From Myxococcota bacterium (GTDB lineage Bacteria; Myxococcota_A; UBA796; GCA-2862545), in contig OZ245034.1 of assembly GCA_965224055.1 (NCBI GenBank), positions 8,182,762-8,246,761 on the forward strand: a stretch of 64,000 nt of DNA, read 5' to 3'. Numbering within the stretch: position 1 is the first letter of the stretch; every line of letters begins with the position of its first letter. The notes below the pieces were generated by a model that did no database searches, was not told where the DNA came from, and saw nothing but the letters and a program-made list of their open reading frames with translations. The translations under genes and the position numbers were made by a program. This document shows, one piece after another, positions 1 through 64,000 of the stretch.

Positions 1-107
1 CCCGCAGTCCCATTCGAACCTCCTGGCCGCTGCCCATGCAGGGCCGGTGCCAGGGCTCCGCATCGCGATTCGCGAGCTTCGACCGTTCGATGGGCGGCCA
101 GTGGGCG

Positions 108-956
108 TCAGCTGTCGTCGGATCCGGCGACGGTCGTCGGCGAGCCCGTGACGTCGGGTGGGCTGCGATCGCCGAGCAGGCCGTGGGCGTGCAGCAGGCT
201 CAGCTCGACGAAGTGGAACAGCAGGCTGTTGCGGCTACCTCCGCCGGGCTCCGGGACCGCGCTCCCGTGCAGGACGTGATTGGTCCAGAACAGGACGTCC
301 CCCGTGCGCAGCTCGGGCGCGATGCACGTCAGTCCGTGGTCCTGCGCGATCTCCCCGAGCAGTGCCTGGGCTTCGGCCTCGGCGGTCTCGGGGTCGAGAT
401 CGACGAACGCTTTTCGGTAGTTCACCCAGGCGAGCCCGGTGAACCGCTTCATCCGGTCGTCCATCGGCAGGGTGTGGCTGCGCGGGAACAGGTGGAACCG
501 GCCCGCTGTGCTCGCGATGTTCTCGAGGGCGACCCACACCCCGAGCATGGGTCGCTCACGATCCACGGGGTTGAAGTCCAGGTGGGTGTGCGTGCCGCGA
601 CTGGACTCGTAGTACGCGCTCTGGAGCATGCCGGGCGGCGCTCCGAGCAGCTCTCCCACGACCGGAACGAGCGGACAGGCCCGCATGACGGTCTCCTCGA
701 TGCGACAGAACCGCGGGAACTGCGGCCGCATGCGCGGATTCACGACGGGGTTCGTGACGAAGCCGTCTGCCGAGAAGTGGTGGGGTTCGTCGATGCTGGT
801 CAGCTGACGAAGCAGCGGCCCGGTCCAGGGCTTGACCTCGGTGAGGAACGCCTGGCGGACCTCGGCGCACGTGCGTCGGGGGACGAGTCCGCGCACCAGG
901 GTCCAGCCCTCGCGCTCGAAGCGTCGCCGGGCCTTCTTCTTGAGGGGCGCCCTCAC
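108..956 (-). CDS. Phytanoyl-CoA dioxygenase (PhyH)-family Fe(II)/2-oxoglutarate oxygenase
   Basis: 282-aa ORF with high GC3. HTHLDF (HxD) facial-triad motif and a distal HGS motif typical of PhyH-like dioxygenases. Overlaps the upstream anti-sigma gene stop by 4 nt. Confidence 0.65.
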   Translation of the reverse strand: MRAPLKKKARRRFEREGWTLVRGLVPRRTCAEVRQAFLTEVKPWTGPLLRQLTSIDEPHHFSADGFVTNPVVNPRMRPQFPRFCRIEETVMRACPLVPVVGELLGAPPGMLQSAYYESSRGTHTHLDFNPVDRERPMLGVWVALENIASTAGRFHLFPRSHTLPMDDRMKRFTGLAWVNYRKAFVDLDPETAEAEAQALLGEIAQDHGLTCIAPELRTGDVLFWTNHVLHGSAVPEPGGGSRNSLLFHFVELSLLHAHGLLGDRSPPDVTGSPTTVAGSDDS

Positions 957-2182
957 AGCGCCTCCTCGACCTCCTGGTAGGCGTCCATCTCGCTCGCGCG
1001 GTTCTTGCGGGTGGCGTTCGGGGTGGTGCCCTCGCCCTCGGCGGCTCCAGAAGCCAGCTCGACCCGAACCCGGACCTCGACGGGGTCTCCGGCGAACATC
1101 GTGTTGTCGTTGGTGGCCGTGACCAGCCCCAGCGCGGCGATCTCGCGGCCGAAGTCCTGCAGGGCGTGGGACGGGATCTTGACCAGCACGGTGGCGCCCT
1201 TCGAGCCCGTGAGCTCGGTGACCTCGAGGCTCTGGGCCTTGGTGTCGGTGACCTCACCCCGGTGCTTCGCAGCGATGGCGGCCAGGCGGTAGAGCACCTC
1301 GGGGTCGTCGGTGGTGAGCTGGTAGCTGTAGGGGACCCGGGTGAAGCGGGTGCCCTCGGGCTCGGTGTCTTCGCCGTCCGCACCGGTCTTCGACGCGGCA
1401 TCCAGCGGTTCTTTCGGTGCGGTCTCGGGAACGAGCTTCTTGGAGGGGTCTGCCCAGCCATCCACGGACTCGCCGGACCCGGCGCCCTTGCTGCCCTTGC
1501 TGACCTTGTCGGAGACGCCTCCGATCGTGTTCAGGTCGCCGACCATCGCCTTGTCGTCGTCGACCTCGCCAGCATCGTAGGCGTAGCCGGCTTCCTTCTT
1601 GTTCAGACCGACTTTTGCGGGCTTGGCCTGCTTCAGGCCCGTGTCGACGGCGGCTTCGGCGCCTTCGCCCGCGTCGGACCCTGCGCTCTCGGCGTCGATG
1701 GCGGCATCGGTGACAGCATCGTTGTCGAGGCTGTCGGCGCTCTTGGACGGGAGCGAGGAGCCCATGCCCTGGGCCTGCTTGCCGCGATCGGCCTGCTGGG
1801 CGCCGGTGTCGGGAGTGGACCCGCCGGGAAGCGCGATCCACACCACCAACAGCGCTGCTGCGGCGACCGCGATCCCCTCGATGGGCACCCCGAGGGTCTG
1901 GCGAGACGCCCGACGCATGCGCTGGAACCATCCCAGATCGACGACCTCGGGTTCCTCGTCGACAGCGGCCAGCACGTCTTCCAGAAAGCCTGCTGGCGCG
2001 GAGACGGCCCCGTGCTCGGCCAGGAACGCCCGGGCATCGGCCAGGGCATCGAGCTCGGCACGCAGGGAGGCATCGCCCTGCAGGCTGGATTCGACGGCGC
2101 GACGCTCCTCGGAGGTCAGCTCTCCGTCCAGGTAGGCGGACAGCTGCTCGGTGGCGTCGATGTTGGCGAACGGTTCGGACAT
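953..2182 (-). CDS. Anti-sigma factor (membrane-spanning, zinc-finger type N-terminus, DUF4349-like periplasmic domain)
   Basis: N-terminal LSAYLDGEL motif typical of RsrA/ChrR-like anti-sigma domains, one hydrophobic TM segment (IAVAAAALLVVWIAL) and an acidic low-complexity periplasmic region. Lies 6 nt downstream of the ECF sigma gene. Confidence 0.7.
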   Translation of the reverse strand: MSEPFANIDATEQLSAYLDGELTSEERRAVESSLQGDASLRAELDALADARAFLAEHGAVSAPAGFLEDVLAAVDEEPEVVDLGWFQRMRRASRQTLGVPIEGIAVAAAALLVVWIALPGGSTPDTGAQQADRGKQAQGMGSSLPSKSADSLDNDAVTDAAIDAESAGSDAGEGAEAAVDTGLKQAKPAKVGLNKKEAGYAYDAGEVDDDKAMVGDLNTIGGVSDKVSKGSKGAGSGESVDGWADPSKKLVPETAPKEPLDAASKTGADGEDTEPEGTRFTRVPYSYQLTTDDPEVLYRLAAIAAKHRGEVTDTKAQSLEVTELTGSKGATVLVKIPSHALQDFGREIAALGLVTATNDNTMFAGDPVEVRVRVELASGAAEGEGTTPNATRKNRASEMDAYQEVEEAL

Positions 2183-2188
2183 TGTGGT

Positions 2189-2806
2189 CTAGATCACATC
2201 TCGCTTGTCGATTCTGCGCTGGAGGACCCGGGCGAGCTGAGCGCGCGCCCTGTGGAGCCGACTCTTGACGGTGCCTCGGTTGAGGCCGAGGATCTCGGCG
2301 ATCTCTTCATATCCGAGGTCTTCCACGTCCCGCATCACGATGATGGTGCGTTGGTCCTCGTCGAGCTGGTCGAGGGCCTCGCGTACGAGGTTCTCGGCTT
2401 CGCTGCGGTGGGCGCTCGCATCGGTTCCCGGACCATCGTGGGCGATCTGCCTCACGGGTTGGTCCTCGTCGGTGCGTTTGCCCTCGAGGGGTTCGTGGAA
2501 GTTCACGTGCCGGCGTTTTCGGTACAGCTTCTTGTTCTTGCAGTGGTTGATCACGACCCGGTAGATCCACGTGGACAGCTGAGCGTCTCCGCGGAACTTC
2601 GGCAGCGAGCGATACAGCGCGAGGAACACGTCCTGCGCGACCTCTCGGGCCACCTGGTCGTGACGCATCCACCGCAGGCACAGGCTGTACACCCGGTCCT
2701 GGTAGCGTCTGACGATCTCGGTGTATGCGGTGCGATCTCCCTCCTTGAAGCGGCTCACCAGCTCGGCATCGCTGGGATGGTGGACCATGGCGAGCATCAG
2801 GAACAT
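2189..2806 (-). CDS. ECF (sigma-70 family) RNA polymerase sigma factor
   Basis: Region 2 (YRSLPKFRGDAQLSTWIYRVVINHC) and region 4 (GYEEIAEILGLNRGTVKSRLHRAR) signatures. Forms an operon with the anti-sigma gene. The true start may be a few codons downstream (MVHH...). Confidence 0.85.
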   Translation of the reverse strand: MFLMLAMVHHPSDAELVSRFKEGDRTAYTEIVRRYQDRVYSLCLRWMRHDQVAREVAQDVFLALYRSLPKFRGDAQLSTWIYRVVINHCKNKKLYRKRRHVNFHEPLEGKRTDEDQPVRQIAHDGPGTDASAHRSEAENLVREALDQLDEDQRTIIVMRDVEDLGYEEIAEILGLNRGTVKSRLHRARAQLARVLQRRIDKRDVI

Positions 2807-2900
2807 CTCGGGTGTCTCGCATCCTTCGACAACAGGGGGTGGGGTCGGGTTCCCAGAATATGCGACGCGCGTCGAAAATCCGAACCGCGGCTTCGTGGGA

Positions 2901-3311
2901 TCAGTCGTCGGTCGGACGACGTTCCATGCGAATACGCTTGCCGGTCTTCACGGCCTGCTGGAGCGTAGCGAGGCTGACCCGGCTCAGGGGGAAGATCGCC
3001 TTGCGGATCTTGGCGCCCTTGAAGGTGCACCCATCCAGGATCGTGAAGTCGAAGTCGGCTTCCTCGAGGTTGGCACCGTCGAACACGGCATCGGTGCAGT
3101 CGGAGTGCCACATGGACGCCGCCTGGAGGTTGGCACCACGAAACGTGGCCCGCGTGAGGTTGCACTCTGCGAGCTTGCACTCTGCGAGGTCGGCCCCGTC
3201 GAAGTTGACGCCCGAGAGGTCGTTGCCCCGCAGGTCGAGGCCTGCGAGGGACTCACCTCGCGCGATCAGGTCGACGACCTGTTTCTTCGTCAGGGGGCGT
3301 GGGGAGCCCAT
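2901..3311 (-). CDS. Pentapeptide-repeat protein
   Basis: Repeated A(D/N)LxG/x pentads (LRGNDLSGVNFDGADLAECKLAECNLTRATFRGANLQ...). I chose the internal ATG at 3311 because the longer ORF start overlaps gshB extensively. Confidence 0.65.
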   Translation of the reverse strand: MGSPRPLTKKQVVDLIARGESLAGLDLRGNDLSGVNFDGADLAECKLAECNLTRATFRGANLQAASMWHSDCTDAVFDGANLEEADFDFTILDGCTFKGAKIRKAIFPLSRVSLATLQQAVKTGKRIRMERRPTDD

Positions 3312-4257
3312 CCTCGATCCTCTCCGCGCGTGTGAGCAGCCGTACGACACGATCTGCCAACCGGGTTCCGTGTAATGCATCCGCATGCACCGTGCCGCCC
3401 GGATTGACGGCGTTCACCTCGACCAGCCGCCCAGCGAGGACGTCCAGTCCGGCGAACCGTACCCCGATTTCCTGCAGGAGGGGAGCCAGTCTCGACACGA
3501 TGCGTTCATCCCGTGAATCCGGGGGTAGCGGACCCGGGGTGGCCCCGCGTTTGAGGTTGTGGCGAAACTCGCCCTGGGCGTTGTGGCGGACGTAGCCCCC
3601 GAGCAGATGGCCGTCGCACACCACCAGTCGTCGCTCGCCCACGGGGTCGTGCAGGCGGGGCTGCAGGACCACCAGCCCACCGGCTCGCCGCGCGCGGGTG
3701 AAGGCGTCGTCGAGCCCCTGGATGTCGCCCTTCTGGACGGCGCACACCCCGACACCCCCGCTACCACGGTCTGGTTTGACGACCACCGCGCCGTGGTCCT
3801 GGTGGAACAGGTGTGCCGAGCCCCGGCTGCGCGTGACGAGTGTCTCTGGAGTGGGCAGGTCGTGGGATGCGAGCCAGGCCTTCGACAGGACCCGGGCCAG
3901 GCCCGCAGGACGGTTGACGACCTCGACGCCGGCGTCTTCGATCCGCAGTGCCAGTGCGAGCAGCGTGGGGTCGAGCGGGGCGCACCGGAGCATCAGCAGA
4001 TCGAGTCGGGCCATGTCGATCAGGCTGCGGCGGGCCGTGCGGTGCTGCAGGGTCTGGCTGATGGTCGCCGGGCTGCTCTGGGGGTCGGGGGGGAAGCGGA
4101 AGGCGCGACCGGTCACGCGGTGGACGTCGACGCCGAGGTCGCGCACTTCGACCACCCACACCAGGTGGCCCTGGCGGGAGGCTGCGGCGATGAGGGCCGC
4201 GGTCGTCCAGGTCGGGGTGACGGACGCTGCGGCGCGGATGACGACCCCGATGTTCAT
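3253..4257 (-). CDS. gshB: Glutathione synthetase (ATP-grasp)
   Basis: Strong similarity to GshB as I recall it: N-terminal MNIGVV start, TPETLVTR matching E. coli exactly, KPDRGSGGVG (cf. KPLDGMGGAS) and RRLVVCDGHLL / GLDVLAGRLVEVNAVNP ATP-grasp C-terminal motifs. Start taken at the internal ATG (M26 of the track ORF). Confidence 0.85.
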   Translation of the reverse strand: MNIGVVIRAAASVTPTWTTAALIAAASRQGHLVWVVEVRDLGVDVHRVTGRAFRFPPDPQSSPATISQTLQHRTARRSLIDMARLDLLMLRCAPLDPTLLALALRIEDAGVEVVNRPAGLARVLSKAWLASHDLPTPETLVTRSRGSAHLFHQDHGAVVVKPDRGSGGVGVCAVQKGDIQGLDDAFTRARRAGGLVVLQPRLHDPVGERRLVVCDGHLLGGYVRHNAQGEFRHNLKRGATPGPLPPDSRDERIVSRLAPLLQEIGVRFAGLDVLAGRLVEVNAVNPGGTVHADALHGTRLADRVVRLLTRAERIEDGLPTPPDEETGRRPDRAR

Positions 4258-4349
4258 GAGGTGTGCGTACCCGTGTGCGAGTGCTGGGGCCATGATCCCG
4301 GCGGGGATGCGGTAGGCTGCGGCCGCCGACAACGACTGGCGGAGGCGAG

Positions 4350-5345
4350 ATGCGGTGCACGGTTCTGGGAGCGGGTTCGTGGGGGACGGCGCTGGCCGTG
4401 CAGCTCGCGAGGCAGGGGCACGAGACGTGGTTGTGGGACCGCAATCCAGACCGCTGCGCGGTGATCAACGACGAACATCGCAATCCCCGCTACCTGAAGA
4501 CGATCGAGCTTCCCGAGAACCTGTCGGCCCACTCCGACCTGCACGAGGCCGCCGCCCGAGCCGAGCTGTTGGTGCCCGTGCTTCCGAGCCACGCGCTGCG
4601 CGAGGTGATGGCCCGCGCGGTCGATCAGGTGCCCGAGGACGCCCACATCGCCTGCGCGACGAAGGGGATCGAAGACGGCACGCTCAAGACGATGCACGAG
4701 GTGATGGTCGAGCTGACGGGACGGCCGGAGCGCATCTCGATGCTGTACGGACCGTCGTTCGCGCTCGAGGTCGCGAAGGGCCTGCCGACCGCGGTGGTCG
4801 CCGCGGGGCCGGACGCCACGGCACGGGTGGCTGCCGATGCGTTCCACGGGCCCCAGTTTCGCTGCTACCACACCGAAGACACCGTGGGCGCGTGCATCGG
4901 CGGCTCGCTGAAGAACGTGATGGCGATTGCGTGTGGTGTGTCCGACGGCGTGGGGCTCGGCAGTAATGCGCGCGCGGGCATCATCACCCGCGGTCTGGCC
5001 GAGATCTCGCGGCTGGCAGTGGCCAAGGGCGCGAATCCGCTCACGCTCGCCGGACTGGCGGGAATGGGCGACCTGGTCCTGACCTGTACCGGCAACCTGT
5101 CCCGAAACCGTCGGGTGGGTCTGGCGCTCGGGGAGGGTCGCACGCTCGACGACATCCTCGAAGAACTGGGCGAGGTGGCCGAGGGCGTCATCACTGCGAA
5201 GACCGCCCGCGCGTTGGCCAAGCAGCTCGACGTGGAGATGCCCATCACCGAGCAGATCTACGACCTGCTGTACGAAGGCAAGCCCGCCAAGCAGGCGCTG
5301 GTGGAGCTGATGGGTCGCGAGCGGCGGGCCGAGCGCGACCGCTGA
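4350..5345 (+). CDS. gpsA: NAD(P)H-dependent glycerol-3-phosphate dehydrogenase
   Basis: N-terminal Rossmann motif [12 protein letters not shown] and conserved GpsA core ([46 protein letters not shown]). Confidence 0.95.
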   Translation: [331 protein letters not shown]

Positions 5346-5364
5346 GCGCCCGACAGCAGACGGA

Positions 5365-5928
5365 TCAGGCGGAGGGGTCGATGATGCCGCAAGCGATCCG
5401 CTCCGAGGTGTCGGCGCGGCTCACGACCAGTGCGCGGTCGTCCATCGCAGCCACGCCGTACGGGATGCGCTCGTCGATCGTGAGTGTGCCGTCGGGGTCG
5501 GGCTGAATGTAGCGGGGTTCGGCCATCTCGGCGCGCGTCACGCCTTCGGTGGTCCGACGAGGAGCGGGCTCCATCATCAGCCAGGCCCGAGGTCCGGCTG
5601 CGCCGAAGCCGTCTTCGCCACAGCGTGCGGCTTCGTGGATGCCGACCTGGTATTCCTCACGGGGGTCGAGGTTGTGCAGCGCGACGTGGGCGACCAGCTG
5701 GCCGTCCTGCTCGGGCATGAACGTGACCGTCCCGTGATCGAGGCCGTCCTGACCGGTGATCTCGGCTTCGAGAGCCGTGGGGACGTCGCCCCAGGCGGGC
5801 AGGATCGCGGGCTCTTCTGTGATGCCGGCGAAGTCAGGCGTCTCGTCCATCCCGACGGTCGCGGGGCTCCAGTTGCAGGCCGTGACGAGGGCGGTGGCAG
5901 TGAGTAGCGTGTACTTCAGGTTTTCCAT
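5365..5928 (-). CDS. Cu/Zn-superoxide-dismutase-like lipoprotein with degenerate metal site
   Basis: Lipoprotein signal (LVTAC). SodC-like core QVGIHEAARCG and C-terminal RIACGIIDP (cf. RYACGVIK), but most of the Cu/Zn-ligand histidines are absent. RBS AGGAGG lies 5 nt upstream of the ATG. Confidence 0.7.
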   Translation of the reverse strand: MENLKYTLLTATALVTACNWSPATVGMDETPDFAGITEEPAILPAWGDVPTALEAEITGQDGLDHGTVTFMPEQDGQLVAHVALHNLDPREEYQVGIHEAARCGEDGFGAAGPRAWLMMEPAPRRTTEGVTRAEMAEPRYIQPDPDGTLTIDERIPYGVAAMDDRALVVSRADTSERIACGIIDPSA

Positions 5929-5935
5929 ACGTCCT

Positions 5936-5977
5936 CCTTGTCTTGTATCTTAGCAAGTATGCAAAGATAAGTCAAGG
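5936..5977. promoter_or_regulatory. AT-rich palindromic operator-like site upstream of the SodC-like gene
   Basis: CTTGTATCTT-N12-AAGATAAGTCAAGG: a 6-12-6 perfect inverted repeat TATCTT / AAGATA with flanking CTTG / CAAG. It sits in a roughly 45-nt AT-rich island in a 70% GC genome, immediately 5' of the 5928 start codon. Confidence 0.35.
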
Positions 5978-6015
5978 AGAGAGGGCGCGCGCTCACCGGT
6001 GCCCACGGACCGATC

Positions 6016-6301
6016 CCGTCCTCTACCGCAGGGAGCTCGGCGGGAACGACCGTCGTTGCGGCACCCGCCCCGAACGGCCTTCCGCAGGAAATCGAGCCGA
6101 CCCCGTCCTCTGCTGCAGGGCGCAGCGTTGCCGTTCCTGAGCCGCAGTTTCCCGGCTCGCTCCGCTGAGCTGTTGCCTGCTTGGGTCGGCCGCGTGTTTC
6201 ATCCCCTGGAGCAGGGCTTCGAGCGGCGAGTACACTCGATCCGAACAGCCTTCCGCAGGAAATCGAGCCGATCCGTCCTCTACTGCAGGGCGCAGCGTTG
6301 C
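6016..6301. repeat. Degenerate direct repeats: two ~61-nt copies at about 6070-6131 and 6241-6301, plus a third partial core copy at 6016-6033
   Basis: CCGAAC(G/A)GCCTTCCGCAGGAAATCGAGCCGA(CC/T)CCGTCCTCT(G/A)CTGCAGGGCGCAGCGTTGC occurs twice 171 nt apart. The core CCGTCCTCTNCNGCAGGG occurs three times. No coding potential in any frame. Confidence 0.55.
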
Positions 6302-6314
6302 GTTCAGGCTGCGT

Positions 6315-6405
6315 GTTTCATTCGTCGCTGGGCGCGTCGACCGAAACCGAGGTGTACTTCTGTACCCGAGTGTTGAAGGGCGACGTGTCCAGCGGCGAAT
6401 GAAAC
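6315..6405. other. Long stem-loop: 17-bp inverted repeat GTTTCATTCGTCGCTGG / CCAGCGGCGAATGAAAC closing a ~57-nt partly self-complementary loop; candidate structured RNA or terminator
   Basis: Near-perfect 17-bp arms; the single non-Watson-Crick position is a U-G wobble if the plus strand is transcribed. The loop contains further pairing (GCGUCGAC / GGCGACGU, GUAC-uucu-GUAC). Lies 20 nt downstream of the ferredoxin stop. A third copy of the GTGTTTCAT arm sits at about 6194. Confidence 0.4.
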
Positions 6406-6425
6406 CGCGGATGAACGCGAGCGAG

Positions 6426-6683
6426 CTAGCCGTCGTCGCCGATGGCCTCGACCGGGCAGTTCTCCATCGCCTCGTAGCAGGCCGCGAGCTCCTGGGCATC
6501 GGAGGGCTGCTTGAAGCAGATGTCGTGGTCTTCGTCGTCGGACATGCGGAAGTTGTTCGGCGCACAGTCCGAGCAGACCGAGCACAGGATGCACTCGCGG
6601 TCGACGTAGAACACCACCCGCTTGCCATCGATGTTCGCTTCGCCGCCGACGTTGTCGTGCCACTGGTCGGTGGGGTCCGCCAT
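6426..6683 (-). CDS. 4Fe-4S ferredoxin (small, Cys-rich)
   Basis: 85 aa with a CILCSVCSDC cluster and a distal C...CP motif. Its own RBS GGAGGA lies upstream. Probably co-transcribed with selB. Confidence 0.85.
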   Translation of the reverse strand: MADPTDQWHDNVGGEANIDGKRVVFYVDRECILCSVCSDCAPNNFRMSDDEDHDICFKQPSDAQELAACYEAMENCPVEAIGDDG

Positions 6684-6755
6684 GCTTCCTCCGGAGTGGC
6701 CGCTCCTAACGGGTCGGGGATCCAGATGCTCGGCCCACCCTCGCGGTGCAGCCCC

Positions 6756-8648
6756 TCAGAGCTGGGAGCCTCGCGTGCGCCGGCCTTCGGCTCCGAAGGC
6801 GGTGTAGCGGCCCTTGTCGAGCCACTCGAGCCAGGGGATGGCCGTCTTGCGCGACAGCTCGGTGAGCGACTTGAAGTCGCCGGGGCTCAAGACCTCGTTG
6901 GACGCGAACCAGCCCTGGAGCCGCTGGAGAAGAGCGTCGCGTGCGGGTGTGGCGACCCACCCCACGCTGGCCACCTGCAGGACCTCCCCATCGTCTTCGA
7001 GGAGCTTGGTGAGGGCCGCGACCTCGGGCTCGGGATGGGTGGCGTGCAGGGACTTCGGCGACACCCCGGCCAGACCCGCCGTCACGATGGTCTGGAGCAC
7101 GTCGTCGCGGAGCGCCCGCTGCTCGGCGTCGAGCTCGACCGCGAAGCCCGCCGCACGCACCATCGGACCGTCGATCTGCACCCGGGTCGCGTCCACCAAC
7201 GAATCGACCAGGGTGTCGAACAACCGGTCCGGGAGGTGTCCCAATCGACCGCGCTTCAGCTCGCGTCGCTGGGCGCCGAGCGCCAGGGGATGCTCTTCGT
7301 GGAACGCCAGCAGGGCTTCCAGCAGGGCTCCCTGGAGCCGACCGACCACGCTGCGTGCGAGCACCCGGTCGCCGATGGTGGTCGCTCCGCGCGGCTCGTC
7401 CGCGGCCGGACCCTGTACTCCCCCTCTTCGGACGGTCCACTCCGAGGTCGACAGCCCGAGATCGCCCGCCCGCTCGAGCCAGACGACAGGATCGCCGTCG
7501 GCCAGGCGCTGGGTTCCTTCGCCGTGTGCAACCCGGTCCCGGCGACGCATCTTCGGTGCCCAGGGATCCACGACCCGACCCCCGCCGAGGGTCTCCATCG
7601 GACTGGTTCGCCGGACCACGAAGCGATCGCCCGGCATGCAGGGCAGCGCCTGATCGAGTCGCAGCTGGGCCATCACCGTGACCCCGGGCGGGACCTGATC
7701 GCGGTCGGCGGCGATGTGCAGACGACCGATGCACTCGGTGGTGCCGAGCAGCACGCGAACGCTGGTCCGGTCGTCGAGGGCGCCCATCGAGGCGAGCTGG
7801 GTGTAGGTGACGTCGAGGACGTGGGGGCACGGCACCGCGTCGCTGTCGGTGACCACGACCCCCCGCGAGACGGCGTCGGTGTCGATTCCGGCCAGGTTGA
7901 GCGCGATGCGTCGGCCCGCCCGCGCGACCTCGGACGGCTCGCCGTGCACCTCGATCCCCCGCACCCGGGCCGTGGTGTCGCCCGGCAGCAGGTGGACGGT
8001 GGCGCCGTCGGTCAGTGTTCCGCTCCACGCCGAGCCCGTCGCCACGGTTCCGAAGCCGCTCCGACTGAAGGTCCGGTCGACCGGCAACCGAAACGGCCCG
8101 TGTTCCTGGGGTGCATTGCGGGGCAGTGCTGCAATCGCGTCGAGCAGGGCGTCCTTTCCGCGGCCGTCCTCCGCGCTGGTGGCGATGGTGGGCGCGCCCT
8201 CCAGGAAGGTGCCGGCCACCGCATCCTCGACGTCGACGAACGCGAGCTCCAGCAGCTCCTCGTCGACCAGATCGGCCATCGTGACCGCGACGATCCCGCG
8301 CTGCAGGCCCAGAAGCTGGAGGATGGCGAGGTGCTCGCGGGTCTGGGGCATCACGCCGTCGACCGCCGAGACCACCAGCAGTGCGGCGTCCAGGCCCGTG
8401 GCCCCGGCGATCATCGTGCGGACCAGGCGCTCGTGGCCGGGCACGTCGATCAGCGCCACCCGACGGCCATCGGGCAGATCGAGGGGGGTGAAGCCGAGCG
8501 CGATGGTGATCCCGCGCTCCTGCTCCTCCGGAAGCGTGTCCAGATGCTGACCCGTGAGCAGGCGGACCAGGCTGGTCTTGCCGTGGTCGATGTGGCCCGC
8601 GGTGCCGAGCAGGAGCGGGCGGTCATCGGGGCGGTCGTCGGACGCCAT
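6756..8648 (-). CDS. selB: Selenocysteine-specific translation elongation factor SelB
   Basis: GTP-binding motifs AGHIDHGKTSL, DVPGH and AVTMAD; SelB-specific stretch QTREHLAILQLLG. The ~630 aa length and winged-helix C-terminal region are consistent with bacterial SelB (compared with E. coli SelB from memory). Confidence 0.9.
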   Translation of the reverse strand: MASDDRPDDRPLLLGTAGHIDHGKTSLVRLLTGQHLDTLPEEQERGITIALGFTPLDLPDGRRVALIDVPGHERLVRTMIAGATGLDAALLVVSAVDGVMPQTREHLAILQLLGLQRGIVAVTMADLVDEELLELAFVDVEDAVAGTFLEGAPTIATSAEDGRGKDALLDAIAALPRNAPQEHGPFRLPVDRTFSRSGFGTVATGSAWSGTLTDGATVHLLPGDTTARVRGIEVHGEPSEVARAGRRIALNLAGIDTDAVSRGVVVTDSDAVPCPHVLDVTYTQLASMGALDDRTSVRVLLGTTECIGRLHIAADRDQVPPGVTVMAQLRLDQALPCMPGDRFVVRRTSPMETLGGGRVVDPWAPKMRRRDRVAHGEGTQRLADGDPVVWLERAGDLGLSTSEWTVRRGGVQGPAADEPRGATTIGDRVLARSVVGRLQGALLEALLAFHEEHPLALGAQRRELKRGRLGHLPDRLFDTLVDSLVDATRVQIDGPMVRAAGFAVELDAEQRALRDDVLQTIVTAGLAGVSPKSLHATHPEPEVAALTKLLEDDGEVLQVASVGWVATPARDALLQRLQGWFASNEVLSPGDFKSLTELSRKTAIPWLEWLDKGRYTAFGAEGRRTRGSQL

Positions 8649-8655
8649 GCGGCCT

Positions 8656-9531
8656 CTACTGCAGCGGATCTCGGGAGATGCGATCCGCCGACATGTCGGC
8701 CTCGACGTCGAAGTTGAGGAGCAGCACGGTGCCCGCCCACGACAGGTCCATCTGGGTGGGCTCCATCTCGCCCTCGGCCGGGAAGTCGTAGGAGATGGGG
8801 CCGAGGATCGCGGCGCCGGCCTGACCCGTGAGCTCGCCGTTGGCCGGGTTCACCTCGAGGTCGAACACGAAGTCGAGGGGCAGGTCGAACAGGATGAGGC
8901 TGGCCACGCAGTCGCCCGTCCCGGCGGCGACTTCGCCGTAGACGTCGACCTGGACCAGCGCGCTCCCGGAGCAGCTGAACTGGAACTGCTGGTAGCCGCC
9001 CGTGGCTGTGAACAACCCGCTGAAGGTGCCCGCCAGCGGGTGCTGCACGCGGACGCCACCGGAGGTGTAGGACAGCACGTCGCCGTTCGGCAGGTACGCG
9101 GTGGCGGTGATGTCGTGCACGCCGACGTCGATCGAGTCGTCTTCGAAGAACGCACCGAGGCCGTCCCACATGGGGTCGACATCACTCGACCACTCGATGC
9201 GATCGACCGACAACGGCGTGCCGTCTGCGGCGAGGAGCTCGGCTTCGTAGGGACGGACCTCGCCGAACGCGCGGAAGCCGCCGGGCTCGGGGGAGAGGAT
9301 GCGGAACGTGGCCTCTTCGTAGATCGCCCAGTCTTCGGGTTCGGGATCGTCGGGGTCTCCGCCGGTGGGGACCTCGTCGACCCAGCCCTCTCCGCTGTTC
9401 ACGGGAGTCTCGTCGATCAGCACGGCCTGGGTGGGCCCGCAGCCGGCGACGACCGCGACGAGCCCCGCGCACACGGGCTGCCACAGCGGCATGCTGTGAC
9501 GAGGGGTCTGCAACAGGACGGGATCGGGCAT
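8656..9531 (-). CDS. Hypothetical lipoprotein
   Basis: Signal peptide plus lipobox (VVAGCG). High GC3. 7 nt upstream of selB, so operonic. No recognised domain. Confidence 0.6.
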   Translation of the reverse strand: MPDPVLLQTPRHSMPLWQPVCAGLVAVVAGCGPTQAVLIDETPVNSGEGWVDEVPTGGDPDDPEPEDWAIYEEATFRILSPEPGGFRAFGEVRPYEAELLAADGTPLSVDRIEWSSDVDPMWDGLGAFFEDDSIDVGVHDITATAYLPNGDVLSYTSGGVRVQHPLAGTFSGLFTATGGYQQFQFSCSGSALVQVDVYGEVAAGTGDCVASLILFDLPLDFVFDLEVNPANGELTGQAGAAILGPISYDFPAEGEMEPTQMDLSWAGTVLLLNFDVEADMSADRISRDPLQ

Positions 9532-9613
9532 CGGGTGCGCTTAACCGGAATTCTCCTCAGCCGGGTGACACCTGGGGCGGCCTGTGGTGTTCAACGGGCG
9601 TGAGGGAGGCGTA

Positions 9614-10279
9614 ATGACTGCACAGACCGGCCAGATCTGCCTGTTGGCGATGGGCTTCATCGGACTCGTGGGCTGCCACGGAGTCGCAGACGAGCGGGAC
9701 TACACGATCCGGGGCGACTTCCAGGACGTCCGGGTCGAGCTGTCCAACGGAGACCTGTCCATCCGGGCCGAGCCGGGGATCGATGCGATCCGGATGGAGG
9801 CCGACGTGGGCGGCATGGGGGGCGGCGACGCGGTCGACCGCTACATGGAGGGCGAGACGCTGGTGATCGACTACCGCTGCGGGTTCTGCGGCGGCGATGT
9901 CGAGCTGGTGGTGCCCGACCACCTCCCGATCGACGCCTGGGTGAAGCGCGGCGATCTGCAGCTGGACGGGCTGGCTGCACCGGTCGTCGCCGAGGTGCGC
10001 ACGGGTGCGATCGAAGGGCACGACCTGACCGCGGATGTCGAGGTGTTCGCGAACGCGGGAAGCGTCGAGCTCGAGTTCGTCGAGCGACCCGGCCTGGTGG
10101 ACGTCGAGAGCCACGTGGGAGCGGTGCTCCTGGAGGTGCCGTCCGGCGGCTACCAGCTCGATACGCGCGGACATCTGGGTGCAGTTCGTCTGGTGGACGT
10201 CTGGCAGGACGACGACGCGCTCGAGGAGATCCGGGTGTTCAACCACGCGGGCGAAGTCGAGATCCTCGGCAATCCGTGA
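9614..10279 (+). CDS. Putative lipoprotein (DUF4097-like / putative adhesin beta-rich domain)
   Basis: Start chosen at the ATG preceded by RBS GGGAGG. Lipobox LVGCHG. Repeated short beta-strand segments (VELEFVERPGLVDVESHVGAV...). Confidence 0.55.
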   Translation: MTAQTGQICLLAMGFIGLVGCHGVADERDYTIRGDFQDVRVELSNGDLSIRAEPGIDAIRMEADVGGMGGGDAVDRYMEGETLVIDYRCGFCGGDVELVVPDHLPIDAWVKRGDLQLDGLAAPVVAEVRTGAIEGHDLTADVEVFANAGSVELEFVERPGLVDVESHVGAVLLEVPSGGYQLDTRGHLGAVRLVDVWQDDDALEEIRVFNHAGEVEILGNP

Positions 10280-10300
10280 GGCGTACGGCTATGAAAGGCC

Positions 10301-12004
10301 ATGCGCGCGTGGTTCGCATCGCTGGGCCTGCTGGGCTGCCTCGGGATCGGGGCGGGCCTGGCGTCGTGCAGGAACAGCCAGGTTCCGACCGACACGGGAG
10401 GGCCCCCGTCGCCCGAGTGTGATGGCGTCTCCTGGGAGAGCCATGGTGCGCCGTTCGTGTCGATCTGCACCGACTGTCACAGCGCCTCCAACGAAGGGCC
10501 CGACCGCAACGGGGCTCCCGAGGCGCTGAACTTCGATCCGCCCGACGGAGTCGAGGGATTCGCGAACCAGATGGTGGCCGTGGGTACGGGAGACGACCCC
10601 AGCATGCCGCCCTCCACCGCCCCCCGTCAGCCGACCCGGGGCCAGCGGGACGACTTCGCCACGTGGGTGGGCTGCGGGCTTCCGGACCTGCCCGAGCCCG
10701 AGACCCAGGCCTGTGCGGGCCAGACCCTCTCCGGGAATGTGCGCCTGTCGGAGCTCGACGGGGAACTGTGTGACGCCGACCCGCCGGTTCGCTGGGTCGA
10801 AGGCGACCTGGTCCTGGACGGCGACCCCACCACCGCATCGTGTCTGTGTGGCGTCGGAGGGGTGCTCGTCGCCGATGCCGATGCGGGAGAGGGTCCGCTC
10901 GTCATGCCGCGGCTCCGTCGCCTGGACGGGGGGCTGGTGGTCGAGGACAGCGCGATCACCAGCGTCTCGTTGCCGGGGCTCCAGGAGTCCGGGCCTGTCC
11001 AGGTGGTCGCGAACCCCGCGCTCACCCGGCTCGATCTGCCCGCCCTGACGCGCGCTCCCGGGGTTCGGGTGCGCGACAACCCCGTGCTGCTGGACGTGTT
11101 GGTCGACTCGCTCGCGTTCGTCGAGGGTGCACTGGTGGTGCGGGGCAACGCTGCGCTCCCGCTCCTGGATCTGGACGCGATCCGCGGGGTGCAGGGCATC
11201 GTCGACGTCCGGGACAACGCCGGGCTGACCCAGCTCGTTCCTCCGATGGGGCCCGCTGCACCGACTCAGCTGCCGGACGCGCTGCACCTGGTCGATCACC
11301 CGTCCCTCGACGTGCTGGAGGGGTTCTCGAGCCTGCAGGCGGTGGTGGGGGGCGTGCGGGTGCAGGGGCTGGGGGTGACCCGGGTCGATGCCTTCGGGGG
11401 GCTGCTCGCGACGGGGCCCGTCCAGGTGGTGGATCTGGGAGAACTCGACGAGCTGCGGGCGTTCTCGGCGCTCGTGACGAGCACGGGGTCGGTGCGGATC
11501 TCCGAGATCGGGCCCGTGGACGACCTGGATCTGCTGGGGGCGCTGCAGTCGATCGACGGGGGGCTGGTGGTGGACGACTTCCGCGGCCAGGCGGTCGTCG
11601 GGTTTCCGTCGCTGGAATCGGTGGGAGGCACGGTCGAGATCGCCAATGGCGACGTGGTCGACGAGCTCCGCTTCCCGCTCCTGGTGAGTGCGGGTGGGGT
11701 GTTCGTGCACGACAACGCCGTGTTGCCCACGCTGGACGGCTTCCAGACGTTGACCACGGTGTCCGGCACGGTCGAGATCCACGACAACCCGGCGATGACC
11801 TCGCTGTTCGGTCTGCACAACGTGGTGGAGGTGGACGGTGGATTGCGGTTGGAGGGGTTGCCGATGCTCCAGGAGCTCCAGGGGCTGCAGTCGCTGCAGG
11901 TGGTCCAGGGCGATGTGTTCGTGCGCGACGTGGGCCTCGATCCCGCCGTCGTCGAGGCGTTCTTTGCGGAGGTCACCGTGAACGGGACCACGACCATCGA
12001 GTGA
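10301..12004 (+). CDS. Lipoprotein with receptor L-domain-like repeats
   Basis: Lipobox GLASC. N-terminal CTDCH (CXXCH) motif. Multiple L-domain-like leucine-rich periodic units (LxxLxxLxxVxGxLxIxxNxxL). Function unknown. Confidence 0.65.
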   Translation: MRAWFASLGLLGCLGIGAGLASCRNSQVPTDTGGPPSPECDGVSWESHGAPFVSICTDCHSASNEGPDRNGAPEALNFDPPDGVEGFANQMVAVGTGDDPSMPPSTAPRQPTRGQRDDFATWVGCGLPDLPEPETQACAGQTLSGNVRLSELDGELCDADPPVRWVEGDLVLDGDPTTASCLCGVGGVLVADADAGEGPLVMPRLRRLDGGLVVEDSAITSVSLPGLQESGPVQVVANPALTRLDLPALTRAPGVRVRDNPVLLDVLVDSLAFVEGALVVRGNAALPLLDLDAIRGVQGIVDVRDNAGLTQLVPPMGPAAPTQLPDALHLVDHPSLDVLEGFSSLQAVVGGVRVQGLGVTRVDAFGGLLATGPVQVVDLGELDELRAFSALVTSTGSVRISEIGPVDDLDLLGALQSIDGGLVVDDFRGQAVVGFPSLESVGGTVEIANGDVVDELRFPLLVSAGGVFVHDNAVLPTLDGFQTLTTVSGTVEIHDNPAMTSLFGLHNVVEVDGGLRLEGLPMLQELQGLQSLQVVQGDVFVRDVGLDPAVVEAFFAEVTVNGTTTIE

Positions 12005-12012
12005 TCTGAGCG

Positions 12013-12381
12013 ATGCTCCCGCCAGGAGGTGCGCAGATGCGACAGCTGTGTGGAATCGGAGCGCTCGTGTTCTGGGGCGTCGGGGGATGCTCGGGTTCGG
12101 AGCCCATCGACACCGATCCCATCGACACGGACACCGAGGCCGCGGACTGCGAGGGGTTGTCCGAGCAGACGTGCGGCCAGGTCGACGGATGCGTGCAGAT
12201 CGTCGGTACGCGCGTGAACGGCGCCGAGCAGTACGCTGGATGCGCGGCGGACAATCCGGATGGGTGTGCCGAGGAGCCCACTGCGGCCGAGGATCCGAGC
12301 GATGGCGCGTGCTGGGACTTCGACACGGCGTGCGTTCCGGACGGATGGACCGTGCTCGGGGGCGCCTGCGCAGACCAGTAG
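12013..12381 (+). CDS. Small secreted Cys-rich lipoprotein (hypothetical)
   Basis: Lipobox GVGGCSG, 8 further Cys and an acidic low-complexity region. 8 nt downstream of the L-domain protein. An alternative start is the ATG at 12037. Confidence 0.5.
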   Translation: MLPPGGAQMRQLCGIGALVFWGVGGCSGSEPIDTDPIDTDTEAADCEGLSEQTCGQVDGCVQIVGTRVNGAEQYAGCAADNPDGCAEEPTAAEDPSDGACWDFDTACVPDGWTVLGGACADQ

Positions 12382-12396
12382 GCCGCGAGCGCTGCG

Positions 12397-12972
12397 TCAG
12401 ACCACGGCGTCGTCGCCACGGATGGGCAGGCCCCAGGCCAGACCTCCGACCGCGATGCAGAGAACCCCGTGGAACACATCGATCGCCAGGAACGGCCCGA
12501 CGTCGCCCTCGGTGCCGATCACCAGTCCGGCGACGGCGAACAGCAGGGCTCCGACGATGGCGGCGGCCCCGCGCTTGGGATGGTGGGGCAGACAGCGCGA
12601 TGCCCCGACGATGACTGCGACCATCGACAGCGCCCCCACCACGGTCCCATAGGCCTCGAACGGGAACGCGAGCCCGAATGCGGCGAAGCCGACCACGCTG
12701 GTGCCCATCGTGATCATCCGGCCATCCGGACCGGGTCGGTTCCAGCACGTCGACAGGAACTGCACACCGATGAGGGGGAGACCCGTGGCGGTGGCCAGCG
12801 CCGAGACGAAGCCGTGCAGCTCGGCGAGATCGGGGTTCACGCCGAAGCGCACCGCTCCGATGAACGCGGCGATGCCGATCAGCATGAAGCCCGTGGACGC
12901 GTAGCGTTCTCCGCGCGAACGAAGCCACATGCACGCGGCGAACGCCACGAGCATGAGGAGGCCGTCGGACAT
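12397..12972 (-). CDS. Hypothetical integral membrane protein
   Basis: Five to six hydrophobic helices. Start taken at the internal ATG (MSDGLL). Divergent from aspS. Confidence 0.55.
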   Translation of the reverse strand: MSDGLLMLVAFAACMWLRSRGERYASTGFMLIGIAAFIGAVRFGVNPDLAELHGFVSALATATGLPLIGVQFLSTCWNRPGPDGRMITMGTSVVGFAAFGLAFPFEAYGTVVGALSMVAVIVGASRCLPHHPKRGAAAIVGALLFAVAGLVIGTEGDVGPFLAIDVFHGVLCIAVGGLAWGLPIRGDDAVV

Positions 12973-13106
12973 TGCGGTCGAGAGCTGGATGGTCGATCCT
13001 CTGCGCGGAACCTGCGTGCTCGACGGGTCGAGTAACCAACGCATGTCATGACCCCGTCACGGAGGTATGGGAAGCGGCGACTCTGCGACCAGACGAGGAG
13101 AGAGTG

Positions 13107-14876
13107 ATGTTGACCCGGAGAACCCACCAGTGTGGGGAGCTGCGTTCGAGCCACGTCGACCAACAGGTCGTCGTCCAGGGGTGGGCCAGTGCCGTGCGAG
13201 ACCGCGGCGGCGTGGCGTTCATCCTGCTGCGGGATCGGCACGGGATCGTGCAGATCACCGTCGACGAGCGCTGCACCGACGAGGTCCGGGATGCCGCCAA
13301 GGGTGTGCGGCTCGAGTACGTGATCCAGGTGCGCGGAACCGTCGCCGCCCGCAACGCCAGCGCCGTCAAGGACGACATGGACACGGGAGCCATCGAGATC
13401 ATCCCGTCCGAGCTCACCGTGCTCAACGGCACCAAGCCGCTGCCCTTCGCGATCGGCAAGCAGTCCGAGGCCAGCGAGGAGACCCGGCTGAAGTACCGCT
13501 ACCTCGATCTGCGGCGCCCGGAGCTGCAGCAGAACATCGTCATCCGCCACAAGGCGGCCCAGGCGGCGCGGCGAGCACTCGACGAGCTGGATTTCCTGGA
13601 GATCGAGACCCCAATCCTCACCAAGGCCACGCCCGAAGGGGCCCGGGACTACCTCGTTCCGAGCCGGGTGCACCAGAGCCACTGGTACGCGCTTCCCCAG
13701 AGCCCGCAGATCTTCAAGCAGATCCTGATGGTCGCGGGCATGGACCGCTACTTCCAGATCTGCCGCTGCTTCCGCGACGAAGACCTGCGATTCGACCGTC
13801 AGCCCGAGTTCACCCAGATCGACATCGAGATGAGCTTCGCGCCGCGCGACCAGGTGATGGAGGTCGCCGAGACCGTCACGCGCGCCATCTGGAAGTCCGT
13901 GCTCGACCACGACGTCGGCGAGATCCCACGGCTGACCTACCACGAAGCCATCGAACGCTACGGCGTGGATGCGCCGGATCTGCGGTTCGGCATGGAGCTG
14001 TTCACGCTCACCGACATCGTGGCCGACTCCACCTTCCCGCCCGTCTCGAACGCGCTCTCGAGCGGGGGCGTTGTGCGCGGCTTCACCCTGAAGGGCGGGG
14101 TCGAGGGCACGTCGCGCAAGGTCCTCGACGCCTGGACGAAGTTCGTGCAGAACTACGGGCTCGGCGGGCTGCTCTGGGGCAAGGTCAACGACGACGGCAT
14201 GTCCGGTCCGCTGAAGAAGGCCGTTCCGGAAGGCCAGGATGCGGCGTTCCGCGAGGCGGCGGGCTGCGAGGCCGGCGACGTCGTGCTCGTGGCCGCCGGT
14301 GCTGCGAAGCACGTGAACGCGGGCCTCGGAAAGCTCCGTGTGCACGTGGCCCGCGAGAAGGGCCTGGTGGGCGAGGGGTTCGCGTTCGCCTGGGTGGTCG
14401 ACTTCCCGCTGTTCGAGGCCGACGACGACGGCAACTGGACCAGCATGCACCACCCGTTCACCGCTCCCAAGCCCGAGCAGGCCGAGCTCGTCGGCACCGA
14501 TCGCACGGGCGAGGTGCTCTCCGACGCCTACGACCTGGTGTGCAACGGCAACGAGATCTGCGGGGGCTCCATCCGTATCCACGACTCGGACACCCAGCAG
14601 AAGGTGTTCGCAGCCCTGGGGATCGGCGAAGCGGAGCAGCAGGAGAAGTTCGGCTTCATGCTCGACGCACTGGCCCACGGCGCGCCTCCCCACGGCGGCA
14701 TGGCGTTCGGGTTCGACCGGCTGATCATGTGGTTGTGCAGCACCGAGAGCATCCGTGACGTCATCGCGTTCCCGAAGACCACCAGCGCCCAGGACCTCAT
14801 GTCCGGCGCACCTGGTACGGTGGACCCCCACGAGCTCGTCGAGCTCCACGTGAAGAACACGTCCAGCCAGGAGTGA
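13107..14876 (+). CDS. aspS: Aspartate--tRNA ligase
   Basis: Class II aaRS motifs (FRDEDLR motif 2 region, GGSIRIH, GMAFGFDRLIMWL motif 3) and an N-terminal OB-fold. Start at ATG with RBS GAGGAGAGAG. Confidence 0.95.
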   Translation: MLTRRTHQCGELRSSHVDQQVVVQGWASAVRDRGGVAFILLRDRHGIVQITVDERCTDEVRDAAKGVRLEYVIQVRGTVAARNASAVKDDMDTGAIEIIPSELTVLNGTKPLPFAIGKQSEASEETRLKYRYLDLRRPELQQNIVIRHKAAQAARRALDELDFLEIETPILTKATPEGARDYLVPSRVHQSHWYALPQSPQIFKQILMVAGMDRYFQICRCFRDEDLRFDRQPEFTQIDIEMSFAPRDQVMEVAETVTRAIWKSVLDHDVGEIPRLTYHEAIERYGVDAPDLRFGMELFTLTDIVADSTFPPVSNALSSGGVVRGFTLKGGVEGTSRKVLDAWTKFVQNYGLGGLLWGKVNDDGMSGPLKKAVPEGQDAAFREAAGCEAGDVVLVAAGAAKHVNAGLGKLRVHVAREKGLVGEGFAFAWVVDFPLFEADDDGNWTSMHHPFTAPKPEQAELVGTDRTGEVLSDAYDLVCNGNEICGGSIRIHDSDTQQKVFAALGIGEAEQQEKFGFMLDALAHGAPPHGGMAFGFDRLIMWLCSTESIRDVIAFPKTTSAQDLMSGAPGTVDPHELVELHVKNTSSQE

Positions 14877-14880
14877 ACCC

Positions 14881-15483
14881 ATGACCGCGGCCGCCTACAG
14901 TCGACGCTTCGACCGGGCGGTCGCGCTCGCGCTCGACTCCTTCCGCCCCATCGTGCGCAAGGGGTCGGGGGTGCCGTACGCCACCCACCTGTTGAGCGTC
15001 ACCGCGTTGGTGGGCGAGTACGGCGGCGACGAAGACCAGCTGTGCGCGGCCATCCTGCACGACTACATCGAGGACATTCCGGGCGCGACCGAGGAGAAGC
15101 TGGCCGAGGAGTTCGGAGACCGCGTCGCGAAGATGGTGGTGGCGCTGTCGGACTGTGAAGGCGAGCCGAAGCCCCCGTGGCGCGAGCGGAAGATGGCGTA
15201 TCTCGCCCATCTCAAGCACGAAGACCCCGACATCAAGCTGATCAGCTGTGCCGACAAGCTCCACAACGCGACCACCATCGTGATGGACCACAAGCGCATC
15301 GGGAACAGCATCTTCGAGCGGTTCCGCGGCAAGAAGGACGGCACGCTCTGGTACTACGACGCCGTGGTCCACGCGCTGGCTCACGGCTGGGAGTCCCGTC
15401 TGCTCGACCGTCTCGACGAGGTGGTCGACGAGATCCACGTGCTGGCGGGTGTTCCCAGGCCTTCGCCCGCGGGAGCCGAGTAG
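14881..15483 (+). CDS. HD-domain protein, RelA/SpoT-type (p)ppGpp hydrolase-like (small alarmone hydrolase candidate)
   Basis: HLLSV...AAILHDYIEDI matches the SpoT/Mesh1 HD hydrolase motif. ~200 aa with no synthetase domain. 4 nt after aspS and 3 nt before the large kinase gene. Confidence 0.7.
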   Translation: MTAAAYSRRFDRAVALALDSFRPIVRKGSGVPYATHLLSVTALVGEYGGDEDQLCAAILHDYIEDIPGATEEKLAEEFGDRVAKMVVALSDCEGEPKPPWRERKMAYLAHLKHEDPDIKLISCADKLHNATTIVMDHKRIGNSIFERFRGKKDGTLWYYDAVVHALAHGWESRLLDRLDEVVDEIHVLAGVPRPSPAGAE

Positions 15484-15486
15484 CCG

Positions 15487-18400
15487 GTGACCCTGGAGCG
15501 GGCGCGCGCGGCCTGGCGGGTCCGGGACTGGCAGGCGGTGCTCGAGGCGGTCGGGTCCCGAGACGACGCGCCTGCGCTGGTGCTCCGGAGCCATGCGTGG
15601 CGCTGGACGGCGGCCGTCGATCGCGCCCTGGAGGCCGCCGAGCTCGCATTGGCGCGCGCTACCCAGGAGTCGGTACGCCATCAGGCCCTGGATGTCTTCG
15701 CGCGTGCGCTCCCCTCGGCCCGTCGCTCGACCGAAGCGGGGCTCGTCGAGCGTCTCGAAGAACCGGACATCCCGCTGCTGCGCGCTACGGCGTCGTTCGT
15801 GCGCGCCGAGCGGGCCTTCTACCGCCGTGACCCCGGCCTGCTGGCGGCGTGCGAGCGCTTGATCCGCGATGTCGAGCGGCTCGGCGAGCCCGCGGATCTG
15901 GCCGATACTCTGGGGTCCTGCGCGTTCTGGGTGCACGAGAACGGTGCCAGGAGCCAGGCTGCGGTGTGGGCGGAGCGGGCCGAGCAGTGTGTCGGTGAGG
16001 CGGGGTTCGAGCACGCGCTGGCCCGGGCTCGCTCCATCGCGGTACGGCTGCCCCTGTCCAGTCCCCATGCGATTCGACAGCTACAGCGCGCCGTCCCGTT
16101 CATCGATCGATGGGGGACCCCCTGGCTCCGGGTCCAGACGTTGAGCGGGCTCGCGACGATGCTCGCCGAGACCGAGCGGTACGACGAAGCCGTTCGTGCC
16201 GCGGCGAGAGCGAGTGCCGTGTGCCGTTCGGAAGTGCCGGCCGCACTCGGGAAGGTGCGCTGGGCGGAGTCCTGGGTGCAGCTGCTCGCGGGTGACCCCG
16301 CGATCGCGCAGACCGCCATCGAGGTTCGCTCGCTCCTGCCCGACGGCGAGGCCGCACGGACCTCACAGGTGGTGGACTGGATGGTCCAGGCCGAGGGTGG
16401 GGACTTCACAGGCCTCGAAGCGGAGCTTCTCCGGACGGCACCGCGCCTGCGACGCCTCGGGGTCGTTCCGTACTACTGGTCCATCGCCATGAATCGCATC
16501 GCGTCGCGGGCCGAGGAAGCGGGGCAGACGGGCATCTCGGTCCTGGCGACCCGCGAGATCCTGGAAGTCGGCGAGGTTCCCGAGCGCGACGCTGCAGTGG
16601 CGCGCATCACGAGGCTCCCTTCGGATTCCCCCGTACCCATCGGGCCGTTCGTCGTCCGTCGCCAGGTCGGAGCCGGGGGGATGGGCGCGATCTGGACCGA
16701 CGATGTGCACGCGGTGAAGCTGTTGACGCTGACCGATCCGCGGGCGGTGGCGATGTTCGAGGAGGAGATCGCGGCCGTCGCCCGCCTGCGTCACCCGAAC
16801 ATCGTGCCCGTCGTCGATGCCGGGCGGGTGGGTCCGGCGGCAGCCACCCAGCTCGGGGTCGATCCGGAGACCCCGTGGCTGGCCATGCCGCTCGCACAGG
16901 GGTCTGTGCACGACCAGCTCGACAGCCTGGACTGGGATCGGGCGTCCGCCATCATCTGTGACGTGCTGGACGGGCTGGCGGCCGCTCACGCTGCGGGGTT
17001 GCTGCACCTGGACATCAAGCCCGCGAACGTGCTGTTGGACGGGGAGCGGGCGCGGTTGTCGGACTTCGGTCTGCAGGCGTCCATCGGCAACGTGGTTCGG
17101 CCGAGCGGGACGCCAGCGTACATGGCTCCGGAGCGCTTCCGGTCGCGTCCCCTGGGTATCGAAGCCGACCTGTACGCCGTCGGTTGCATGCTGTGGGAGC
17201 TCGTCGCTGGCGCGCCTCCATGGGACGGAGAGCCGGAAGAGGTCGCGAGAGCCCATCTGGAGCGGCCGCTTCCCGACCTCGTCCCGCGATTCACCATCCC
17301 GAGTGGGCTCCCGGCCATCCTGGGAGAGCTGCTCGACAAGACGCCGGTGCACCGTCCGGCACACGCACGCCTGGTTCGGATGCGCATCGCCTCCCTCGAC
17401 CCGGATCCCCATCCCGCCGGGGTTCCCGTGGCGATCGAAGAAGCCGGTGAGATCACCTTCGACTTCGGACTGGAGAGCAGCGGTTCGTTTCCGGGTCCGC
17501 CGACCGAGGAGCCGATGGTCGTGGAGCTCCCGGACTGGCGGGAGCTGATGAACCCGAGCTGGCAGCAGCTGGAAGGCACCGGGTTGTTCCACGTCCACCG
17601 TCCTCCCGTGCTGGGTCTGGACGATCAGAAGGACGTGTTGTGGTCGATGCTGGGCGGCGTCGTCACCGGAGGTCGGCCCGCGATGGTCGTCCTGGAAGGC
17701 GAGGAGTCCGCGCAGGAGCTGGTGGACTGGTTCGAGGACGCAGCCGGGCGATGTGGGCTCGCCGAGGTCCTCCCGGCGGGGCACCTGTCGTTCCGGTTCC
17801 CCGCCTCGGTGACGTGCATCCGTCGGTCCGTACCCGGAGCCCTCGAGCTCGAGAAGGCGCTGGAACGCATCGACGAGGGCTGTCCGCTGCTGTTGATCGT
17901 GGTCGGCGAGCGCCCCGGGCGGGGGGTGCACCTCGTCGTTCCTCCCCCCACCCCGGCGACCCTGCGCGAACGTCTGGCGCTGTGGTTCCCCCTCACGTCC
18001 CCGGTCAGGCTCCTGCTGTCGGAGTGGTCTGCAGGACGGCTCGGGCCCGTGCTCGAGGTGCTGCAGAAGTGGGCGGCAGAGGATCGACTCGTCGACACCG
18101 AGGACGGATGGGCGGTGCGCGGAGAACCCGACCTCCAGGAACGCGTCGCGGACGTCGAAGTCGTGGACGCGCTCTCGGACACCGCTCGTCGGTCGTTGCA
18201 GTGCCTGGCGCTGGGAGACGAGGAGATCGACCGGGCGGAGTCGGTGGAGGTGCTCCGCGCGTTCGGGCTCGACTGGCCCACCCGCGTAGTGCGCATGCTG
18301 GTGACGCGTCGCGTCCTGTGGGTCGACCGTGACGCTGGAACGGTGCGGTTCCTCGACCCCGCGCTTCGAGCCACCCTGTGCACCGGACCCCTGGATCCTC

Positions 18401-19503
18401 GTGCTGTGCGGATGGCCTGGGCAGACGTCGCGTCCGAGCCGGGTCGAGAGGGGGCCTTCCTGGCGAGGGCGGGTGCGTTCGAACGCGCCATTCCGCTGCT
18501 GGTGCAGGGGACGCGCGCCCTGGCGCACATGGGTCGGCTGCCCGAGGCTCGACGATTGCGCGAAGCGCTGGTGGACGCCCTCGGCCGGGTCGGTGCCGAC
18601 GACGACCATCCGGCGCGGGTGACGGTCTCGGTCTCGGCGGGCGCATTGCTCCCGACGACGACCGCCGCGCTTCGAGCAGCCGTCGAGCAAGCCGATGCGT
18701 CGATGGCCGCGGGTTGTTCGGACCCGCACGACGCAGCGTGGGCGCGCCTGACCTTGTCGACCTACGCCGATCCTCCGCTGGACTGGGAAGAGCGTCGCGA
18801 GATCCTCGCCCGTGCGTACGCCATCGGTCCCGAGACCCATGCGGGCGTCCTGGCCGCTGCCGACCGAGCGGTGCGGGGGCGATGGCGCGGCGACCTCGAC
18901 GGCGAGGCCTGGATCCACTGGGCGGTCGACGGCCTGAATCGCCTCGGGTTTCATGGGTACGCAGCCCACGTCGAAGCCAACTGGGCCACTGCGAATGGAG
19001 ACATGGACGCCGCTCACGCACATCTGCAGCGGGCGATCGAGCATGCGGAGTCCACCGCGATTCGCGCCGCCTCCTGGACCGAGCTCGGCGTACTCGCCGA
19101 GCGGCAGGGCGACGACGAACGGTCCATCGCGTGCTTCGTGGAGGCCATCCGCCTGGCGTCGCACACGGGCAACGATGCAGAAGCGCGTTTGGCCCTCGCG
19201 GAGATGTGGGTCCGGCAGGGTCGGCTGGAAGGCGTCGGAATGGCGGTTCGGGTGCGATACCGCTTGAGGCGGTTCGCCATCCATCGCCTCACCATCGCCA
19301 CCCTCCAGCTCGCTGCGATCCCGCCGGACTCGGACGATACCCATCCTGCGCTGGAGGCCGTGCGGGCGGAGGTCGACCCCGCGCAGCTGCACCCGGCTCA
19401 CGTGGACACCCTCGACCACGTCACCGCGATGCGTGCGGCTAGGGGATGGAGTGTCGCCGGATTCGATGCGCTCCGGCAGCACCTGACCGATCTCTGCAGC
19501 TGA
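15487..19503 (+). CDS. Large multidomain Ser/Thr protein kinase (Hanks-type kinase core flanked by helical/TPR-like regions)
   Basis: Kinase subdomains VGAGGMGAIW, AVKLL, HLDIKPANVLL, DFGLQ and APE around residues 390-650. Long alpha-helical N- and C-terminal regions. 1338 aa. Confidence 0.8.
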   Translation: MTLERARAAWRVRDWQAVLEAVGSRDDAPALVLRSHAWRWTAAVDRALEAAELALARATQESVRHQALDVFARALPSARRSTEAGLVERLEEPDIPLLRATASFVRAERAFYRRDPGLLAACERLIRDVERLGEPADLADTLGSCAFWVHENGARSQAAVWAERAEQCVGEAGFEHALARARSIAVRLPLSSPHAIRQLQRAVPFIDRWGTPWLRVQTLSGLATMLAETERYDEAVRAAARASAVCRSEVPAALGKVRWAESWVQLLAGDPAIAQTAIEVRSLLPDGEAARTSQVVDWMVQAEGGDFTGLEAELLRTAPRLRRLGVVPYYWSIAMNRIASRAEEAGQTGISVLATREILEVGEVPERDAAVARITRLPSDSPVPIGPFVVRRQVGAGGMGAIWTDDVHAVKLLTLTDPRAVAMFEEEIAAVARLRHPNIVPVVDAGRVGPAAATQLGVDPETPWLAMPLAQGSVHDQLDSLDWDRASAIICDVLDGLAAAHAAGLLHLDIKPANVLLDGERARLSDFGLQASIGNVVRPSGTPAYMAPERFRSRPLGIEADLYAVGCMLWELVAGAPPWDGEPEEVARAHLERPLPDLVPRFTIPSGLPAILGELLDKTPVHRPAHARLVRMRIASLDPDPHPAGVPVAIEEAGEITFDFGLESSGSFPGPPTEEPMVVELPDWRELMNPSWQQLEGTGLFHVHRPPVLGLDDQKDVLWSMLGGVVTGGRPAMVVLEGEESAQELVDWFEDAAGRCGLAEVLPAGHLSFRFPASVTCIRRSVPGALELEKALERIDEGCPLLLIVVGERPGRGVHLVVPPPTPATLRERLALWFPLTSPVRLLLSEWSAGRLGPVLEVLQKWAAEDRLVDTEDGWAVRGEPDLQERVADVEVVDALSDTARRSLQCLALGDEEIDRAESVEVLRAFGLDWPTRVVRMLVTRRVLWVDRDAGTVRFLDPALRATLCTGPLDPRAVRMAWADVASEPGREGAFLARAGAFERAIPLLVQGTRALAHMGRLPEARRLREALVDALGRVGADDDHPARVTVSVSAGALLPTTTAALRAAVEQADASMAAGCSDPHDAAWARLTLSTYADPPLDWEERREILARAYAIGPETHAGVLAAADRAVRGRWRGDLDGEAWIHWAVDGLNRLGFHGYAAHVEANWATANGDMDAAHAHLQRAIEHAESTAIRAASWTELGVLAERQGDDERSIACFVEAIRLASHTGNDAEARLALAEMWVRQGRLEGVGMAVRVRYRLRRFAIHRLTIATLQLAAIPPDSDDTHPALEAVRAEVDPAQLHPAHVDTLDHVTAMRAARGWSVAGFDALRQHLTDLCS

Positions 19504-19506
19504 CCG

Positions 19507-20175
19507 TCAGAGGTCGAAGATCGTCGGCCAGTGGTCGGGGAAGGGCTGCTCGACGACCTCGCCGGCGAAGATCGCGTCCAGCATGCCGCAGCGCTCGGCG
19601 TCCAGGGCCAGGGTGCACTCCTCGGACAGGGCCTCGAGCTCGGACAGGGTCATCACCTCGTCGGGCTCGGTCCGGATCGCCACCGAGCTGAAGCCGAGAT
19701 CCTCCGCCTGCTCTTCGACGTGACAGGTCGCGCAGACCGTGCCGCCGTCCTCTGCCGCGATCTTGTCGTGGGGGGCGAATGCGTCCAGCGCACCTTCGAT
19801 GGGCAGGGCGAGCTCGCCTTTGAGGGTGTGCCGATCGGTGCCGTCGCGGTCGACCGGTACGCCGAACTCGACGACCTCCGAGCCGATCCCCTCCGGGACC
19901 AGGGACATCGTGACCTCGCCGACGAAGAAGAAGATCCGCGGGTTGTGTGCGCCGGAGCTCGGTTGTGCGGACAACCCGCTGGTGCTGGCGGTCACCCGGA
20001 GCGGACGACCGAGGCTGTGGATCAGGCAGGTGGCATCGATGGGGCGCGGAAGGGCGTCGATGTGCGCGATCAGAGCGTCGAGATCGGCCGGCTCGACGGG
20101 CTCGTTCACGGCACAGGGATGCGAAGCGCCCGCCGGCTCGGGGCTGCAGGCCGCCAGCAACAGCAACGCGATCAT
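19507..20175 (-). CDS. Lipoprotein with a CXXCH motif (possible c-type cytochrome-like)
   Basis: Start at the internal ATG (MIALLLLAAC lipobox). Single CATCH motif near the C-terminus. Overlaps the upstream kinase gene stop by 4 nt (ATGA). Confidence 0.55.
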   Translation of the reverse strand: MIALLLLAACSPEPAGASHPCAVNEPVEPADLDALIAHIDALPRPIDATCLIHSLGRPLRVTASTSGLSAQPSSGAHNPRIFFFVGEVTMSLVPEGIGSEVVEFGVPVDRDGTDRHTLKGELALPIEGALDAFAPHDKIAAEDGGTVCATCHVEEQAEDLGFSSVAIRTEPDEVMTLSELEALSEECTLALDAERCGMLDAIFAGEVVEQPFPDHWPTIFDL

Positions 20176-23138
20176 GCCTGTGCCTCGTTCAGCAGGGCGG
20201 AGACGCGATCGTACAGCCGGGGCTCGTACAGGCACATCGGCTCGAGGGCCTGGAGCTGGCGGACGTAGTCGGGGTCGTGGGACGGCCGCTCGATGCGTTC
20301 GAGCAGGGCAGGGACCTCGTCGAGACGGCCGAGCTCGGCCAGACACCGCGCCCAGCTCGCCAGCACGATGGGCGACAGCTCGGACCACACCCCGCCCGCG
20401 TCGTCGAGCTCGTCGAGCACCGCCGAGGCGCGCTCGGGGCTCCCGGCGTCGATCAGGGCCAGCGCGAGGTTGAGCCGGGCGACCGGACCCAGCTTCGGAC
20501 TGCGGCGGTCCAGGCGCACCACCTCCTGCAGCATCGCGACGGACTCGTCGGGCCGGCCCAGCCAGCGGATCACCTCGCCGAGCTCGGCCCGGATGGTGTT
20601 GGCCAGACCCGGTGCGCCCGCGTCCATGGCCAGCTCCAGCGCCAGCTTCAGGTGGTTCTGGGCGCGCTCGAAGGCCTCGAGACCGAACGCCACCCGGCCC
20701 ACGCTGCGGTTCCACGCGGCGCGATCGACCCGGCGGGCGTCCTTTCCGGGGGGGCCCTGCATCAGCACGAACGCCTGGGCTTCCGCGAACCGGCCCGCGC
20801 GGAGCAGCAGCTGCAGGCGGGCGTTGGCGTTCGCGGGGTCGTCCGGTGCGCGACGCTGGGCAGCATCCAGGGCTTGTCCGGCGGCGTCGAACTCGGCCCG
20901 GCGGATCCGCACGATCGAGAGCATCCGCCAGGCCCGCGCGACGTCCCGATCCTCGGCCTCGCCCAGATCGTCCGCCAGCACCGCCCGATCCACGAGGGCA
21001 GTGGCCTGTTCGAGCGCGGCGTCGGGGGTCATCTCGCCCAGACCCTGCAACAAGCCCGCGATGTCGCGGCGGATCCCCAGGCTGCCCGTGGGCTCCGGGC
21101 ACGCTTCGGCGACCTCCCATGCGCGGTCGCGTCGACCGAAATCCCCGGCGTCGTGGGCCTCGGTGTGCACGTGCAGCGCCAGCTCGAGGGCGTCGGATTG
21201 TTCGCCCGCCGCCAGGAAGAGCCGGGCACGACGGAGGGGGTCGGCGTCGCGAAGGGTGACCGCCGCCGTGGTGTTGAGCCGCACCCACACCGCATCGGAT
21301 GCGCGTTGCTTCACGGCCTCCGCCAGGAGGGGATGAGCGAGGCGCCAGCCATGGCGGGTCTGATCGGCGAGGCATGCGCGCACCAGCCCGTCCAGACCCT
21401 CGCCGGTCTCCCGTGCATCGCTGCTGAGCAGGGCGTACTCCCGATCGAGCACCTCGCCCCCCAGGACGGCGCCCACCAGCAATGTGGGCCAGAGCTCCGG
21501 ATGGACGTCGAGCACGCTGTCGAGTCGGGTGCGCCAGGCGTCGAGCGGGTCGGACTGAATCGCGAATCGCCCGGTCTGAGCGAAGTGAACGGCCAGCTGA
21601 ACCGCCAGCAGGGGGCTGCCACCGCTCAACTCGGCCAGCTGGACCGCCCGGAAGCTGTCTTCGCCCAGGACCTCTGCGGCGAGGGCTTCGGCGGTCTCGG
21701 ACGACAGGCCCGCGAGGCGGGTTCGGGGCCACGAGGCCGGCAACACCGAGCCCGCAGGGGGTTCGATGCGCTCGGTGACCAGGATCGCCAGGGGGGTGGG
21801 CCCCACCTCGAGCAAGCGCTCGACGAACGCCGTCGCTTCGCGCCCCCACTGCAGGTCGTCGACCAGGAGCAGGGTGGGACGGGAGCGGTTGAGGGACTCG
21901 ATGGCGTCCAGCAGCGCTGTGAGACGGTCGTCCCACGGGGGCGTCGGACTGCGGAAGTCCACCCACGCCGACAGGATGCGCCGGGTGGCGTCGGACATCG
22001 GGTTGCGGGGGCGCTGCAGCAGTCGCTCCGCGAAGTCCGCGAGCCCATCCCCGCCCACGTCGTCGGCGTCGTGGCGAACCTCCAACACCCGCACGGTTCC
22101 GGACTCCGCCGCACGGAATGCCACCTGGGATGCGAGGTACGACTTGCCCGTTCCCGCAACGCCCTCGACCACGTGAACGGCGCGGCCGCCGGAGGCCATG
22201 GTCTCGTCGATCCAGGCCAGCAGCGCGCGCTCCTCCTCTTCGCGCCCGACCAGGGGCAGCTCGCGCATCCCGATGAGCGCGGCTCCCTTCGGACGGTCCT
22301 TCGCGGACGGGCTGTCCTCGAAGTCCCAGCCCGAGGGCCCGTCTGGGAGGGCCTCTCGAGCATCTGCCGCGTGTTGGAAGCGCTGGTCGGGGTCTTTTGC
22401 GAGCAGGCGTCGCAGCCAGAGCTGGAAGCGCGGCGGGAGCTCGAACAGGCCGTCGAACTCGGGCAGCGGCTCGGAGGTGTGGGCGTGCTGGAGCGCGCGG
22501 ACATCCCCGAAGTAGGGCGGAGAGCCGGTACAGCGCGCCCAGGTGACACAGCCGAGCGCGTACAGATCACTCCACGGCCCGACGTCGCGCGGATGGGTGA
22601 ACTGCTCGGGTGCCATGTACATCGGCGTGCCTGCGATCCGGTCGCCCAGGTCTTCGAGAGGTGCTGCCAGCCCGAAGTCGGCGAGCTTCCATCGGCCTTC
22701 GCTGCGCAGGACGTTGGCGGGCTTCAGGTCGCGGTGGACCAGCCCTCGTGCGTGGCAGTAGGCCAGCCCGTCCAGCAGGTCGAGCAGCAGGGCTCGCAGC
22801 GATGCCCAGTCCCGAATGGGCCGCTGGGCCGAGTGCTCCGCGCGCTCCATCGCGAACCAGGGGCTGTCCGGTGGGCGCTCCAGAGCGGCGGCGTGGTCGG
22901 GATCGAGGCGCCCCTGATCGAAGATCGCCACCACGCCCGGGTGGTTGAGTCGGGCAACGGCCCGGACCTCGCGTGCGAACGTCGCTCCAGCTTCCTTCGA
23001 GCGCGCGGTCTCGGCGGTGAGCAGCTTGATGGCCACCGGGTGGCTCGTGTGGAGGTCGAGCCCGGCGCGGACCTCTCCGATGGCCCCGCGACCCAGGACC
23101 TCACCGATGGCGTAGCGGCCGACGTGCACGGTCTCCAC
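20172..23138 (-). CDS. Ser/Thr protein kinase with AAA/STAND-type NTPase and TPR repeats
   Basis: N-terminal Hanks kinase (GRGAIGEV, AIKLL, HRDLKPANVL, DFGLA, APE). Walker A GVAGTGKS. C-terminal TPR-like helical repeats. 988 aa. Confidence 0.85.
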   Translation of the reverse strand: METVHVGRYAIGEVLGRGAIGEVRAGLDLHTSHPVAIKLLTAETARSKEAGATFAREVRAVARLNHPGVVAIFDQGRLDPDHAAALERPPDSPWFAMERAEHSAQRPIRDWASLRALLLDLLDGLAYCHARGLVHRDLKPANVLRSEGRWKLADFGLAAPLEDLGDRIAGTPMYMAPEQFTHPRDVGPWSDLYALGCVTWARCTGSPPYFGDVRALQHAHTSEPLPEFDGLFELPPRFQLWLRRLLAKDPDQRFQHAADAREALPDGPSGWDFEDSPSAKDRPKGAALIGMRELPLVGREEEERALLAWIDETMASGGRAVHVVEGVAGTGKSYLASQVAFRAAESGTVRVLEVRHDADDVGGDGLADFAERLLQRPRNPMSDATRRILSAWVDFRSPTPPWDDRLTALLDAIESLNRSRPTLLLVDDLQWGREATAFVERLLEVGPTPLAILVTERIEPPAGSVLPASWPRTRLAGLSSETAEALAAEVLGEDSFRAVQLAELSGGSPLLAVQLAVHFAQTGRFAIQSDPLDAWRTRLDSVLDVHPELWPTLLVGAVLGGEVLDREYALLSSDARETGEGLDGLVRACLADQTRHGWRLAHPLLAEAVKQRASDAVWVRLNTTAAVTLRDADPLRRARLFLAAGEQSDALELALHVHTEAHDAGDFGRRDRAWEVAEACPEPTGSLGIRRDIAGLLQGLGEMTPDAALEQATALVDRAVLADDLGEAEDRDVARAWRMLSIVRIRRAEFDAAGQALDAAQRRAPDDPANANARLQLLLRAGRFAEAQAFVLMQGPPGKDARRVDRAAWNRSVGRVAFGLEAFERAQNHLKLALELAMDAGAPGLANTIRAELGEVIRWLGRPDESVAMLQEVVRLDRRSPKLGPVARLNLALALIDAGSPERASAVLDELDDAGGVWSELSPIVLASWARCLAELGRLDEVPALLERIERPSHDPDYVRQLQALEPMCLYEPRLYDRVSALLNEAQA

Positions 23139-23192
23139 GCGCCCACTGTAGCTGGTTCGACCGAACGCCGTCCGAGCGGACTATCCTGGGAC

Positions 23193-24767
23193 ATGCTGTG
23201 GCTCGCCCTGCTCGGATGCCCCGATCCGGCCGACTCCGATGGACCGGATGTCGTCGATGCGCCCGTGCGGGTCGAGGTGGAGCCGCTCACCCCCTGTCAT
23301 GACGCGACGCCCGGCTTCGACGCCTGGGAACCCGGAGGCGACTGGGACACCCAGTACATCGAGGACAACGCCCGCTACCTGTACACGGGCGGGGGGCTCG
23401 CCGTGGCGGACTTCGACCAGGACGGGTGGCTCGACGTCTTCCTGCCGGGGGCCACGCGGGCGCAGTTGTTCTGGGGCACGCCGGACGGATTCGAGGACGA
23501 TGCAGCTCGCGGAGGGGCCAACGAGGCGCTGCTGGCCACCTTCGAGCGCGGGGTGGGGGCCAGCGTGCTGGACTTCGACGCCGACGGCGACCTCGACCTG
23601 TACCACACGCGTCTTTCGCGCCCGAACGCCCTGTTGATCAATGAATCCGGGGTGTTCTCGGACCATGCGCCGCTGTGGGGCCTGGACGACGGGCGTCAGA
23701 GCATCTCGAGCAGCTGGGCCGATCTGGATGGGGACACCGATCTCGACCTGTTCGTGGCGAACTTCGGCAACCAGGGCACCGACCGCGCCACGGCCAACGG
23801 GTTGTTCGAAGCCCAGCCCGGCGCTTTCGTCGAGCGTACGGCCGAGCTCCCCGCCGACTTCACCGAAGCGTTCACGTTCACGGGGGGCTTCGTCGACCTC
23901 GATGGAGACCGGCTTCCCGAGCTGTACGGCGTGAACGACTTCGGCTGGAAGTTCCCCAACCAGCTGCTCTGGAACACCGGGAGCACCTTCACGGCAGACG
24001 GCAACGCGTCCGGGCTGGACGTGGTGATGGAGGGCATGGGCCTCGGGATCAACGACCTGAACGGCGATGGGGTCCCCGACCTGTTGATGAGCAGCTGGGA
24101 CGACCTGTTCCTGATGCAGTCCGTGCAGACCGCCGATGGCGTGGTGTGGGCGGACACTGCGGATGCCGTGGGGATCGGGCCCGACGTCGAGACCGATCGG
24201 GTCATCGCCTGGGGAGCCGATCTACAGGACCTGGACAACGACATGGACCTCGATGCGCTGGTGGTCAACGGCTACCTGCGCGTGTCCGAGGACTGGCCGC
24301 TGCCCGCACCCGAGGAGCAGCCCGAGTCGGTGTTCGTCAACGAGGGCGGGGTCTTCTCGCAGCAGGCCACCCAATGGGGTCTGACCGACACGGGGTTCTC
24401 GCGGGGCTTCGTGTTGGCCGACCTCAACGGCGATGGGGCGTTGGACCTCGTCCGCCGGGCGCTGAAGGGCAATGCGCTCCTGCACCTGGGGCGCTGCACC
24501 GGCAATGCAGTGATCGTCGAGCTGGAGCAGCCCGGCCTGAACCGGGACGCCATCGGGGCGGTGATCGACGTGGATGCCGGCGGAACGACGCAGCGCCGCT
24601 GGATGCTCTCGGGCACGACCAACTTCGCGAGTTCGGGGCCCCTGGAGGTCCACGTGGGAGTCGCGGATGCCACGGACGCCACGATCACGGTGACCTGGCC
24701 GGACGGCAGCGTTCACACCGTCGAGGTTCCGACCCACCATCGAGTGCAGATCGAGCGGGTGAAGTGA
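23193..24767 (+). CDS. FG-GAP / ASPIC-UnbV-like secreted repeat protein
   Basis: Lipoprotein-like N-terminus (LLGCPD). Repeated DxDxDG Ca-binding FG-GAP units (DFDQDGWLDVF, DFDADGDLDLY, DLDGDTDLDLF, DLNGDGVPDLL, DLNGDGALDLV). C-terminal UnbV-like segment. Confidence 0.75.
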   Translation: MLWLALLGCPDPADSDGPDVVDAPVRVEVEPLTPCHDATPGFDAWEPGGDWDTQYIEDNARYLYTGGGLAVADFDQDGWLDVFLPGATRAQLFWGTPDGFEDDAARGGANEALLATFERGVGASVLDFDADGDLDLYHTRLSRPNALLINESGVFSDHAPLWGLDDGRQSISSSWADLDGDTDLDLFVANFGNQGTDRATANGLFEAQPGAFVERTAELPADFTEAFTFTGGFVDLDGDRLPELYGVNDFGWKFPNQLLWNTGSTFTADGNASGLDVVMEGMGLGINDLNGDGVPDLLMSSWDDLFLMQSVQTADGVVWADTADAVGIGPDVETDRVIAWGADLQDLDNDMDLDALVVNGYLRVSEDWPLPAPEEQPESVFVNEGGVFSQQATQWGLTDTGFSRGFVLADLNGDGALDLVRRALKGNALLHLGRCTGNAVIVELEQPGLNRDAIGAVIDVDAGGTTQRRWMLSGTTNFASSGPLEVHVGVADATDATITVTWPDGSVHTVEVPTHHRVQIERVK

Positions 24768-25366
24768 TGATCGGAGTCGTGTGGATGGGCCTGATGAGCG
24801 GTGCGGTCGCGAAACCGCCGGTGGACGTGGTGCTGATCGACGCCGTGCGCACGGTGCAGCCCCGCTACGTCGAGGGGCCGTCGGAGACCTGTCGGATCGA
24901 GACGATCCTGGTGGCCGGGAGTCCGCGGCGGGTGTCCGTCACCGGATGCTCCTGGGCGCGGGCGGTCTCGGTGTTCGAGGCTCTCGACGGCTGGGTGTGG
25001 TCGGTCGATGGAGAGACCGAGCCGCTGGTGAGGCCTGCCAAGACGCGGGTGCGCGTCGACTTCCGGGCCGCTGCAGGATGGACCGGACAGGGCGCGGATC
25101 CACCGGGCGACCCCGTGACGTTCTTCGCGGAGGACGGCAGAACGCTGGTCTGGAGCAGCGACGAAATGCACAGCGTCGGGACGGATGCCAACCTCGACCC
25201 GCCCGCACTCGAGGGACGCTGCACGTTCACGGTCGGGTCGTCCGGCCTGGTCGCCGATGAGCCATGCCCGGCTGCGATCGAGGACTTCTCGCGGATCTGG
25301 TTCGAGCTCGCTCGACTGGAGGATGTCCAGCGTTGGACGGTCTTCGCAGGCGATGCCGGGCGGTAG
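24767..25366 (+). CDS. Hypothetical secreted protein
   Basis: Start ATG overlaps the upstream stop by 1 nt (TGATG). N-terminal hydrophobic signal. High GC3. Confidence 0.5.
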   Translation: MIGVVWMGLMSGAVAKPPVDVVLIDAVRTVQPRYVEGPSETCRIETILVAGSPRRVSVTGCSWARAVSVFEALDGWVWSVDGETEPLVRPAKTRVRVDFRAAAGWTGQGADPPGDPVTFFAEDGRTLVWSSDEMHSVGTDANLDPPALEGRCTFTVGSSGLVADEPCPAAIEDFSRIWFELARLEDVQRWTVFAGDAGR

Positions 25367-25467
25367 GCGACCGACTGACGCGCGTTACGGACCTCGACGG
25401 CGCCGCACCGACAGGTACCGAAGAGGCGGTGGATCCTGGAGGGCCCGGTCGACACGGTGCGGAAGCG

Positions 25468-27531
25468 ATGACGATGTGGTTCGCGGCCATCAGTATGGGA
25501 TTGTCGGGAGGCGCCGAAGCCACGGAGCCGTCGGGGCCGGTCTATCCACCCCACGAGCGGCTGGAGGCCCTGTGCGAGGTGCGCGGCTCGGGGGATGCGC
25601 GGACGGTGACGTCGGTCGCGTCCCGCCCGGAACTGCCGTGTCCCGAGGCGTTCCAGCGAGAGGCGGGTCGGGTCCGGGTCGAGCCGTCCGACGGCGCGGT
25701 GTGGGTGCATTTCACCCCGAACGAGGTCGATGACGGGCTGTTGCCCGTGGTCCGCACCACCCTGTGGGACCGAAGTCCCAGCGGGCATGTCGGCGGACTG
25801 GGGCTGACAGTCTGGGCGGGCCGACGCCTGGTCGAGCCAGCGATCACGCCGTTGAGCCACGACCTGCTGAAGATCGTGTTGCGTGGACTCCCACCGCTGC
25901 CGACACCCGAGTCGGGGGAGGTCTTCGAGTGCACCCTGCTGTCGGGCACCGAGCGGCCCTTCTCTGCGAGTGTCGACCCTCGTCAGGGCTGCGACCCCGA
26001 CCTCGAGCAGGCACTCACGCCGGTGCTCAACATCGAGTCACCCCGATTCGGGGAGAGCCGAGACCGTCTCGCCATTGACATTGTCGTCGGGAGCCCGGCG
26101 GATGCCCAGTTGCTCGGCACGGTCTCGGTCGGCTCACCCGGGGAGGTGGGCCCTCCAGAGCGAAAGCTGGCCGAGGATGTCGTTCGTGTCGTGTCGGTGG
26201 GATCCGTTGCGAATACGCAAAGCGATTCCGTTGGCGTGTACGCCCTGCCTGTGATGCACAGACCCCGGTGCACGCTGCGCACGAGGATGGGAGTGCACTT
26301 CAGCCGCTTCCGAGACGGGCAGGGCGGCATCTGGAGAGCATCCGTCGGGCCCCGCTGTCCAGCGGACGTCGCTCGGGGAATCGCCCGAGAAGCCGTTCGG
26401 CCGCGGACCGGCCCGTGGTGGTTCGACAACGCGAGCCGCAACGACCCCGGTCAGCGGAGCGTCTCCTACGCCGAGGAGCAGCAGGTGGAGGTTCCCCTCG
26501 AGACCCTCGCAGTCCCCGAGGGCACACCGGCCGACCAGAGCATCGAGGGGCCCTGTCGGCTCGTGGGGGTCCTGGAGAACGTGGATGGGGTGGTGCGAGA
26601 GCGCTTCTGGAGCGAAGGTGGGCCGTGCTCCGCCTGGGTGGAGGACGCGCAGGGAGACGTGTGGTTCAACGCCATCCGCGAGAACCCTCCGCTGGAGTCG
26701 GCATCGTGTACCGTGTCCGGGACGGCTGGACCGCTGGAGAGCCCCGGTGGGGTGGACCGTTCCACGTGTCCAGCGCGGTTTCGGCCGTGGGTGTCGGCCC
26801 TGCAGCTCATCGGTCCCGAGAACACGCCGGTCGAGATGCGTCTGACGCTCGCTCCGGGTGTGGTCGATCAGCCGCCGCGGGTGTGGGCCGCGATGCCGGA
26901 CGCACCGCAGGAGAAGAAGGCGTTCCTGGTGACTCCTGTGGACGTGCCTGCGACGGAGCTGGCCGGCGCGCACTGCCAGGTGGAGTCCTGGGTCGGGAGC
27001 TGGCGGGAATCCCCGCAGATGATCACGGTGTCCGGCGAAGACTGCCGCTGGGAGCATGCTCGGGCCCTGCATGCCTCGGTGTCGGACTGGGTCTACACGA
27101 CCCGGGAGCGGACCCTCCGCAACCTGCTCGCTTCGCGAGATCGCGTGTGGGTTCCCGGGACGGATGAGACGAAGACCTCGGCACCGATCGCGTCAGATGC
27201 CGACTGCGTGATCCGGTCCAGGGCGGGTCTGCCGGGCGTCTTTCTCGACAACCCGCCCCTGCACTTCGTGGAGCACGGAGACTGCCGGATGGGGCAGCGG
27301 CTCGCCACGATTCCCGACATGCAGTGTCGACTTCGCCTGACGGTGGACGGCCGGACGTATCGGGCCGAGCCCTCCTCCTGTCCCCCGGCGCAGGTTCGAG
27401 AGCTCTCCGAGGTCCTGCAGGGGGGCGGGGCGCAGTATGCAATCGGTCGGGCGCTGGAGCGGGACGAGCCCGGGCCGTTCACGGTCGAGTGGGTGTTCGA
27501 CGGGCGCGTCGACGGGGTCAGCGACAGGTGA
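25468..27531 (+). CDS. Hypothetical secreted Cys-containing protein
   Basis: Internal ATG followed by a signal peptide (MTMWFAAISMGLSGGAEA). 687 aa, no recognised domains. Confidence 0.5.
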   Translation: MTMWFAAISMGLSGGAEATEPSGPVYPPHERLEALCEVRGSGDARTVTSVASRPELPCPEAFQREAGRVRVEPSDGAVWVHFTPNEVDDGLLPVVRTTLWDRSPSGHVGGLGLTVWAGRRLVEPAITPLSHDLLKIVLRGLPPLPTPESGEVFECTLLSGTERPFSASVDPRQGCDPDLEQALTPVLNIESPRFGESRDRLAIDIVVGSPADAQLLGTVSVGSPGEVGPPERKLAEDVVRVVSVGSVANTQSDSVGVYALPVMHRPRCTLRTRMGVHFSRFRDGQGGIWRASVGPRCPADVARGIAREAVRPRTGPWWFDNASRNDPGQRSVSYAEEQQVEVPLETLAVPEGTPADQSIEGPCRLVGVLENVDGVVRERFWSEGGPCSAWVEDAQGDVWFNAIRENPPLESASCTVSGTAGPLESPGGVDRSTCPARFRPWVSALQLIGPENTPVEMRLTLAPGVVDQPPRVWAAMPDAPQEKKAFLVTPVDVPATELAGAHCQVESWVGSWRESPQMITVSGEDCRWEHARALHASVSDWVYTTRERTLRNLLASRDRVWVPGTDETKTSAPIASDADCVIRSRAGLPGVFLDNPPLHFVEHGDCRMGQRLATIPDMQCRLRLTVDGRTYRAEPSSCPPAQVRELSEVLQGGGAQYAIGRALERDEPGPFTVEWVFDGRVDGVSDR

Positions 27532-28483
27532 TGGTCTGCGCGAGGATCTGGTCGGGCTGGCCGTCCGGCAGGTCGTTGCCGGTTCCGAAGTCCAGGGACT
27601 CCACGCAGCTCGCCGGCGAGGCCTCGTCGCAGTCGTAGGTCGCGATCAGCACCAGCACGTCGTTCTCGAGGATGCGTCGCTCGGCGATGGCCCAGCGCTT
27701 CTCCTCCCAGGTCCACGACTCCCGACTGAAGGGCTCGTCGTTCACGAAGGTCTCGAGCAGCGTCGGACGGCCGTGCTCGTCGCGGGCCCAGCGTTCCTCA
27801 CGGACGTCGTCCACCTCCCCGTCGGCGCCGATCTGAGTGAGCTTTCGGCTCAGCAGGCGGTCGGAGTTCTCCCACCAGGACTGCTCGGTTTCGGTGCGGG
27901 CCTCGGATCCGACCGTCGAGACGGTGCGATTCAGGAGGCGGTCCCGCGAATCGTACGCGAAGGTCGACTCCCGCGTCTGGTCGGGCTCTGCGCTGGGGTC
28001 GGCCAGCGCGCCCAGCTCGTCCCAGCGCTGCTCGACCTCGGCGGTCCGGCGACCCCGGCGTTCCCGGCCGTTCGGATAGGTCGGCTCGAAGGTGAAGATC
28101 TCGTTGAAGAAGGGCTCGGAGGGGGCCGCGCTGTCGACGATCAGGGTGTCTTGCTCGAGGACGTCGCCGTACCGGTCGCAGGTGCGCTCCACGTCCACGA
28201 TCCGGTCTGCACCGGACGCTGCCGCACCCTCGTCGACCGAGGATTCCAGGACGGCGCAGTCGTCCTCCCAGGTGAGGTCGATCTCGAAGGCGCGGGCATC
28301 GGCGTCGATGGTCCGGCGCACGATGCGGCCCTCGCGGTCGGTGGTCTCGACCCGCAGCTCGTCTTCGACGCCGTCGGCATCGAGGTCGATCGACGTGGTG
28401 ATCGTGCAGTCGGACAGTGCGGGCTCGCGAACGGAGCTGCAGGCCGTGGCCGCCAGGAGCAGGAGCAGGGCAGGGGACTTCAT
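27518..28483 (-). CDS. Cys-rich lipoprotein, paralog 1 of a tandem triplicated family (unknown function)
   Basis: Lipobox LLAATAC. Conserved family motifs WEDDC, TCDRYGD, FxPTYPN, RDEHGR and C-terminal C..C...TC. Confidence 0.65.
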   Translation of the reverse strand: MKSPALLLLLAATACSSVREPALSDCTITTSIDLDADGVEDELRVETTDREGRIVRRTIDADARAFEIDLTWEDDCAVLESSVDEGAAASGADRIVDVERTCDRYGDVLEQDTLIVDSAAPSEPFFNEIFTFEPTYPNGRERRGRRTAEVEQRWDELGALADPSAEPDQTRESTFAYDSRDRLLNRTVSTVGSEARTETEQSWWENSDRLLSRKLTQIGADGEVDDVREERWARDEHGRPTLLETFVNDEPFSRESWTWEEKRWAIAERRILENDVLVLIATYDCDEASPASCVESLDFGTGNDLPDGQPDQILAQTITCR

Positions 28484-28491
28484 GCCGGCTC

Positions 28492-29418
28492 CTATCCCGG
28501 GCAGTCGTACTCGACGGTGCGACGGGTCTCGGGGCTCCCGTCCGGCGGGTTGATGCCCCGGCCGATGTCGATGTCGATTTCGCAGGTCGTGAGGGGTCCA
28601 GGCTCACAGGTCCAGCTCTCGGTCTCGTGGAGCATGCCGTCCTGGGTGGTCCGTCGGGAGATCGGGGCCCAGCGGTCGGCTTCCCAGGTGGTGATAGTCT
28701 CGGTGAGATCGACGGACTGCTCGGTCTCGACCTCCACGCGCCCGTGCCGGTCGCGCTGCCACTCCCATTCCTCGGCGGCGGTGTTGCCGCCGAACGACAC
28801 CGTGTGGGTGGTGGGCAGCGACGTGTCTCGCCACCAGCTCCAGGCAAGCGTCGTGGTGAAGCCGTCGAGCCGTCGCGATTCGTGAACGAGCCGGTTCCGT
28901 CGGTCGTATTCGTAGTCCCGGTACTCGGTGCTGCCCGGGTCGGGCCAACCGTATGGAGGTCCGTACACCTCCTGGCCGCCAATGGGGCCGAGCACCTCGT
29001 TCTCGCTCTCGACCCGATCGCGCTGGCGGCGCGCCTCGGGATCGTCGGGGTACGTCGGGAAGTACTGCGTGAACGAGCGTTGCGCCACGGCGTCGTTCAC
29101 GAGGGTCTCGACGTCCACGACGCCGGGATCTCCGAACCGATCGCAGCGCCGTACCACGGTCTGGATCTCGGTGGGACCGCCGTCGTCCGTCGTTGCCACC
29201 TCCAGGACGGGGCAGTCGCCGTCCCAGGTGGTCGTCACCTCAGAATCCCGGGTCAGGTCCGCGCTGTCGAAGGCGGTCCTCCGAAAGGTCTCGCGGCCCG
29301 CTGGATGCCCGGGCAGGCTGCCGATCTTCAGTCGCAGTCGGATTCGAGGATGCGGAGCTGATCGGCGAACCCGTCGATGGCCTCGCCGGTGGGGCTCTGA
29401 TCGACCGCCACCTCGCAC
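28492..29418 (-). CDS. Cys-rich protein, paralog 2 of the triplicated family (5' end uncertain; no signal peptide or in-frame canonical start after the upstream gene stop)
   Basis: Shares WDGDC, RCDRFGD, FPTYPD and RDRHGR motifs with paralogs 1 and 3. The ORF's N-terminal ~30 codons overlap paralog 3 and look non-coding. Confidence 0.45.
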   Translation of the reverse strand: MRGGGRSEPHRRGHRRVRRSAPHPRIRLRLKIGSLPGHPAGRETFRRTAFDSADLTRDSEVTTTWDGDCPVLEVATTDDGGPTEIQTVVRRCDRFGDPGVVDVETLVNDAVAQRSFTQYFPTYPDDPEARRQRDRVESENEVLGPIGGQEVYGPPYGWPDPGSTEYRDYEYDRRNRLVHESRRLDGFTTTLAWSWWRDTSLPTTHTVSFGGNTAAEEWEWQRDRHGRVEVETEQSVDLTETITTWEADRWAPISRRTTQDGMLHETESWTCEPGPLTTCEIDIDIGRGINPPDGSPETRRTVEYDCPG

Positions 29419-30350
29419 CGTTCCCAGGGAGCGCTGCTGCTGCCGTCGCAGAACCAGTGTTCGGCCTGCGTGACGGTGCCGTCGAAGGCGAAGGTGCGGT
29501 CGATCGGCGCGGAGCGTGCGGGTTCCCAGCGGGTCTCGATGCGCACGGTCGGACCGTCGATCGACTCGTCCTGTTCGACCAGAACGCGGTCGTGTTCGTC
29601 GCGCACGAGGGTCTCGCGGGCCAGGACCTCGGTCTCGTCGCCGTTCCAGCGCGTGCGGATCGTGGTCCGATCGGCGTACTCGGTGGTGGTGATGGTCGTT
29701 CCGCCGAGGCTGTCTTCACGGACGAATCGCACCCTCCGGCCCTGGTCGTCGAGGATCCAGGTGTCGTCGAAGGTGCGCGCCACCTCGTCCGGCTCGGCGT
29801 CCCACCCCGGCCATTCTCCGCTGATCTCGGTGAGCTGTCCGGTGCGCGGCGTGTTCGCATCGGGGTAGCGGGGCGTCACCTCGGAGAACTCGATGTAGTC
29901 GAGCTCGCCGTCGGATTGGTACGACGCGTGGTCCAGCTGGAGGAGGTCGCCGAAGCGGTCGCAGGTCTGCAGGGTCTCTTCGCGCAACACGTCCTGCGGA
30001 CCGTCGGTCGACCAGACGCGCTCCTCGGTCCGGCAGTCGTCCTCCCAGCGGATCTCGGCTCGCGAGCCGCTCGAGTGGGTGCTGAGCACGAGGCGACCGT
30101 CGCTGTCGTACGTCTCCTCGAGCTCCTCGTCGATCTCCCCGTCCAGATCCCGGTCGAAGCGGGTGCGAATCGAGCGACGGTCGTCCCCGTCGGTGCCGAA
30201 TTGGGGCCCTTCACCGCCGATTCGCGAGGGGAGACCTAAGCGAGATAGTGCCAACCGAGGGCGGAACGACCGAGGGCGGAGGCCGAGAATCGGCCGGAGG
30301 TAAAGGAATCGTGCACCCGGCGCGCTCCTGTGCGGGAGGTTCGGGTGCAT
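29328..30350 (-). CDS. Cys-rich protein, paralog 3 of the triplicated family (possibly 5'-disrupted)
   Basis: WEDDC, TCDRFGD, YPDAN, RDEHDR and C-terminal ESDCD motifs. The first ~45 codons have poor codon usage. A lipoprotein signal peptide is encoded in another frame just upstream. Confidence 0.5.
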   Translation of the reverse strand: MHPNLPHRSAPGARFLYLRPILGLRPRSFRPRLALSRLGLPSRIGGEGPQFGTDGDDRRSIRTRFDRDLDGEIDEELEETYDSDGRLVLSTHSSGSRAEIRWEDDCRTEERVWSTDGPQDVLREETLQTCDRFGDLLQLDHASYQSDGELDYIEFSEVTPRYPDANTPRTGQLTEISGEWPGWDAEPDEVARTFDDTWILDDQGRRVRFVREDSLGGTTITTTEYADRTTIRTRWNGDETEVLARETLVRDEHDRVLVEQDESIDGPTVRIETRWEPARSAPIDRTFAFDGTVTQAEHWFCDGSSSAPWERCEVAVDQSPTGEAIDGFADQLRILESDCD

Positions 30351-30399
30351 CGACCGCTGGGGTGGGCGTGCATCCGATGAGCAGGTGGATCCAGAGCAT
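30211..30399 (-). pseudogene. Orphan lipoprotein signal-peptide ORF (MLWIHLLIGCTPT...) out of frame with paralog 3; candidate frameshift remnant
   Basis: A good signal plus lipobox is followed by about 130 nt of low coding potential containing a direct repeat CCGAGGGCGGA x2 (plus strand about 30253-30285) before the paralog 3 frame becomes codon-biased. Confidence 0.3.
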
Positions 30400-30499
30400 G
30401 TTCCTCGCCTCGTGGCGTTCGACGACTACCATCAGGGTAGCGGATGATCGTGGGTGTGGTGGAGCAGGGCCGGCGTTAACGCTCTGCAGGAGGTGATCC

Positions 30500-31300
30500 G
30501 TGCGCTCCAGCCTGTTCCTGGTCCCGGTGTTGTCACTGCTGATCCTGTCCGACGCCCTCGCAGCCGACGACGCGGACGAACCCGCGGATCCGCCCGTCCC
30601 CGCCGGGACGAAAGAGGATCCGGTCCCCATGTCGTTCGAAGAGCTGACCCTCACGCGCGACCGCTCTCCGTCCTACCCGATGAAGCCCTCGGGTCCCTCG
30701 GCGTGCATCGCGACGCTCCTGGTCGACGAGAACGGGCGGATCACGATCGAGGACGTCGCGGCAGACGAAGGCAGCAAGTGCCAGAAACCCATCCGAGCCG
30801 CGATCGAAGAGGCCGTGGCGCGCTGGGGATTCGAGTCTCCGATGCGCGATGGCGACAAGGTCTACGCCCGCGTGCCGGTGCCGTTCACGTTCGACGGAGC
30901 GTCGGGTGCATTGCTGAAGAGCGAGAGCGACGAGGTGCTCGGCAAGCTGTTCCGCTCGTACGAAGCGGAGTCCGGAGAGGGGTCCGGGGCCTGCACGCTG
31001 TCGATGGAGGTCTTCGCCGACGGAGACGTCACGAATCGCCGCACCGACGACCGCTACAACTGCCTGGCCCTGCCCGCCGGCAAGCCCCCGAAGAAGCTGT
31101 ACAAGAAGCTGAAGGGCGACGCCGAGACCTGCATGGTGTCGCTGGACGCGGTCGAACGCGAGGCCACGAACATCACGTCGGAATGTGGCGATCTGGACGC
31201 GTTCGTGCCCGACCTGCTGAAGAGCTGGTCGTTCAACGGAACGAAGGACGGACGGCCTTACCGTCTCGCCCTTCGATTCAGCACGTCTCGCGACGAGTAG
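30500..31300 (+). CDS. Secreted protein with TonB C-terminal-like domain
   Basis: Signal peptide. The segment SPSYPMKPSGPSACIATLLVDENGRITIEDVAADEGSKCQKPIRAAIEEAVARWGFESP resembles the TonB-C fold (YP...G.V.V...VD.NG.V..V....S.....AA..AV..W.F.P). Confidence 0.55.
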   Translation: MRSSLFLVPVLSLLILSDALAADDADEPADPPVPAGTKEDPVPMSFEELTLTRDRSPSYPMKPSGPSACIATLLVDENGRITIEDVAADEGSKCQKPIRAAIEEAVARWGFESPMRDGDKVYARVPVPFTFDGASGALLKSESDEVLGKLFRSYEAESGEGSGACTLSMEVFADGDVTNRRTDDRYNCLALPAGKPPKKLYKKLKGDAETCMVSLDAVEREATNITSECGDLDAFVPDLLKSWSFNGTKDGRPYRLALRFSTSRDE

Positions 31301-31322
31301 CCGGGATTCACCGTCGAGACAT

Positions 31323-32678
31323 TCAGCCCGGCGGCAGCGGAGGCGGACCGCCACTCCCGAGCTCGGATGCGATCTCGGGGACGTCGGCGGGCGCCTTCCA
31401 CCCGTCCCAGCCGTTCTGCCAGACGTGGTGCTTGCCATCGGGGTCGGCGCTGACGGCCTGAACCACCTGCTCGAGCGTCATCTCGCCCGACCCGCCGGAC
31501 CCGTTGTAGTGGTACTTCGCGCCAGCGCCCGGAAGCGGGGGAGGTGCAGCGGCGGGAGGGGGAACCTGCCCGGCGATCTCGGGGACGTCCTTCCAGGACT
31601 TCCAGCCCGACCAGCCGGCCTGCCAGACGTTGTGGGCACCATCGCGATCGGCGCTGATCGCCGCGACGATCTGCTGGAGCGACTTCTCGCCCTGACCCGC
31701 GGGGCCCGCGTAGTGGTAGCTGGCGGCCTGGGGCGGAGGAGGCGGCGCGGGTGGACCCCCGCCCTGCATGCCCTGGTTGGGGTTGAACTGGCCTCCGCCT
31801 CCGTTCATGGCGCGGCCCATCTGGTTGCCCATCATGTTGCCCATGCCGAATCCGACGCCCATGCCGATGCCGGCGCCCCCGATCCCGGGGTTCTTGGCGG
31901 CGGTCTCGATGGAGTCGGCGGCCTTCATCTGGGTGTAGGCGTTGAGGTCGCCCAGCATCCCCATCTTGGAGCGGTCGTCCAGCGCCTTCTCGACGGCCTC
32001 GGGCAGGCTGATGTTCTCGATCACGAAGTCGGTGATGGAGATGCCGTACGCATCGCTCATCTTGCCGCTCATGCTGGACTTCAGCGACTCGCCGAACTCC
32101 ATGTAGGACGCTGCGAGGTCGAGGATCGGGATCTTGCTGGCCCCGACCTCGGATGCGAAGGCGGACTGCAGCTTCTTCTTGAGCTGACCGTTGATCTCGT
32201 CGGTGGTGAACAGCCCGTCTGTGCCGACGACCTGGCGCAGGAACTCTGCGGGGTCGGTGATGCGGTAGCTGTAGTTTCCGAAGGCGCGGATCCGCACGGG
32301 GCCGAACTCGGCGTCGCGCAGCATGATCGGGCGCGGGGTGCCCCAGCCGTTGTCCATGAACTGGCGCGTGGAGCAGAAGTAGATGTCGCCCTTGTAGGGG
32401 TACTGGAACTGGTACGCGATGCTCTTGAAGAACGACATGATCGGCGTGTTCTTCGTGTCGAGCGTGTACGTTCCGGGCCCGAAGACGTCGGACAGCTGGC
32501 CCTCGGCGACGAAGACGGCAGCCTGGCCTTCGCGTACGACGAGCTTGCTGTTGTCGGTGATGGCCTGGTTGAACACGGGGAATCGCCAGACGAGCGTGTC
32601 GTTGGTGTCGTCCAGCCACTCGACCACGTCGAGGAACTGCGCTCCAGCGTGTTGCTTCAGCATGTTCCACAGACCCAT
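31323..32678 (-). CDS. SPFH/band-7 domain protein with two C-terminal DUF4339 (GYF-like) repeats
   Basis: Start ATG with RBS GGAGGTG. Gly/Met-rich linker. Duplicated segment YHY(A/N)G...(L/M)(S/T)LEQ(I/V)V.A(I/V)SAD(R/P)DG.H.VWQ.GW.GWK...VPEI. Confidence 0.8.
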   Translation of the reverse strand: MGLWNMLKQHAGAQFLDVVEWLDDTNDTLVWRFPVFNQAITDNSKLVVREGQAAVFVAEGQLSDVFGPGTYTLDTKNTPIMSFFKSIAYQFQYPYKGDIYFCSTRQFMDNGWGTPRPIMLRDAEFGPVRIRAFGNYSYRITDPAEFLRQVVGTDGLFTTDEINGQLKKKLQSAFASEVGASKIPILDLAASYMEFGESLKSSMSGKMSDAYGISITDFVIENISLPEAVEKALDDRSKMGMLGDLNAYTQMKAADSIETAAKNPGIGGAGIGMGVGFGMGNMMGNQMGRAMNGGGGQFNPNQGMQGGGPPAPPPPPQAASYHYAGPAGQGEKSLQQIVAAISADRDGAHNVWQAGWSGWKSWKDVPEIAGQVPPPAAAPPPLPGAGAKYHYNGSGGSGEMTLEQVVQAVSADPDGKHHVWQNGWDGWKAPADVPEIASELGSGGPPPLPPG

Positions 32679-32809
32679 TGTCACCTCCGTGCCACGCCAT
32701 TCTCTGATGGGGTGGCCAACCCGTTCGTGCATCCGCACTGTTCACCGTACTGTGCACACGCGTCGGGGCTTCGGAAAGGGTGCCCGCCACGCGAAACGCA
32801 GATTAACGG

Positions 32810-33418
32810 TTGGGGCGAGGGAAGGGACAACTGGAAGCGATCGATCAGGTGGTGGAACGGCTGTCGGCTCCGGCGTGGCTGGGTCTGACCGCGATCGCCG
32901 TGGTCGGCTCGGTGGCCGGTACGGTCTGGGCCGTCGGTGCGGCAGACCTGTTTCTGGGCGGGCTCGCGATGGTGTCGGGGGCCTCTGGAGTGGGTGCGGC
33001 CATGCGCAGTCGGACGATCGCGCGGCTTCCTCTCGAGCTCGCTCCGGTGGTGGCGCGAAGCACGGGAGGACGCGAACCCACCCTCACCGTGCGCGGCTGG
33101 CTCGGACGGGGACGCCGCATCGATGGGGTGTCCGCCGAGGTGGTGTTCGAAGGCGCGGAGGACGTCGATCTGCACGTGTGGGTGCCGCCCACTCCCCTGG
33201 TGGGGCGCTTTCACCTCGTGCTCACGGGCCTCCCCGAGGATCACGATGCGCGCTCGCTCCGGGTCGTGGTCCGGGTCTCGGGGGCCGACGGCGAGCAGGT
33301 GGCGTCCCGCACGTACGGGTCGTCGGACCGGGCGGATGGGCGATTCGCACCAGGAATCGCACTCCAGCCCGGGGTTCGCTGGTCACGGGGGGAGTGGGCG
33401 CACGTCGAGCCCGGCTGA
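32810..33418 (+). CDS. Hypothetical membrane protein
   Basis: Two N-terminal hydrophobic helices. High GC3. No recognised domain. Confidence 0.45.
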   Translation: MGRGKGQLEAIDQVVERLSAPAWLGLTAIAVVGSVAGTVWAVGAADLFLGGLAMVSGASGVGAAMRSRTIARLPLELAPVVARSTGGREPTLTVRGWLGRGRRIDGVSAEVVFEGAEDVDLHVWVPPTPLVGRFHLVLTGLPEDHDARSLRVVVRVSGADGEQVASRTYGSSDRADGRFAPGIALQPGVRWSRGEWAHVEPG

Positions 33419-33421
33419 CGC

Positions 33422-34381
33422 TCACCAGATGTCGATCGACCGCGATCGCTCGTCTTCTTCCCGGCCACTCGCGGTGGCGCGGTACATCCCGCCCGAGTTG
33501 AAGGGCATCACGACCGTGCCGGACGGGTCGATGGCGATCAGACCGCCCGATCCGCCCAGCTCGCGGACCTCTTCGAGCACCTGGGTCGCTGCGGCGGCGA
33601 GGGACAGGCCCGACAGCTCGACCAGATCGCTGACCCGATGGGATGCGGCCACCCGGATGAACGGCTCGCCGTGACCGGTCGCTGCGACGGCACAGGTGCG
33701 GTTCCACGCCCAGGTCCCCGCCCCGATCACCGGGGTGTCGCCCACGCGTCCGGCCCGCTTGTTGGCCATCCCGCCCGTGCTGTTCCCGGCGGCGAGGGTG
33801 CCCTGCAGGTCGAGAGCGACGGCGCCCACGGTCCCCACCGCTCCGTCTTCCGAGGGGGTGTCCTGGTCGACGGTGTCATGATCGAGGACGACGTCGCCCG
33901 TGCGTCGCACCCGCTCGAGCTGGGCGACCCGATGGGGGGTGACGAAGAACGCCGGCTCCACCTGCTCCAGACCCTGATCCCGTGCCCAGGCATCGGCCCC
34001 TGGACCCGCCAGGAAGACGTGCAGCCCGTCGTCGAGCACGGCGCGGGCGAGTCGGACGGGGTTGCGGGTGGTGCGGCACGCGGCAACGGCACCGGCACGG
34101 CGGTCTCCGGACATCACCGCGGCGTCGAGCTCGGCCTGACCGTGCGCGGCCAGCACGCTGCCCCGACCCGCGTTGAAGTGCGGCCACTCCTCGAGGGCCA
34201 CGATGGTCTCGGTGACGGCGTCGAGAGCGGATCCACCCCGGGTCAGCACGGCGATTCCGGCGTCGAGCGCGGCGTCCATGCCCGCGGTCGCGCGTGCGAT
34301 CTCGTCGTCGGACAGGGAGTTTCGGGCGATCAACCCCGCGCCGCCGTGCAGGGCGAGGGACCAGGTCCGGGGCGAGGTCAT
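33422..34381 (-). CDS. Isoaspartyl peptidase / L-asparaginase (Ntn-hydrolase, plant-type)
   Basis: LALHGGAG start, GRGSVL, autoproteolytic-site TVGAVALD and GTWAWNRTCAVAATGHGE motifs. Start at the internal ATG (MTSPRTW). Confidence 0.85.
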   Translation of the reverse strand: MTSPRTWSLALHGGAGLIARNSLSDDEIARATAGMDAALDAGIAVLTRGGSALDAVTETIVALEEWPHFNAGRGSVLAAHGQAELDAAVMSGDRRAGAVAACRTTRNPVRLARAVLDDGLHVFLAGPGADAWARDQGLEQVEPAFFVTPHRVAQLERVRRTGDVVLDHDTVDQDTPSEDGAVGTVGAVALDLQGTLAAGNSTGGMANKRAGRVGDTPVIGAGTWAWNRTCAVAATGHGEPFIRVAASHRVSDLVELSGLSLAAAATQVLEEVRELGGSGGLIAIDPSGTVVMPFNSGGMYRATASGREEDERSRSIDIW

Positions 34382-34414
34382 GGTGAGCCGGGATCCTGCG
34401 GTGTACGGTTCGAC

Positions 34415-36010
34415 ATGGCTGATAACCCTGCTGCCGGCGCCCTCGCGCTCCTCGGACTCGCACTGTGCAGCCCGGGTGTGTTCGCGGTCGAGGGCGACGT
34501 CGAGCCCACGTTCATCGGGGGATTCGACGGTCACGACCCGTTCGAGCTCGTGCGGGTCGAGGATCCCGACCACCCTGATGCGATCGTGCGCTCCAGCACG
34601 GGTTCGGTGCTGCTCGGCCCTCCGCAGCCCGGTGTGGCGTGGCGACGCGAGCCCATCGCCGAGATCGATCAAGACGACCAGGAGACCGGGGCGCCGGGGT
34701 TGTCTCCGGCATTCGAGCTGCTCGAGGTCACCAATGCCGACCTGTGGCACGCCGAAGGCCACCGGGGTGCGGGCGTGCGCATCGCGGTGTTCGATCCGGG
34801 CTGGAACACGGCGAGTGCCGAAGAGCTGGGTGCGTACACCACCCACGACTGCGTGGCGACCCAGAGCTGTGCGGTGCCGTTCGACCCCTTGCGACAGGAC
34901 GGCAAGCACGGCGTGGGGTGTGCCGAGGTGATCCGCGATCTGGCTCCAGAAGCCGAGCTGTTCCTGGTTCGAACCGGCTCGTTCACGTCCTTCGAGAACG
35001 GGGTCGACTGGGCGATCCGCAACGACATCGACATCATCAGCATGTCGGTGAGCTTCTACAACGACAGCTTCCACGATGGGACGGGGCCGTTCGACCCGCT
35101 GCTGCACCGCCTCGAAGCTCACGACATCCTGCTGGTGACGAGTGCCGGGAACACCTCCCGGGAACACTGGCAGGGGCGATTCACGGACGCGGACTTCGAT
35201 GGCCGGATGGACTTCGACGGCTCGAATCGCCTGCTGTTCGACATGAACCAGGGGGATCGGCGTCGGGTGAACCTGAACTGGGATCAGCACTTCGACTGCG
35301 GAGCGACCGATCTCGACCTGGTCGTCACCGACCTCCAGGGCGACATCCTGGCGCGCTCCGAAGACGTGCAGTCCCGCGATGCGGATCGCTGCGAGCCCGT
35401 CGAAGCCCTGCGGTTTCCGGCGCTGGTGCCCGGACGGTACGCACTGGAGGTCCACCACGCGGGGGGCGCGCTGGGCGACCTCGATCTGGCGCTGCTCGCC
35501 CGAGGGGGCGCGTTCGTGGAGCCCGTGCGTGCGCACAGTGTCACCGTTCCGGCCGACCACCCCCTCTCGGTCGCGGTGGGGGCGGTGCGGGCAGACCTCT
35601 ACCAGACCTCGCCCACCGAGTCGTTCTCGAGCTGGGGCCCCAACAATGCCGGGCATGGCAAGCCGGACATCGCGGGTCCGGATCGGTTGAGCACCCTCAC
35701 GTACGGGGCCCAGGGCTTCTCGGGGACCAGCGCCTCGACGCCCGCTGTGGCCGGGTTGATCGCGATCCGGATGTCGGCCGCGGACGAGACCCCACGCCAG
35801 GCGTTCGAGTGGCTGCAGGTCCACGCGCTGTCCGACGTTCCCGGGTGGTCTCTCGATCCTGCTCTGGGCGCCGGTCGCGCGCGTCTCCCCGACCCGTACC
35901 CCACGGCCCGCGAGGCGATGGGATGCGGCGAACGACCTCTGTGGATGTCGCTGTGCCTTCCCCTGTTCCTGGTGCCCGCGTGGCGACGGCGGGTACGATG
36001 CGGTCGATGA
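34415..36010 (+). CDS. Subtilisin-like serine protease (S8) with MYXO-CTERM-like C-terminal sorting tag
   Basis: Catalytic triad context D (AVFDPGW), H (HGVGCAEV) and S (GTSASTPAVAG). C-terminus AMGCGERPLWMSLCLPLFLVPAWRRR. Start at the internal ATG with signal peptide. Confidence 0.85.
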   Translation: MADNPAAGALALLGLALCSPGVFAVEGDVEPTFIGGFDGHDPFELVRVEDPDHPDAIVRSSTGSVLLGPPQPGVAWRREPIAEIDQDDQETGAPGLSPAFELLEVTNADLWHAEGHRGAGVRIAVFDPGWNTASAEELGAYTTHDCVATQSCAVPFDPLRQDGKHGVGCAEVIRDLAPEAELFLVRTGSFTSFENGVDWAIRNDIDIISMSVSFYNDSFHDGTGPFDPLLHRLEAHDILLVTSAGNTSREHWQGRFTDADFDGRMDFDGSNRLLFDMNQGDRRRVNLNWDQHFDCGATDLDLVVTDLQGDILARSEDVQSRDADRCEPVEALRFPALVPGRYALEVHHAGGALGDLDLALLARGGAFVEPVRAHSVTVPADHPLSVAVGAVRADLYQTSPTESFSSWGPNNAGHGKPDIAGPDRLSTLTYGAQGFSGTSASTPAVAGLIAIRMSAADETPRQAFEWLQVHALSDVPGWSLDPALGAGRARLPDPYPTAREAMGCGERPLWMSLCLPLFLVPAWRRRVRCGR

Positions 36011-38304
36011 TCGTGCTGCTCGTGCTGGGCTGTCGCCCCGACCCGGACTTCGGTCCGCCGTCTCCCGCCTCCTTCACCGACTCCCTTCCGGCTGTGGGGG
36101 CCGAGGTCGTTGCGGCTTCTGGAGGGCGTGAAGCCGCCGTCCTCGTGCGCTCGTTCAACGCCAACGGAGGCAGTGTGGGCGGGCCGGATGCGACGCTGGA
36201 GGTCGATGGCGTCGCCCAGACCGTGCCGATCGGTGCCCAGGGCTACGGAAGCATCGTGCTGGACGAGCCGGGCACGTACCAGGTCCGTGTCGGGCCGAGC
36301 GAAGTGACCACCCACGTGTACGGGTCCGACTGGCCGGGATTCGGGCTGCGCCAGAGCAGCGCTCCACCGATGCAGACCACGACCGACGCCATCCAGGCCG
36401 GCACCGGGATCCTCACCGCGGGCGAGACCGAAGTGTGGTGGTCGAGCGATGTCCTGCCCCCGCACCGGGTCCTGGTCACGGATGGTCGGCTGGGGGGCAT
36501 GGTCAGCGGCCACTACGACGGTGACGGCGTGCTCGATGCTGCGATCTGGGCGGGCGGAACCGTGCACTTCCTGCGCGGTCGGGCCGACGGCGGGATGGCG
36601 TACGCCGCTCAGCTGCGGTCGCCTTCACACGGCGTCGCTGGCGTGGACTTCGGGGACGCCGACACCGATGGGATCCCCGATCTGCTCGTCGCCTGGGTCG
36701 GGCCCCCCTCCATGGGTCGGCTGGACGTCTGGATGGGCAACGGCGTGGAGTACAGCCCACGTCCGAACCGCGTGCTGGTCGACCTGCCCTTCGACGTGGC
36801 GGCGGGCGACAACGTGGCCGAAGGCCGCAACCAGCTCACGGTCACGGTCGAGGGCGGCCAGTGGAACCGGTTCTTCGAGTACGAGAACGGCTTCGCCCCG
36901 ATCGGTCCGGCGCTCGAGCTCTCTCTCGAGGCCTTCACGCGCGTGTACTCCCCCGGCGACCTGAACGCCGACGGCACCGACGACCTGCTGTTCGTTCCGC
37001 CCTACCTGGCCGACACCGAGCGCCGGGTGGTGATGTTCGACCTCGACGAAGAGGTCTCGACGTTCACGGGCATCAACCGCGTCGATGCACACGTGGCGAT
37101 CGACGATCTGGACGGCGATGGGCTGATCGACCTGCTGTTCGCCGAGGGCTCGGGAACCCTGCTCGGGGTGCACGTGAACGACGAGCGGGACGGCCTCGAG
37201 ACCGACACGCTCTTCACGGGGCTTCCAGAAGGGGGCCCGGTCGCTCGTCTTCCGGGAACCGACCGTCTGCTGGTCGCGGGCGAGCAGGCCTGGCACTGGA
37301 TCGAGGGTCGCTCGACCTCCGATCCCACCGACCCCGACGAGGAGTGGTTCAGGGTGATCGATCGCCCGCTGGCATCCCCGGGCATCACCGTTCGCGACGG
37401 TCGGTTCGAGCTGGCCGAGCTCGATGGCGACTCCGCCACGGCCGAGGTCGTGGCGCTCAGAGGCGGCGAGGGCTCCACCCGTCTGCGCGTGTTCAGCGTC
37501 AACGCGGACGGGCTCCTGACGCGGGGCGACGTCGAGCTGGATTCCGAGATGACGCCGCTTCGCGACCTGGCGATGTGCGACGACGAGGTCTTCGTCCTGC
37601 TCGAAGACGCGCTGTACCGCGTCGACGTCTCGGATCCCGACGATCCGGTGCTGCTCGACTCCGCCACGCTGGTCGGCGACCGGGTGGCGTGTGGGCCCGG
37701 CCCTGCTGGGCCCGTCAGCGTGTTGGCCAACGGAACCGCCCTCCTCCTGGACGCGACGCTCACCCAGGTGGGCTCCAGCGGCGCCGCCGGGAGCGTCGAT
37801 CTCTTCCTGGACGAGTTCGGGACCTCGACCTGCGCTCGCAACGGCTGCGAGATCGTCCGGGGTCCGGTGGGGCCAGCCGGTCAGGTGGTCGATGTCGTCG
37901 GTTGGCCGGATGGCGCCGAGATCGACGGGACCACGGTGTTTGGTCGCGGGCAGCCCTCGATCGCAGATGTCGACGCGAACGGCTTCGCGGACGTCGTGTT
38001 GCACGATGCGGGGCAGATCGTGGTCTACCGCCACACGGGCGAGCAGCTCGGCGACCCCGAGGTGTTCGTGACCCGCCGTCCCATCACGGGTGCGCTGGCG
38101 ATCGCCGACTACGATGGCGACGGCTTCATGGACGCCTGGGGGGTCGACCCCGAGTCCTCTCGGCTGCGGATCACTCCCGCACCCGGCAGCGAGCCACTGA
38201 CTCCCGTCGACACGTCGGACACGTCGGACACGTCGGACACCGGTAGCGGTGGGCCGGGTTCCACGGGCGGCACGGGAAGCACGGCCGACACCGCCATCCC
38301 CTGA
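35998..38304 (+). CDS. FG-GAP/VCBS-repeat lipoprotein
   Basis: Lipobox VLGCRPD. Repeated DGDGVLD, DTDGIPDLL, DLNADGTDDLL, DLDGDGLIDLL and DYDGDGFMD units. C-terminal (TSD)3 Gly/Ser/Thr tail. Overlaps the subtilase gene by 13 nt. Confidence 0.75.
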   Translation: MRSMIVLLVLGCRPDPDFGPPSPASFTDSLPAVGAEVVAASGGREAAVLVRSFNANGGSVGGPDATLEVDGVAQTVPIGAQGYGSIVLDEPGTYQVRVGPSEVTTHVYGSDWPGFGLRQSSAPPMQTTTDAIQAGTGILTAGETEVWWSSDVLPPHRVLVTDGRLGGMVSGHYDGDGVLDAAIWAGGTVHFLRGRADGGMAYAAQLRSPSHGVAGVDFGDADTDGIPDLLVAWVGPPSMGRLDVWMGNGVEYSPRPNRVLVDLPFDVAAGDNVAEGRNQLTVTVEGGQWNRFFEYENGFAPIGPALELSLEAFTRVYSPGDLNADGTDDLLFVPPYLADTERRVVMFDLDEEVSTFTGINRVDAHVAIDDLDGDGLIDLLFAEGSGTLLGVHVNDERDGLETDTLFTGLPEGGPVARLPGTDRLLVAGEQAWHWIEGRSTSDPTDPDEEWFRVIDRPLASPGITVRDGRFELAELDGDSATAEVVALRGGEGSTRLRVFSVNADGLLTRGDVELDSEMTPLRDLAMCDDEVFVLLEDALYRVDVSDPDDPVLLDSATLVGDRVACGPGPAGPVSVLANGTALLLDATLTQVGSSGAAGSVDLFLDEFGTSTCARNGCEIVRGPVGPAGQVVDVVGWPDGAEIDGTTVFGRGQPSIADVDANGFADVVLHDAGQIVVYRHTGEQLGDPEVFVTRRPITGALAIADYDGDGFMDAWGVDPESSRLRITPAPGSEPLTPVDTSDTSDTSDTGSGGPGSTGGTGSTADTAIP
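38210..38241 (+). repeat. 9-nt tandem repeat (GACACGTCG)x3 encoding TSDTSDTSD
   Basis: Perfect triplicate nonamer near the 3' end of the FG-GAP/VCBS gene. Confidence 0.5.
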
Positions 38305-38396
38305 AAACGCCGGCTGCACGAGGGTGACGCTGCCCCGGGCTGCGAACGGCCCGGATCCCGTTAACGAAAAGGGCCCTCGCGACACTGTGTTTCCGG

Positions 38397-38426
38397 TTGA
38401 CCCACCCCCGATCGACCGCCTATAAG
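38397..38426 (+). promoter_or_regulatory. Candidate sigma-70-type promoter (TTGACC -N18- TATAAG)
   Basis: Lies about 50 nt upstream of the 38479 start. Preceded by a weak hairpin (CCGGGC-tgcgaacg-GCCCGG) after the FG-GAP gene. RBS GGAG 8 nt before the ATG. Confidence 0.35.
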
Positions 38427-38478
38427 GGCACGTCATGGGTCGGGACTTGATGTTCCCCCGCTGCTTCTGGAGTCCTGA

Positions 38479-39723
38479 ATGTTCCGGTTCGCGCCTGTTC
38501 TCGCGCTTCTCGCTGTCGGCTGTGCGCCGCAGTCCGCCGAAGTCGTCGAAGGCCAGATCGTCGGTTTCCTGTCCGCGACCACCTCGTTCACGCTGATCAA
38601 GGGCAACTTCGATCCGGAAGACGCGAACGAGTCCTGGAACGTCGACTGCCGGGAGCTCGAGGAAGACGGCGACCTCCTCTCGCTCGACGACCCCCTCGAT
38701 ATCTGCGACGACGGCGACTACCCGCCCCAGCGCGAGGTCTGGCTGGGTCTCGGCGCCTACCGTGGCTTCCAGGAGCCCCTCGATCCGTGGCGTGGCGAAG
38801 CCATCCTGCTCAACGAAGGCGATCTGCAGATCGGCTTCCACCAGCGCATGCCCGGCGGAGAGGACTTCCGGTTCATCTTCACCATCGACCCCGACTTCCA
38901 GCCCACCGAGTGCGCGCCGGACGGCAACGGCGGCGTCGAGACCCAGAACATCGACGGCAACTGGGTCGAGAACTGGTCCACCGAGATCGACAACATCCTC
39001 GAGCGCGACGCGGACGACGTTCCCCCGTTCATGCGCACCGCAGCCGAGGGCGCCGAGGGCGGCAGCCTGTTCTTCCTGAACGCCTTCTCGTTCCAGTGGA
39101 ACCCCGGTCCCGACTCGGCCGAGCAGGCCACCTGGACGCTTCCCGAGGCCTGGCGCTCCGGCTACTCTCTCGGCACGTTCGTCGAAGAGGACATGACCGG
39201 GCGCAACAACCGCTTCGCGGATCCGGCGTCCTACACGCTCGCCGATGCCGGTATCGGCGGCGGAGCTGAGCCCGACCTCATCTACTTCGGCGTCGACGAT
39301 TGCGAAGGCGATCCCACCTGCCTCGAGTACAGCGACCAGCGCGTGCTGGCGCGTCAGCATCGCAACCAGACCCGCAGGGAGTACGAGCTCGTCACCTCCC
39401 CCGCGGTCAACGACATCTGGGGCATGGAGCCCATCTGGCACGACAACGGCTGGCGCGAGTACGACGGCAACATCGCCGGTCTCGACAACTGGTCCGAGCT
39501 CGCGTACAGCTGGGTGATGGTCACGCCGGACTCCGACATGACCAAGGGTGGCAGCATGCACGGCTACTTCCACCTGATGCTCGAAGGCTCCGACAGCCAG
39601 TCCCGCATCTTCGTCGAGGGCGAGTTCGACGTTCCGCGGATCCGTGGTGAGAAGTGGGGCGCTCGCGACCTGCGCACCGAGAAGATCGAGGACGCCGAAG
39701 TCGACCTCTGCGCGGGCTACTGA
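38479..39723 (+). CDS. Hypothetical lipoprotein
   Basis: Lipobox LLAVGCAP. 414 aa, acidic, several Cys. No recognised domain. Confidence 0.6.
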   Translation: MFRFAPVLALLAVGCAPQSAEVVEGQIVGFLSATTSFTLIKGNFDPEDANESWNVDCRELEEDGDLLSLDDPLDICDDGDYPPQREVWLGLGAYRGFQEPLDPWRGEAILLNEGDLQIGFHQRMPGGEDFRFIFTIDPDFQPTECAPDGNGGVETQNIDGNWVENWSTEIDNILERDADDVPPFMRTAAEGAEGGSLFFLNAFSFQWNPGPDSAEQATWTLPEAWRSGYSLGTFVEEDMTGRNNRFADPASYTLADAGIGGGAEPDLIYFGVDDCEGDPTCLEYSDQRVLARQHRNQTRREYELVTSPAVNDIWGMEPIWHDNGWREYDGNIAGLDNWSELAYSWVMVTPDSDMTKGGSMHGYFHLMLEGSDSQSRIFVEGEFDVPRIRGEKWGARDLRTEKIEDAEVDLCAGY

Positions 39724-39745
39724 GAGCCCTTCAGCGCGGGATGAC

Positions 39746-40510
39746 TCAGCGCGGGACCAGTTGAGCGACCCACTTGAGCGACTTCGCGGTGAGGGGGTGG
39801 CCGGCGAAGTCCTCTGCTCGGAACACCACCCGGTAGCCAGCATCCTGGATCAGCTGTTCCAGCTCCTCGCGCTCGAACATCCGCAGGCGCAGATGGCACT
39901 TCTCTTCGCTGCCGTCGCGATGGCGGTACGTGTAGAGCACGTGGTGGGTGCGTGAAGGCTCGTCCCACCACCCCTGCTCCCAGGTGTGCAGGGGCTGGCC
40001 GGTTCGCGGGTCCGAGAAGATCCGGTGCTCGTAGGTCCGGTCGGGATCGCGGTCGTACAGCTCCCGATCGGGAAGGTAGGCGTCGACCGCAACGCGCCCG
40101 TTCGGGCCGAGGTGATCGCGGATCCAGGTCAGGGTCTGCACGACGTCGTCGGGCCCCTTGCAGTGATGGATGGCGTTGAACGGCCACAGGATGAGCGCGT
40201 AGTCGTCCCGCGGCGTGCCCGAGGGCTGCCGGAAGTCGCCTTCCCAGAAGCGGATGCGTGCCTGGACGTTCGGGGGCTCTGCTGCGAGCTTCAGGCGCAA
40301 CCCCTCCAGCATCGTGGGCTCGAGGTCGACGCCGTCGATCCGGATGCCGGCCCGAGCGATGGGCAGCGTGAGCCGACCGGTCCCGCAGCCGAGCTCCAAC
40401 ACGGGGCCGCGGGTCTGACGCGCCAGAGCCTGGTAGTACTCGATATCCTCGGTGTGAGCGGCGTATTCGAGGTCGTACAGCGCGGGGTCGGCATACGGGT
40501 TGTCGTTCAT
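39746..40510 (-). CDS. Class I SAM-dependent methyltransferase
   Basis: Motif I VLELGCGTGRLT and downstream acidic-loop and motif II/III pattern. Start at the internal ATG (MNDNPYADP). Divergent (43-nt gap) from the ammonia-lyase pair. Confidence 0.8.
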   Translation of the reverse strand: MNDNPYADPALYDLEYAAHTEDIEYYQALARQTRGPVLELGCGTGRLTLPIARAGIRIDGVDLEPTMLEGLRLKLAAEPPNVQARIRFWEGDFRQPSGTPRDDYALILWPFNAIHHCKGPDDVVQTLTWIRDHLGPNGRVAVDAYLPDRELYDRDPDRTYEHRIFSDPRTGQPLHTWEQGWWDEPSRTHHVLYTYRHRDGSEEKCHLRLRMFEREELEQLIQDAGYRVVFRAEDFAGHPLTAKSLKWVAQLVPR

Positions 40511-40553
40511 GGCGCGATTGTACTCCCAGGGGTGGGCCGGATAGGGGTCGCGG

Positions 40554-42182
40554 ATGCAACCGCTCGAGCTCACCGGAAACGATCTGACCCTGGCCGACGT
40601 CGCGGCGGTCGCGCGGTCCCGACGGCCGGTCGCACTCGCAGCCTCGGCGCGCGAGCAGATGGCGGCCTCGCGGGCCTGGGTCGAGAGCGTGGTGTCCGGC
40701 GACGACGACATGCCCGTCTACGGCGTGAACACGGGCTACGGGTCGCTGGCGCGGGTGCGCATCGACAACCACAACATCGCTCAGCTGTCGTGGAACCTGG
40801 TGCGCAGTCACGCGGCAGGGGTGGGGCCATCGGCGTCCCCTGCGGTGGTGCGGGCGATGATGCTGTTGCGCGCGAACGCGCTGGCCAAGGGGGCGTCGGG
40901 GGTCCGTCCGGCGCTGGTCGACACCCTGTGCGCCATGCTGGAGGCCGGGGTCACGCCCATCGTCCCCGAACGGGGCAGCTGTGGATCGTCGGGCGATCTG
41001 GCGCCGCTGTCCCACCTGGGGTTGGTGGTGTTCGAGGGGCCGCGCGATGCGGCTCGGGATTCGTCCGCTCCAGACGGGTCGGTCGAGGATCGGGAGTCCG
41101 GCGAGGCGCTGTACGATGGGCGTCGCATGTCCGGGGCTGCGGCCATGCGCCAGGCCGGGATCCAGCGGCTCGTTCCGGCTCCCAAGGAGGGGCTGGGCAT
41201 GATCAACGGTGCCCAGCTCACCTGTGCGATCGCGGCCCTCGCCGCGGTCGATGCGAGTCGACTGGTGGTCGCGAGCGAGATCGCGGCGGCCATGAGCTTC
41301 GAGGCGCTCTTCGCGGTGACGCGCGCGCTCCACCCGGGTGTGCACCGGCTCCGCGCGTACGTCGGCGCCCGTCAGACGGCGGCCAACCTCCTGCGGCTCG
41401 TCGAGGGGAGCAGCCTGGTGGATGCGCTGCCAGACAAGGTGCAGGACGCGTACAGCCTGCGGTGCATGCCCCAGGTCGTCGGGGCTGCGCGGGACGGCAT
41501 CCGCTACGCGGCCGGGCAGATCGAGGTCGAGCTGAACAGCGTCACCGACAACCCCGTGGTGCTCCTGGACGTCGACGGTCCCAACAAGGCGTTCTCGGCG
41601 GGGCTGTTCCACGGCGAGCCACTGGGGATGGCGGCCGACCACCTGAAGCTGTGCGTGCTGGAGGTCGGGGCCATCTCGGAGCGACGGATCTACCGGCTCA
41701 CCACCGACAAGCTGTCGGCCCGGCTGCCTCCACTTCTGGCCGAGAAAGACGGGTTGCGGCTGGGATTGATGATGCCCCAGGTGTCGGCTGCCGCCCTGGT
41801 CGCTCAGAACCGCCAGCTGGCGTACCCGGCCTCGGCCGACAGCATCCCCACCTGCGAAGACCAGGAGGATCACGTCGCCATGAGCACCACGGCCGCGCGT
41901 CGAGCAGCCGAGGTGGTCGACAACACCCACCACATCGTGGCGATCGAGCTGTTGGCCGCCGCAAAGGGCTTGTGGTCGCGGCTCACGAAGGATCCGTCCG
42001 CGAAGCTCGGGGTCGGCACCGCTGCCGCTCTGGACGCTGTCGAGGCGGCCCTCGGGGGGCGGCGCACCTCCGAAGCACCGGCGGACGACATCGAAGCCCT
42101 GGGGCGGATCGTCCGCGACGGGAGCCTGATCGACCGCGTCCAGCAGGCCACGGGGCCGCTCCAGGGGGTCCTCGATGGCTGA
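40554..42182 (+). CDS. Aromatic/histidine ammonia-lyase family enzyme (HAL/PAL/TAL fold) with an Ser-Ser-Gly motif where HAL has the Ala-Ser-Gly MIO triad
   Basis: YGVNTGYG (catalytic Tyr region), GSCGSSGDLAPLSH (MIO triad region; SSG instead of the canonical ASG), NPVV and FHGEP segments. 542 aa. Confidence 0.85.
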   Translation: MQPLELTGNDLTLADVAAVARSRRPVALAASAREQMAASRAWVESVVSGDDDMPVYGVNTGYGSLARVRIDNHNIAQLSWNLVRSHAAGVGPSASPAVVRAMMLLRANALAKGASGVRPALVDTLCAMLEAGVTPIVPERGSCGSSGDLAPLSHLGLVVFEGPRDAARDSSAPDGSVEDRESGEALYDGRRMSGAAAMRQAGIQRLVPAPKEGLGMINGAQLTCAIAALAAVDASRLVVASEIAAAMSFEALFAVTRALHPGVHRLRAYVGARQTAANLLRLVEGSSLVDALPDKVQDAYSLRCMPQVVGAARDGIRYAAGQIEVELNSVTDNPVVLLDVDGPNKAFSAGLFHGEPLGMAADHLKLCVLEVGAISERRIYRLTTDKLSARLPPLLAEKDGLRLGLMMPQVSAAALVAQNRQLAYPASADSIPTCEDQEDHVAMSTTAARRAAEVVDNTHHIVAIELLAAAKGLWSRLTKDPSAKLGVGTAAALDAVEAALGGRRTSEAPADDIEALGRIVRDGSLIDRVQQATGPLQGVLDG

Positions 42183-43695
42183 TGTCGTGCTCGATGGTCG
42201 TCGGCTCACGCCCCGCCAGGTCCAGGATGTCGCTCGGGGCGCGTCGGTGTCGATCGACCCCGCAGCTCTGCAGCGCATGGCCGAGTCCGCCGCGATGTTC
42301 CCGCGGTCCATCATCCGCGAGAAGTGGTCGCTGCTGGTCGGGGGCGAGGCACCCGCAGAATCCGCGGCTGCGATCCGTACCTTCATTCAGGGGCACTGCG
42401 CAGGGGTCGGCGAGCCGCTTCCCACCGAGGTCGTGCGCGCGCTGATGTGCGTGCGGGCGAACGTCCTCGCCACCGGCCTCACGGGTGCGCGTCGCGAGGC
42501 GGCCGAGCTGCTCGTGGCCATGCTGGAGCACGGGATCACGCCGGTCGTTCCCCGCGTGGGTTCCGTCGGAGTCGGGGGGAGCATCGCGCTGGCCCACATC
42601 GTCCGCGTGATGTGCCGCTACGGAGGGCGGGCCGAGGTCGACGGGGTGCGTCTGGATGCCGCCGAGGCGATGGCGCGGCTCGACTGGTTCACCCCCACCG
42701 AGAAGGACGCGTTGTCGCTCATCAACGGCAGCACCCTCACCACGGCGATGGGCGCGCTGGCCGTGGCCGGGGCGCACACGTTGTTGGACGCTGCTGTGGC
42801 CGCCTGTGCCCTGTCGATGGAGGTGGTCAAAGCCGATGTCCACTGCCTCGAAGATGGGCCTCTCGTCGCGCGGAACCACCAGGGCGCTGTCCAGGTCGGG
42901 CGCCGATTGCGGTTGTTGCTGGACGGGAGCACCCTGGCGACGCCTCAGCGGATGCCGGACTCGTTCTCGATCCGCTGTGCTCCCCATGCCCTCGGAGCGG
43001 CCTACGACACGGTGCGCTACTGCGAAGACGTCGTGGTGCGCGAGCTGAACGGCGCCATCGACAATCCATTGGTGTTCGCCGACAGCCGACAGGTCCTCGA
43101 AGGCGGCAACTTCCACGGCGCCCCGGTGGCGCTGGTGATGGACCACCTCAAGGCCGGGCTCACCCAGGTGGGCTCGATGGCCGAGCGACGCCTGTTCCGC
43201 CTGGTGTACGGCCAGCTGTCGGGCCTGCCGAGCTTCCTGGTCCACGGAACCGGGATGAACAGCGGCTTCATGCTCGCCCAGTACACCGCGGCCAGTCTGG
43301 TGAGCGAGTGCAAGGGGTTGTCCCATCCGGCCAGCGTCGACAGCCTCCCCACGATCCAGCATCACGAAGACCACGTGTCCATGGGCCCGAACGCGGCATC
43401 GGGTGCGCTGCATCTGGTCGATCTGCTCTCGGACGTGGTCGCGATCGAGCTCTTGTGCGCGGCTCAGGGGCTCGACTTCCACCTGGCTGGAGATGCCGTC
43501 GATCCCGATGGCAATCGGGTGTCCGTCGCGGTCGAGCGAGCAGGAGCCGGAACCGCCGCCATCCACGCGGTCGTGCGGGGGCTCGTCCCGCGCTGGGAGT
43601 CCGACCGGGTCCTGCACTCCGATCTCAAGCGACTCGGTGTGGCCGTGCGGTCCGGCATGTTCGGACGCGAGGCGATCGAGCGGCGCTTCGGCTGA
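42175..43695 (+). CDS. HAL-family paralog lacking the MIO triad and the YGVNTG motif (predicted non-catalytic partner)
   Basis: Overall HAL-like architecture (ARDGIRY-like, DNP, FHGAP, HHEDHVSMG). The MIO position reads GSVGVGGSIALAH with no Ser-Gly and no DLxPL, and there is no Tyr-loop motif near the N-terminus. Its start overlaps the upstream HAL stop by 8 nt. Confidence 0.75.
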   Translation: MADVVLDGRRLTPRQVQDVARGASVSIDPAALQRMAESAAMFPRSIIREKWSLLVGGEAPAESAAAIRTFIQGHCAGVGEPLPTEVVRALMCVRANVLATGLTGARREAAELLVAMLEHGITPVVPRVGSVGVGGSIALAHIVRVMCRYGGRAEVDGVRLDAAEAMARLDWFTPTEKDALSLINGSTLTTAMGALAVAGAHTLLDAAVAACALSMEVVKADVHCLEDGPLVARNHQGAVQVGRRLRLLLDGSTLATPQRMPDSFSIRCAPHALGAAYDTVRYCEDVVVRELNGAIDNPLVFADSRQVLEGGNFHGAPVALVMDHLKAGLTQVGSMAERRLFRLVYGQLSGLPSFLVHGTGMNSGFMLAQYTAASLVSECKGLSHPASVDSLPTIQHHEDHVSMGPNAASGALHLVDLLSDVVAIELLCAAQGLDFHLAGDAVDPDGNRVSVAVERAGAGTAAIHAVVRGLVPRWESDRVLHSDLKRLGVAVRSGMFGREAIERRFG

Positions 43696-43768
43696 GGCCA
43701 TCGCGTCGGGTGAAACGGTTCGGCAGTCTCCGGCATACCCCGAGTCGAGCCCCCACCCCGGAGCGTCC

Positions 43769-44497
43769 ATGTCCGTTCTCGCCGCGCTGTTGTTCTCGCT
43801 CTCCGGTCCCGCTGTCGCGGCCGAGCCGGTCGCCCTCGTCGAGCTGTTCACCAGCCAGGGCTGCAGCTCGTGTCCACCTGCCGATGCCCTCGCGCAGGAG
43901 CTCGCGGCCGAAGCCCGGCGCGGAGAGCAACCCCTGGTCGTGCTGTCGTTCCACGTCGACTACTGGAACCGCCTGGGCTGGCCCGACCCCTACAGCGATG
44001 CCGAGTTCACCGCTCGCCAGCGCGCCTACTCGGCCAGCCTCGGGGAAGGGGGGCGGATCTACACCCCTCAGGTGGTCGTGAACGGCGCCGATCACGCGGT
44101 GGGGTCGAACCGCGGCCTGGTGAAGGGGCTGATCGCAGGTGCCCTGTCGAAACCCGCGACCGCGACGGTCTCGGGCGAGGCCAGCTTCGCGAAGGACACC
44201 GTGTCCGTGAGCGTGAAGACGGGCGATGCTCCGAAGAACGCCACGGTCTTCGTAGCCCTGGTCGAGCCCGAGAAGACCAACGTGGTCCCGCGGGGGGAGA
44301 ACAGCGGAAAGACCCTGTCGCACGCGAACGTCGTGCGGGCCCTGGTCGAGGTGTCGATGCAGGACGGCGATGGCCAGGCCACGCTGTCGATCCCGGACGA
44401 CGTGGAGCGCGAGGATGCCCGCATCGTCGCCTGGGTGCAGGACGCGCTCACCAACCACGTGCTCGGCGCCGGGGCGCTGCCGCGTTCGGAGAGCTGA
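43769..44497 (+). CDS. DUF1223-family secreted thioredoxin-like protein
   Basis: Signal peptide, then VELFTSQGCSSCPPAD (CxxC), then HVDYWNRLGW, characteristic of DUF1223. Confidence 0.7.
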   Translation: MSVLAALLFSLSGPAVAAEPVALVELFTSQGCSSCPPADALAQELAAEARRGEQPLVVLSFHVDYWNRLGWPDPYSDAEFTARQRAYSASLGEGGRIYTPQVVVNGADHAVGSNRGLVKGLIAGALSKPATATVSGEASFAKDTVSVSVKTGDAPKNATVFVALVEPEKTNVVPRGENSGKTLSHANVVRALVEVSMQDGDGQATLSIPDDVEREDARIVAWVQDALTNHVLGAGALPRSES

Positions 44498-45922
44498 TCA
44501 GTCGCCGGAGCCGTGGCCGACACGCGGCAGGTCGCGGTCCAGGTCCCAGTCGGGGTCCCACTTCTCGGTGTGGCACGAGGTGCAGACCGCTTCGATGACG
44601 CACACCGGGCAGTCGTCGCCCAGGCGTTCGATGTTGTCTTTCCCGCCACCGGCCTCGATGTGTGCGCCACCAGGTCCATGACAGGCCTCACAGCCCACGC
44701 TCTCGTCGATGCGGAACGCGGCGAGGTCCGACCCTGGAGGCCCGCCTCTGGCGCCTGTGGCGTGGCAGCGTACGCACGCGACGTCCTCCTCGGCCCCTTC
44801 CGGCACCTTCTCGCCGGGCGTCTTCAGGGTGGCCATCGCGGTGCCGTGGGGGGTCTTCTTCCAGTCGGCGTACTCGGCTTCGTGGCAGCTCTTGCACGCC
44901 TCTGCGCCGCGGGTCTCGGCGTCTTCGAAGGCCAGGAGCGGCCGGGGAGCCTCGCCGTCGACCAGCGCCAGGCGACGCTCCCGGAATTCGTCGTCCGAGA
45001 TGGCCACGCCCGCGTAGTGATCGATGAGCGGCAGGCCCTTCTCGACCGTGAACGCGATGCTGTGCTTCTCGTCGTGACAGCCCGCACAGGTCGATGTCGC
45101 GTCGGTCTTCTCGCCGTCGTGCGGACCCGATGGCCCGTGGCACGACTCGCACCCGACGTTCACGAGGTCGGGTGTGGAATCGCCCGTCCAGCCGGTCTTC
45201 TCGCCGTTGCCGGTCACGTGACAGCCCGTGCACTCGCGGTTGTCGTGGTCGCCCTTCTTCACCAGCGTGCGCCAGGCGACGGAGTGGTGGGACAGCGCCC
45301 AGCCTTCGAGCTCCTGCTGGTGACAGCCTCCACAGCTGCCGTTCCCGAGGTAGGTGCCGTCGAAGGCCTTCCAGGGGTCGTCGAGCACCCGCATCTTCAC
45401 GTAGGTGTCGAAGCCCGGCTGATAGGGGTACCAGAGGTCGACGATGCGGTACGTGCCCTTCTTCTTGCCCGGCTCGACCAGGATGGCCGACGGAGTGGAG
45501 CGCACGCCGAGCTCGCTCGAGATGGTGCGCCCGAGATCGACGACCACCTCGTCTTCGATGCCGTACTCCTTGCGGAAGTCCTCGACGTCGCCCTTGAGCG
45601 AGCTGCCCGTGGCCACGCCGATCACGGTGGCTTTGCCCTTCAGCGCGCGTCCGAGATCGCCGAGCTCTCTGCCGACGGCCTGACAGTGAGGGCAGCTGGG
45701 CGAGAAGTAGTAGATGAACGACCGGCCCTTCCCGAGCTTCTTGGCGAAGTCGTCGTCGAACGACAGCTCGGGGAGCTCGGAGGTGTCGGGGCCGGCCAGC
45801 ACCCGGGGTGCACCGATGGCCATCTGCCCTTCGCTCCAGCCACGGGGGTCGGCGGTGGTGGCGATGGCGGTGGTCACGACCAGCAGCAGGGCGATGGACA
45901 GGGCCAGAACACGGCGACTCAT
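44498..45922 (-). CDS. Thioredoxin-like (TlpA/ResA-type CPHC) domain fused to an octaheme c-type cytochrome
   Basis: Signal/TM N-terminus. FSPSCPHCQ thioredoxin motif. Eight CXXCH motifs (CGGCH, CTGCH, CESCH, CAGCH, CKSCH, CVRCH, CEACH, CTSCH). Start ATG overlaps the upstream gene stop (ATGA). Confidence 0.8.
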   Translation of the reverse strand: MSRRVLALSIALLLVVTTAIATTADPRGWSEGQMAIGAPRVLAGPDTSELPELSFDDDFAKKLGKGRSFIYYFSPSCPHCQAVGRELGDLGRALKGKATVIGVATGSSLKGDVEDFRKEYGIEDEVVVDLGRTISSELGVRSTPSAILVEPGKKKGTYRIVDLWYPYQPGFDTYVKMRVLDDPWKAFDGTYLGNGSCGGCHQQELEGWALSHHSVAWRTLVKKGDHDNRECTGCHVTGNGEKTGWTGDSTPDLVNVGCESCHGPSGPHDGEKTDATSTCAGCHDEKHSIAFTVEKGLPLIDHYAGVAISDDEFRERRLALVDGEAPRPLLAFEDAETRGAEACKSCHEAEYADWKKTPHGTAMATLKTPGEKVPEGAEEDVACVRCHATGARGGPPGSDLAAFRIDESVGCEACHGPGGAHIEAGGGKDNIERLGDDCPVCVIEAVCTSCHTEKWDPDWDLDRDLPRVGHGSGD

Positions 45923-48612
45923 GGGGTCTCCAGTTCGCGATCGGTGGAGTCGGCGTCGAGCAGGCGAGCGCGGAGCTTCTCGGCGCGGCGTCGTACCCAG
46001 GCTCGGGATGGATCGGCCGCGAGTGCATCGGTCCAACGCGCGAAGGCGGCTTGATCGTCCCCGGCTGCGAATGCGGCATCCCCTTCGGCTTCCCAGCGGT
46101 CGGCGAGCACCGACCCTGCCTGGACGACGGCTTCGGGGTGGTGGTCGTACCGGCGGGCCTTCGCGATCAGCGCGGGGTCGTCGGTGGCTTCGGCCTGGCG
46201 GGCCCAACAGCTCGCCAGGGCGGCGTCGACCCGGGGGTCGGTCGAGGTGTGCCAGGGGTCTTCGGGGGGGAGGTGTCGGCGCGCCTGGCTCCAGCGGCTC
46301 CACGCCTCGTCGCATCGGCCCGCATCGGCGGCCTCGACAGCGGCTTGGACCCCGGAATCGGCCGTCTGCACGACCTGGTTGCGGGGTGCGACCTCGATCA
46401 GGCCCACGAACCGGGCCTCTCCGGCCATGAACACCGGACGACCCACCTGGCGGCTCAGGTCGGTCTCGCCCGCTTCGTCCTTGGGGGTGCCGGCGAATCG
46501 GGCGTCGTTCACATCGTCCGGGATCACGGCGACTCCGACGTCGTACCGCCCTGGGGGCAGGTCGTCGGGAAGGGACACGGTATGGCGGCCGACCATCACC
46601 TGCTTACGCCTCCAGCGCGGAACCGGAATCCAGTCGTATGCAGGTGGGAGCTCCTTCACCACGCGCAGGCCTGCGGGCCCCTCGCCGGTCTGGGACAGGA
46701 AGAGCAGCGCGCGGAAGCCGTTGGGGCGGCGCGTTAAGGACCAGCCGATCTCGACGTACAGCCCACCGCCGGGGTGGACCTGGGGAGCGGGGACCTCGAG
46801 CCCGTTCATCCGGGCCTTGCCGAAGTCGACGCGACGCCCCGGAGTCCCGTGCCACACGTCTTCGGTGAACAGATCTTTGCGGACGTGGTTGCCGACGTGG
46901 AACTTGCTCGGGCTGTGGCCGTAGCCCGGGATCTCGACGTAGTTCGGCCGGAACCAGGGGCGCTTGTCGATGCCGGTCTTTCGGGCCCAGCCGCCGTGGA
47001 CGTGGGCGAAGGTGGGGTTCCGCTCGCCTCGGACGTAGTCGTCGATGAACGCGCGGTCGTAGTGATGGCGTGCGATCGGCACGTCGACCAGCCCCGCCAT
47101 GTCGGTGAGCTCGAAGCCCGACCACCACATGTGGGCGCCCATGTCGACCTCGAGAAGGCTGGCGTGATCGAGGTGGAGGCGCGCCTGGACGCCCTGCATG
47201 TACAGAACGCGACGGCGGACGTCGAAGGGCGTGGTCTCCAGGCCGAACAGGAACGAGACGGTCTGGCCGAAGCCGCTGGCGAGCACGGGAAACACGAGCA
47301 ACAGCGCGATGACGCCCGGCATCATGGGGCGCTTTGCGAGTCGCATGCTGATCGCGTCGGCCAGGGGCTTGCCGGTCGCGGCCAGGTGGCGGGCGGCGTC
47401 GGCCAGCAGCACGGCGAGAGGGACGTAGGCCATGTTGAGCCAGCGATAGCCGCGCATCCAGTCGCCGCCGGTGTACACGGCGAAGAACAGGGCGCACAGG
47501 GTGAGGACCCACGCGAGCATCCGGGCGGTGTGGCCCCCTCTTCCGATGCCGAGCAGGGGGAACAGCGCCGCGCACAGGATGAGGGTGCCGACACGGATCT
47601 GTACGGCGAGCTCGGGCTCGGGGGGCAGGTCGAAGGGGCCGTACGCGCGGAACCAGTGCACGCCGGAGAAGCAGACGCCCATCAGGATCCCGGTGGCGAC
47701 GAGCCCCACCATCCCGCGCCACCCGCGCGCGCCCGATTGGCCCAGGGTGTACAGCGGGAGCAGGAAGCCCTGGGTGCTGACGAGAGCCCAGCGTCGCACG
47801 TAGTTCCAGCCGCGCTCTCCCCACCCGAAGGGCTGGAACTTCTCGTCGGTGAGCTTGGCGTAGTACGTGTTCGGAAACTCCCAGGCGAAGGTCCAGTATC
47901 GCCAGGCGTGCCAGGTGCAGAACGGAGCGAGTCCGGCGAGCGCGAAGCTGGCCAACCAGCGGAATCCTCCGGCACGGACGGCCCAGATGGCCCCGAACAC
48001 CGCGATCACCCCCGCGTACATGGGGGCTTCGGGCCGGGTGATCGCCAGCAGGCCCAACAGCACGCCGGACAGGCCCCAGCTCGGTCGGTCGCCCTCGGCC
48101 AGGATCCGCACGGCCCCTGCCGCCAGCAGCAGGGTGAACAAGCCGTTCTCCAGTCCGGATGCGCTCCACAGCACGTGTTGGGTGGACACGGCGAGCACAA
48201 GGGGGGCGAGGAGCGGCCAGTTGCCGGGGTCGGCCCCTTGTTCTTCGGCAGTGCGACGGGCCCAGAGGTACGCCAGGGGGAGGCATGCCAGCCCGAAGCC
48301 CAGCCCCAGCAGCTTCCCGGTGATCCAGGGGGGGAGGCCGAAGAACGCGGTGACGGCGAGCAGCAGGGTCCAGGTGGGGTTGCTGAAGCCTTCGACCGGC
48401 TCTGCACCGGGGGTGGGAACAGGCCCCTCGCCGTGCGCGATGTTCTCGGCGAACGCGTAGCTGATGGCGGCGTCTTCGATCAGCCAGGTGCTGAACCACA
48501 CGGCGTGAAAGCAGTACACGGCCATGCACAGCACGATGCCGGTGACGTGGCGACGCCCAGTGGGGGACAGCGCGGCGAAGCGTCGTGCGAGGGCGTCGAG
48601 CAGCTGCGTCAT
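45919..48612 (-). CDS. Large polytopic membrane protein, GT-C-like (ArnT/PMT/Emb-like) putative glycosyltransferase, paralog A
   Basis: More than 10 TM helices. Conserved first-loop motif WLIEDAAISYAFAEN (a D/E pair as in GT-C enzymes). Conserved soluble C-terminal domain (HFAHVHGGWA, YVEIPGY, HVGNHVRKDLF) followed by a TPR-like tail. Start at the internal ATG (MTQLLDAL). Confidence 0.65.
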   Translation of the reverse strand: MTQLLDALARRFAALSPTGRRHVTGIVLCMAVYCFHAVWFSTWLIEDAAISYAFAENIAHGEGPVPTPGAEPVEGFSNPTWTLLLAVTAFFGLPPWITGKLLGLGFGLACLPLAYLWARRTAEEQGADPGNWPLLAPLVLAVSTQHVLWSASGLENGLFTLLLAAGAVRILAEGDRPSWGLSGVLLGLLAITRPEAPMYAGVIAVFGAIWAVRAGGFRWLASFALAGLAPFCTWHAWRYWTFAWEFPNTYYAKLTDEKFQPFGWGERGWNYVRRWALVSTQGFLLPLYTLGQSGARGWRGMVGLVATGILMGVCFSGVHWFRAYGPFDLPPEPELAVQIRVGTLILCAALFPLLGIGRGGHTARMLAWVLTLCALFFAVYTGGDWMRGYRWLNMAYVPLAVLLADAARHLAATGKPLADAISMRLAKRPMMPGVIALLLVFPVLASGFGQTVSFLFGLETTPFDVRRRVLYMQGVQARLHLDHASLLEVDMGAHMWWSGFELTDMAGLVDVPIARHHYDRAFIDDYVRGERNPTFAHVHGGWARKTGIDKRPWFRPNYVEIPGYGHSPSKFHVGNHVRKDLFTEDVWHGTPGRRVDFGKARMNGLEVPAPQVHPGGGLYVEIGWSLTRRPNGFRALLFLSQTGEGPAGLRVVKELPPAYDWIPVPRWRRKQVMVGRHTVSLPDDLPPGRYDVGVAVIPDDVNDARFAGTPKDEAGETDLSRQVGRPVFMAGEARFVGLIEVAPRNQVVQTADSGVQAAVEAADAGRCDEAWSRWSQARRHLPPEDPWHTSTDPRVDAALASCWARQAEATDDPALIAKARRYDHHPEAVVQAGSVLADRWEAEGDAAFAAGDDQAAFARWTDALAADPSRAWVRRRAEKLRARLLDADSTDRELETP

Positions 48613-48616
48613 GGGG

Positions 48617-51600
48617 TCACTTGCGCGGCGTGGGCTTCTTGGCCTTCCGCTTCCGCTCCTTGGCGGCTCGGTCGCGTTTCTCCCGTGCCTCGCGGGCTCT
48701 CTGCATCCTCTCCTCGCGTTCGGCGGCCCGCTTGGCCTCCTTCTCGGCGAGGGATTCCGGATCGATGCCCAGGCGGAGGGCTCGGGCCTCCTCGGCGTAG
48801 CGACGGGCCCAGGAGCGCCACGGATCGGCGCGCAGCACCCGGGAGAAGTGCTCGAAGGCCTCCTCCCAGTTGCCGGCCTCCCGCGCGGCCATGCCCAGGG
48901 CGTAGTGGGCGTCCGCAACGGGGTCTTTCGCCTCGAGATAGGCGGGCTGGCGGTGGTCGTGCAGGCGAGCACGCTCGAGGTAGGTGACGGCGAGCTCGGA
49001 GTCCGGGGGCTCCTGCTTCGCGCGCCACGACCAGCAGATCGACAGCTGCATCGCCACGGTGGGGCCGTGCTGGTTGCGGTATCGCTTGTCGATCGGGCGG
49101 TGGCGCTTGGAGAGGAACCAGCTGTGCTCGGCCTTCTCGCAGCGTCCCTTTCGTCCGTGCTCGAGGGCTTCCTGGCGATCGGTCTTGGCGAGGGTGGACA
49201 GCTCGTCGAGGGACACGACGGTCAGCGCGCCGGGGAACACGACCTCGCCCTCGACGTAGATGGGCTCGCGGGTGGGCCGGACCTCGTCCTCGTCGGTGGT
49301 CCCGATCCACGCGCCGTCTGGGAGGGTGGGCTCGGGCTCGTCGGGGTCGGGCTGGACCTCGGGGTCGTCGGGGGTGGGGACGGGTCGTGGCGGCAGCACG
49401 GCGCCGTCGGGATCGAAGAACGCGAACCCGATGTCGTAGTCGCCCACGGCCATGTCCTTGGGGATGGGCAGCTTGTAGCGACCCACGTTGACCTCGTTCG
49501 GCTTCCACTCGTCGGCGGGCAGCCACCCGTAGTTGAGCGGGATGGCCCAGGTCTGGACGAGCTCTCCGTTCTGGCTCGCGAACATGTGGACCGCGACGTC
49601 CTCGCCCTCTTTGCGGGCCAGCGCGTTGCGGATCGCGATCTCGACCCACATCAAGCGGGCCTGCGCGGGCTCGCTCGGCAGGTCGAAGCCCTCGAGCACC
49701 AGCCCGCCCTGCATGGGGATGCGGCGGTCGGGCTGGTCGCTGCGGGGTTCGTAGCGCCGGGACAGGAACAGGTCGCGCCGGACGTGGTTGCCGATGTGGA
49801 GCTTGGTGCGGCCGGCGGGGTAGCCCGGGATCTCGACGTAGTCGCGCCGCCACTCGGGATGCGTGGGGATGCGGGAGTTGCTGGCCCAGCCCCCGTGCAC
49901 GTGCGCGAAGTGGGGGCGCCGCTCCTCGAACAGGTATTCGCGGATGAAGGGCTTCTGGAAGCGGTGCTGGGCCATCGGGATGTCGACCAGCCCGGCGATG
50001 TCCATCATCGCGAGCTCGCCCCGACCCCACCACAGATGCGCGCCCTGATCGACGTCGAGATCGACCATGGGCCCCTCGATCTCCAGGGTGTCTTTGAGGT
50101 CCAGCACGAACTGCACGCGCTTCTTGATCGCGAACGGACCGGTCTCGGGGAAGGGGAGCACCGCCATCGTGTGGGTGATGTTCGGAATCAGTGCCGTGGC
50201 GGCGATCAGCGACAGCACCGTCCATCCGGCCATGGTCCACGGGCCTCTCGAGCGCTCCGAGAGCAATCCGCCCATCAGGGCCGTGATCATCGCGCCCTCG
50301 ATGATGGCGAGCAGCCACCACTTGCCGAGCACGAACTCCGGGCCTGCGACGGTCCAGATGACGATCAGCACCACCTGCATCACGGCCCAGAACACCTTGT
50401 CGCCCGCGAACGAGCGGGCCCGGACGAACACCCGATCGACGGCGTCGGCCAGGGCGCCGGCCCCCATCGCGAACAGCACGGCGGCGGGGACCTGCAACAG
50501 ACTCATCCAGCGCCAGGCCTTCATCCAGTCGCCCAGCGTGTAGATGCTGAAGAACAGCACTCCGACGGCGATCCCCCAGCACAGCACGCGCGCCTGCCAG
50601 CCCTTGCGTCCGCCCAGAGCCAGGTTGGGCAGCAACAGGGCGGCGCCGACCATCATCCAGGACCGCCCGTCGACCCACCAGGTGGGCGCCGGCATCCCCT
50701 GGGGCCACCACGGAATCGTGTTGAAGGCGTCGTTGGTGGGGTAGATCAGCCAGAACGCCATGAACAGCAGGGCGAACAGCGCGACGATGCCCCGCCAGCC
50801 ACGCGTTCCGACGAGCCCGAAGATCCACAGCGGGAGGAAGTACGCGGTCCACAGGTCGTGCGACCAGTTCCGGACGTAGCGCCACCCGCGGGTGTTCCAC
50901 GCCATCTTGGGGTCCTTCGTGGTCATCTTGCCGTAGTACGTCTGCGGGAACTCGTAGGCGAAGTACGAGAACCGCACGGCGTGGTAGACCCCGAACGGGA
51001 CGAAGAACAGCGCCAGCCACTGCAGTGTGCGTCTCACGCCCACCTTCGTGCCGTGTGCGTGCAGGGCGAAGCACATCGTCAGGAAGCCCGCGATGGCGCA
51101 GTACAGGATGGCTTCCGGGCGAGAGATGGCGAGCAGGAACCAGAAGAACGCCGCGAACGGGAAGCCACCGGTGCGGATCTCGATGGCCGACCGGAGGAGG
51201 GCCGCGGCCAGGATGCAGTTGAACAGCGCGTTCTCGAGTCCGCACGACGCCCAGATCGCGTAGGTGCTGGCGGCTGCGAGGTAGCTCGCAGCGACCAGGG
51301 GGGCGTGGCGCTGGCCGGCCTCGTTGGGCGAGGCTTCACGGGCCAGCCAGTAGACCAGCGGGACCGTGATGCCGCCGAGCACGGCCTGGAGAACCTTCGA
51401 CGCATCGAAGCTGTCGAAGCCGAGCAGCTCTGCCACGGTGAGCAGCGCCACCCAGGTGAAGTTGGAGTAGCCCTCGAGCCGCTCGCCGCCGGGGTAGGCC
51501 ACCAGCCCTTCTCCCCAGGCCCAGTTGCGGGCGAAGGCGAACGAGATGGCGGCGTCTTCGATGTACCAGCCCCAGAACTGGAACTGGTGCCAGACGACGC

Positions 51601-51739
51601 CCACGATGCACGCCAGGACGACCAGTCCGTGCAGCACCGCGACGAGTAGAGGACGGCGGTCGGCACGGGCCTCGACACCGGACGGGGCTTCGGGGGTTTC
51701 AGCGTCGTCGGTGGACACCCGGTCTCCTGCGGAACCCAC
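48617..51739 (-). CDS. Large polytopic membrane protein, GT-C-like putative glycosyltransferase, paralog B
   Basis: Same architecture and motifs as paralog A (WYIEDAAISFAFARN, HFAHVHGGWA, YVEIPGY, HIGNHVRRDLF). Lys/Arg/Glu-rich coiled C-terminal tail. 4-nt gap to paralog A. Confidence 0.65.
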   Translation of the reverse strand: MGSAGDRVSTDDAETPEAPSGVEARADRRPLLVAVLHGLVVLACIVGVVWHQFQFWGWYIEDAAISFAFARNWAWGEGLVAYPGGERLEGYSNFTWVALLTVAELLGFDSFDASKVLQAVLGGITVPLVYWLAREASPNEAGQRHAPLVAASYLAAASTYAIWASCGLENALFNCILAAALLRSAIEIRTGGFPFAAFFWFLLAISRPEAILYCAIAGFLTMCFALHAHGTKVGVRRTLQWLALFFVPFGVYHAVRFSYFAYEFPQTYYGKMTTKDPKMAWNTRGWRYVRNWSHDLWTAYFLPLWIFGLVGTRGWRGIVALFALLFMAFWLIYPTNDAFNTIPWWPQGMPAPTWWVDGRSWMMVGAALLLPNLALGGRKGWQARVLCWGIAVGVLFFSIYTLGDWMKAWRWMSLLQVPAAVLFAMGAGALADAVDRVFVRARSFAGDKVFWAVMQVVLIVIWTVAGPEFVLGKWWLLAIIEGAMITALMGGLLSERSRGPWTMAGWTVLSLIAATALIPNITHTMAVLPFPETGPFAIKKRVQFVLDLKDTLEIEGPMVDLDVDQGAHLWWGRGELAMMDIAGLVDIPMAQHRFQKPFIREYLFEERRPHFAHVHGGWASNSRIPTHPEWRRDYVEIPGYPAGRTKLHIGNHVRRDLFLSRRYEPRSDQPDRRIPMQGGLVLEGFDLPSEPAQARLMWVEIAIRNALARKEGEDVAVHMFASQNGELVQTWAIPLNYGWLPADEWKPNEVNVGRYKLPIPKDMAVGDYDIGFAFFDPDGAVLPPRPVPTPDDPEVQPDPDEPEPTLPDGAWIGTTDEDEVRPTREPIYVEGEVVFPGALTVVSLDELSTLAKTDRQEALEHGRKGRCEKAEHSWFLSKRHRPIDKRYRNQHGPTVAMQLSICWSWRAKQEPPDSELAVTYLERARLHDHRQPAYLEAKDPVADAHYALGMAAREAGNWEEAFEHFSRVLRADPWRSWARRYAEEARALRLGIDPESLAEKEAKRAAEREERMQRAREAREKRDRAAKERKRKAKKPTPRK

Positions 51740-51773
51740 GCAATCTAGCGTGTTCGCGGGCTCCCGTCGGTGT

Positions 51774-52061
51774 TCACCGCTTCTTCCGGTCGAACCGACC
51801 GATCCGTCGGTTCACCCCGGCGAGGCGGTCGCGCCAGCGCTGCTTGATCCGCCGCACGCGGGCGCGTCGGGCGTTCGCCCAGGCCTCGTCGAGCGCGCTC
51901 CAGCTGTGGTCTTCGGGGGTGGTCTTGCGGAACAGCATGAACCGCGCGGCTCGCGCAGCCTGGTCGAGCGCGCTGCCAGGCTCCGGATCGATCCGATCGT
52001 CGAGGAGCTGGAACAGCCGACCGGCCAGCTTGGGACGCCGCGCTTCGATCGCGTAGCCCAC
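51774..52061 (-). CDS. Small basic hypothetical protein (GTG start)
   Basis: High GC3 throughout. 95 aa, Arg-rich. 144 nt downstream of the PspA-like gene on the same strand. Confidence 0.4.
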   Translation of the reverse strand: MGYAIEARRPKLAGRLFQLLDDRIDPEPGSALDQAARAARFMLFRKTTPEDHSWSALDEAWANARRARVRRIKQRWRDRLAGVNRRIGRFDRKKR

Positions 52062-52205
52062 GATCTCGACGAGCTCGTCGGTGTTGTCCGCGTCGTCGGC
52101 ATCCAGCCATTCACGGACGAAGGCGTCCTCGGCCTCGGGGGTACGGGCCGGGAGGACGCCTTCTTCGGACGGTTCGTGTGGTGGGGATTCCGAGATCGGA
52201 CCCGC

Positions 52206-52919
52206 CTACATCGTCTTCTTGACGCCTTCGGCGGCCGCGGACTTGCGGGCTTCCATCTGGCGCTTCATCTCGGCGAGCTGCGTACGCGCGTTGGCGTTGC
52301 TGGCCTTCTCCTTGATCTTGGCGAGCTTCGCATCCAGCGAGTCGCCCTTGATCTCGGCGCCGATGTCGGCCTCGGCCTGCAGCTTGTCGATGTGCTCGCG
52401 CACGTTGTCGAGGGCCTTGACGTCGGCGTCCGTGGACAGTCCGTCGAGGGTCTCCTGGATGTCGATGCGGGCCTCGGCGTTGGCCTTGGCGGCGAGCATC
52501 TTCTCCTTCTCGCGCTTGAGCTTCTCGATCTCGGACTGGAACTGCAGCAGGCCGGACTTGGCGTCCTCGGCCTGGTCGGAGACCTTCTTGAGCTCGGCGG
52601 AGAGGCTCTCGATCGAAGCGGTGAGCTCGTCCTTCTTCTGGATCAGGACCAGCGCGACCTCGTCTTCGCCGGTGTCGATCGCGACGGGGAGCTGCTGCAT
52701 GACATCGCGGAGCTCGTTCTCCTTGGCCTCGAGCTCGGTGGACAGCTTGTTGCGCAGGTAGACGATCCCGCTGACTGCCTTCTTGAGCTCGCGATGCTTC
52801 CGGACGCGCTCGTCGATGGCCGCTTCGTACACAGCCTCGGGGTTCCGCGCCTCGATGTCGGAGACCCAGAGATTGAGGAAACCGCGCCAGACGTTGGCGA
52901 GCCGATCGAAGAAACCCAT
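52206..52919 (-). CDS. pspA: PspA/IM30-family protein (phage-shock protein A-like)
   Basis: N-terminal MGFFDRLANVWRGFLN amphipathic helix and coiled-coil repeats typical of PspA/Vipp1. Start at the internal ATG. Confidence 0.8.
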   Translation of the reverse strand: MGFFDRLANVWRGFLNLWVSDIEARNPEAVYEAAIDERVRKHRELKKAVSGIVYLRNKLSTELEAKENELRDVMQQLPVAIDTGEDEVALVLIQKKDELTASIESLSAELKKVSDQAEDAKSGLLQFQSEIEKLKREKEKMLAAKANAEARIDIQETLDGLSTDADVKALDNVREHIDKLQAEADIGAEIKGDSLDAKLAKIKEKASNANARTQLAEMKRQMEARKSAAAEGVKKTM

Positions 52920-53020
52920 GTGTGACTGACCCCCTGGGGTTGTGGAGAGGGTATGCCCGGCACGCTCGCCGGGCAAGAGCCCCGCACCCAACCGTACCCC
53001 CGACATCCCAAGTGTATTGC

Positions 53021-53470
53021 ATGGCCGGGCGATCGGCGGGCGATCGCGCTAGTTCCGGGTGCGTGAAGGCACTATTCCTGGTGGCATTGGGCGGAGCGGC
53101 GGGGGCCGTGTTGCGCCATCTCGCGGGCGCGGGCGTCACCTCGATCGTCGGTCGGAGCGTTCCCACCGACGGGCAGTTCCAGCCGTTCACGTGGGGATCG
53201 ATGCCCTGGAGCACCCTGCTCGTGAACGTCGTGGGCTCGTTCGTGCTGGGGGCGCTGGTCACCTGGGTCGCGCGGACCGAGGCCTCGCCGGACATCAAGC
53301 TGCTGGTGGGCACGGGCTTGTGTGGCGCGCTCACCACGTTCTCGACCTTCTCGGTCGAGACGCTCTCGCTGGTGCAGTCGGGCCACCGCGCGGCCGCGAT
53401 CGCGAACCTGGCCCTGAACGTCGTGCTGGGGCTGTCCGCCGCGGCGCTGGGAATCTGGGCGCTCCGATGA
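53021..53470 (+). CDS. crcB: Fluoride ion channel CrcB/FluC
   Basis: LVALGGAAGAVLRH, GTGLCGALTTFSTFS and NLALNVVLGL motifs. An alternative GTG start lies at 53063. No fluoride-riboswitch consensus was seen upstream. Confidence 0.8.
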   Translation: MAGRSAGDRASSGCVKALFLVALGGAAGAVLRHLAGAGVTSIVGRSVPTDGQFQPFTWGSMPWSTLLVNVVGSFVLGALVTWVARTEASPDIKLLVGTGLCGALTTFSTFSVETLSLVQSGHRAAAIANLALNVVLGLSAAALGIWALR

Positions 53471-53537
53471 TTCGGCCGGCCCAGGTACCCCCGGAAAATG
53501 TGCTCGTGCCTCCGCGCATTTCGGAGGCACCGTTCTC

Positions 53538-55325
53538 TTGGCCGTCGAGGCATTCTGCGCTAAGAAGCCCAACCCGCTCTCGGGAGGTCTCCGCGTGTCT
53601 CGTTCTGTCGACGTCTTCTCCGTCCTCGCCCTGTCGCTCGGGCTGATCCCGGCATCGGCCAGCGCTCGGCCCGTGCCCGTGGGCTTCTCGGCCGGCTCTG
53701 CTGCTTCTGGTCCGTCCGATCCGTCCGTGGTGTCCGACTCTGCCGATGACGTCGACTGGCTCGGGGGTCACGCGCGCGAGATGCTCCAGCGTGGCGGCGC
53801 CCCCGGTCTGCCCACGCCTCCCGCTCCCGGTGGGCTTCCCCCGGCCACGCCCGGTCCGGATGTCCGGGTCTACGGCTACCTCGCGTACTGGGACGACGAT
53901 CTGAACCAGGTGCCGTGGGACCAGATCTCCGACATCGCGATCTTCAACGCCGACGTCGACACCGCGGGCAACCTCTCCAACACGTCGCGCTGGGATCAGG
54001 CCGCGACCGCCGTGCAGATGGCCGCTCCGTACGGGGTCCGCGTGCACCTGTGCGTCACCAACTTCAGCACGAGCGAGCTCGAGACCCTGCTCGGCAACCC
54101 CGCGGCGCGCACCAACCTGATCAACCAGCTCGCCTCGTGGGAATCCACCACGGGGGCCCACGGGATCAACATCGACTTCGAGAACCTGCCGTTCTCCCGC
54201 AAGCAGGAGATGGTGCAGTTCACGGCCGATCTCGACGCTGCGGTGGGGGATGTCGTCCTGGCCGTTCCGGCGGTCGACTGGGAGGCGGCCTGGGACTTCG
54301 ACGCCCTCACCCTCAACGCCGATCTGTTCATCATGGGGTACGGCTACCACTGGTCCGGCAGCAGCGAGTCCGGCCCGACCGACCCGCTCCACGGGGGCCC
54401 TGGCACGGTGTGGGCCAGCGATCACGCCCTGGACTGGTCGGTCGAGGACTACCTCTTCTACGGAGCCGCTCCAGACCGGCTGATCCTGGGCCTGCCGCTC
54501 TACGGCCGCAGCTACTTCGTGTCGAACAACAACGTGCCGACCGCGTCCAACGGCGACAACGGCTCGGTCACCTGGGCGGCTTCGGCGCCCCAGATGCCCA
54601 GCGCCACCCACGAGGCCACGGGCGAGTCGATGTACTACTACGACGGCTTGACGCAGACCTGGAACAACGACGTCGAGACCATGCGCGCCAAGGTCCAGTA
54701 CGCCGTGAACGAGGGCATCGCGGGCATCGGGTTCTGGGCGCTCAACTACGACGACGACGACCCCGCCCTGTGGTCGATGATCGACCAGGAGACCACCTTC
54801 GGGGTGGCCGACACCGACACGGACACCGATACCGACACGGACACCGATGCCGACGCCGATGCGGACTCGGATGCCGATGCCGACGCGGATGCGGACACCG
54901 ACAGCGATGCCGACACCGATGTCCCGGTCGACAACGCGTTCACGGCCGTGGTGGGCGATCCGCTCCTGGCGTACATGGGCGACACCGTGGTCCTGAACGC
55001 CGAGGCCAGCACGGGCCCCGAAGGCGTGCCGCTGGTCTACCAGTGGACCCGCACCTACGGCCCGGATGTGCAGTTCGACACCCTCGACACGCCCACCCCG
55101 AGCTTCGTGGCCACGGAGCCCGGCAACTACGGGTTCCGGGTCCGGGTCGGAGACGGTCAGTCCTCGAGTGCCCCGGCCGAGACCTTCGTGGTGGTGGTCG
55201 ACCCCGAAGCGCGGATGTCCGTCACGCCGAAGGGCTGCGGGTGTTCGAGCACGTCTGCACCGGCTGGAATGCTGGGTGTGCTCGCGATGGGCCTGCTGGG
55301 ACTGGCGTTCCGCCGCCAGGACTGA
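53538..55325 (+). CDS. GH18-family glycoside hydrolase (chitinase-like) with (Thr/Ala-Asp)n linker, PKD-like domain and MYXO-CTERM tag
   Basis: GH18 DxxDxDxE-region (HGINIDFE). MYYYD and GIGFWAL motifs. C-terminus PKGCGCSSTSAPAGMLGVLAMGLLGLAFRRQD. The start may be a downstream GTG nearer the signal peptide. Confidence 0.8.
   Translation: MAVEAFCAKKPNPLSGGLRVSRSVDVFSVLALSLGLIPASASARPVPVGFSAGSAASGPSDPSVVSDSADDVDWLGGHAREMLQRGGAPGLPTPPAPGGLPPATPGPDVRVYGYLAYWDDDLNQVPWDQISDIAIFNADVDTAGNLSNTSRWDQAATAVQMAAPYGVRVHLCVTNFSTSELETLLGNPAARTNLINQLASWESTTGAHGINIDFENLPFSRKQEMVQFTADLDAAVGDVVLAVPAVDWEAAWDFDALTLNADLFIMGYGYHWSGSSESGPTDPLHGGPGTVWASDHALDWSVEDYLFYGAAPDRLILGLPLYGRSYFVSNNNVPTASNGDNGSVTWAASAPQMPSATHEATGESMYYYDGLTQTWNNDVETMRAKVQYAVNEGIAGIGFWALNYDDDDPALWSMIDQETTFGVADTDTDTDTDTDTDADADADSDADADADADTDSDADTDVPVDNAFTAVVGDPLLAYMGDTVVLNAEASTGPEGVPLVYQWTRTYGPDVQFDTLDTPTPSFVATEPGNYGFRVRVGDGQSSSAPAETFVVVVDPEARMSVTPKGCGCSSTSAPAGMLGVLAMGLLGLAFRRQD
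54811..54918 (+). repeat. Hexanucleotide (GAC-RCC/GAT-GCC)n microsatellite encoding a (TD/AD)n linker
   Basis: About 18 tandem GACACC/GACGCC/GATGCC units inside the GH18 gene. Confidence 0.6.
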
Positions 55326-55337
55326 GATCCGCCCGCG

Positions 55338-56159
55338 CTACATGCGCGCTTGCCAGGCGCGTCCGCGACGATTGGTGCGGGACAGCTTCTTGTAGAGCTG
55401 CCCCCGGAAGACCATCACCAGGTGGCTGCACACGAACAGGACGATCGAGACCACGAGGCCGGTGGTTCCTGCAGCCAGCAGGCTGATCCCCATCGGGCCG
55501 AGACCCATGAAGCCGAAGAAGGGGCCGTACAGGCCGGCCATGTAGGCGACCGTGATCCCGAACGCGCCCCCTGCGGCGACGAACTCGGAGCCACTGGCTG
55601 CCAGCGGCGCGGCCATCACGGCGTAGACGACGCTGCCGAGTGCGGCGAAGAGCAAGACGTGGCCGGCCATCCACTCCGGCCAGTTCTCCTGCATGAAGGC
55701 GAGCGACCGCTTGATCGACTCCAGGGACAGCCGGTCGTCCTGGTAGACGACCTCGGGGGCCGGGTTGAACAGCAGGGCGACGATGGGCACGTAGACGAAG
55801 ACGAGCGGCATCGACACGAAGCCCAGCACCAGCTGGAGGATGCCGAACAGGAAGCTGATCGTGATGACCTCGCCGAAGTGGTCGCCCATGGTCTCGCGGA
55901 GGTCGGACATCATCAGCTTGCGGTTCCCGACGACCAGGATGCGCAGCAGCGCCAGGTACCAGGCGCAGAGGAAGGCATCGAACAGCCCGAGGATGAAGCC
56001 GCCCGCGAACCCGAGGGGCAGGACCATCACGGCCAGGATCATCTCGGCGCAGGCCCCGAGCACCAGGAAGAGCAGTGCGACCCCGCTGCGTGGCAGGGTC
56101 TTGCCCGTTGCCACGGCGGCGTCCTTGTACAGCGTCCAGGTGGCCTTGATCAGCGACAT
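55338..56159 (-). CDS. Hypothetical integral membrane protein
   Basis: Six to seven TM helices. Start at the internal ATG (MSLIKATW). No recognised domain. Confidence 0.55.
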   Translation of the reverse strand: MSLIKATWTLYKDAAVATGKTLPRSGVALLFLVLGACAEMILAVMVLPLGFAGGFILGLFDAFLCAWYLALLRILVVGNRKLMMSDLRETMGDHFGEVITISFLFGILQLVLGFVSMPLVFVYVPIVALLFNPAPEVVYQDDRLSLESIKRSLAFMQENWPEWMAGHVLLFAALGSVVYAVMAAPLAASGSEFVAAGGAFGITVAYMAGLYGPFFGFMGLGPMGISLLAAGTTGLVVSIVLFVCSHLVMVFRGQLYKKLSRTNRRGRAWQARM

Positions 56160-56233
56160 GTCCTCGGCGTAACACCACGTTCGGCGGGCTGGTGGGATAG
56201 GGCTACGGACGGCGAACGAGAAGAGGAGGTCGG

Positions 56234-56812
56234 ATGCTGTGGATGGTGGCGATGATGACGACAGCCGCACCTGCCGCCGTCCCCGACGCTCCCCCCGAGC
56301 CCGTGGTGCTCACCGAGCAGGAGCAGAAGCAGCTCGGCAAAGGCAAGATCCCCGTCCGCTTCGACGACAGCGGCACCGGAGGCGGCGTCCTGGGCGTGAT
56401 CGACATCGCCGCACCTCCGGACGACGTGTGGGCCGCCGTGATGGACGTGAAGGCGCGGGTGGGCGAGATCAGCGGGCTCAAAGAGGCCAACATCTACACC
56501 GACACGCCCACGAAGAAGGGCGTTCAATGGGTGCTCTCGGTCATCGGGACCCGCGTGCAGTTCAACGTGCTGTACGACCTCGACGAGAGCAAGCGGTGGT
56601 GTCGCTACCGCCTCGATACCTCCAAGGAGAACGACCTGGTCGACGTCCAGGGCGCCTACCAGATCTACGAAGTCGACGGGAAATCCCGGCTCATCTACCG
56701 ATCCGAGACCGACAGCGGCCGGAGCGTTCCGGGGTTCATCAAGCGATGGCTCGCCAGCGATTCCCTCACCGAGCAGCTGGAGGGGATCGCCGCACGCGCC
56801 ACTCAGAAGTGA
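56234..56812 (+). CDS. SRPBCC (START/Bet v1-like, polyketide-cyclase fold) domain protein
   Basis: Pattern VIDIAAPPDDVWAAVMD...W....Y.L typical of the SRPBCC ligand-binding fold. A hairpin (GCCCGC-ccgt-GCGGGC) follows the stop. Confidence 0.55.
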   Translation: MLWMVAMMTTAAPAAVPDAPPEPVVLTEQEQKQLGKGKIPVRFDDSGTGGGVLGVIDIAAPPDDVWAAVMDVKARVGEISGLKEANIYTDTPTKKGVQWVLSVIGTRVQFNVLYDLDESKRWCRYRLDTSKENDLVDVQGAYQIYEVDGKSRLIYRSETDSGRSVPGFIKRWLASDSLTEQLEGIAARATQK

Positions 56813-56894
56813 GGGTGCTGCGAGGCTCTGACCGACCCAGAGCGCTGAGACGCCCGCCCGTGCGGGCTCGCTGGTATACTGCCGCTCCGGAGGC

Positions 56895-58403
56895 GTGGTG
56901 AAGCGGGCGGCAGGTCCATTCGAGATCCTGGAGATCCTGGGAGAAGGGTCGTTTGGAACGGTGTGCGTCGCGCGCGTGTCCACAGACCCCCTGCGACGCC
57001 GCGTGGCTCTGAAGATCCTCAAGGGCGCCTACGCCACCAACAAGAAGATCCTCAACCGGACGCGGGACGAAGCCCGGCTGCTGTCGCGCATCAACCACCC
57101 GAACATCGTGCGCGTCGAGCGCTTGATGGAGGTCGGAGGTCGGCCGGTCGTCGTGATGGAGCACGTGCAGGGTGTGTCGCTCGATGCGCTGCTGCTCCGG
57201 TTCAAGGATGGGTTGCCCGCAGCCGTCGCCATCGAGGTCACCCGCGAGACCTTCCTCGCGCTCCACGTCGCCTACCAGAAGGCGCTCGGCGAAGATGGCC
57301 GGCCGCTGCGCGTCATCCACCGCGACATCAAGCCGTCCAACATCATGCTGTCGGTGCACGGCGAGGTGAAGGTCCTCGACTTCGGGATCGCCAAAGGGGA
57401 GTTCGAAGGCCGAGAAGCCGAGACAGAGTCGGTCGTCATGGGGTCGCGCCCGTACATGGCTCCGGAACGCCTGGACGGCGTGAGCGACTCGCCCAGCGTC
57501 GACGTCTACAGCACCGGCATGAGCCTGTTCGAGCTGCTCACCGGCCGCACCATGAGCCTGTCGATCAACCCGGTGAACCACGACACCGCGATGAATCGGC
57601 AGCTGGGCTACATCCAGATCCAGGGCATGAGCGACGCCGCGGTCGAAGACCTCCGCAACCTCATCCGGCGGATGTGCGCCTACACCCGTGAATACCGGCC
57701 CAGTGCCGTCGAGTGCGCCCGCGACCTCGAGCAGCTGCTCTACGCCATCGACCCGCAGTACCGCATCGGGCTCGAGGAGTTCGCGCGCACCACGGTCCTG
57801 CCGATCTACGAGTCCCGGCCGCGCACGGCCCCCGAAGAAGCCATGCAGGGCGAGGGCGACGACGCGTTCCTGCGCGAGGTCACGGGCCAGGTCACCAACC
57901 CCAACCAGGTCACCCGACCCAGCCCCGTTCCCGCGAACATGGCGCGCTACACGCCGTACCTGTTCGTCGGTGCGCTGGGCTTCCTGGTCGTGCTGCTGCT
58001 GGGCCTGGTGATGCTCAAGCTGTTCTCCGACTCGGGCACCACCACCACCGCGGGTCAACCCCAGAACAGCAGCACCGTCCAGGTCTCGGTCTGGATTCCG
58101 AGCGATGCCCAGGCTCAGCTCGGCGACCACCTGGTCCGCCAGCCCGGCCGCTACGACATCGAGCCCGGCCTGCACCTGATGCAGGTGTTCTTCAAGGATC
58201 GGCAGCTCAACTGCACCTTCACCGCCGAGCCCGAAATGGCCGTGCGCTACGTCCACGACGCCGGCGACGAAGGGTTGTCGCTCAACGACGGCCCGATGCA
58301 GAAGTGCACGCCCGTCAACAGCTCGCGCAGCCCCGAGCCCGAGCCCGCCACACCCGAGAAGGAACCCATCCCCGAGCCCGGCAACGACGCCGCTCCCGGC
58401 TGA
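56895..58403 (+). CDS. Transmembrane Ser/Thr protein kinase
   Basis: GEGSFGTV, ALKIL, HRDIKPSNIML, DFGIA and APE motifs. One TM helix (YLFVGALGFLVVLLLGLVML) and an extracytoplasmic C-terminal domain. GTG start with RBS GGAGG. TGGTATACT extended -10 motif about 20 nt upstream. Confidence 0.85.
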   Translation: MVKRAAGPFEILEILGEGSFGTVCVARVSTDPLRRRVALKILKGAYATNKKILNRTRDEARLLSRINHPNIVRVERLMEVGGRPVVVMEHVQGVSLDALLLRFKDGLPAAVAIEVTRETFLALHVAYQKALGEDGRPLRVIHRDIKPSNIMLSVHGEVKVLDFGIAKGEFEGREAETESVVMGSRPYMAPERLDGVSDSPSVDVYSTGMSLFELLTGRTMSLSINPVNHDTAMNRQLGYIQIQGMSDAAVEDLRNLIRRMCAYTREYRPSAVECARDLEQLLYAIDPQYRIGLEEFARTTVLPIYESRPRTAPEEAMQGEGDDAFLREVTGQVTNPNQVTRPSPVPANMARYTPYLFVGALGFLVVLLLGLVMLKLFSDSGTTTTAGQPQNSSTVQVSVWIPSDAQAQLGDHLVRQPGRYDIEPGLHLMQVFFKDRQLNCTFTAEPEMAVRYVHDAGDEGLSLNDGPMQKCTPVNSSRSPEPEPATPEKEPIPEPGNDAAPG

Positions 58404-58466
58404 GTCCAAGAGACCTGCCCGATCAGATGGGTATTCGAGGCGCTGGCGGTGTAGAGCTTCGCCAGC

Positions 58467-60311
58467 ATGCCTCCTCGCTCCCGCTCCCTGCAGAAGAAGT
58501 CCGACGTCGGTTGGTTCCGGCGCTCCCTCGGCGTGTTCGCCTACACCCGCCGCGCCATCGAGCTCGTCTGGCAGACCAGCAAGCCGCTGACCGTCGCCAT
58601 GTTCGGCCTCACGATCCTGGCCGGTCTCGTGCCCGCCGCCATCGCGTGGGTCGGCAAAGGGCTCGTCGACGCCGTGGTCGCAGCAGGCGAAGCCAACGGA
58701 GAGCCCGCGCTGGTGCGGGTCGCGCTGTACTGGGTCGCCGCCGAGGCCGTGCTGGTCGTGCTCCTCGCGGGGTTGCAGCGCGGCATCTCGATCAGCAACG
58801 CCCTGCTTCGTGCCCGCCTCGGACACCGGGTGAACGTCCTGATCCTCGAGAAGGCCCTCGAGCTCGATCTGGTGCACTTCGAGGACGCCGCGCTCTACGA
58901 CCGGATGACCCAGGCGCGCCGGGAGGCCAGCTCTCGGCCACTGGCCCTGGTCCGGAAGAGCTTCGGGTTGTTCCAGAACGGCATCAGCCTGGTCACCTAC
59001 GGGGCGCTGTTGATCTCGTTCAGCCCGTTCGCGGTCCTGGCCCTCGCAGTGGCGGCCCTGCCCGCGTTCATCGCCGAGACCCGCTTCGCAGGCGAGGCGT
59101 TCCGGCTGTTCAAGTGGCGCACCCCCGAGAAGCGCAAGCAGGCCTACCTCGAGGTGGTGGTCGCTCGGGAAGACTACGCGAAGGAGGTCAAGCTCCTGGA
59201 GCTCGGGCCCCGGCTGGTGGCGGAGTACCGCTCGATCTTCGAGAACCTCTACGGCGAGGACCGCAACCTGACCCTGCGTCGCGGGGGCTGGGGGCTGGTG
59301 CTCGGGACCCTGTCGACCGCCGCGCTGTACGGCGCCTACGGCTTCATCGCGTTCTCGGCCGCACTCGGGCGCATCACGCTCGGCCAGATGACGATGTACC
59401 TGCTCGTCTTCAAGCAGGGCCAGTCGGCATTCTCGGCCATTCTGCAGTCGATCGGGGGCATGTACGAGGACAACCTCTACGTGGCGAACCTCTACGAGTT
59501 CCTGGACGAGCCCATCCACACCGCCGGCGGCACCCGGACCGAAGGTCCCGACCCCAGCGACGGACTGCGCGTCGAGGGCGTCTCGTTCACCTACCCGGAT
59601 GCTGAGAGCCCGGCCCTGACGGACGTTTCGCTGCACGTACCCCCGGGACGCAAGCTGGCGCTGGTGGGCCACAACGGCAGCGGCAAGACCACCCTGATCA
59701 AGCTGATCACCCGGCTGTACACCCCGGATGCCGGCCGGATCCTGCTCGATGGTCTCGACCTCGCTGAGTGGGAACCCAAGGCGCTGCGACGGCGGATCGG
59801 CGTCGTGTTCCAGGACTTCGTGCGCTACCAGTTCACGGTCGGCGAGAACATCGGGGTGGGGGACGTCGAGGCGATCGACGACCTGGACCGCCAGCAGCAC
59901 GCCGCCGAGCGCGGCATGGCCTGGGAGTTCATCGAGCCCATGGAAGACCAGCTCACCACCCAGCTCGGTCGGTGGTTCCCGAACGGGCGCGAGCTGTCGG
60001 GCGGGCAGTGGCAGAAGATCGCGCTGTCGCGGGCGTTCATGCGCAACGAGGCCGGCGTGCTGGTGTTCGACGAGCCCACGAGCGCCATGGACGCCGAAGC
60101 CGAAGCCGAGATCTTCGAGCGCGTCAAACAGATGGCGGACGACCAGATGGCGCTGCTGATCTCCCACCGGTTCAGCACCGTTCGGATGGCCGACGACATC
60201 GTGGTGCTCGACGGCGGCGAGGTGGTGGAGGCCGGCGACCACGAGGCGCTCATGGACCTCGACGGGCAGTACGCCCACCTGTTCCGCCTCCAGGCCGCCG
60301 GATACCGATAG
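58467..60311 (+). CDS. ABC transporter, fused permease/ATP-binding exporter (MsbA-like)
   Basis: Six-TM N-terminal domain. Walker A GHNGSGKTTL, signature LSGGQWQKIALSRA, Walker B VLVFDEPTSAMD and H-loop. Confidence 0.9.
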   Translation: MPPRSRSLQKKSDVGWFRRSLGVFAYTRRAIELVWQTSKPLTVAMFGLTILAGLVPAAIAWVGKGLVDAVVAAGEANGEPALVRVALYWVAAEAVLVVLLAGLQRGISISNALLRARLGHRVNVLILEKALELDLVHFEDAALYDRMTQARREASSRPLALVRKSFGLFQNGISLVTYGALLISFSPFAVLALAVAALPAFIAETRFAGEAFRLFKWRTPEKRKQAYLEVVVAREDYAKEVKLLELGPRLVAEYRSIFENLYGEDRNLTLRRGGWGLVLGTLSTAALYGAYGFIAFSAALGRITLGQMTMYLLVFKQGQSAFSAILQSIGGMYEDNLYVANLYEFLDEPIHTAGGTRTEGPDPSDGLRVEGVSFTYPDAESPALTDVSLHVPPGRKLALVGHNGSGKTTLIKLITRLYTPDAGRILLDGLDLAEWEPKALRRRIGVVFQDFVRYQFTVGENIGVGDVEAIDDLDRQQHAAERGMAWEFIEPMEDQLTTQLGRWFPNGRELSGGQWQKIALSRAFMRNEAGVLVFDEPTSAMDAEAEAEIFERVKQMADDQMALLISHRFSTVRMADDIVVLDGGEVVEAGDHEALMDLDGQYAHLFRLQAAGYR

Positions 60312-60345
60312 GGAGGGACGCGAATAGTCCTGGACCCTCTGTCGT

Positions 60346-61875
60346 ATGGACGTCGAGGTTCTCTTGATCGCACTTCTCTCCATCCTGCCGTTTCTCGCCA
60401 GCGCCTCCGCGCAGGAAGCCCCGGACGCCGTCCCCACAGACGAAGGCTCCGAAACCCCTGTCGACACGGAGGATTCGGAGTCCGAGGCCGAAGAACCGCC
60501 CGACGAGCCGGCTCCGGAACCCGACCCGCCGCCTACGTTCGAGATCCCCCCGCTCGAGGCCCCGCTCCCCAGCGCGACGCGCACGGTGAAGGACCTCGAG
60601 GCCATCACCTCCGACCCCGAAGAGCTCGAGCGGCTGATGGAGGAAGCCGGCTTCGACCCCGACGAGTTCGGGGTGGGATCGCTGATCCGCGGTCGCTGGT
60701 ACGTCCGACCCCGCTTCAGCGTGACGAGCCTCTTCCGTCCCGACGAGGGCGGGAGTGGCGTGCGGATGGGCTTCTCGGCGGGTCGGCGCTTCTGGACCCT
60801 CGAGGACCTGCCGGTCCAGCTCGCGGCCGACATCTCGCTGCACGGCACCGCTCCGATCGGCGCGGCGAACGGTCGGCGGCTCGGGGCCAACGCCGCCATC
60901 GGGCCCTGGCTCGGACCCGCGCGGATCCAGCTCGAGGTCGGGGGCCGCTGGGAACGCGAGCGGTGGATCGCCAAGCAGTACGAGCTGCAGGACGCCGGGT
61001 TCGTCACCTTCGGCACCCTGGTGGCCTTCGACTTCCGTCGGATCCAGGTCAACGTCGGGTTCACCCCGGCCTTCCTCGTCGCCGGCAATCGAGCCCGCGC
61101 GACGTCCGGCGATCCCGTGTTCCCCGTCATCGGCACCGAGACCGAGTGGCGGGCCGGTCTGGGCGTGCCGATCAACCCGTTCGGCCTGGCGTTCGACGTC
61201 ACCTGGCGCGACACCGCCATCGGCGGCATCCTGGACGTCGGCCTCAACATCCAGTTCACCCCCGTCGTCGCGGCTCCGGGAAACGCGACACCTCCAGCCA
61301 GGATGGCCCGTCATGACCGTGCTCTTCGCCCTGTCCGCCTTCGTTCCGTCCGCCTGGGCCGACCCTCCCGAGGGGGTGGATCGCGACGACCTCGAGCGCT
61401 GGGAAGCGATGTCGAAGGACGCCATCGACGGTCCGGACGGCTGCTGGGACCTGTCGGGGAACCTGCTCGTGGCAGGGGGATTGCTGTCGAAAGCGTCGTT
61501 CTGGCGGCGCACCAGCGAGACCCCCTACGAATACGAGGGCACCTGGAACGGGCGCCTCGAAGACGGCACCTGGACCGCGTTCCGCTACTCGGTCACCGAC
61601 CAGGTCGTACAGGACGGAGAACCCGTCGACGTGCCGATCTACCCGGTGGTGGGCGAGATCGACGCGAGCATCGTGGTGAACGACAGTCCCGAGCCCGAAG
61701 ACCCCAAGGGCGGCTCGGTGACGGTGAACGACGAGCACGGCGGCTCGCCGACCAGCTTGCTGCGCCGGAGCATCGAGGGCTGGGACACCAGCACCGCTTA
61801 CGCCTACTCCCGGTGGAACGAGGAGACCCGCTCGATCGAGCTCGTGCAGGAGACGCCGATCACCGACAGCGCTAA
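60346..61875 (+). CDS. Outer-membrane beta-barrel-like secreted protein; 3' end uncertain
   Basis: Signal peptide, acidic Pro-rich linker, then alternating-hydrophobic strands ending ...GILDVGLNIQF (OMP-like terminal Phe) at about 61262. The frame has no stop until 61875, and that extension is Arg-rich junk overlapping the next gene. Confidence 0.45.
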   Translation: MDVEVLLIALLSILPFLASASAQEAPDAVPTDEGSETPVDTEDSESEAEEPPDEPAPEPDPPPTFEIPPLEAPLPSATRTVKDLEAITSDPEELERLMEEAGFDPDEFGVGSLIRGRWYVRPRFSVTSLFRPDEGGSGVRMGFSAGRRFWTLEDLPVQLAADISLHGTAPIGAANGRRLGANAAIGPWLGPARIQLEVGGRWERERWIAKQYELQDAGFVTFGTLVAFDFRRIQVNVGFTPAFLVAGNRARATSGDPVFPVIGTETEWRAGLGVPINPFGLAFDVTWRDTAIGGILDVGLNIQFTPVVAAPGNATPPARMARHDRALRPVRLRSVRLGRPSRGGGSRRPRALGSDVEGRHRRSGRLLGPVGEPARGRGIAVESVVLAAHQRDPLRIRGHLERAPRRRHLDRVPLLGHRPGRTGRRTRRRADLPGGGRDRREHRGERQSRARRPQGRLGDGERRARRLADQLAAPEHRGLGHQHRLRLLPVERGDPLDRARAGDADHRQR

Positions 61876-62227
61876 CGCCCCCACCATCGACGTCACGTCC
61901 TACATGCCCGAGGGCCAGTGGGTCAGCCGGGTGTCCGTGATGTTCCCGCGCAAGCTCGTGCTGGGAGAGTGGCCGCTGAAGCTGCGCCTGCACGACACCC
62001 AGTTCCACCTCGTTCAGCAGCAGGTGGGCGACCAGGTGTTCCCCAGCGCCGAGAACATCTCCACGGTCGGGACCGCGCTCGGGTTCACGGTCTCCTACGA
62101 GCAGCGGCTGGACTACCTGGCGGCGACGCCTTGCGTGTCGGACGCTTCGGAAGAGGGCTCGGAATCGGGCGCGGACGAGAGCACGGAATCAGGCTCGGAA
62201 TCGGGCGGGGACGAGACGTCCGAGTAG
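61313..62227 (+). CDS. Hypothetical secreted protein with acidic Ser/Glu/Gly C-terminal tail
   Basis: ATG with RBS AGGATGG. Signal peptide MTVLFALSAFVPSAWA. High GC3. Tail SEEGSESGADESTESGSESGGDETSE. Confidence 0.55.
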   Translation: MTVLFALSAFVPSAWADPPEGVDRDDLERWEAMSKDAIDGPDGCWDLSGNLLVAGGLLSKASFWRRTSETPYEYEGTWNGRLEDGTWTAFRYSVTDQVVQDGEPVDVPIYPVVGEIDASIVVNDSPEPEDPKGGSVTVNDEHGGSPTSLLRRSIEGWDTSTAYAYSRWNEETRSIELVQETPITDSANAPTIDVTSYMPEGQWVSRVSVMFPRKLVLGEWPLKLRLHDTQFHLVQQQVGDQVFPSAENISTVGTALGFTVSYEQRLDYLAATPCVSDASEEGSESGADESTESGSESGGDETSE

Positions 62228-62277
62228 TGAGGCGTTCAGCGTTTCCTGGGAAGAAGCCGCCTGGATAGGGCCGAGGA

Positions 62278-62445
62278 GGCTACAGGCTGCAGGCTACAGG
62301 CTCCAGGACGTGACGCCAGCGGGTGTCGACAGAGACGCCCTTCCACCGGATAGCAAAGTTGTAACCATGCCTGTCGAGCGCAATCGGGATCGCCGACATG
62401 GCCGTGGTCAGCAGCCCTGAAGCCTGTAGCCCGGAGCCTGAAGCC
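62278..62445. repeat. Inverted-repeat element in a convergent intergenic region: 2x GGCTACAGGCT (62278-62302) and AGCCTGTAGCC/AGCCTGAAGCC inverse copies (62412-62445)
   Basis: 11-mers repeated directly and in inverse orientation about 130 nt apart. Could form a long hairpin (bidirectional terminator or small repeat element). Confidence 0.4.
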
Positions 62446-62470
62446 ACGACGGCAACGCTGACAGGACCCC

Positions 62471-63361
62471 TCAATCGCAGCCGATCGAGCGCGACACCAG
62501 CCGTCCATCCGGGCAGGTCGTCCACAGCGAATCACTGCTCTGCTCCTGCACGCGACGCCTCGGGATCACCACGCTGGACGGGGGATTCGCGACCCAGCGC
62601 TCCAGATCGCCCTGCAGGCCGGCCACTCCGCCCCGGTAGGTCGCGTCGATGGCGTCCAGACCGCTCTGTTTGGTGCCCTTCTCGCGGTACGCGGCGTGGA
62701 TGGCGGCCAGAGTGTCGTGCCCGGCGTCGGACGAGAGCAGGAAGGCGGTGAGCGCCCAGCCGTGGATGTACAGAACGCCGGCCTGGTTGGCGGGCAGGTC
62801 GTTCCAGCTGGACGGATTCAGGACGATGCCCTCGACCGACGGGGCATCGCTGCGGGCCAGGATCTCGACGAACCGGTCTGGCGGATGCACCGTGAGCACG
62901 TTCCCGGACATCCGGCTGTGCTCGAAGGCCTGCGCGAGCCCCTCGTTCATCCACCTCGGTGCGCGCCCGCCCACCCCGAGCAGCCAGTGGGCACCTTCGT
63001 GCAGGAACACCCCGTGCATCTCGGCCAGATCGTCGCCATAGAGCGCGGCTTCGGGACGCATCCGACCGTTCTCGTCCTTCGATGCGCCGAAGAATCCGTC
63101 CGACCAGTCCGGCAGCCCCCGCGCTCGCGCCACTTCTCGAAACGCAGCTTCGTCGCCGTACACCGTCACGCGGATGGTCATCTCGGACGGATAGCGGATG
63201 CCCAGCGTGTGCTCGTAGAAGCCCAAAACCCGACCCAGCGTCTGGCGCAGGCGGGATCGGGTGGTCTGGGGCACCGTGGCCCCCACGGACTCGACCTGGA
63301 CCGTGAGCTCCGCGGCCTGGACCGGGAGCGACAGCAGCAGCGCGAGCAGGCCCCCGGTCAC
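62471..63361 (-). CDS. Secreted HExxH metallopeptidase-like protein (MA-clan-like; DUF1570-type architecture)
   Basis: HEGAHWLL and downstream NEGLAQAFE (HExxH...E). Signal-like N-terminus. Only a GTG start is available, and it overlaps the serpin stop by 2 nt. Confidence 0.55.
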   Translation of the reverse strand: MTGGLLALLLSLPVQAAELTVQVESVGATVPQTTRSRLRQTLGRVLGFYEHTLGIRYPSEMTIRVTVYGDEAAFREVARARGLPDWSDGFFGASKDENGRMRPEAALYGDDLAEMHGVFLHEGAHWLLGVGGRAPRWMNEGLAQAFEHSRMSGNVLTVHPPDRFVEILARSDAPSVEGIVLNPSSWNDLPANQAGVLYIHGWALTAFLLSSDAGHDTLAAIHAAYREKGTKQSGLDAIDATYRGGVAGLQGDLERWVANPPSSVVIPRRRVQEQSSDSLWTTCPDGRLVSRSIGCD

Positions 63362-64000
63362 GATCCAGCGCTGGGATCGACCACGCGGCCCATGAACAGG
63401 GGGGTCTTGGTCTCGGTGTGCCAGATCGTCCACAGGAACGGGCGATCGGCGGTGAAGGCGATGGGCGGCGGCCCCGCGCTGGTGGTGCGCATCACGATGC
63501 CCGTGGCGGCGGCGGCTTCGGTGCCTTCTTCGTCGACCTCGACGAACACCTTCTGGATCGCCTTGCTGATCGCCATCTTCTCGTCCGAGATGTCGCCGAA
63601 GGTGCCGGCGGTGAACGCGGTCTGCAGACCCATGTCCTTCAGGACGGGAACGAGGTCGTAGGTGGTCTCGGCCTTCCACTTCGGCAGGGCGACGTCGACC
63701 GTGCGGCGACCCGACATCGTGGCGCGGTGCAGCTGCTTGTCCTCGAGCTTGGACTCCACGTCGGCCAGCGACACGCCTTCGTCGGGCAGGGTGATGATCA
63801 TGTAGGCCCCGCGGTCGGCGTAGGGCAGCCCGATGGCGGTGTAGCCCTCGCCGTCCACGTACGACAGGCCTTCGCGGCGGCCGGCCATCATCGGGACCTG
63901 GACCTCGCCCGACGGGGCCTGGAACGCGGATTCGCGGGTGTTGTCCTCGTCGAACGGCTCGGCCCACTTGCCCTTGAACGCGATGGCGTTGGTCAGCACC
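63358..64000 (-). CDS. Serpin (serine protease inhibitor), C-terminal part; gene continues beyond the window end
   Basis: Serpin signature C-terminus FTADRPFLWTIWHTETKTPLFMGRVVDP. Reactive-centre-loop hinge GTEAAAATG and beta-sheet segments. Confidence 0.8.
   Translation of the reverse strand, partial: VLTNAIAFKGKWAEPFDEDNTRESAFQAPSGEVQVPMMAGRREGLSYVDGEGYTAIGLPYADRGAYMIITLPDEGVSLADVESKLEDKQLHRATMSGRRTVDVALPKWKAETTYDLVPVLKDMGLQTAFTAGTFGDISDEKMAISKAIQKVFVEVDEEGTEAAAATGIVMRTTSAGPPPIAFTADRPFLWTIWHTETKTPLFMGRVVDPSAGS

Follow-up and report, generated by a model that had tools for sequence, protein, structure and literature searches.

A thioredoxin-octaheme cytochrome fusion encoded with twin predicted GT-C-fold membrane glycosyltransferases in a Myxococcota bacterium

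Results

Gene organisation of the locus

In the window (the whole stretch of 64,000 nucleotides that was analysed) an apparent minus-strand operon of five genes was found, encoding a PspA homologue, a small conserved ORF, two large membrane proteins, here called BIG1 and BIG2, and a protein joining a thioredoxin domain to an octaheme cytochrome (the fusion). From predicted structures we are confident that BIG1 and BIG2 represent an unnamed family of integral-membrane glycosyltransferases of the GT-C_A fold, with about 11 or more TM helices each, and by analogy with characterised systems we tentatively propose that they may form a heterodimeric, periplasm-facing glycosyltransferase using lipid-linked sugar and working together with a thiol-disulfide oxidoreductase that is recycled through its hemes.

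The first gene of the apparent operon belongs to the PspA/IM30 family (52206..52919, minus strand; Pfam PspA_IM30, E 8e-22) and lies in an ORF extending to 53006 (52206-53006), which scores 78.3 bits against PF04012 (cut-off 33.9); its start is probably MGFFDRL at 52919. Between this gene and BIG1 is the small ORF (51774..52205, minus strand) of ~126-143 aa, soluble and with a basic C-terminus. Both genes, directly upstream of the large ones, had been missed in the first-pass annotation, leaving its gene set incomplete. They are followed by BIG1 (48617..51739, minus strand; 1040 aa from GTG, T1 clade), BIG2 (45919..48612, minus strand; 897 aa, T2 clade) and the fusion (44498..45922, minus strand). 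Between the BIG1 stop and the BIG2 ATG there are 4 nt (TGAccccATG), and the TGA of BIG2 is overlapped by the ATG of the fusion (ccATGAgt), an overlap that had already been noticed. The public annotation of BIG1 differs from the 1040-aa form and its exact start is uncertain. The reading frames are not due to chance since their GC3 is 0.86-0.92 and since the CPHC motif and eight CXXCH motifs of the fusion are invariant in 51 homologues. A scan for promoters and terminators between 43.5 and 53.7 kb gave nothing exceeding shuffled expectation, and no gene for a polyprenyl-phosphate-sugar synthase, a flippase or an obvious acceptor was found in the window, which counts against our preferred explanation.

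The thioredoxin-octaheme fusion

The first-pass description of the 474-aa protein as a TlpA/ResA-like CPHC thioredoxin with eight CXXCH sites was borne out by its Pfam domains and by the conservation of its motifs. An AhpC-TSA match at residues 65-151 and two Cytochrome_C554 stretches (PF13435, E 5e-27), each with four CXXCH, were found, the latter with a score of 95 bits, above the Pfam gathering threshold of 20.8. The thioredoxin domain covers residues ~57-165 (45428-45754, minus strand) and the two cytochrome-c554-type tetraheme modules residues ~190-474 (44501-45355, minus strand), with CXXCH at residues 197, 231, 258, 279, 343, 383, 411 and 447, while the N-terminus holds one hydrophobic segment, either a signal or an anchor helix. 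When comparing the 51 homologues, C77, H79 and C80 of the CPHC active site (residues 77-80; 45683..45694, minus strand), the cis-Pro loop T143-P144 and all eight CXXCH were invariant and P78 was conserved in more than 90%. Six further histidines are invariant and two near-invariant, so the conserved histidines would be enough for bis-His ligation of all eight putative hemes. The heme domain contains a second CxxC, C438-P-V-C441 (44600..44611, minus strand), just before the eighth heme site. All four of its residues are invariant and the loop ahead of it (429-437) has a pLDDT below 50 in the predicted model; this CPVC is a possible thiol-to-heme relay.

The assignment to the TlpA/ResA-like group (AhpC-TSA/Redoxin) is based on a fold with a TlpA-type insertion, the CxxC, the cis-Pro loop and the extracytoplasmic location; against the NCBIfam ResA model the score is 15 bits (cut-off 170). 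CPHC is the active-site motif of the oxidase DsbA, but membership of the DsbA family, whose thioredoxin fold also holds a helical insertion domain, was rejected, the top fold matches being TlpA-like or peroxiredoxin-like and DsbA being absent among the 50-60 fold matches listed for the domain. Though not a DsbA member, the domain may work like DsbA. A threonine before the cis-proline is commoner in reductases and isomerases than in DsbA, and the presence of threonine here counts against our preferred explanation as regards the direction of electron flow. Compared with TlpA, ResA, CcmG and DsbE, which depend on DsbD/CcdA, the domain is instead joined to eight hemes and its active site is CPHC, which in ResA is known solely from an engineered protein (PDB 3c71). 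Compared with cytochrome c554 the heme module is duplicated, joined to a thioredoxin domain and extended by the invariant CPVC, and orthology to the Nitrosomonas protein was rejected (NCBIfam NF043010, 52.7 bits, cut-off 400).

BIG1 and BIG2 as GT-C-fold proteins

Over their full length BIG1 and BIG2 share 33% identity (E 1e-137), and both contain the motifs W-x-IEDAAIS-x-AFA, FAHVHGGWA, YVEIPGY and HxGNHVR, in agreement with the earlier suggestion of two paralogues sharing these motifs. BIG2 (minus strand throughout) consists of a TM core (residues 1-478; 47179-48612), a periplasmic alpha/beta cap (residues 479-590), a beta-sandwich (residues 591-742) and a TPR-like helical domain (residues 743-897). 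BIG1 has the periplasmic cap, the beta-sandwich and the TPR domain, with Pfam TPR matches at residues 917-980, followed by a tail rich in Lys, Arg and Glu. The N-terminus is basic and the number of helices in the model places the C-terminus outside the cytoplasm; the topology of BIG1 should be the same as that of BIG2 because its hydrophobic insertion at residues 446-505 amounts to two extra TM helices.

The predicted model of BIG2 (pLDDT 93, pTM 0.91) has AftB as its closest fold match, with AftA, AftD and EmbA also matching and the protein glycosyltransferases PMT, STT3 and PglB scoring almost level with AftB. Modelling thus favours the GT-C-like character that the first-pass annotation had suggested for the large proteins. 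The conserved multi-helix TM core of the GT-C fold (the first ~7 TM helices) is present, as is an acidic residue in periplasmic loop 1 at the tip of the first juxtamembrane helix, whose catalytic role is putative; in GT-C_A enzymes the tip of juxtamembrane helix 1 carries an essential Asp (PMC12041299). In BIG2 the acid pair with this putative role is Glu46-Asp47 (48472..48477, minus strand), situated in the first periplasmic loop after TM1 and directly ahead of a predicted helix (48-59), and the equivalent pair in the first-loop motif of BIG1 is Glu61-Asp62 (51554-51559, minus strand). The pair does not vary among 57 and among 102 family members covering all three clades, and R193, K253 and R390, candidate phosphate-binding residues, are likewise invariant in the 102 sequences of the three clades. 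Together these residues parallel D62, R221 and R372 of AftB (PMC12041299).

Sequence searches gave less. BIG2 matched Pfam DUF2142 (E 1e-3, 18 bits, cut-off 30) and LA_3751/2 (15.7 bits, cut-off 200) below threshold, BIG1 had no match among curated GT-C family models, and neither protein matched Pfam PMT or PMT_2 above threshold, although a few BIG homologues carry PF13231 or PF09913. Searches of the PDB with both sequences returned TPR repeats only. A full-family profile found one marginal AftB sequence (E 6e-4), which a second profile, built on the N-domain, did not find even at E 10. Since the AftB match was not reproduced, the GT-C assignment is founded on fold comparison and not on sequence. 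The N-domain profile did reach PMT_2 proteins named 'arabinofuranosyltransferase' (E 1e-45 to 1e-58).

AftB, a mycobacterial arabinofuranosyltransferase of the GT-C_A type (PDB 9dlh/9dlf), is similar in architecture to the BIG proteins. These differ from it in having Glu-Asp in place of Asp-Asp in the acid motif, in being 300-440 residues longer with a beta-sandwich and a TPR domain added, and in occurring as a tandem pair of paralogues; with sequence similarity that is marginal by one profile and absent by the other, they were not filed as AftB orthologues. We know of no arabinan in Myxococcota, and no genes for decaprenyl-phospho-arabinose synthesis were seen near BIG. Compared with Pmt1-Pmt2, Pmt4 and the TPR-bearing GT-C enzymes of the TMTC type, the BIG proteins lack a MIR domain, and their periplasmic cap with its HxH/GNH motifs has no counterpart in PMT/TMTC enzymes.

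The His/Asp-rich motifs of the cap, FAHVHGGWA, YVEIPGY and HxGNHVR (46879..47004 in BIG2, minus strand), are invariant, and so are D490, G492, D504, D510, H537, H539, W542, H572 and G574 in all clades. The motifs together with D490, D504 and D510, which are upstream of this span, make up a candidate substrate- or metal-binding site. A metallophosphoesterase-like site was considered, but the order of the HxH, GNH and Asp motifs does not match that family.

The family comprises at least 282 clusters at 90% identity and 174 genome loci, so far almost exclusively in environmental Myxococcota genomes. It is without a Pfam model or a name, its members are all annotated as 'hypothetical' or with generic names, and no description of the family or of the gene combination was found in the literature searched, consistent with the first-pass statement that the combination is undescribed.

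The only conserved cysteines of the BIG family are C767 and C802, both located in the periplasmic TPR-like domain. Together with the tight operon coupling this raises the idea that the fusion services the GT-C proteins, either by making and maintaining a single invariant C767-C802 disulfide or as a redox switch toggling the transferases with the respiratory state. We regard this as very unlikely, because the two cysteines are equally invariant in single-copy relatives without a fusion nearby and because a single structural disulfide would hardly call for a wire of eight hemes. Among the 102 sequences no extra conserved cysteines mark the twin clades as clients of the fusion, and no twin-specific residues appeared besides one Trp/Phe column. 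The absence of twin-specific cysteines counts against our preferred explanation.

Conservation of the linkage between BIG and the fusion

When comparing 82 related loci, the fusion was found to adjoin BIG at 17 of the 19 twin loci and at 2 of the 52 single-copy loci (Fisher p 3e-12, the loci being counted without correction for shared ancestry); the two exceptions belong to the T1 clade. The first-pass annotation had named a random context of the fusion in relatives as evidence against a common module, and the module survives this comparison. The fusion is situated 0-8 kb from the twin BIG genes in L001-L006, L011, L016, L020, L022 and others, and the linkage is kept despite inserted genes in L001 and L005 and with the fusion upstream on the opposite strand in L004, while in L087 it sits between both BIG genes. 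BIG is also located upstream of an independent metagenome orthologue (L088). A metagenome scan with generic heme-motif patterns returned mostly unrelated c554-type cytochromes, and full-length fusions only in L088-L094.

Relatives with 35-65% identity show the combination again despite changed gene order, and a stop/start overlap or near-contact is seen in the window, L002 and L087; an ORF upstream of the fusion ends ~10 nt or less from its start in L087 and runs into that start in other loci. These features bear on whether the linkage is simply synteny inherited within one Myxococcota lineage, the fusion having nothing to do with the GT-C genes and being a common kind of electron-transfer or thiol-redox protein. 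The twin loci with a fusion and the single-copy loci form separate clades, and a single arrangement in an ancestor might account for the association; other genes of the region likewise recur in subsets of loci (see below), and an orthologous fusion with 62% identity stands alone in L086, with no BIG within 10 kb, which also counts against our preferred explanation. However, the BIG orthologues at these loci are only 33-46% identical and the immediate flanks differ widely, the proximity is kept in at least four different arrangements with recurring overlap or near-contact, and the fusion, with ~50% identity among homologues, is better conserved than its neighbours. On balance we find inherited synteny an improbable explanation.

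More distant thioredoxin-octaheme fusions (30-34% identity) lack any BIG gene and are found in unrelated contexts, for example with Hsp70-DnaJ or MtrC-like cytochromes, which again counts against the preferred explanation. The thioredoxin-octaheme architecture is thus not unique to this locus. As single-copy BIG relatives occur without a fusion nearby, the fusion is not an intrinsic requirement of the GT-C activity, a further point against the preferred explanation.

Other neighbouring genes

The PspA gene and the small ORF are the most conserved neighbours of the BIG family. A PspA homologue is located upstream of BIG in 44 of 49 single-copy loci, with a median gap of 22 nt, and in 11 of 18 twin loci; a wide-ranging survey of the gene neighbourhoods of PspA, when searched for the relevant terms, gave no mention of this one. 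The small ORF has no Pfam match, but the ORFs that occupy its place in L001, L005 and L087 are 44-45% identical to it, and it was found in 18 of 27 twin/fusion loci. Its first canonical start is a GTG at 52061, and the homology continues upstream of it.

On the other side of the fusion is a DUF1223 gene (43763-44497, plus strand; Pfam PF06764, E 1.6e-60, 205 bits), the stop of which abuts the fusion stop with zero spacing (TGA followed directly by TCA). The first-pass annotation had included it in the module and was right about its CxxC (CSSC), its convergent orientation and its spacing, but among 85 loci the adjacency recurs only in L002, the closest relative, and the gene was therefore rejected as a member and is taken as an incidental neighbour. 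Tandem aromatic amino-acid lyases and a methyltransferase were also rejected and ascribed to synteny since they occur in only ~6 loci and are convergently oriented. A GH18 glycoside hydrolase, a rhomboid and a kinase are likewise shared by subsets of the loci.

Discussion

According to our tentative proposal the BIG pair would transfer a sugar from a polyprenyl-phosphate donor to an acceptor at the periplasmic face, as suggested by its fold and by characterised GT-C enzymes, the acceptor being selected by the C-terminal periplasmic region with its alpha/beta cap, beta-sandwich and TPR domain. A BIG1-BIG2 heterodimer, like Pmt1-Pmt2 and EmbA-EmbB, is most likely because the two genes always lie side by side and neither paralogue has lost any of the residues that are invariant in the family. 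The fusion, anchored or secreted, would be on the same side of the membrane as the periplasmic face of BIG, where the TlpA-like domain with its DsbA-type CPHC would trade electrons with client cysteines and the eight hemes would pass electrons to or from the respiratory chain, the CxxC thereby being recycled without DsbB or DsbD. The oxidoreductase could then determine whether the cysteines of an acceptor, located in the envelope or secreted, are thiols or disulfides, so that the BIG pair would be able to glycosylate it. That redox chemistry is coupled to glycosyl transfer is a hypothesis suggested by the conserved operon structure.

The closest precedent for how the module works may be STT3B with MagT1/TUSC3 (Ost3/Ost6), as a functional analogy and not as homology: there a catalytic GT-C subunit has as its partner a CxxC protein of the thioredoxin fold, which is anchored in the membrane and faces the same side. 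MagT1 is a thioredoxin-fold subunit of the STT3B complex, the oxidoreductase activity being required for cysteine-proximal sites (PMC4137057). However, MagT1 is free of hemes and its membrane domain is of another kind; Ost3/Ost6 and MagT1/TUSC3 consist of a thioredoxin and a four-TM domain, and with its single N-terminal hydrophobic segment the fusion differs from them in architecture.

The acceptor need not be a protein. The BIG pair could build or decorate a polysaccharide or glycolipid, such as an arabinan-like polymer or an exopolysaccharide side chain, with the beta-sandwich as a carbohydrate-binding module; the fusion would then serve the periplasm as a general redox enzyme (oxidising or reducing disulfides by means of its hemes, or repairing oxidative damage), sharing the operon with PspA for envelope maintenance and not for a common substrate. 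This is possible but, in our view, doubtful. It agrees with AftB, a polysaccharide arabinofuranosyltransferase, being the closest fold match, followed by AftA, AftD and EmbA, with the 'arabinofuranosyltransferase' names among distant sequence relatives, and with weak fold matches of the beta-sandwich to the Wzt carbohydrate-binding domain, RbmA and a GH2 sugar-binding domain; the envelope-stress protein PspA and the GH18 glycoside hydrolase are conserved neighbours, and single-copy BIG relatives do without a fusion. It fits less well with the TPR domains, which are mostly protein-binding, with the scores of PMT, STT3 and PglB nearly equalling that of AftB, and with the window, in which no polysaccharide export or polymerase genes were found. 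Moreover, several rearrangements have replaced other neighbours without separating the fusion from BIG.

Conclusion

GT-C enzymes make key extracytoplasmic glycoconjugates, among them N- and O-glycoproteins, arabinan and lipid A modifications, and the structural assignment made here provides a large nameless family with a putative active site that can be tested. The near-universal PspA neighbour hints at a tie between the use of lipid-linked sugars and protection against membrane stress. In its most far-reaching form, which we think unlikely to hold as a whole, the proposal would describe bacterial machinery for periplasmic glycosylation that includes a dedicated redox subunit, the thioredoxin active site of which is wired by eight hemes to the respiratory chain, as an independent counterpart of OST-MagT1/TUSC3 and a route bypassing DsbB/DsbD, with PspA connecting it to membrane-stress control. 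The conserved pairing suggests that periplasmic thiol chemistry may be driven straight from the electron-transport chain. If the activities cooperate, this system would be the first in bacteria to parallel the oxidoreductase subunits that the oligosaccharyltransferase has in eukaryotes, and if the proteins act independently the work would still give a useful annotation of two uncharacterised families.

Gene organisation around the fusion

The window has a G+C content of ~69% and reading frames were therefore chosen by third-position GC. Five minus-strand genes are arranged almost without gaps: a PspA/IM30 gene (52206–52919, ORF extending to 53006), a small ORF (51774 to about 52205), the genes of two large membrane proteins, BIG1 (48617–51739, 1040 aa from a GTG) and BIG2 (45919–48612, 897 aa), and the gene of a 474-aa thioredoxin-octaheme protein (44498–45922), here referred to as the fusion. 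The TGA of BIG2 overlaps the ATG of the fusion (ATGA), the spacer between the TGA of BIG1 and the ATG of BIG2 is CCCC, and a DUF1223 gene with a CSSC motif (43763–44497) is convergent to the fusion, stop against stop with zero spacing. The overlap and the convergent junction are as given in the first-pass annotation, whose quoted motifs were all found in the window proteins and whose view of BIG1 and BIG2 as paralogues agrees with 33% identity over their entire length (E 1e-137). In its public annotation this genome has identical 897-aa and 474-aa products and a different start for BIG1.

Fold and active site of the BIG proteins

Single-sequence searches with BIG1 and BIG2 gave only C-terminal TPR repeats and sub-threshold matches to DUF2142 and LA_3751/2. 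The homologues (282 clusters at E ≤ 1e-5), nearly all from Myxococcota metagenome-assembled genomes, are all named 'hypothetical' and have, with few exceptions, no Pfam domain. BIG2 was modelled with AF2 on 57 sequences at very high confidence (pLDDT 93, pTM 0.91); the model consists of a helical membrane domain (residues 1–478), a small alpha/beta domain (479–590), a beta-sandwich (591–742) and a TPR-like helical domain (743–897). The family profile matched AftB by sequence once (E 6e-4), a match that was not repeated with a second profile. A profile of the N-domain retrieved ~540-aa Pfam PMT_2 proteins (E 1e-45 to 1e-58), labelled 'arabinofuranosyltransferase' by JGI.

Among 102 family members E46-D47 is invariant and lies directly ahead of the first juxtamembrane helix, the position occupied by the essential Asp of GT-C_A enzymes (PMC12041299). 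Also invariant are R193-P194, K253 and D384-W-M...R390, candidates for binding of the donor phosphate by comparison with R221 and R372 of AftB, together with His and Asp residues clustered in the periplasmic cap (D490, D504, D510, H537, H539 and H572) and the cysteine pair C767/C802. Both paralogues retain every invariant residue, and from sequence both therefore appear functional. Three features together locate the C-terminal domains to the periplasm, the compartment of the heme protein: the number of helices, a basic N-terminus and the extra insert of BIG1, which is made up of two hydrophobic helices. The C-terminal end of BIG1 (residues ~995–1040, window 48617–48760, minus strand, EKEAKRAAEREERMQRAREAREKRDRAAKERKRKAKKPTPRK) is a highly charged stretch of Lys, Arg and Glu that BIG2 does not have and that is unexpected in a domain with a predicted periplasmic location.

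The thioredoxin-octaheme protein

Pfam assigned AhpC-TSA/Redoxin to residues 65–151 of the fusion together with two Cytochrome_C554 stretches (E 5e-27), and the sole N-terminal hydrophobic segment (residues 5–23) is a signal peptide or an anchor. Its NCBIfam scores for Nitrosomonas c554 and for ResA are far under the cut-offs, and the fusion is thus orthologous to neither. Homologues carry public names such as 'redoxin domain-containing protein', 'multiheme c-type cytochrome' and 'thiol-disulfide isomerase', and a literature search found no paper on this protein. Searching 1.84 billion representatives with a profile gave 120 clusters at E ≤ 1e-30, including a second group of 600–720-aa proteins that are extended at the N-terminus.

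Across 51 aligned homologues (48–86% identity to the window protein) C77, H79 and C80 of the CPHC motif, the cis-Pro loop T143-P144 and an extra C438-P-V-C441 are invariant, and all eight CXXCH motifs are invariant or nearly so. Six additional His are invariant and two are conserved in >90%, so that by sequence all eight hemes could be bis-His ligated; this would point to a role as an electron wire and not to a catalytic heme. The CPHC speaks for an oxidase; a reductase is also compatible with the Thr preceding the cis-Pro and with a TlpA-like fold. Directly established are an intact pair of periplasm-facing GT-C paralogues and a periplasmic CxxC-octaheme protein, and we hold this structural annotation with high confidence.

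Conservation of the linkage

Related loci in other genomes and metagenomes carry L numbers here. The comparison drew on homologue neighbourhoods and on 80 genome loci retrieved with a BIG profile, against which the window proteins were searched by tblastn/hmmsearch. Two kinds were seen, twin loci (23 unique) with two adjoining BIG genes, frequently with a 4-nt overlap, and single-copy loci (59). Of the 19 twin loci with at least 2 kb of downstream sequence 17 have an orthologous fusion, against only 2 of 52 single-copy loci (Fisher p 3e-12, not corrected for phylogeny). The fusion lies directly 3' of BIG2 in the window, L002, L003, L011 and others, 2–3 kb downstream with unrelated genes between in L001 and L005, and 8 kb upstream on the opposite strand in L004. 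A neighbour-joining tree of the family gave three clades, T2 (BIG2-like), T1 (BIG1-like, with some lineage-specific re-duplications) and S (single-copy), the two single loci with a fusion belonging to T1.

An independent metagenomic orthologue of the fusion (L088, 48% identity) has a BIG gene directly upstream, one orthologue (L086) has no BIG within 10 kb, and distant fusions (L089–L094, 30–34% identity) neighbour Hsp70-DnaJ or MtrC-like cytochromes. Among orthologues of the fusion the linkage is therefore strong, if not absolute, and it does not extend to the architecture in general. The co-occurrence that the first-pass annotation proposed as a check was borne out, being kept through varied arrangements; with coupling at operon level and conservation through rearrangement both observed, inherited synteny as the only cause is improbable. 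That the fusion services the BIG proteins' own disulfide is still less probable, a reading weakened by the equal conservation of this disulfide in loci that lack the fusion.

In L087 (6912–14225) the order is BIG-fusion-BIG; the start of the fusion overlaps the stop of the first BIG and the second BIG starts 5 nt past the end of the fusion. Among the distant fusions without BIG in L089 (5286–10045), L090 (2–4850) and L091 (9320–15041), two directly follow an Hsp70-DnaJ pair and one has two AhpC-TSA stretches and lies beside MtrC-like and c3/c7-like multiheme cytochromes.

Neighbouring genes

The DUF1223 gene, previously counted as part of the module, was found beside it only in L002, the closest relative, and is an incidental neighbour. 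The most conserved neighbour of the whole BIG family, overlooked in the first-pass annotation, is PspA, located upstream of BIG in 44 of 49 single-copy loci (median gap 22 nt) and 11 of 18 twin loci. In a broad survey of PspA gene contexts the words glycosyltransferase and GT-C are absent (PMC11237479), and our literature search found no paper with a PspA-BIG association.

The small ORF between PspA and BIG1 recurs in 18 of 27 twin/fusion loci. In the window it is in the frame of PspA, immediately after the TAG stop, and has no ATG, GTG or TTG before a GTG at 52061; homology to its orthologues (LPxR..EDAFV) begins ~30 codons ahead of this GTG. The start may be non-canonical, read-through of the stop may join the ORF to PspA, or the copy may be truncated.

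Divergently upstream of PspA (52922–55325, plus strand) are genes for a CrcB fluoride channel, repeated in L001, L005 and L087, and a PKD-containing glycoside hydrolase of GH18; many twin as well as single-copy loci likewise have GH18 near BIG. Two aromatic amino-acid lyase genes in tandem (40554–42182 and 42175–43695, 8-nt overlap) lie beside a divergent methyltransferase gene (39746–40711) and a gene for an unknown 414-aa protein (38479–39723), both strands being used; this block, convergent to the fusion, is found again in L002, L011, L020, L059, L073 and L087. Three Ser/Thr protein kinase genes are located at 15487–19503 (plus), 20172–23138 (minus) and 56832–58403 (plus), two of them very large with TPR and AAA/STAND-type domains, and among 27 twin loci 9 also have a kinase near BIG. 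The SPFH/Band-7 protein encoded at 31323–32738 (minus), which ends in a GYF_2 domain, is, as PspA, a membrane-organisation protein. An HTTM (vitamin-K-dependent gamma-carboxylase-like) gene in L003 (16965–17840) and a MauG/di-heme peroxidase gene in L004 (4349–5455) are lineage-specific redox neighbours, not conserved. The loci L006, L013, L014, L018, L036, L058, L061, L078 and L083 were deposited as MAGs of, for example, 'uncultured Enterobacteriaceae', 'Klebsiella pneumoniae' or 'Alphaproteobacteria bacterium', titles that on contigs with a Myxococcota-type gene are probably taxonomic bin mislabels.

Proposed function

The folds of BIG and the fusion are of known kinds and the BIG family has neither name nor model; a literature search found no paper with twin BIG genes and a heme-wired thioredoxin in this arrangement. 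To our knowledge all GT-C enzymes use a polyprenyl-phosphate sugar donor, and by analogy that of BIG would be the same. The hemes would recycle the CPHC via the respiratory chain, with the extra CPVC possibly on the route between heme and CPHC. The oxidoreductase and the transferases may share one cysteine-containing acceptor, for which MagT1/TUSC3 with STT3B offers a precedent (PMC4137057). That the BIG pair builds a polysaccharide and the redox enzyme acts independently is rather unlikely; that the fusion and the twin GT-C proteins are genuinely linked in function is fairly probable. More tentatively, in the scenario favoured here, the GT-C pair and the heme-recycled oxidoreductase would act on a common acceptor.
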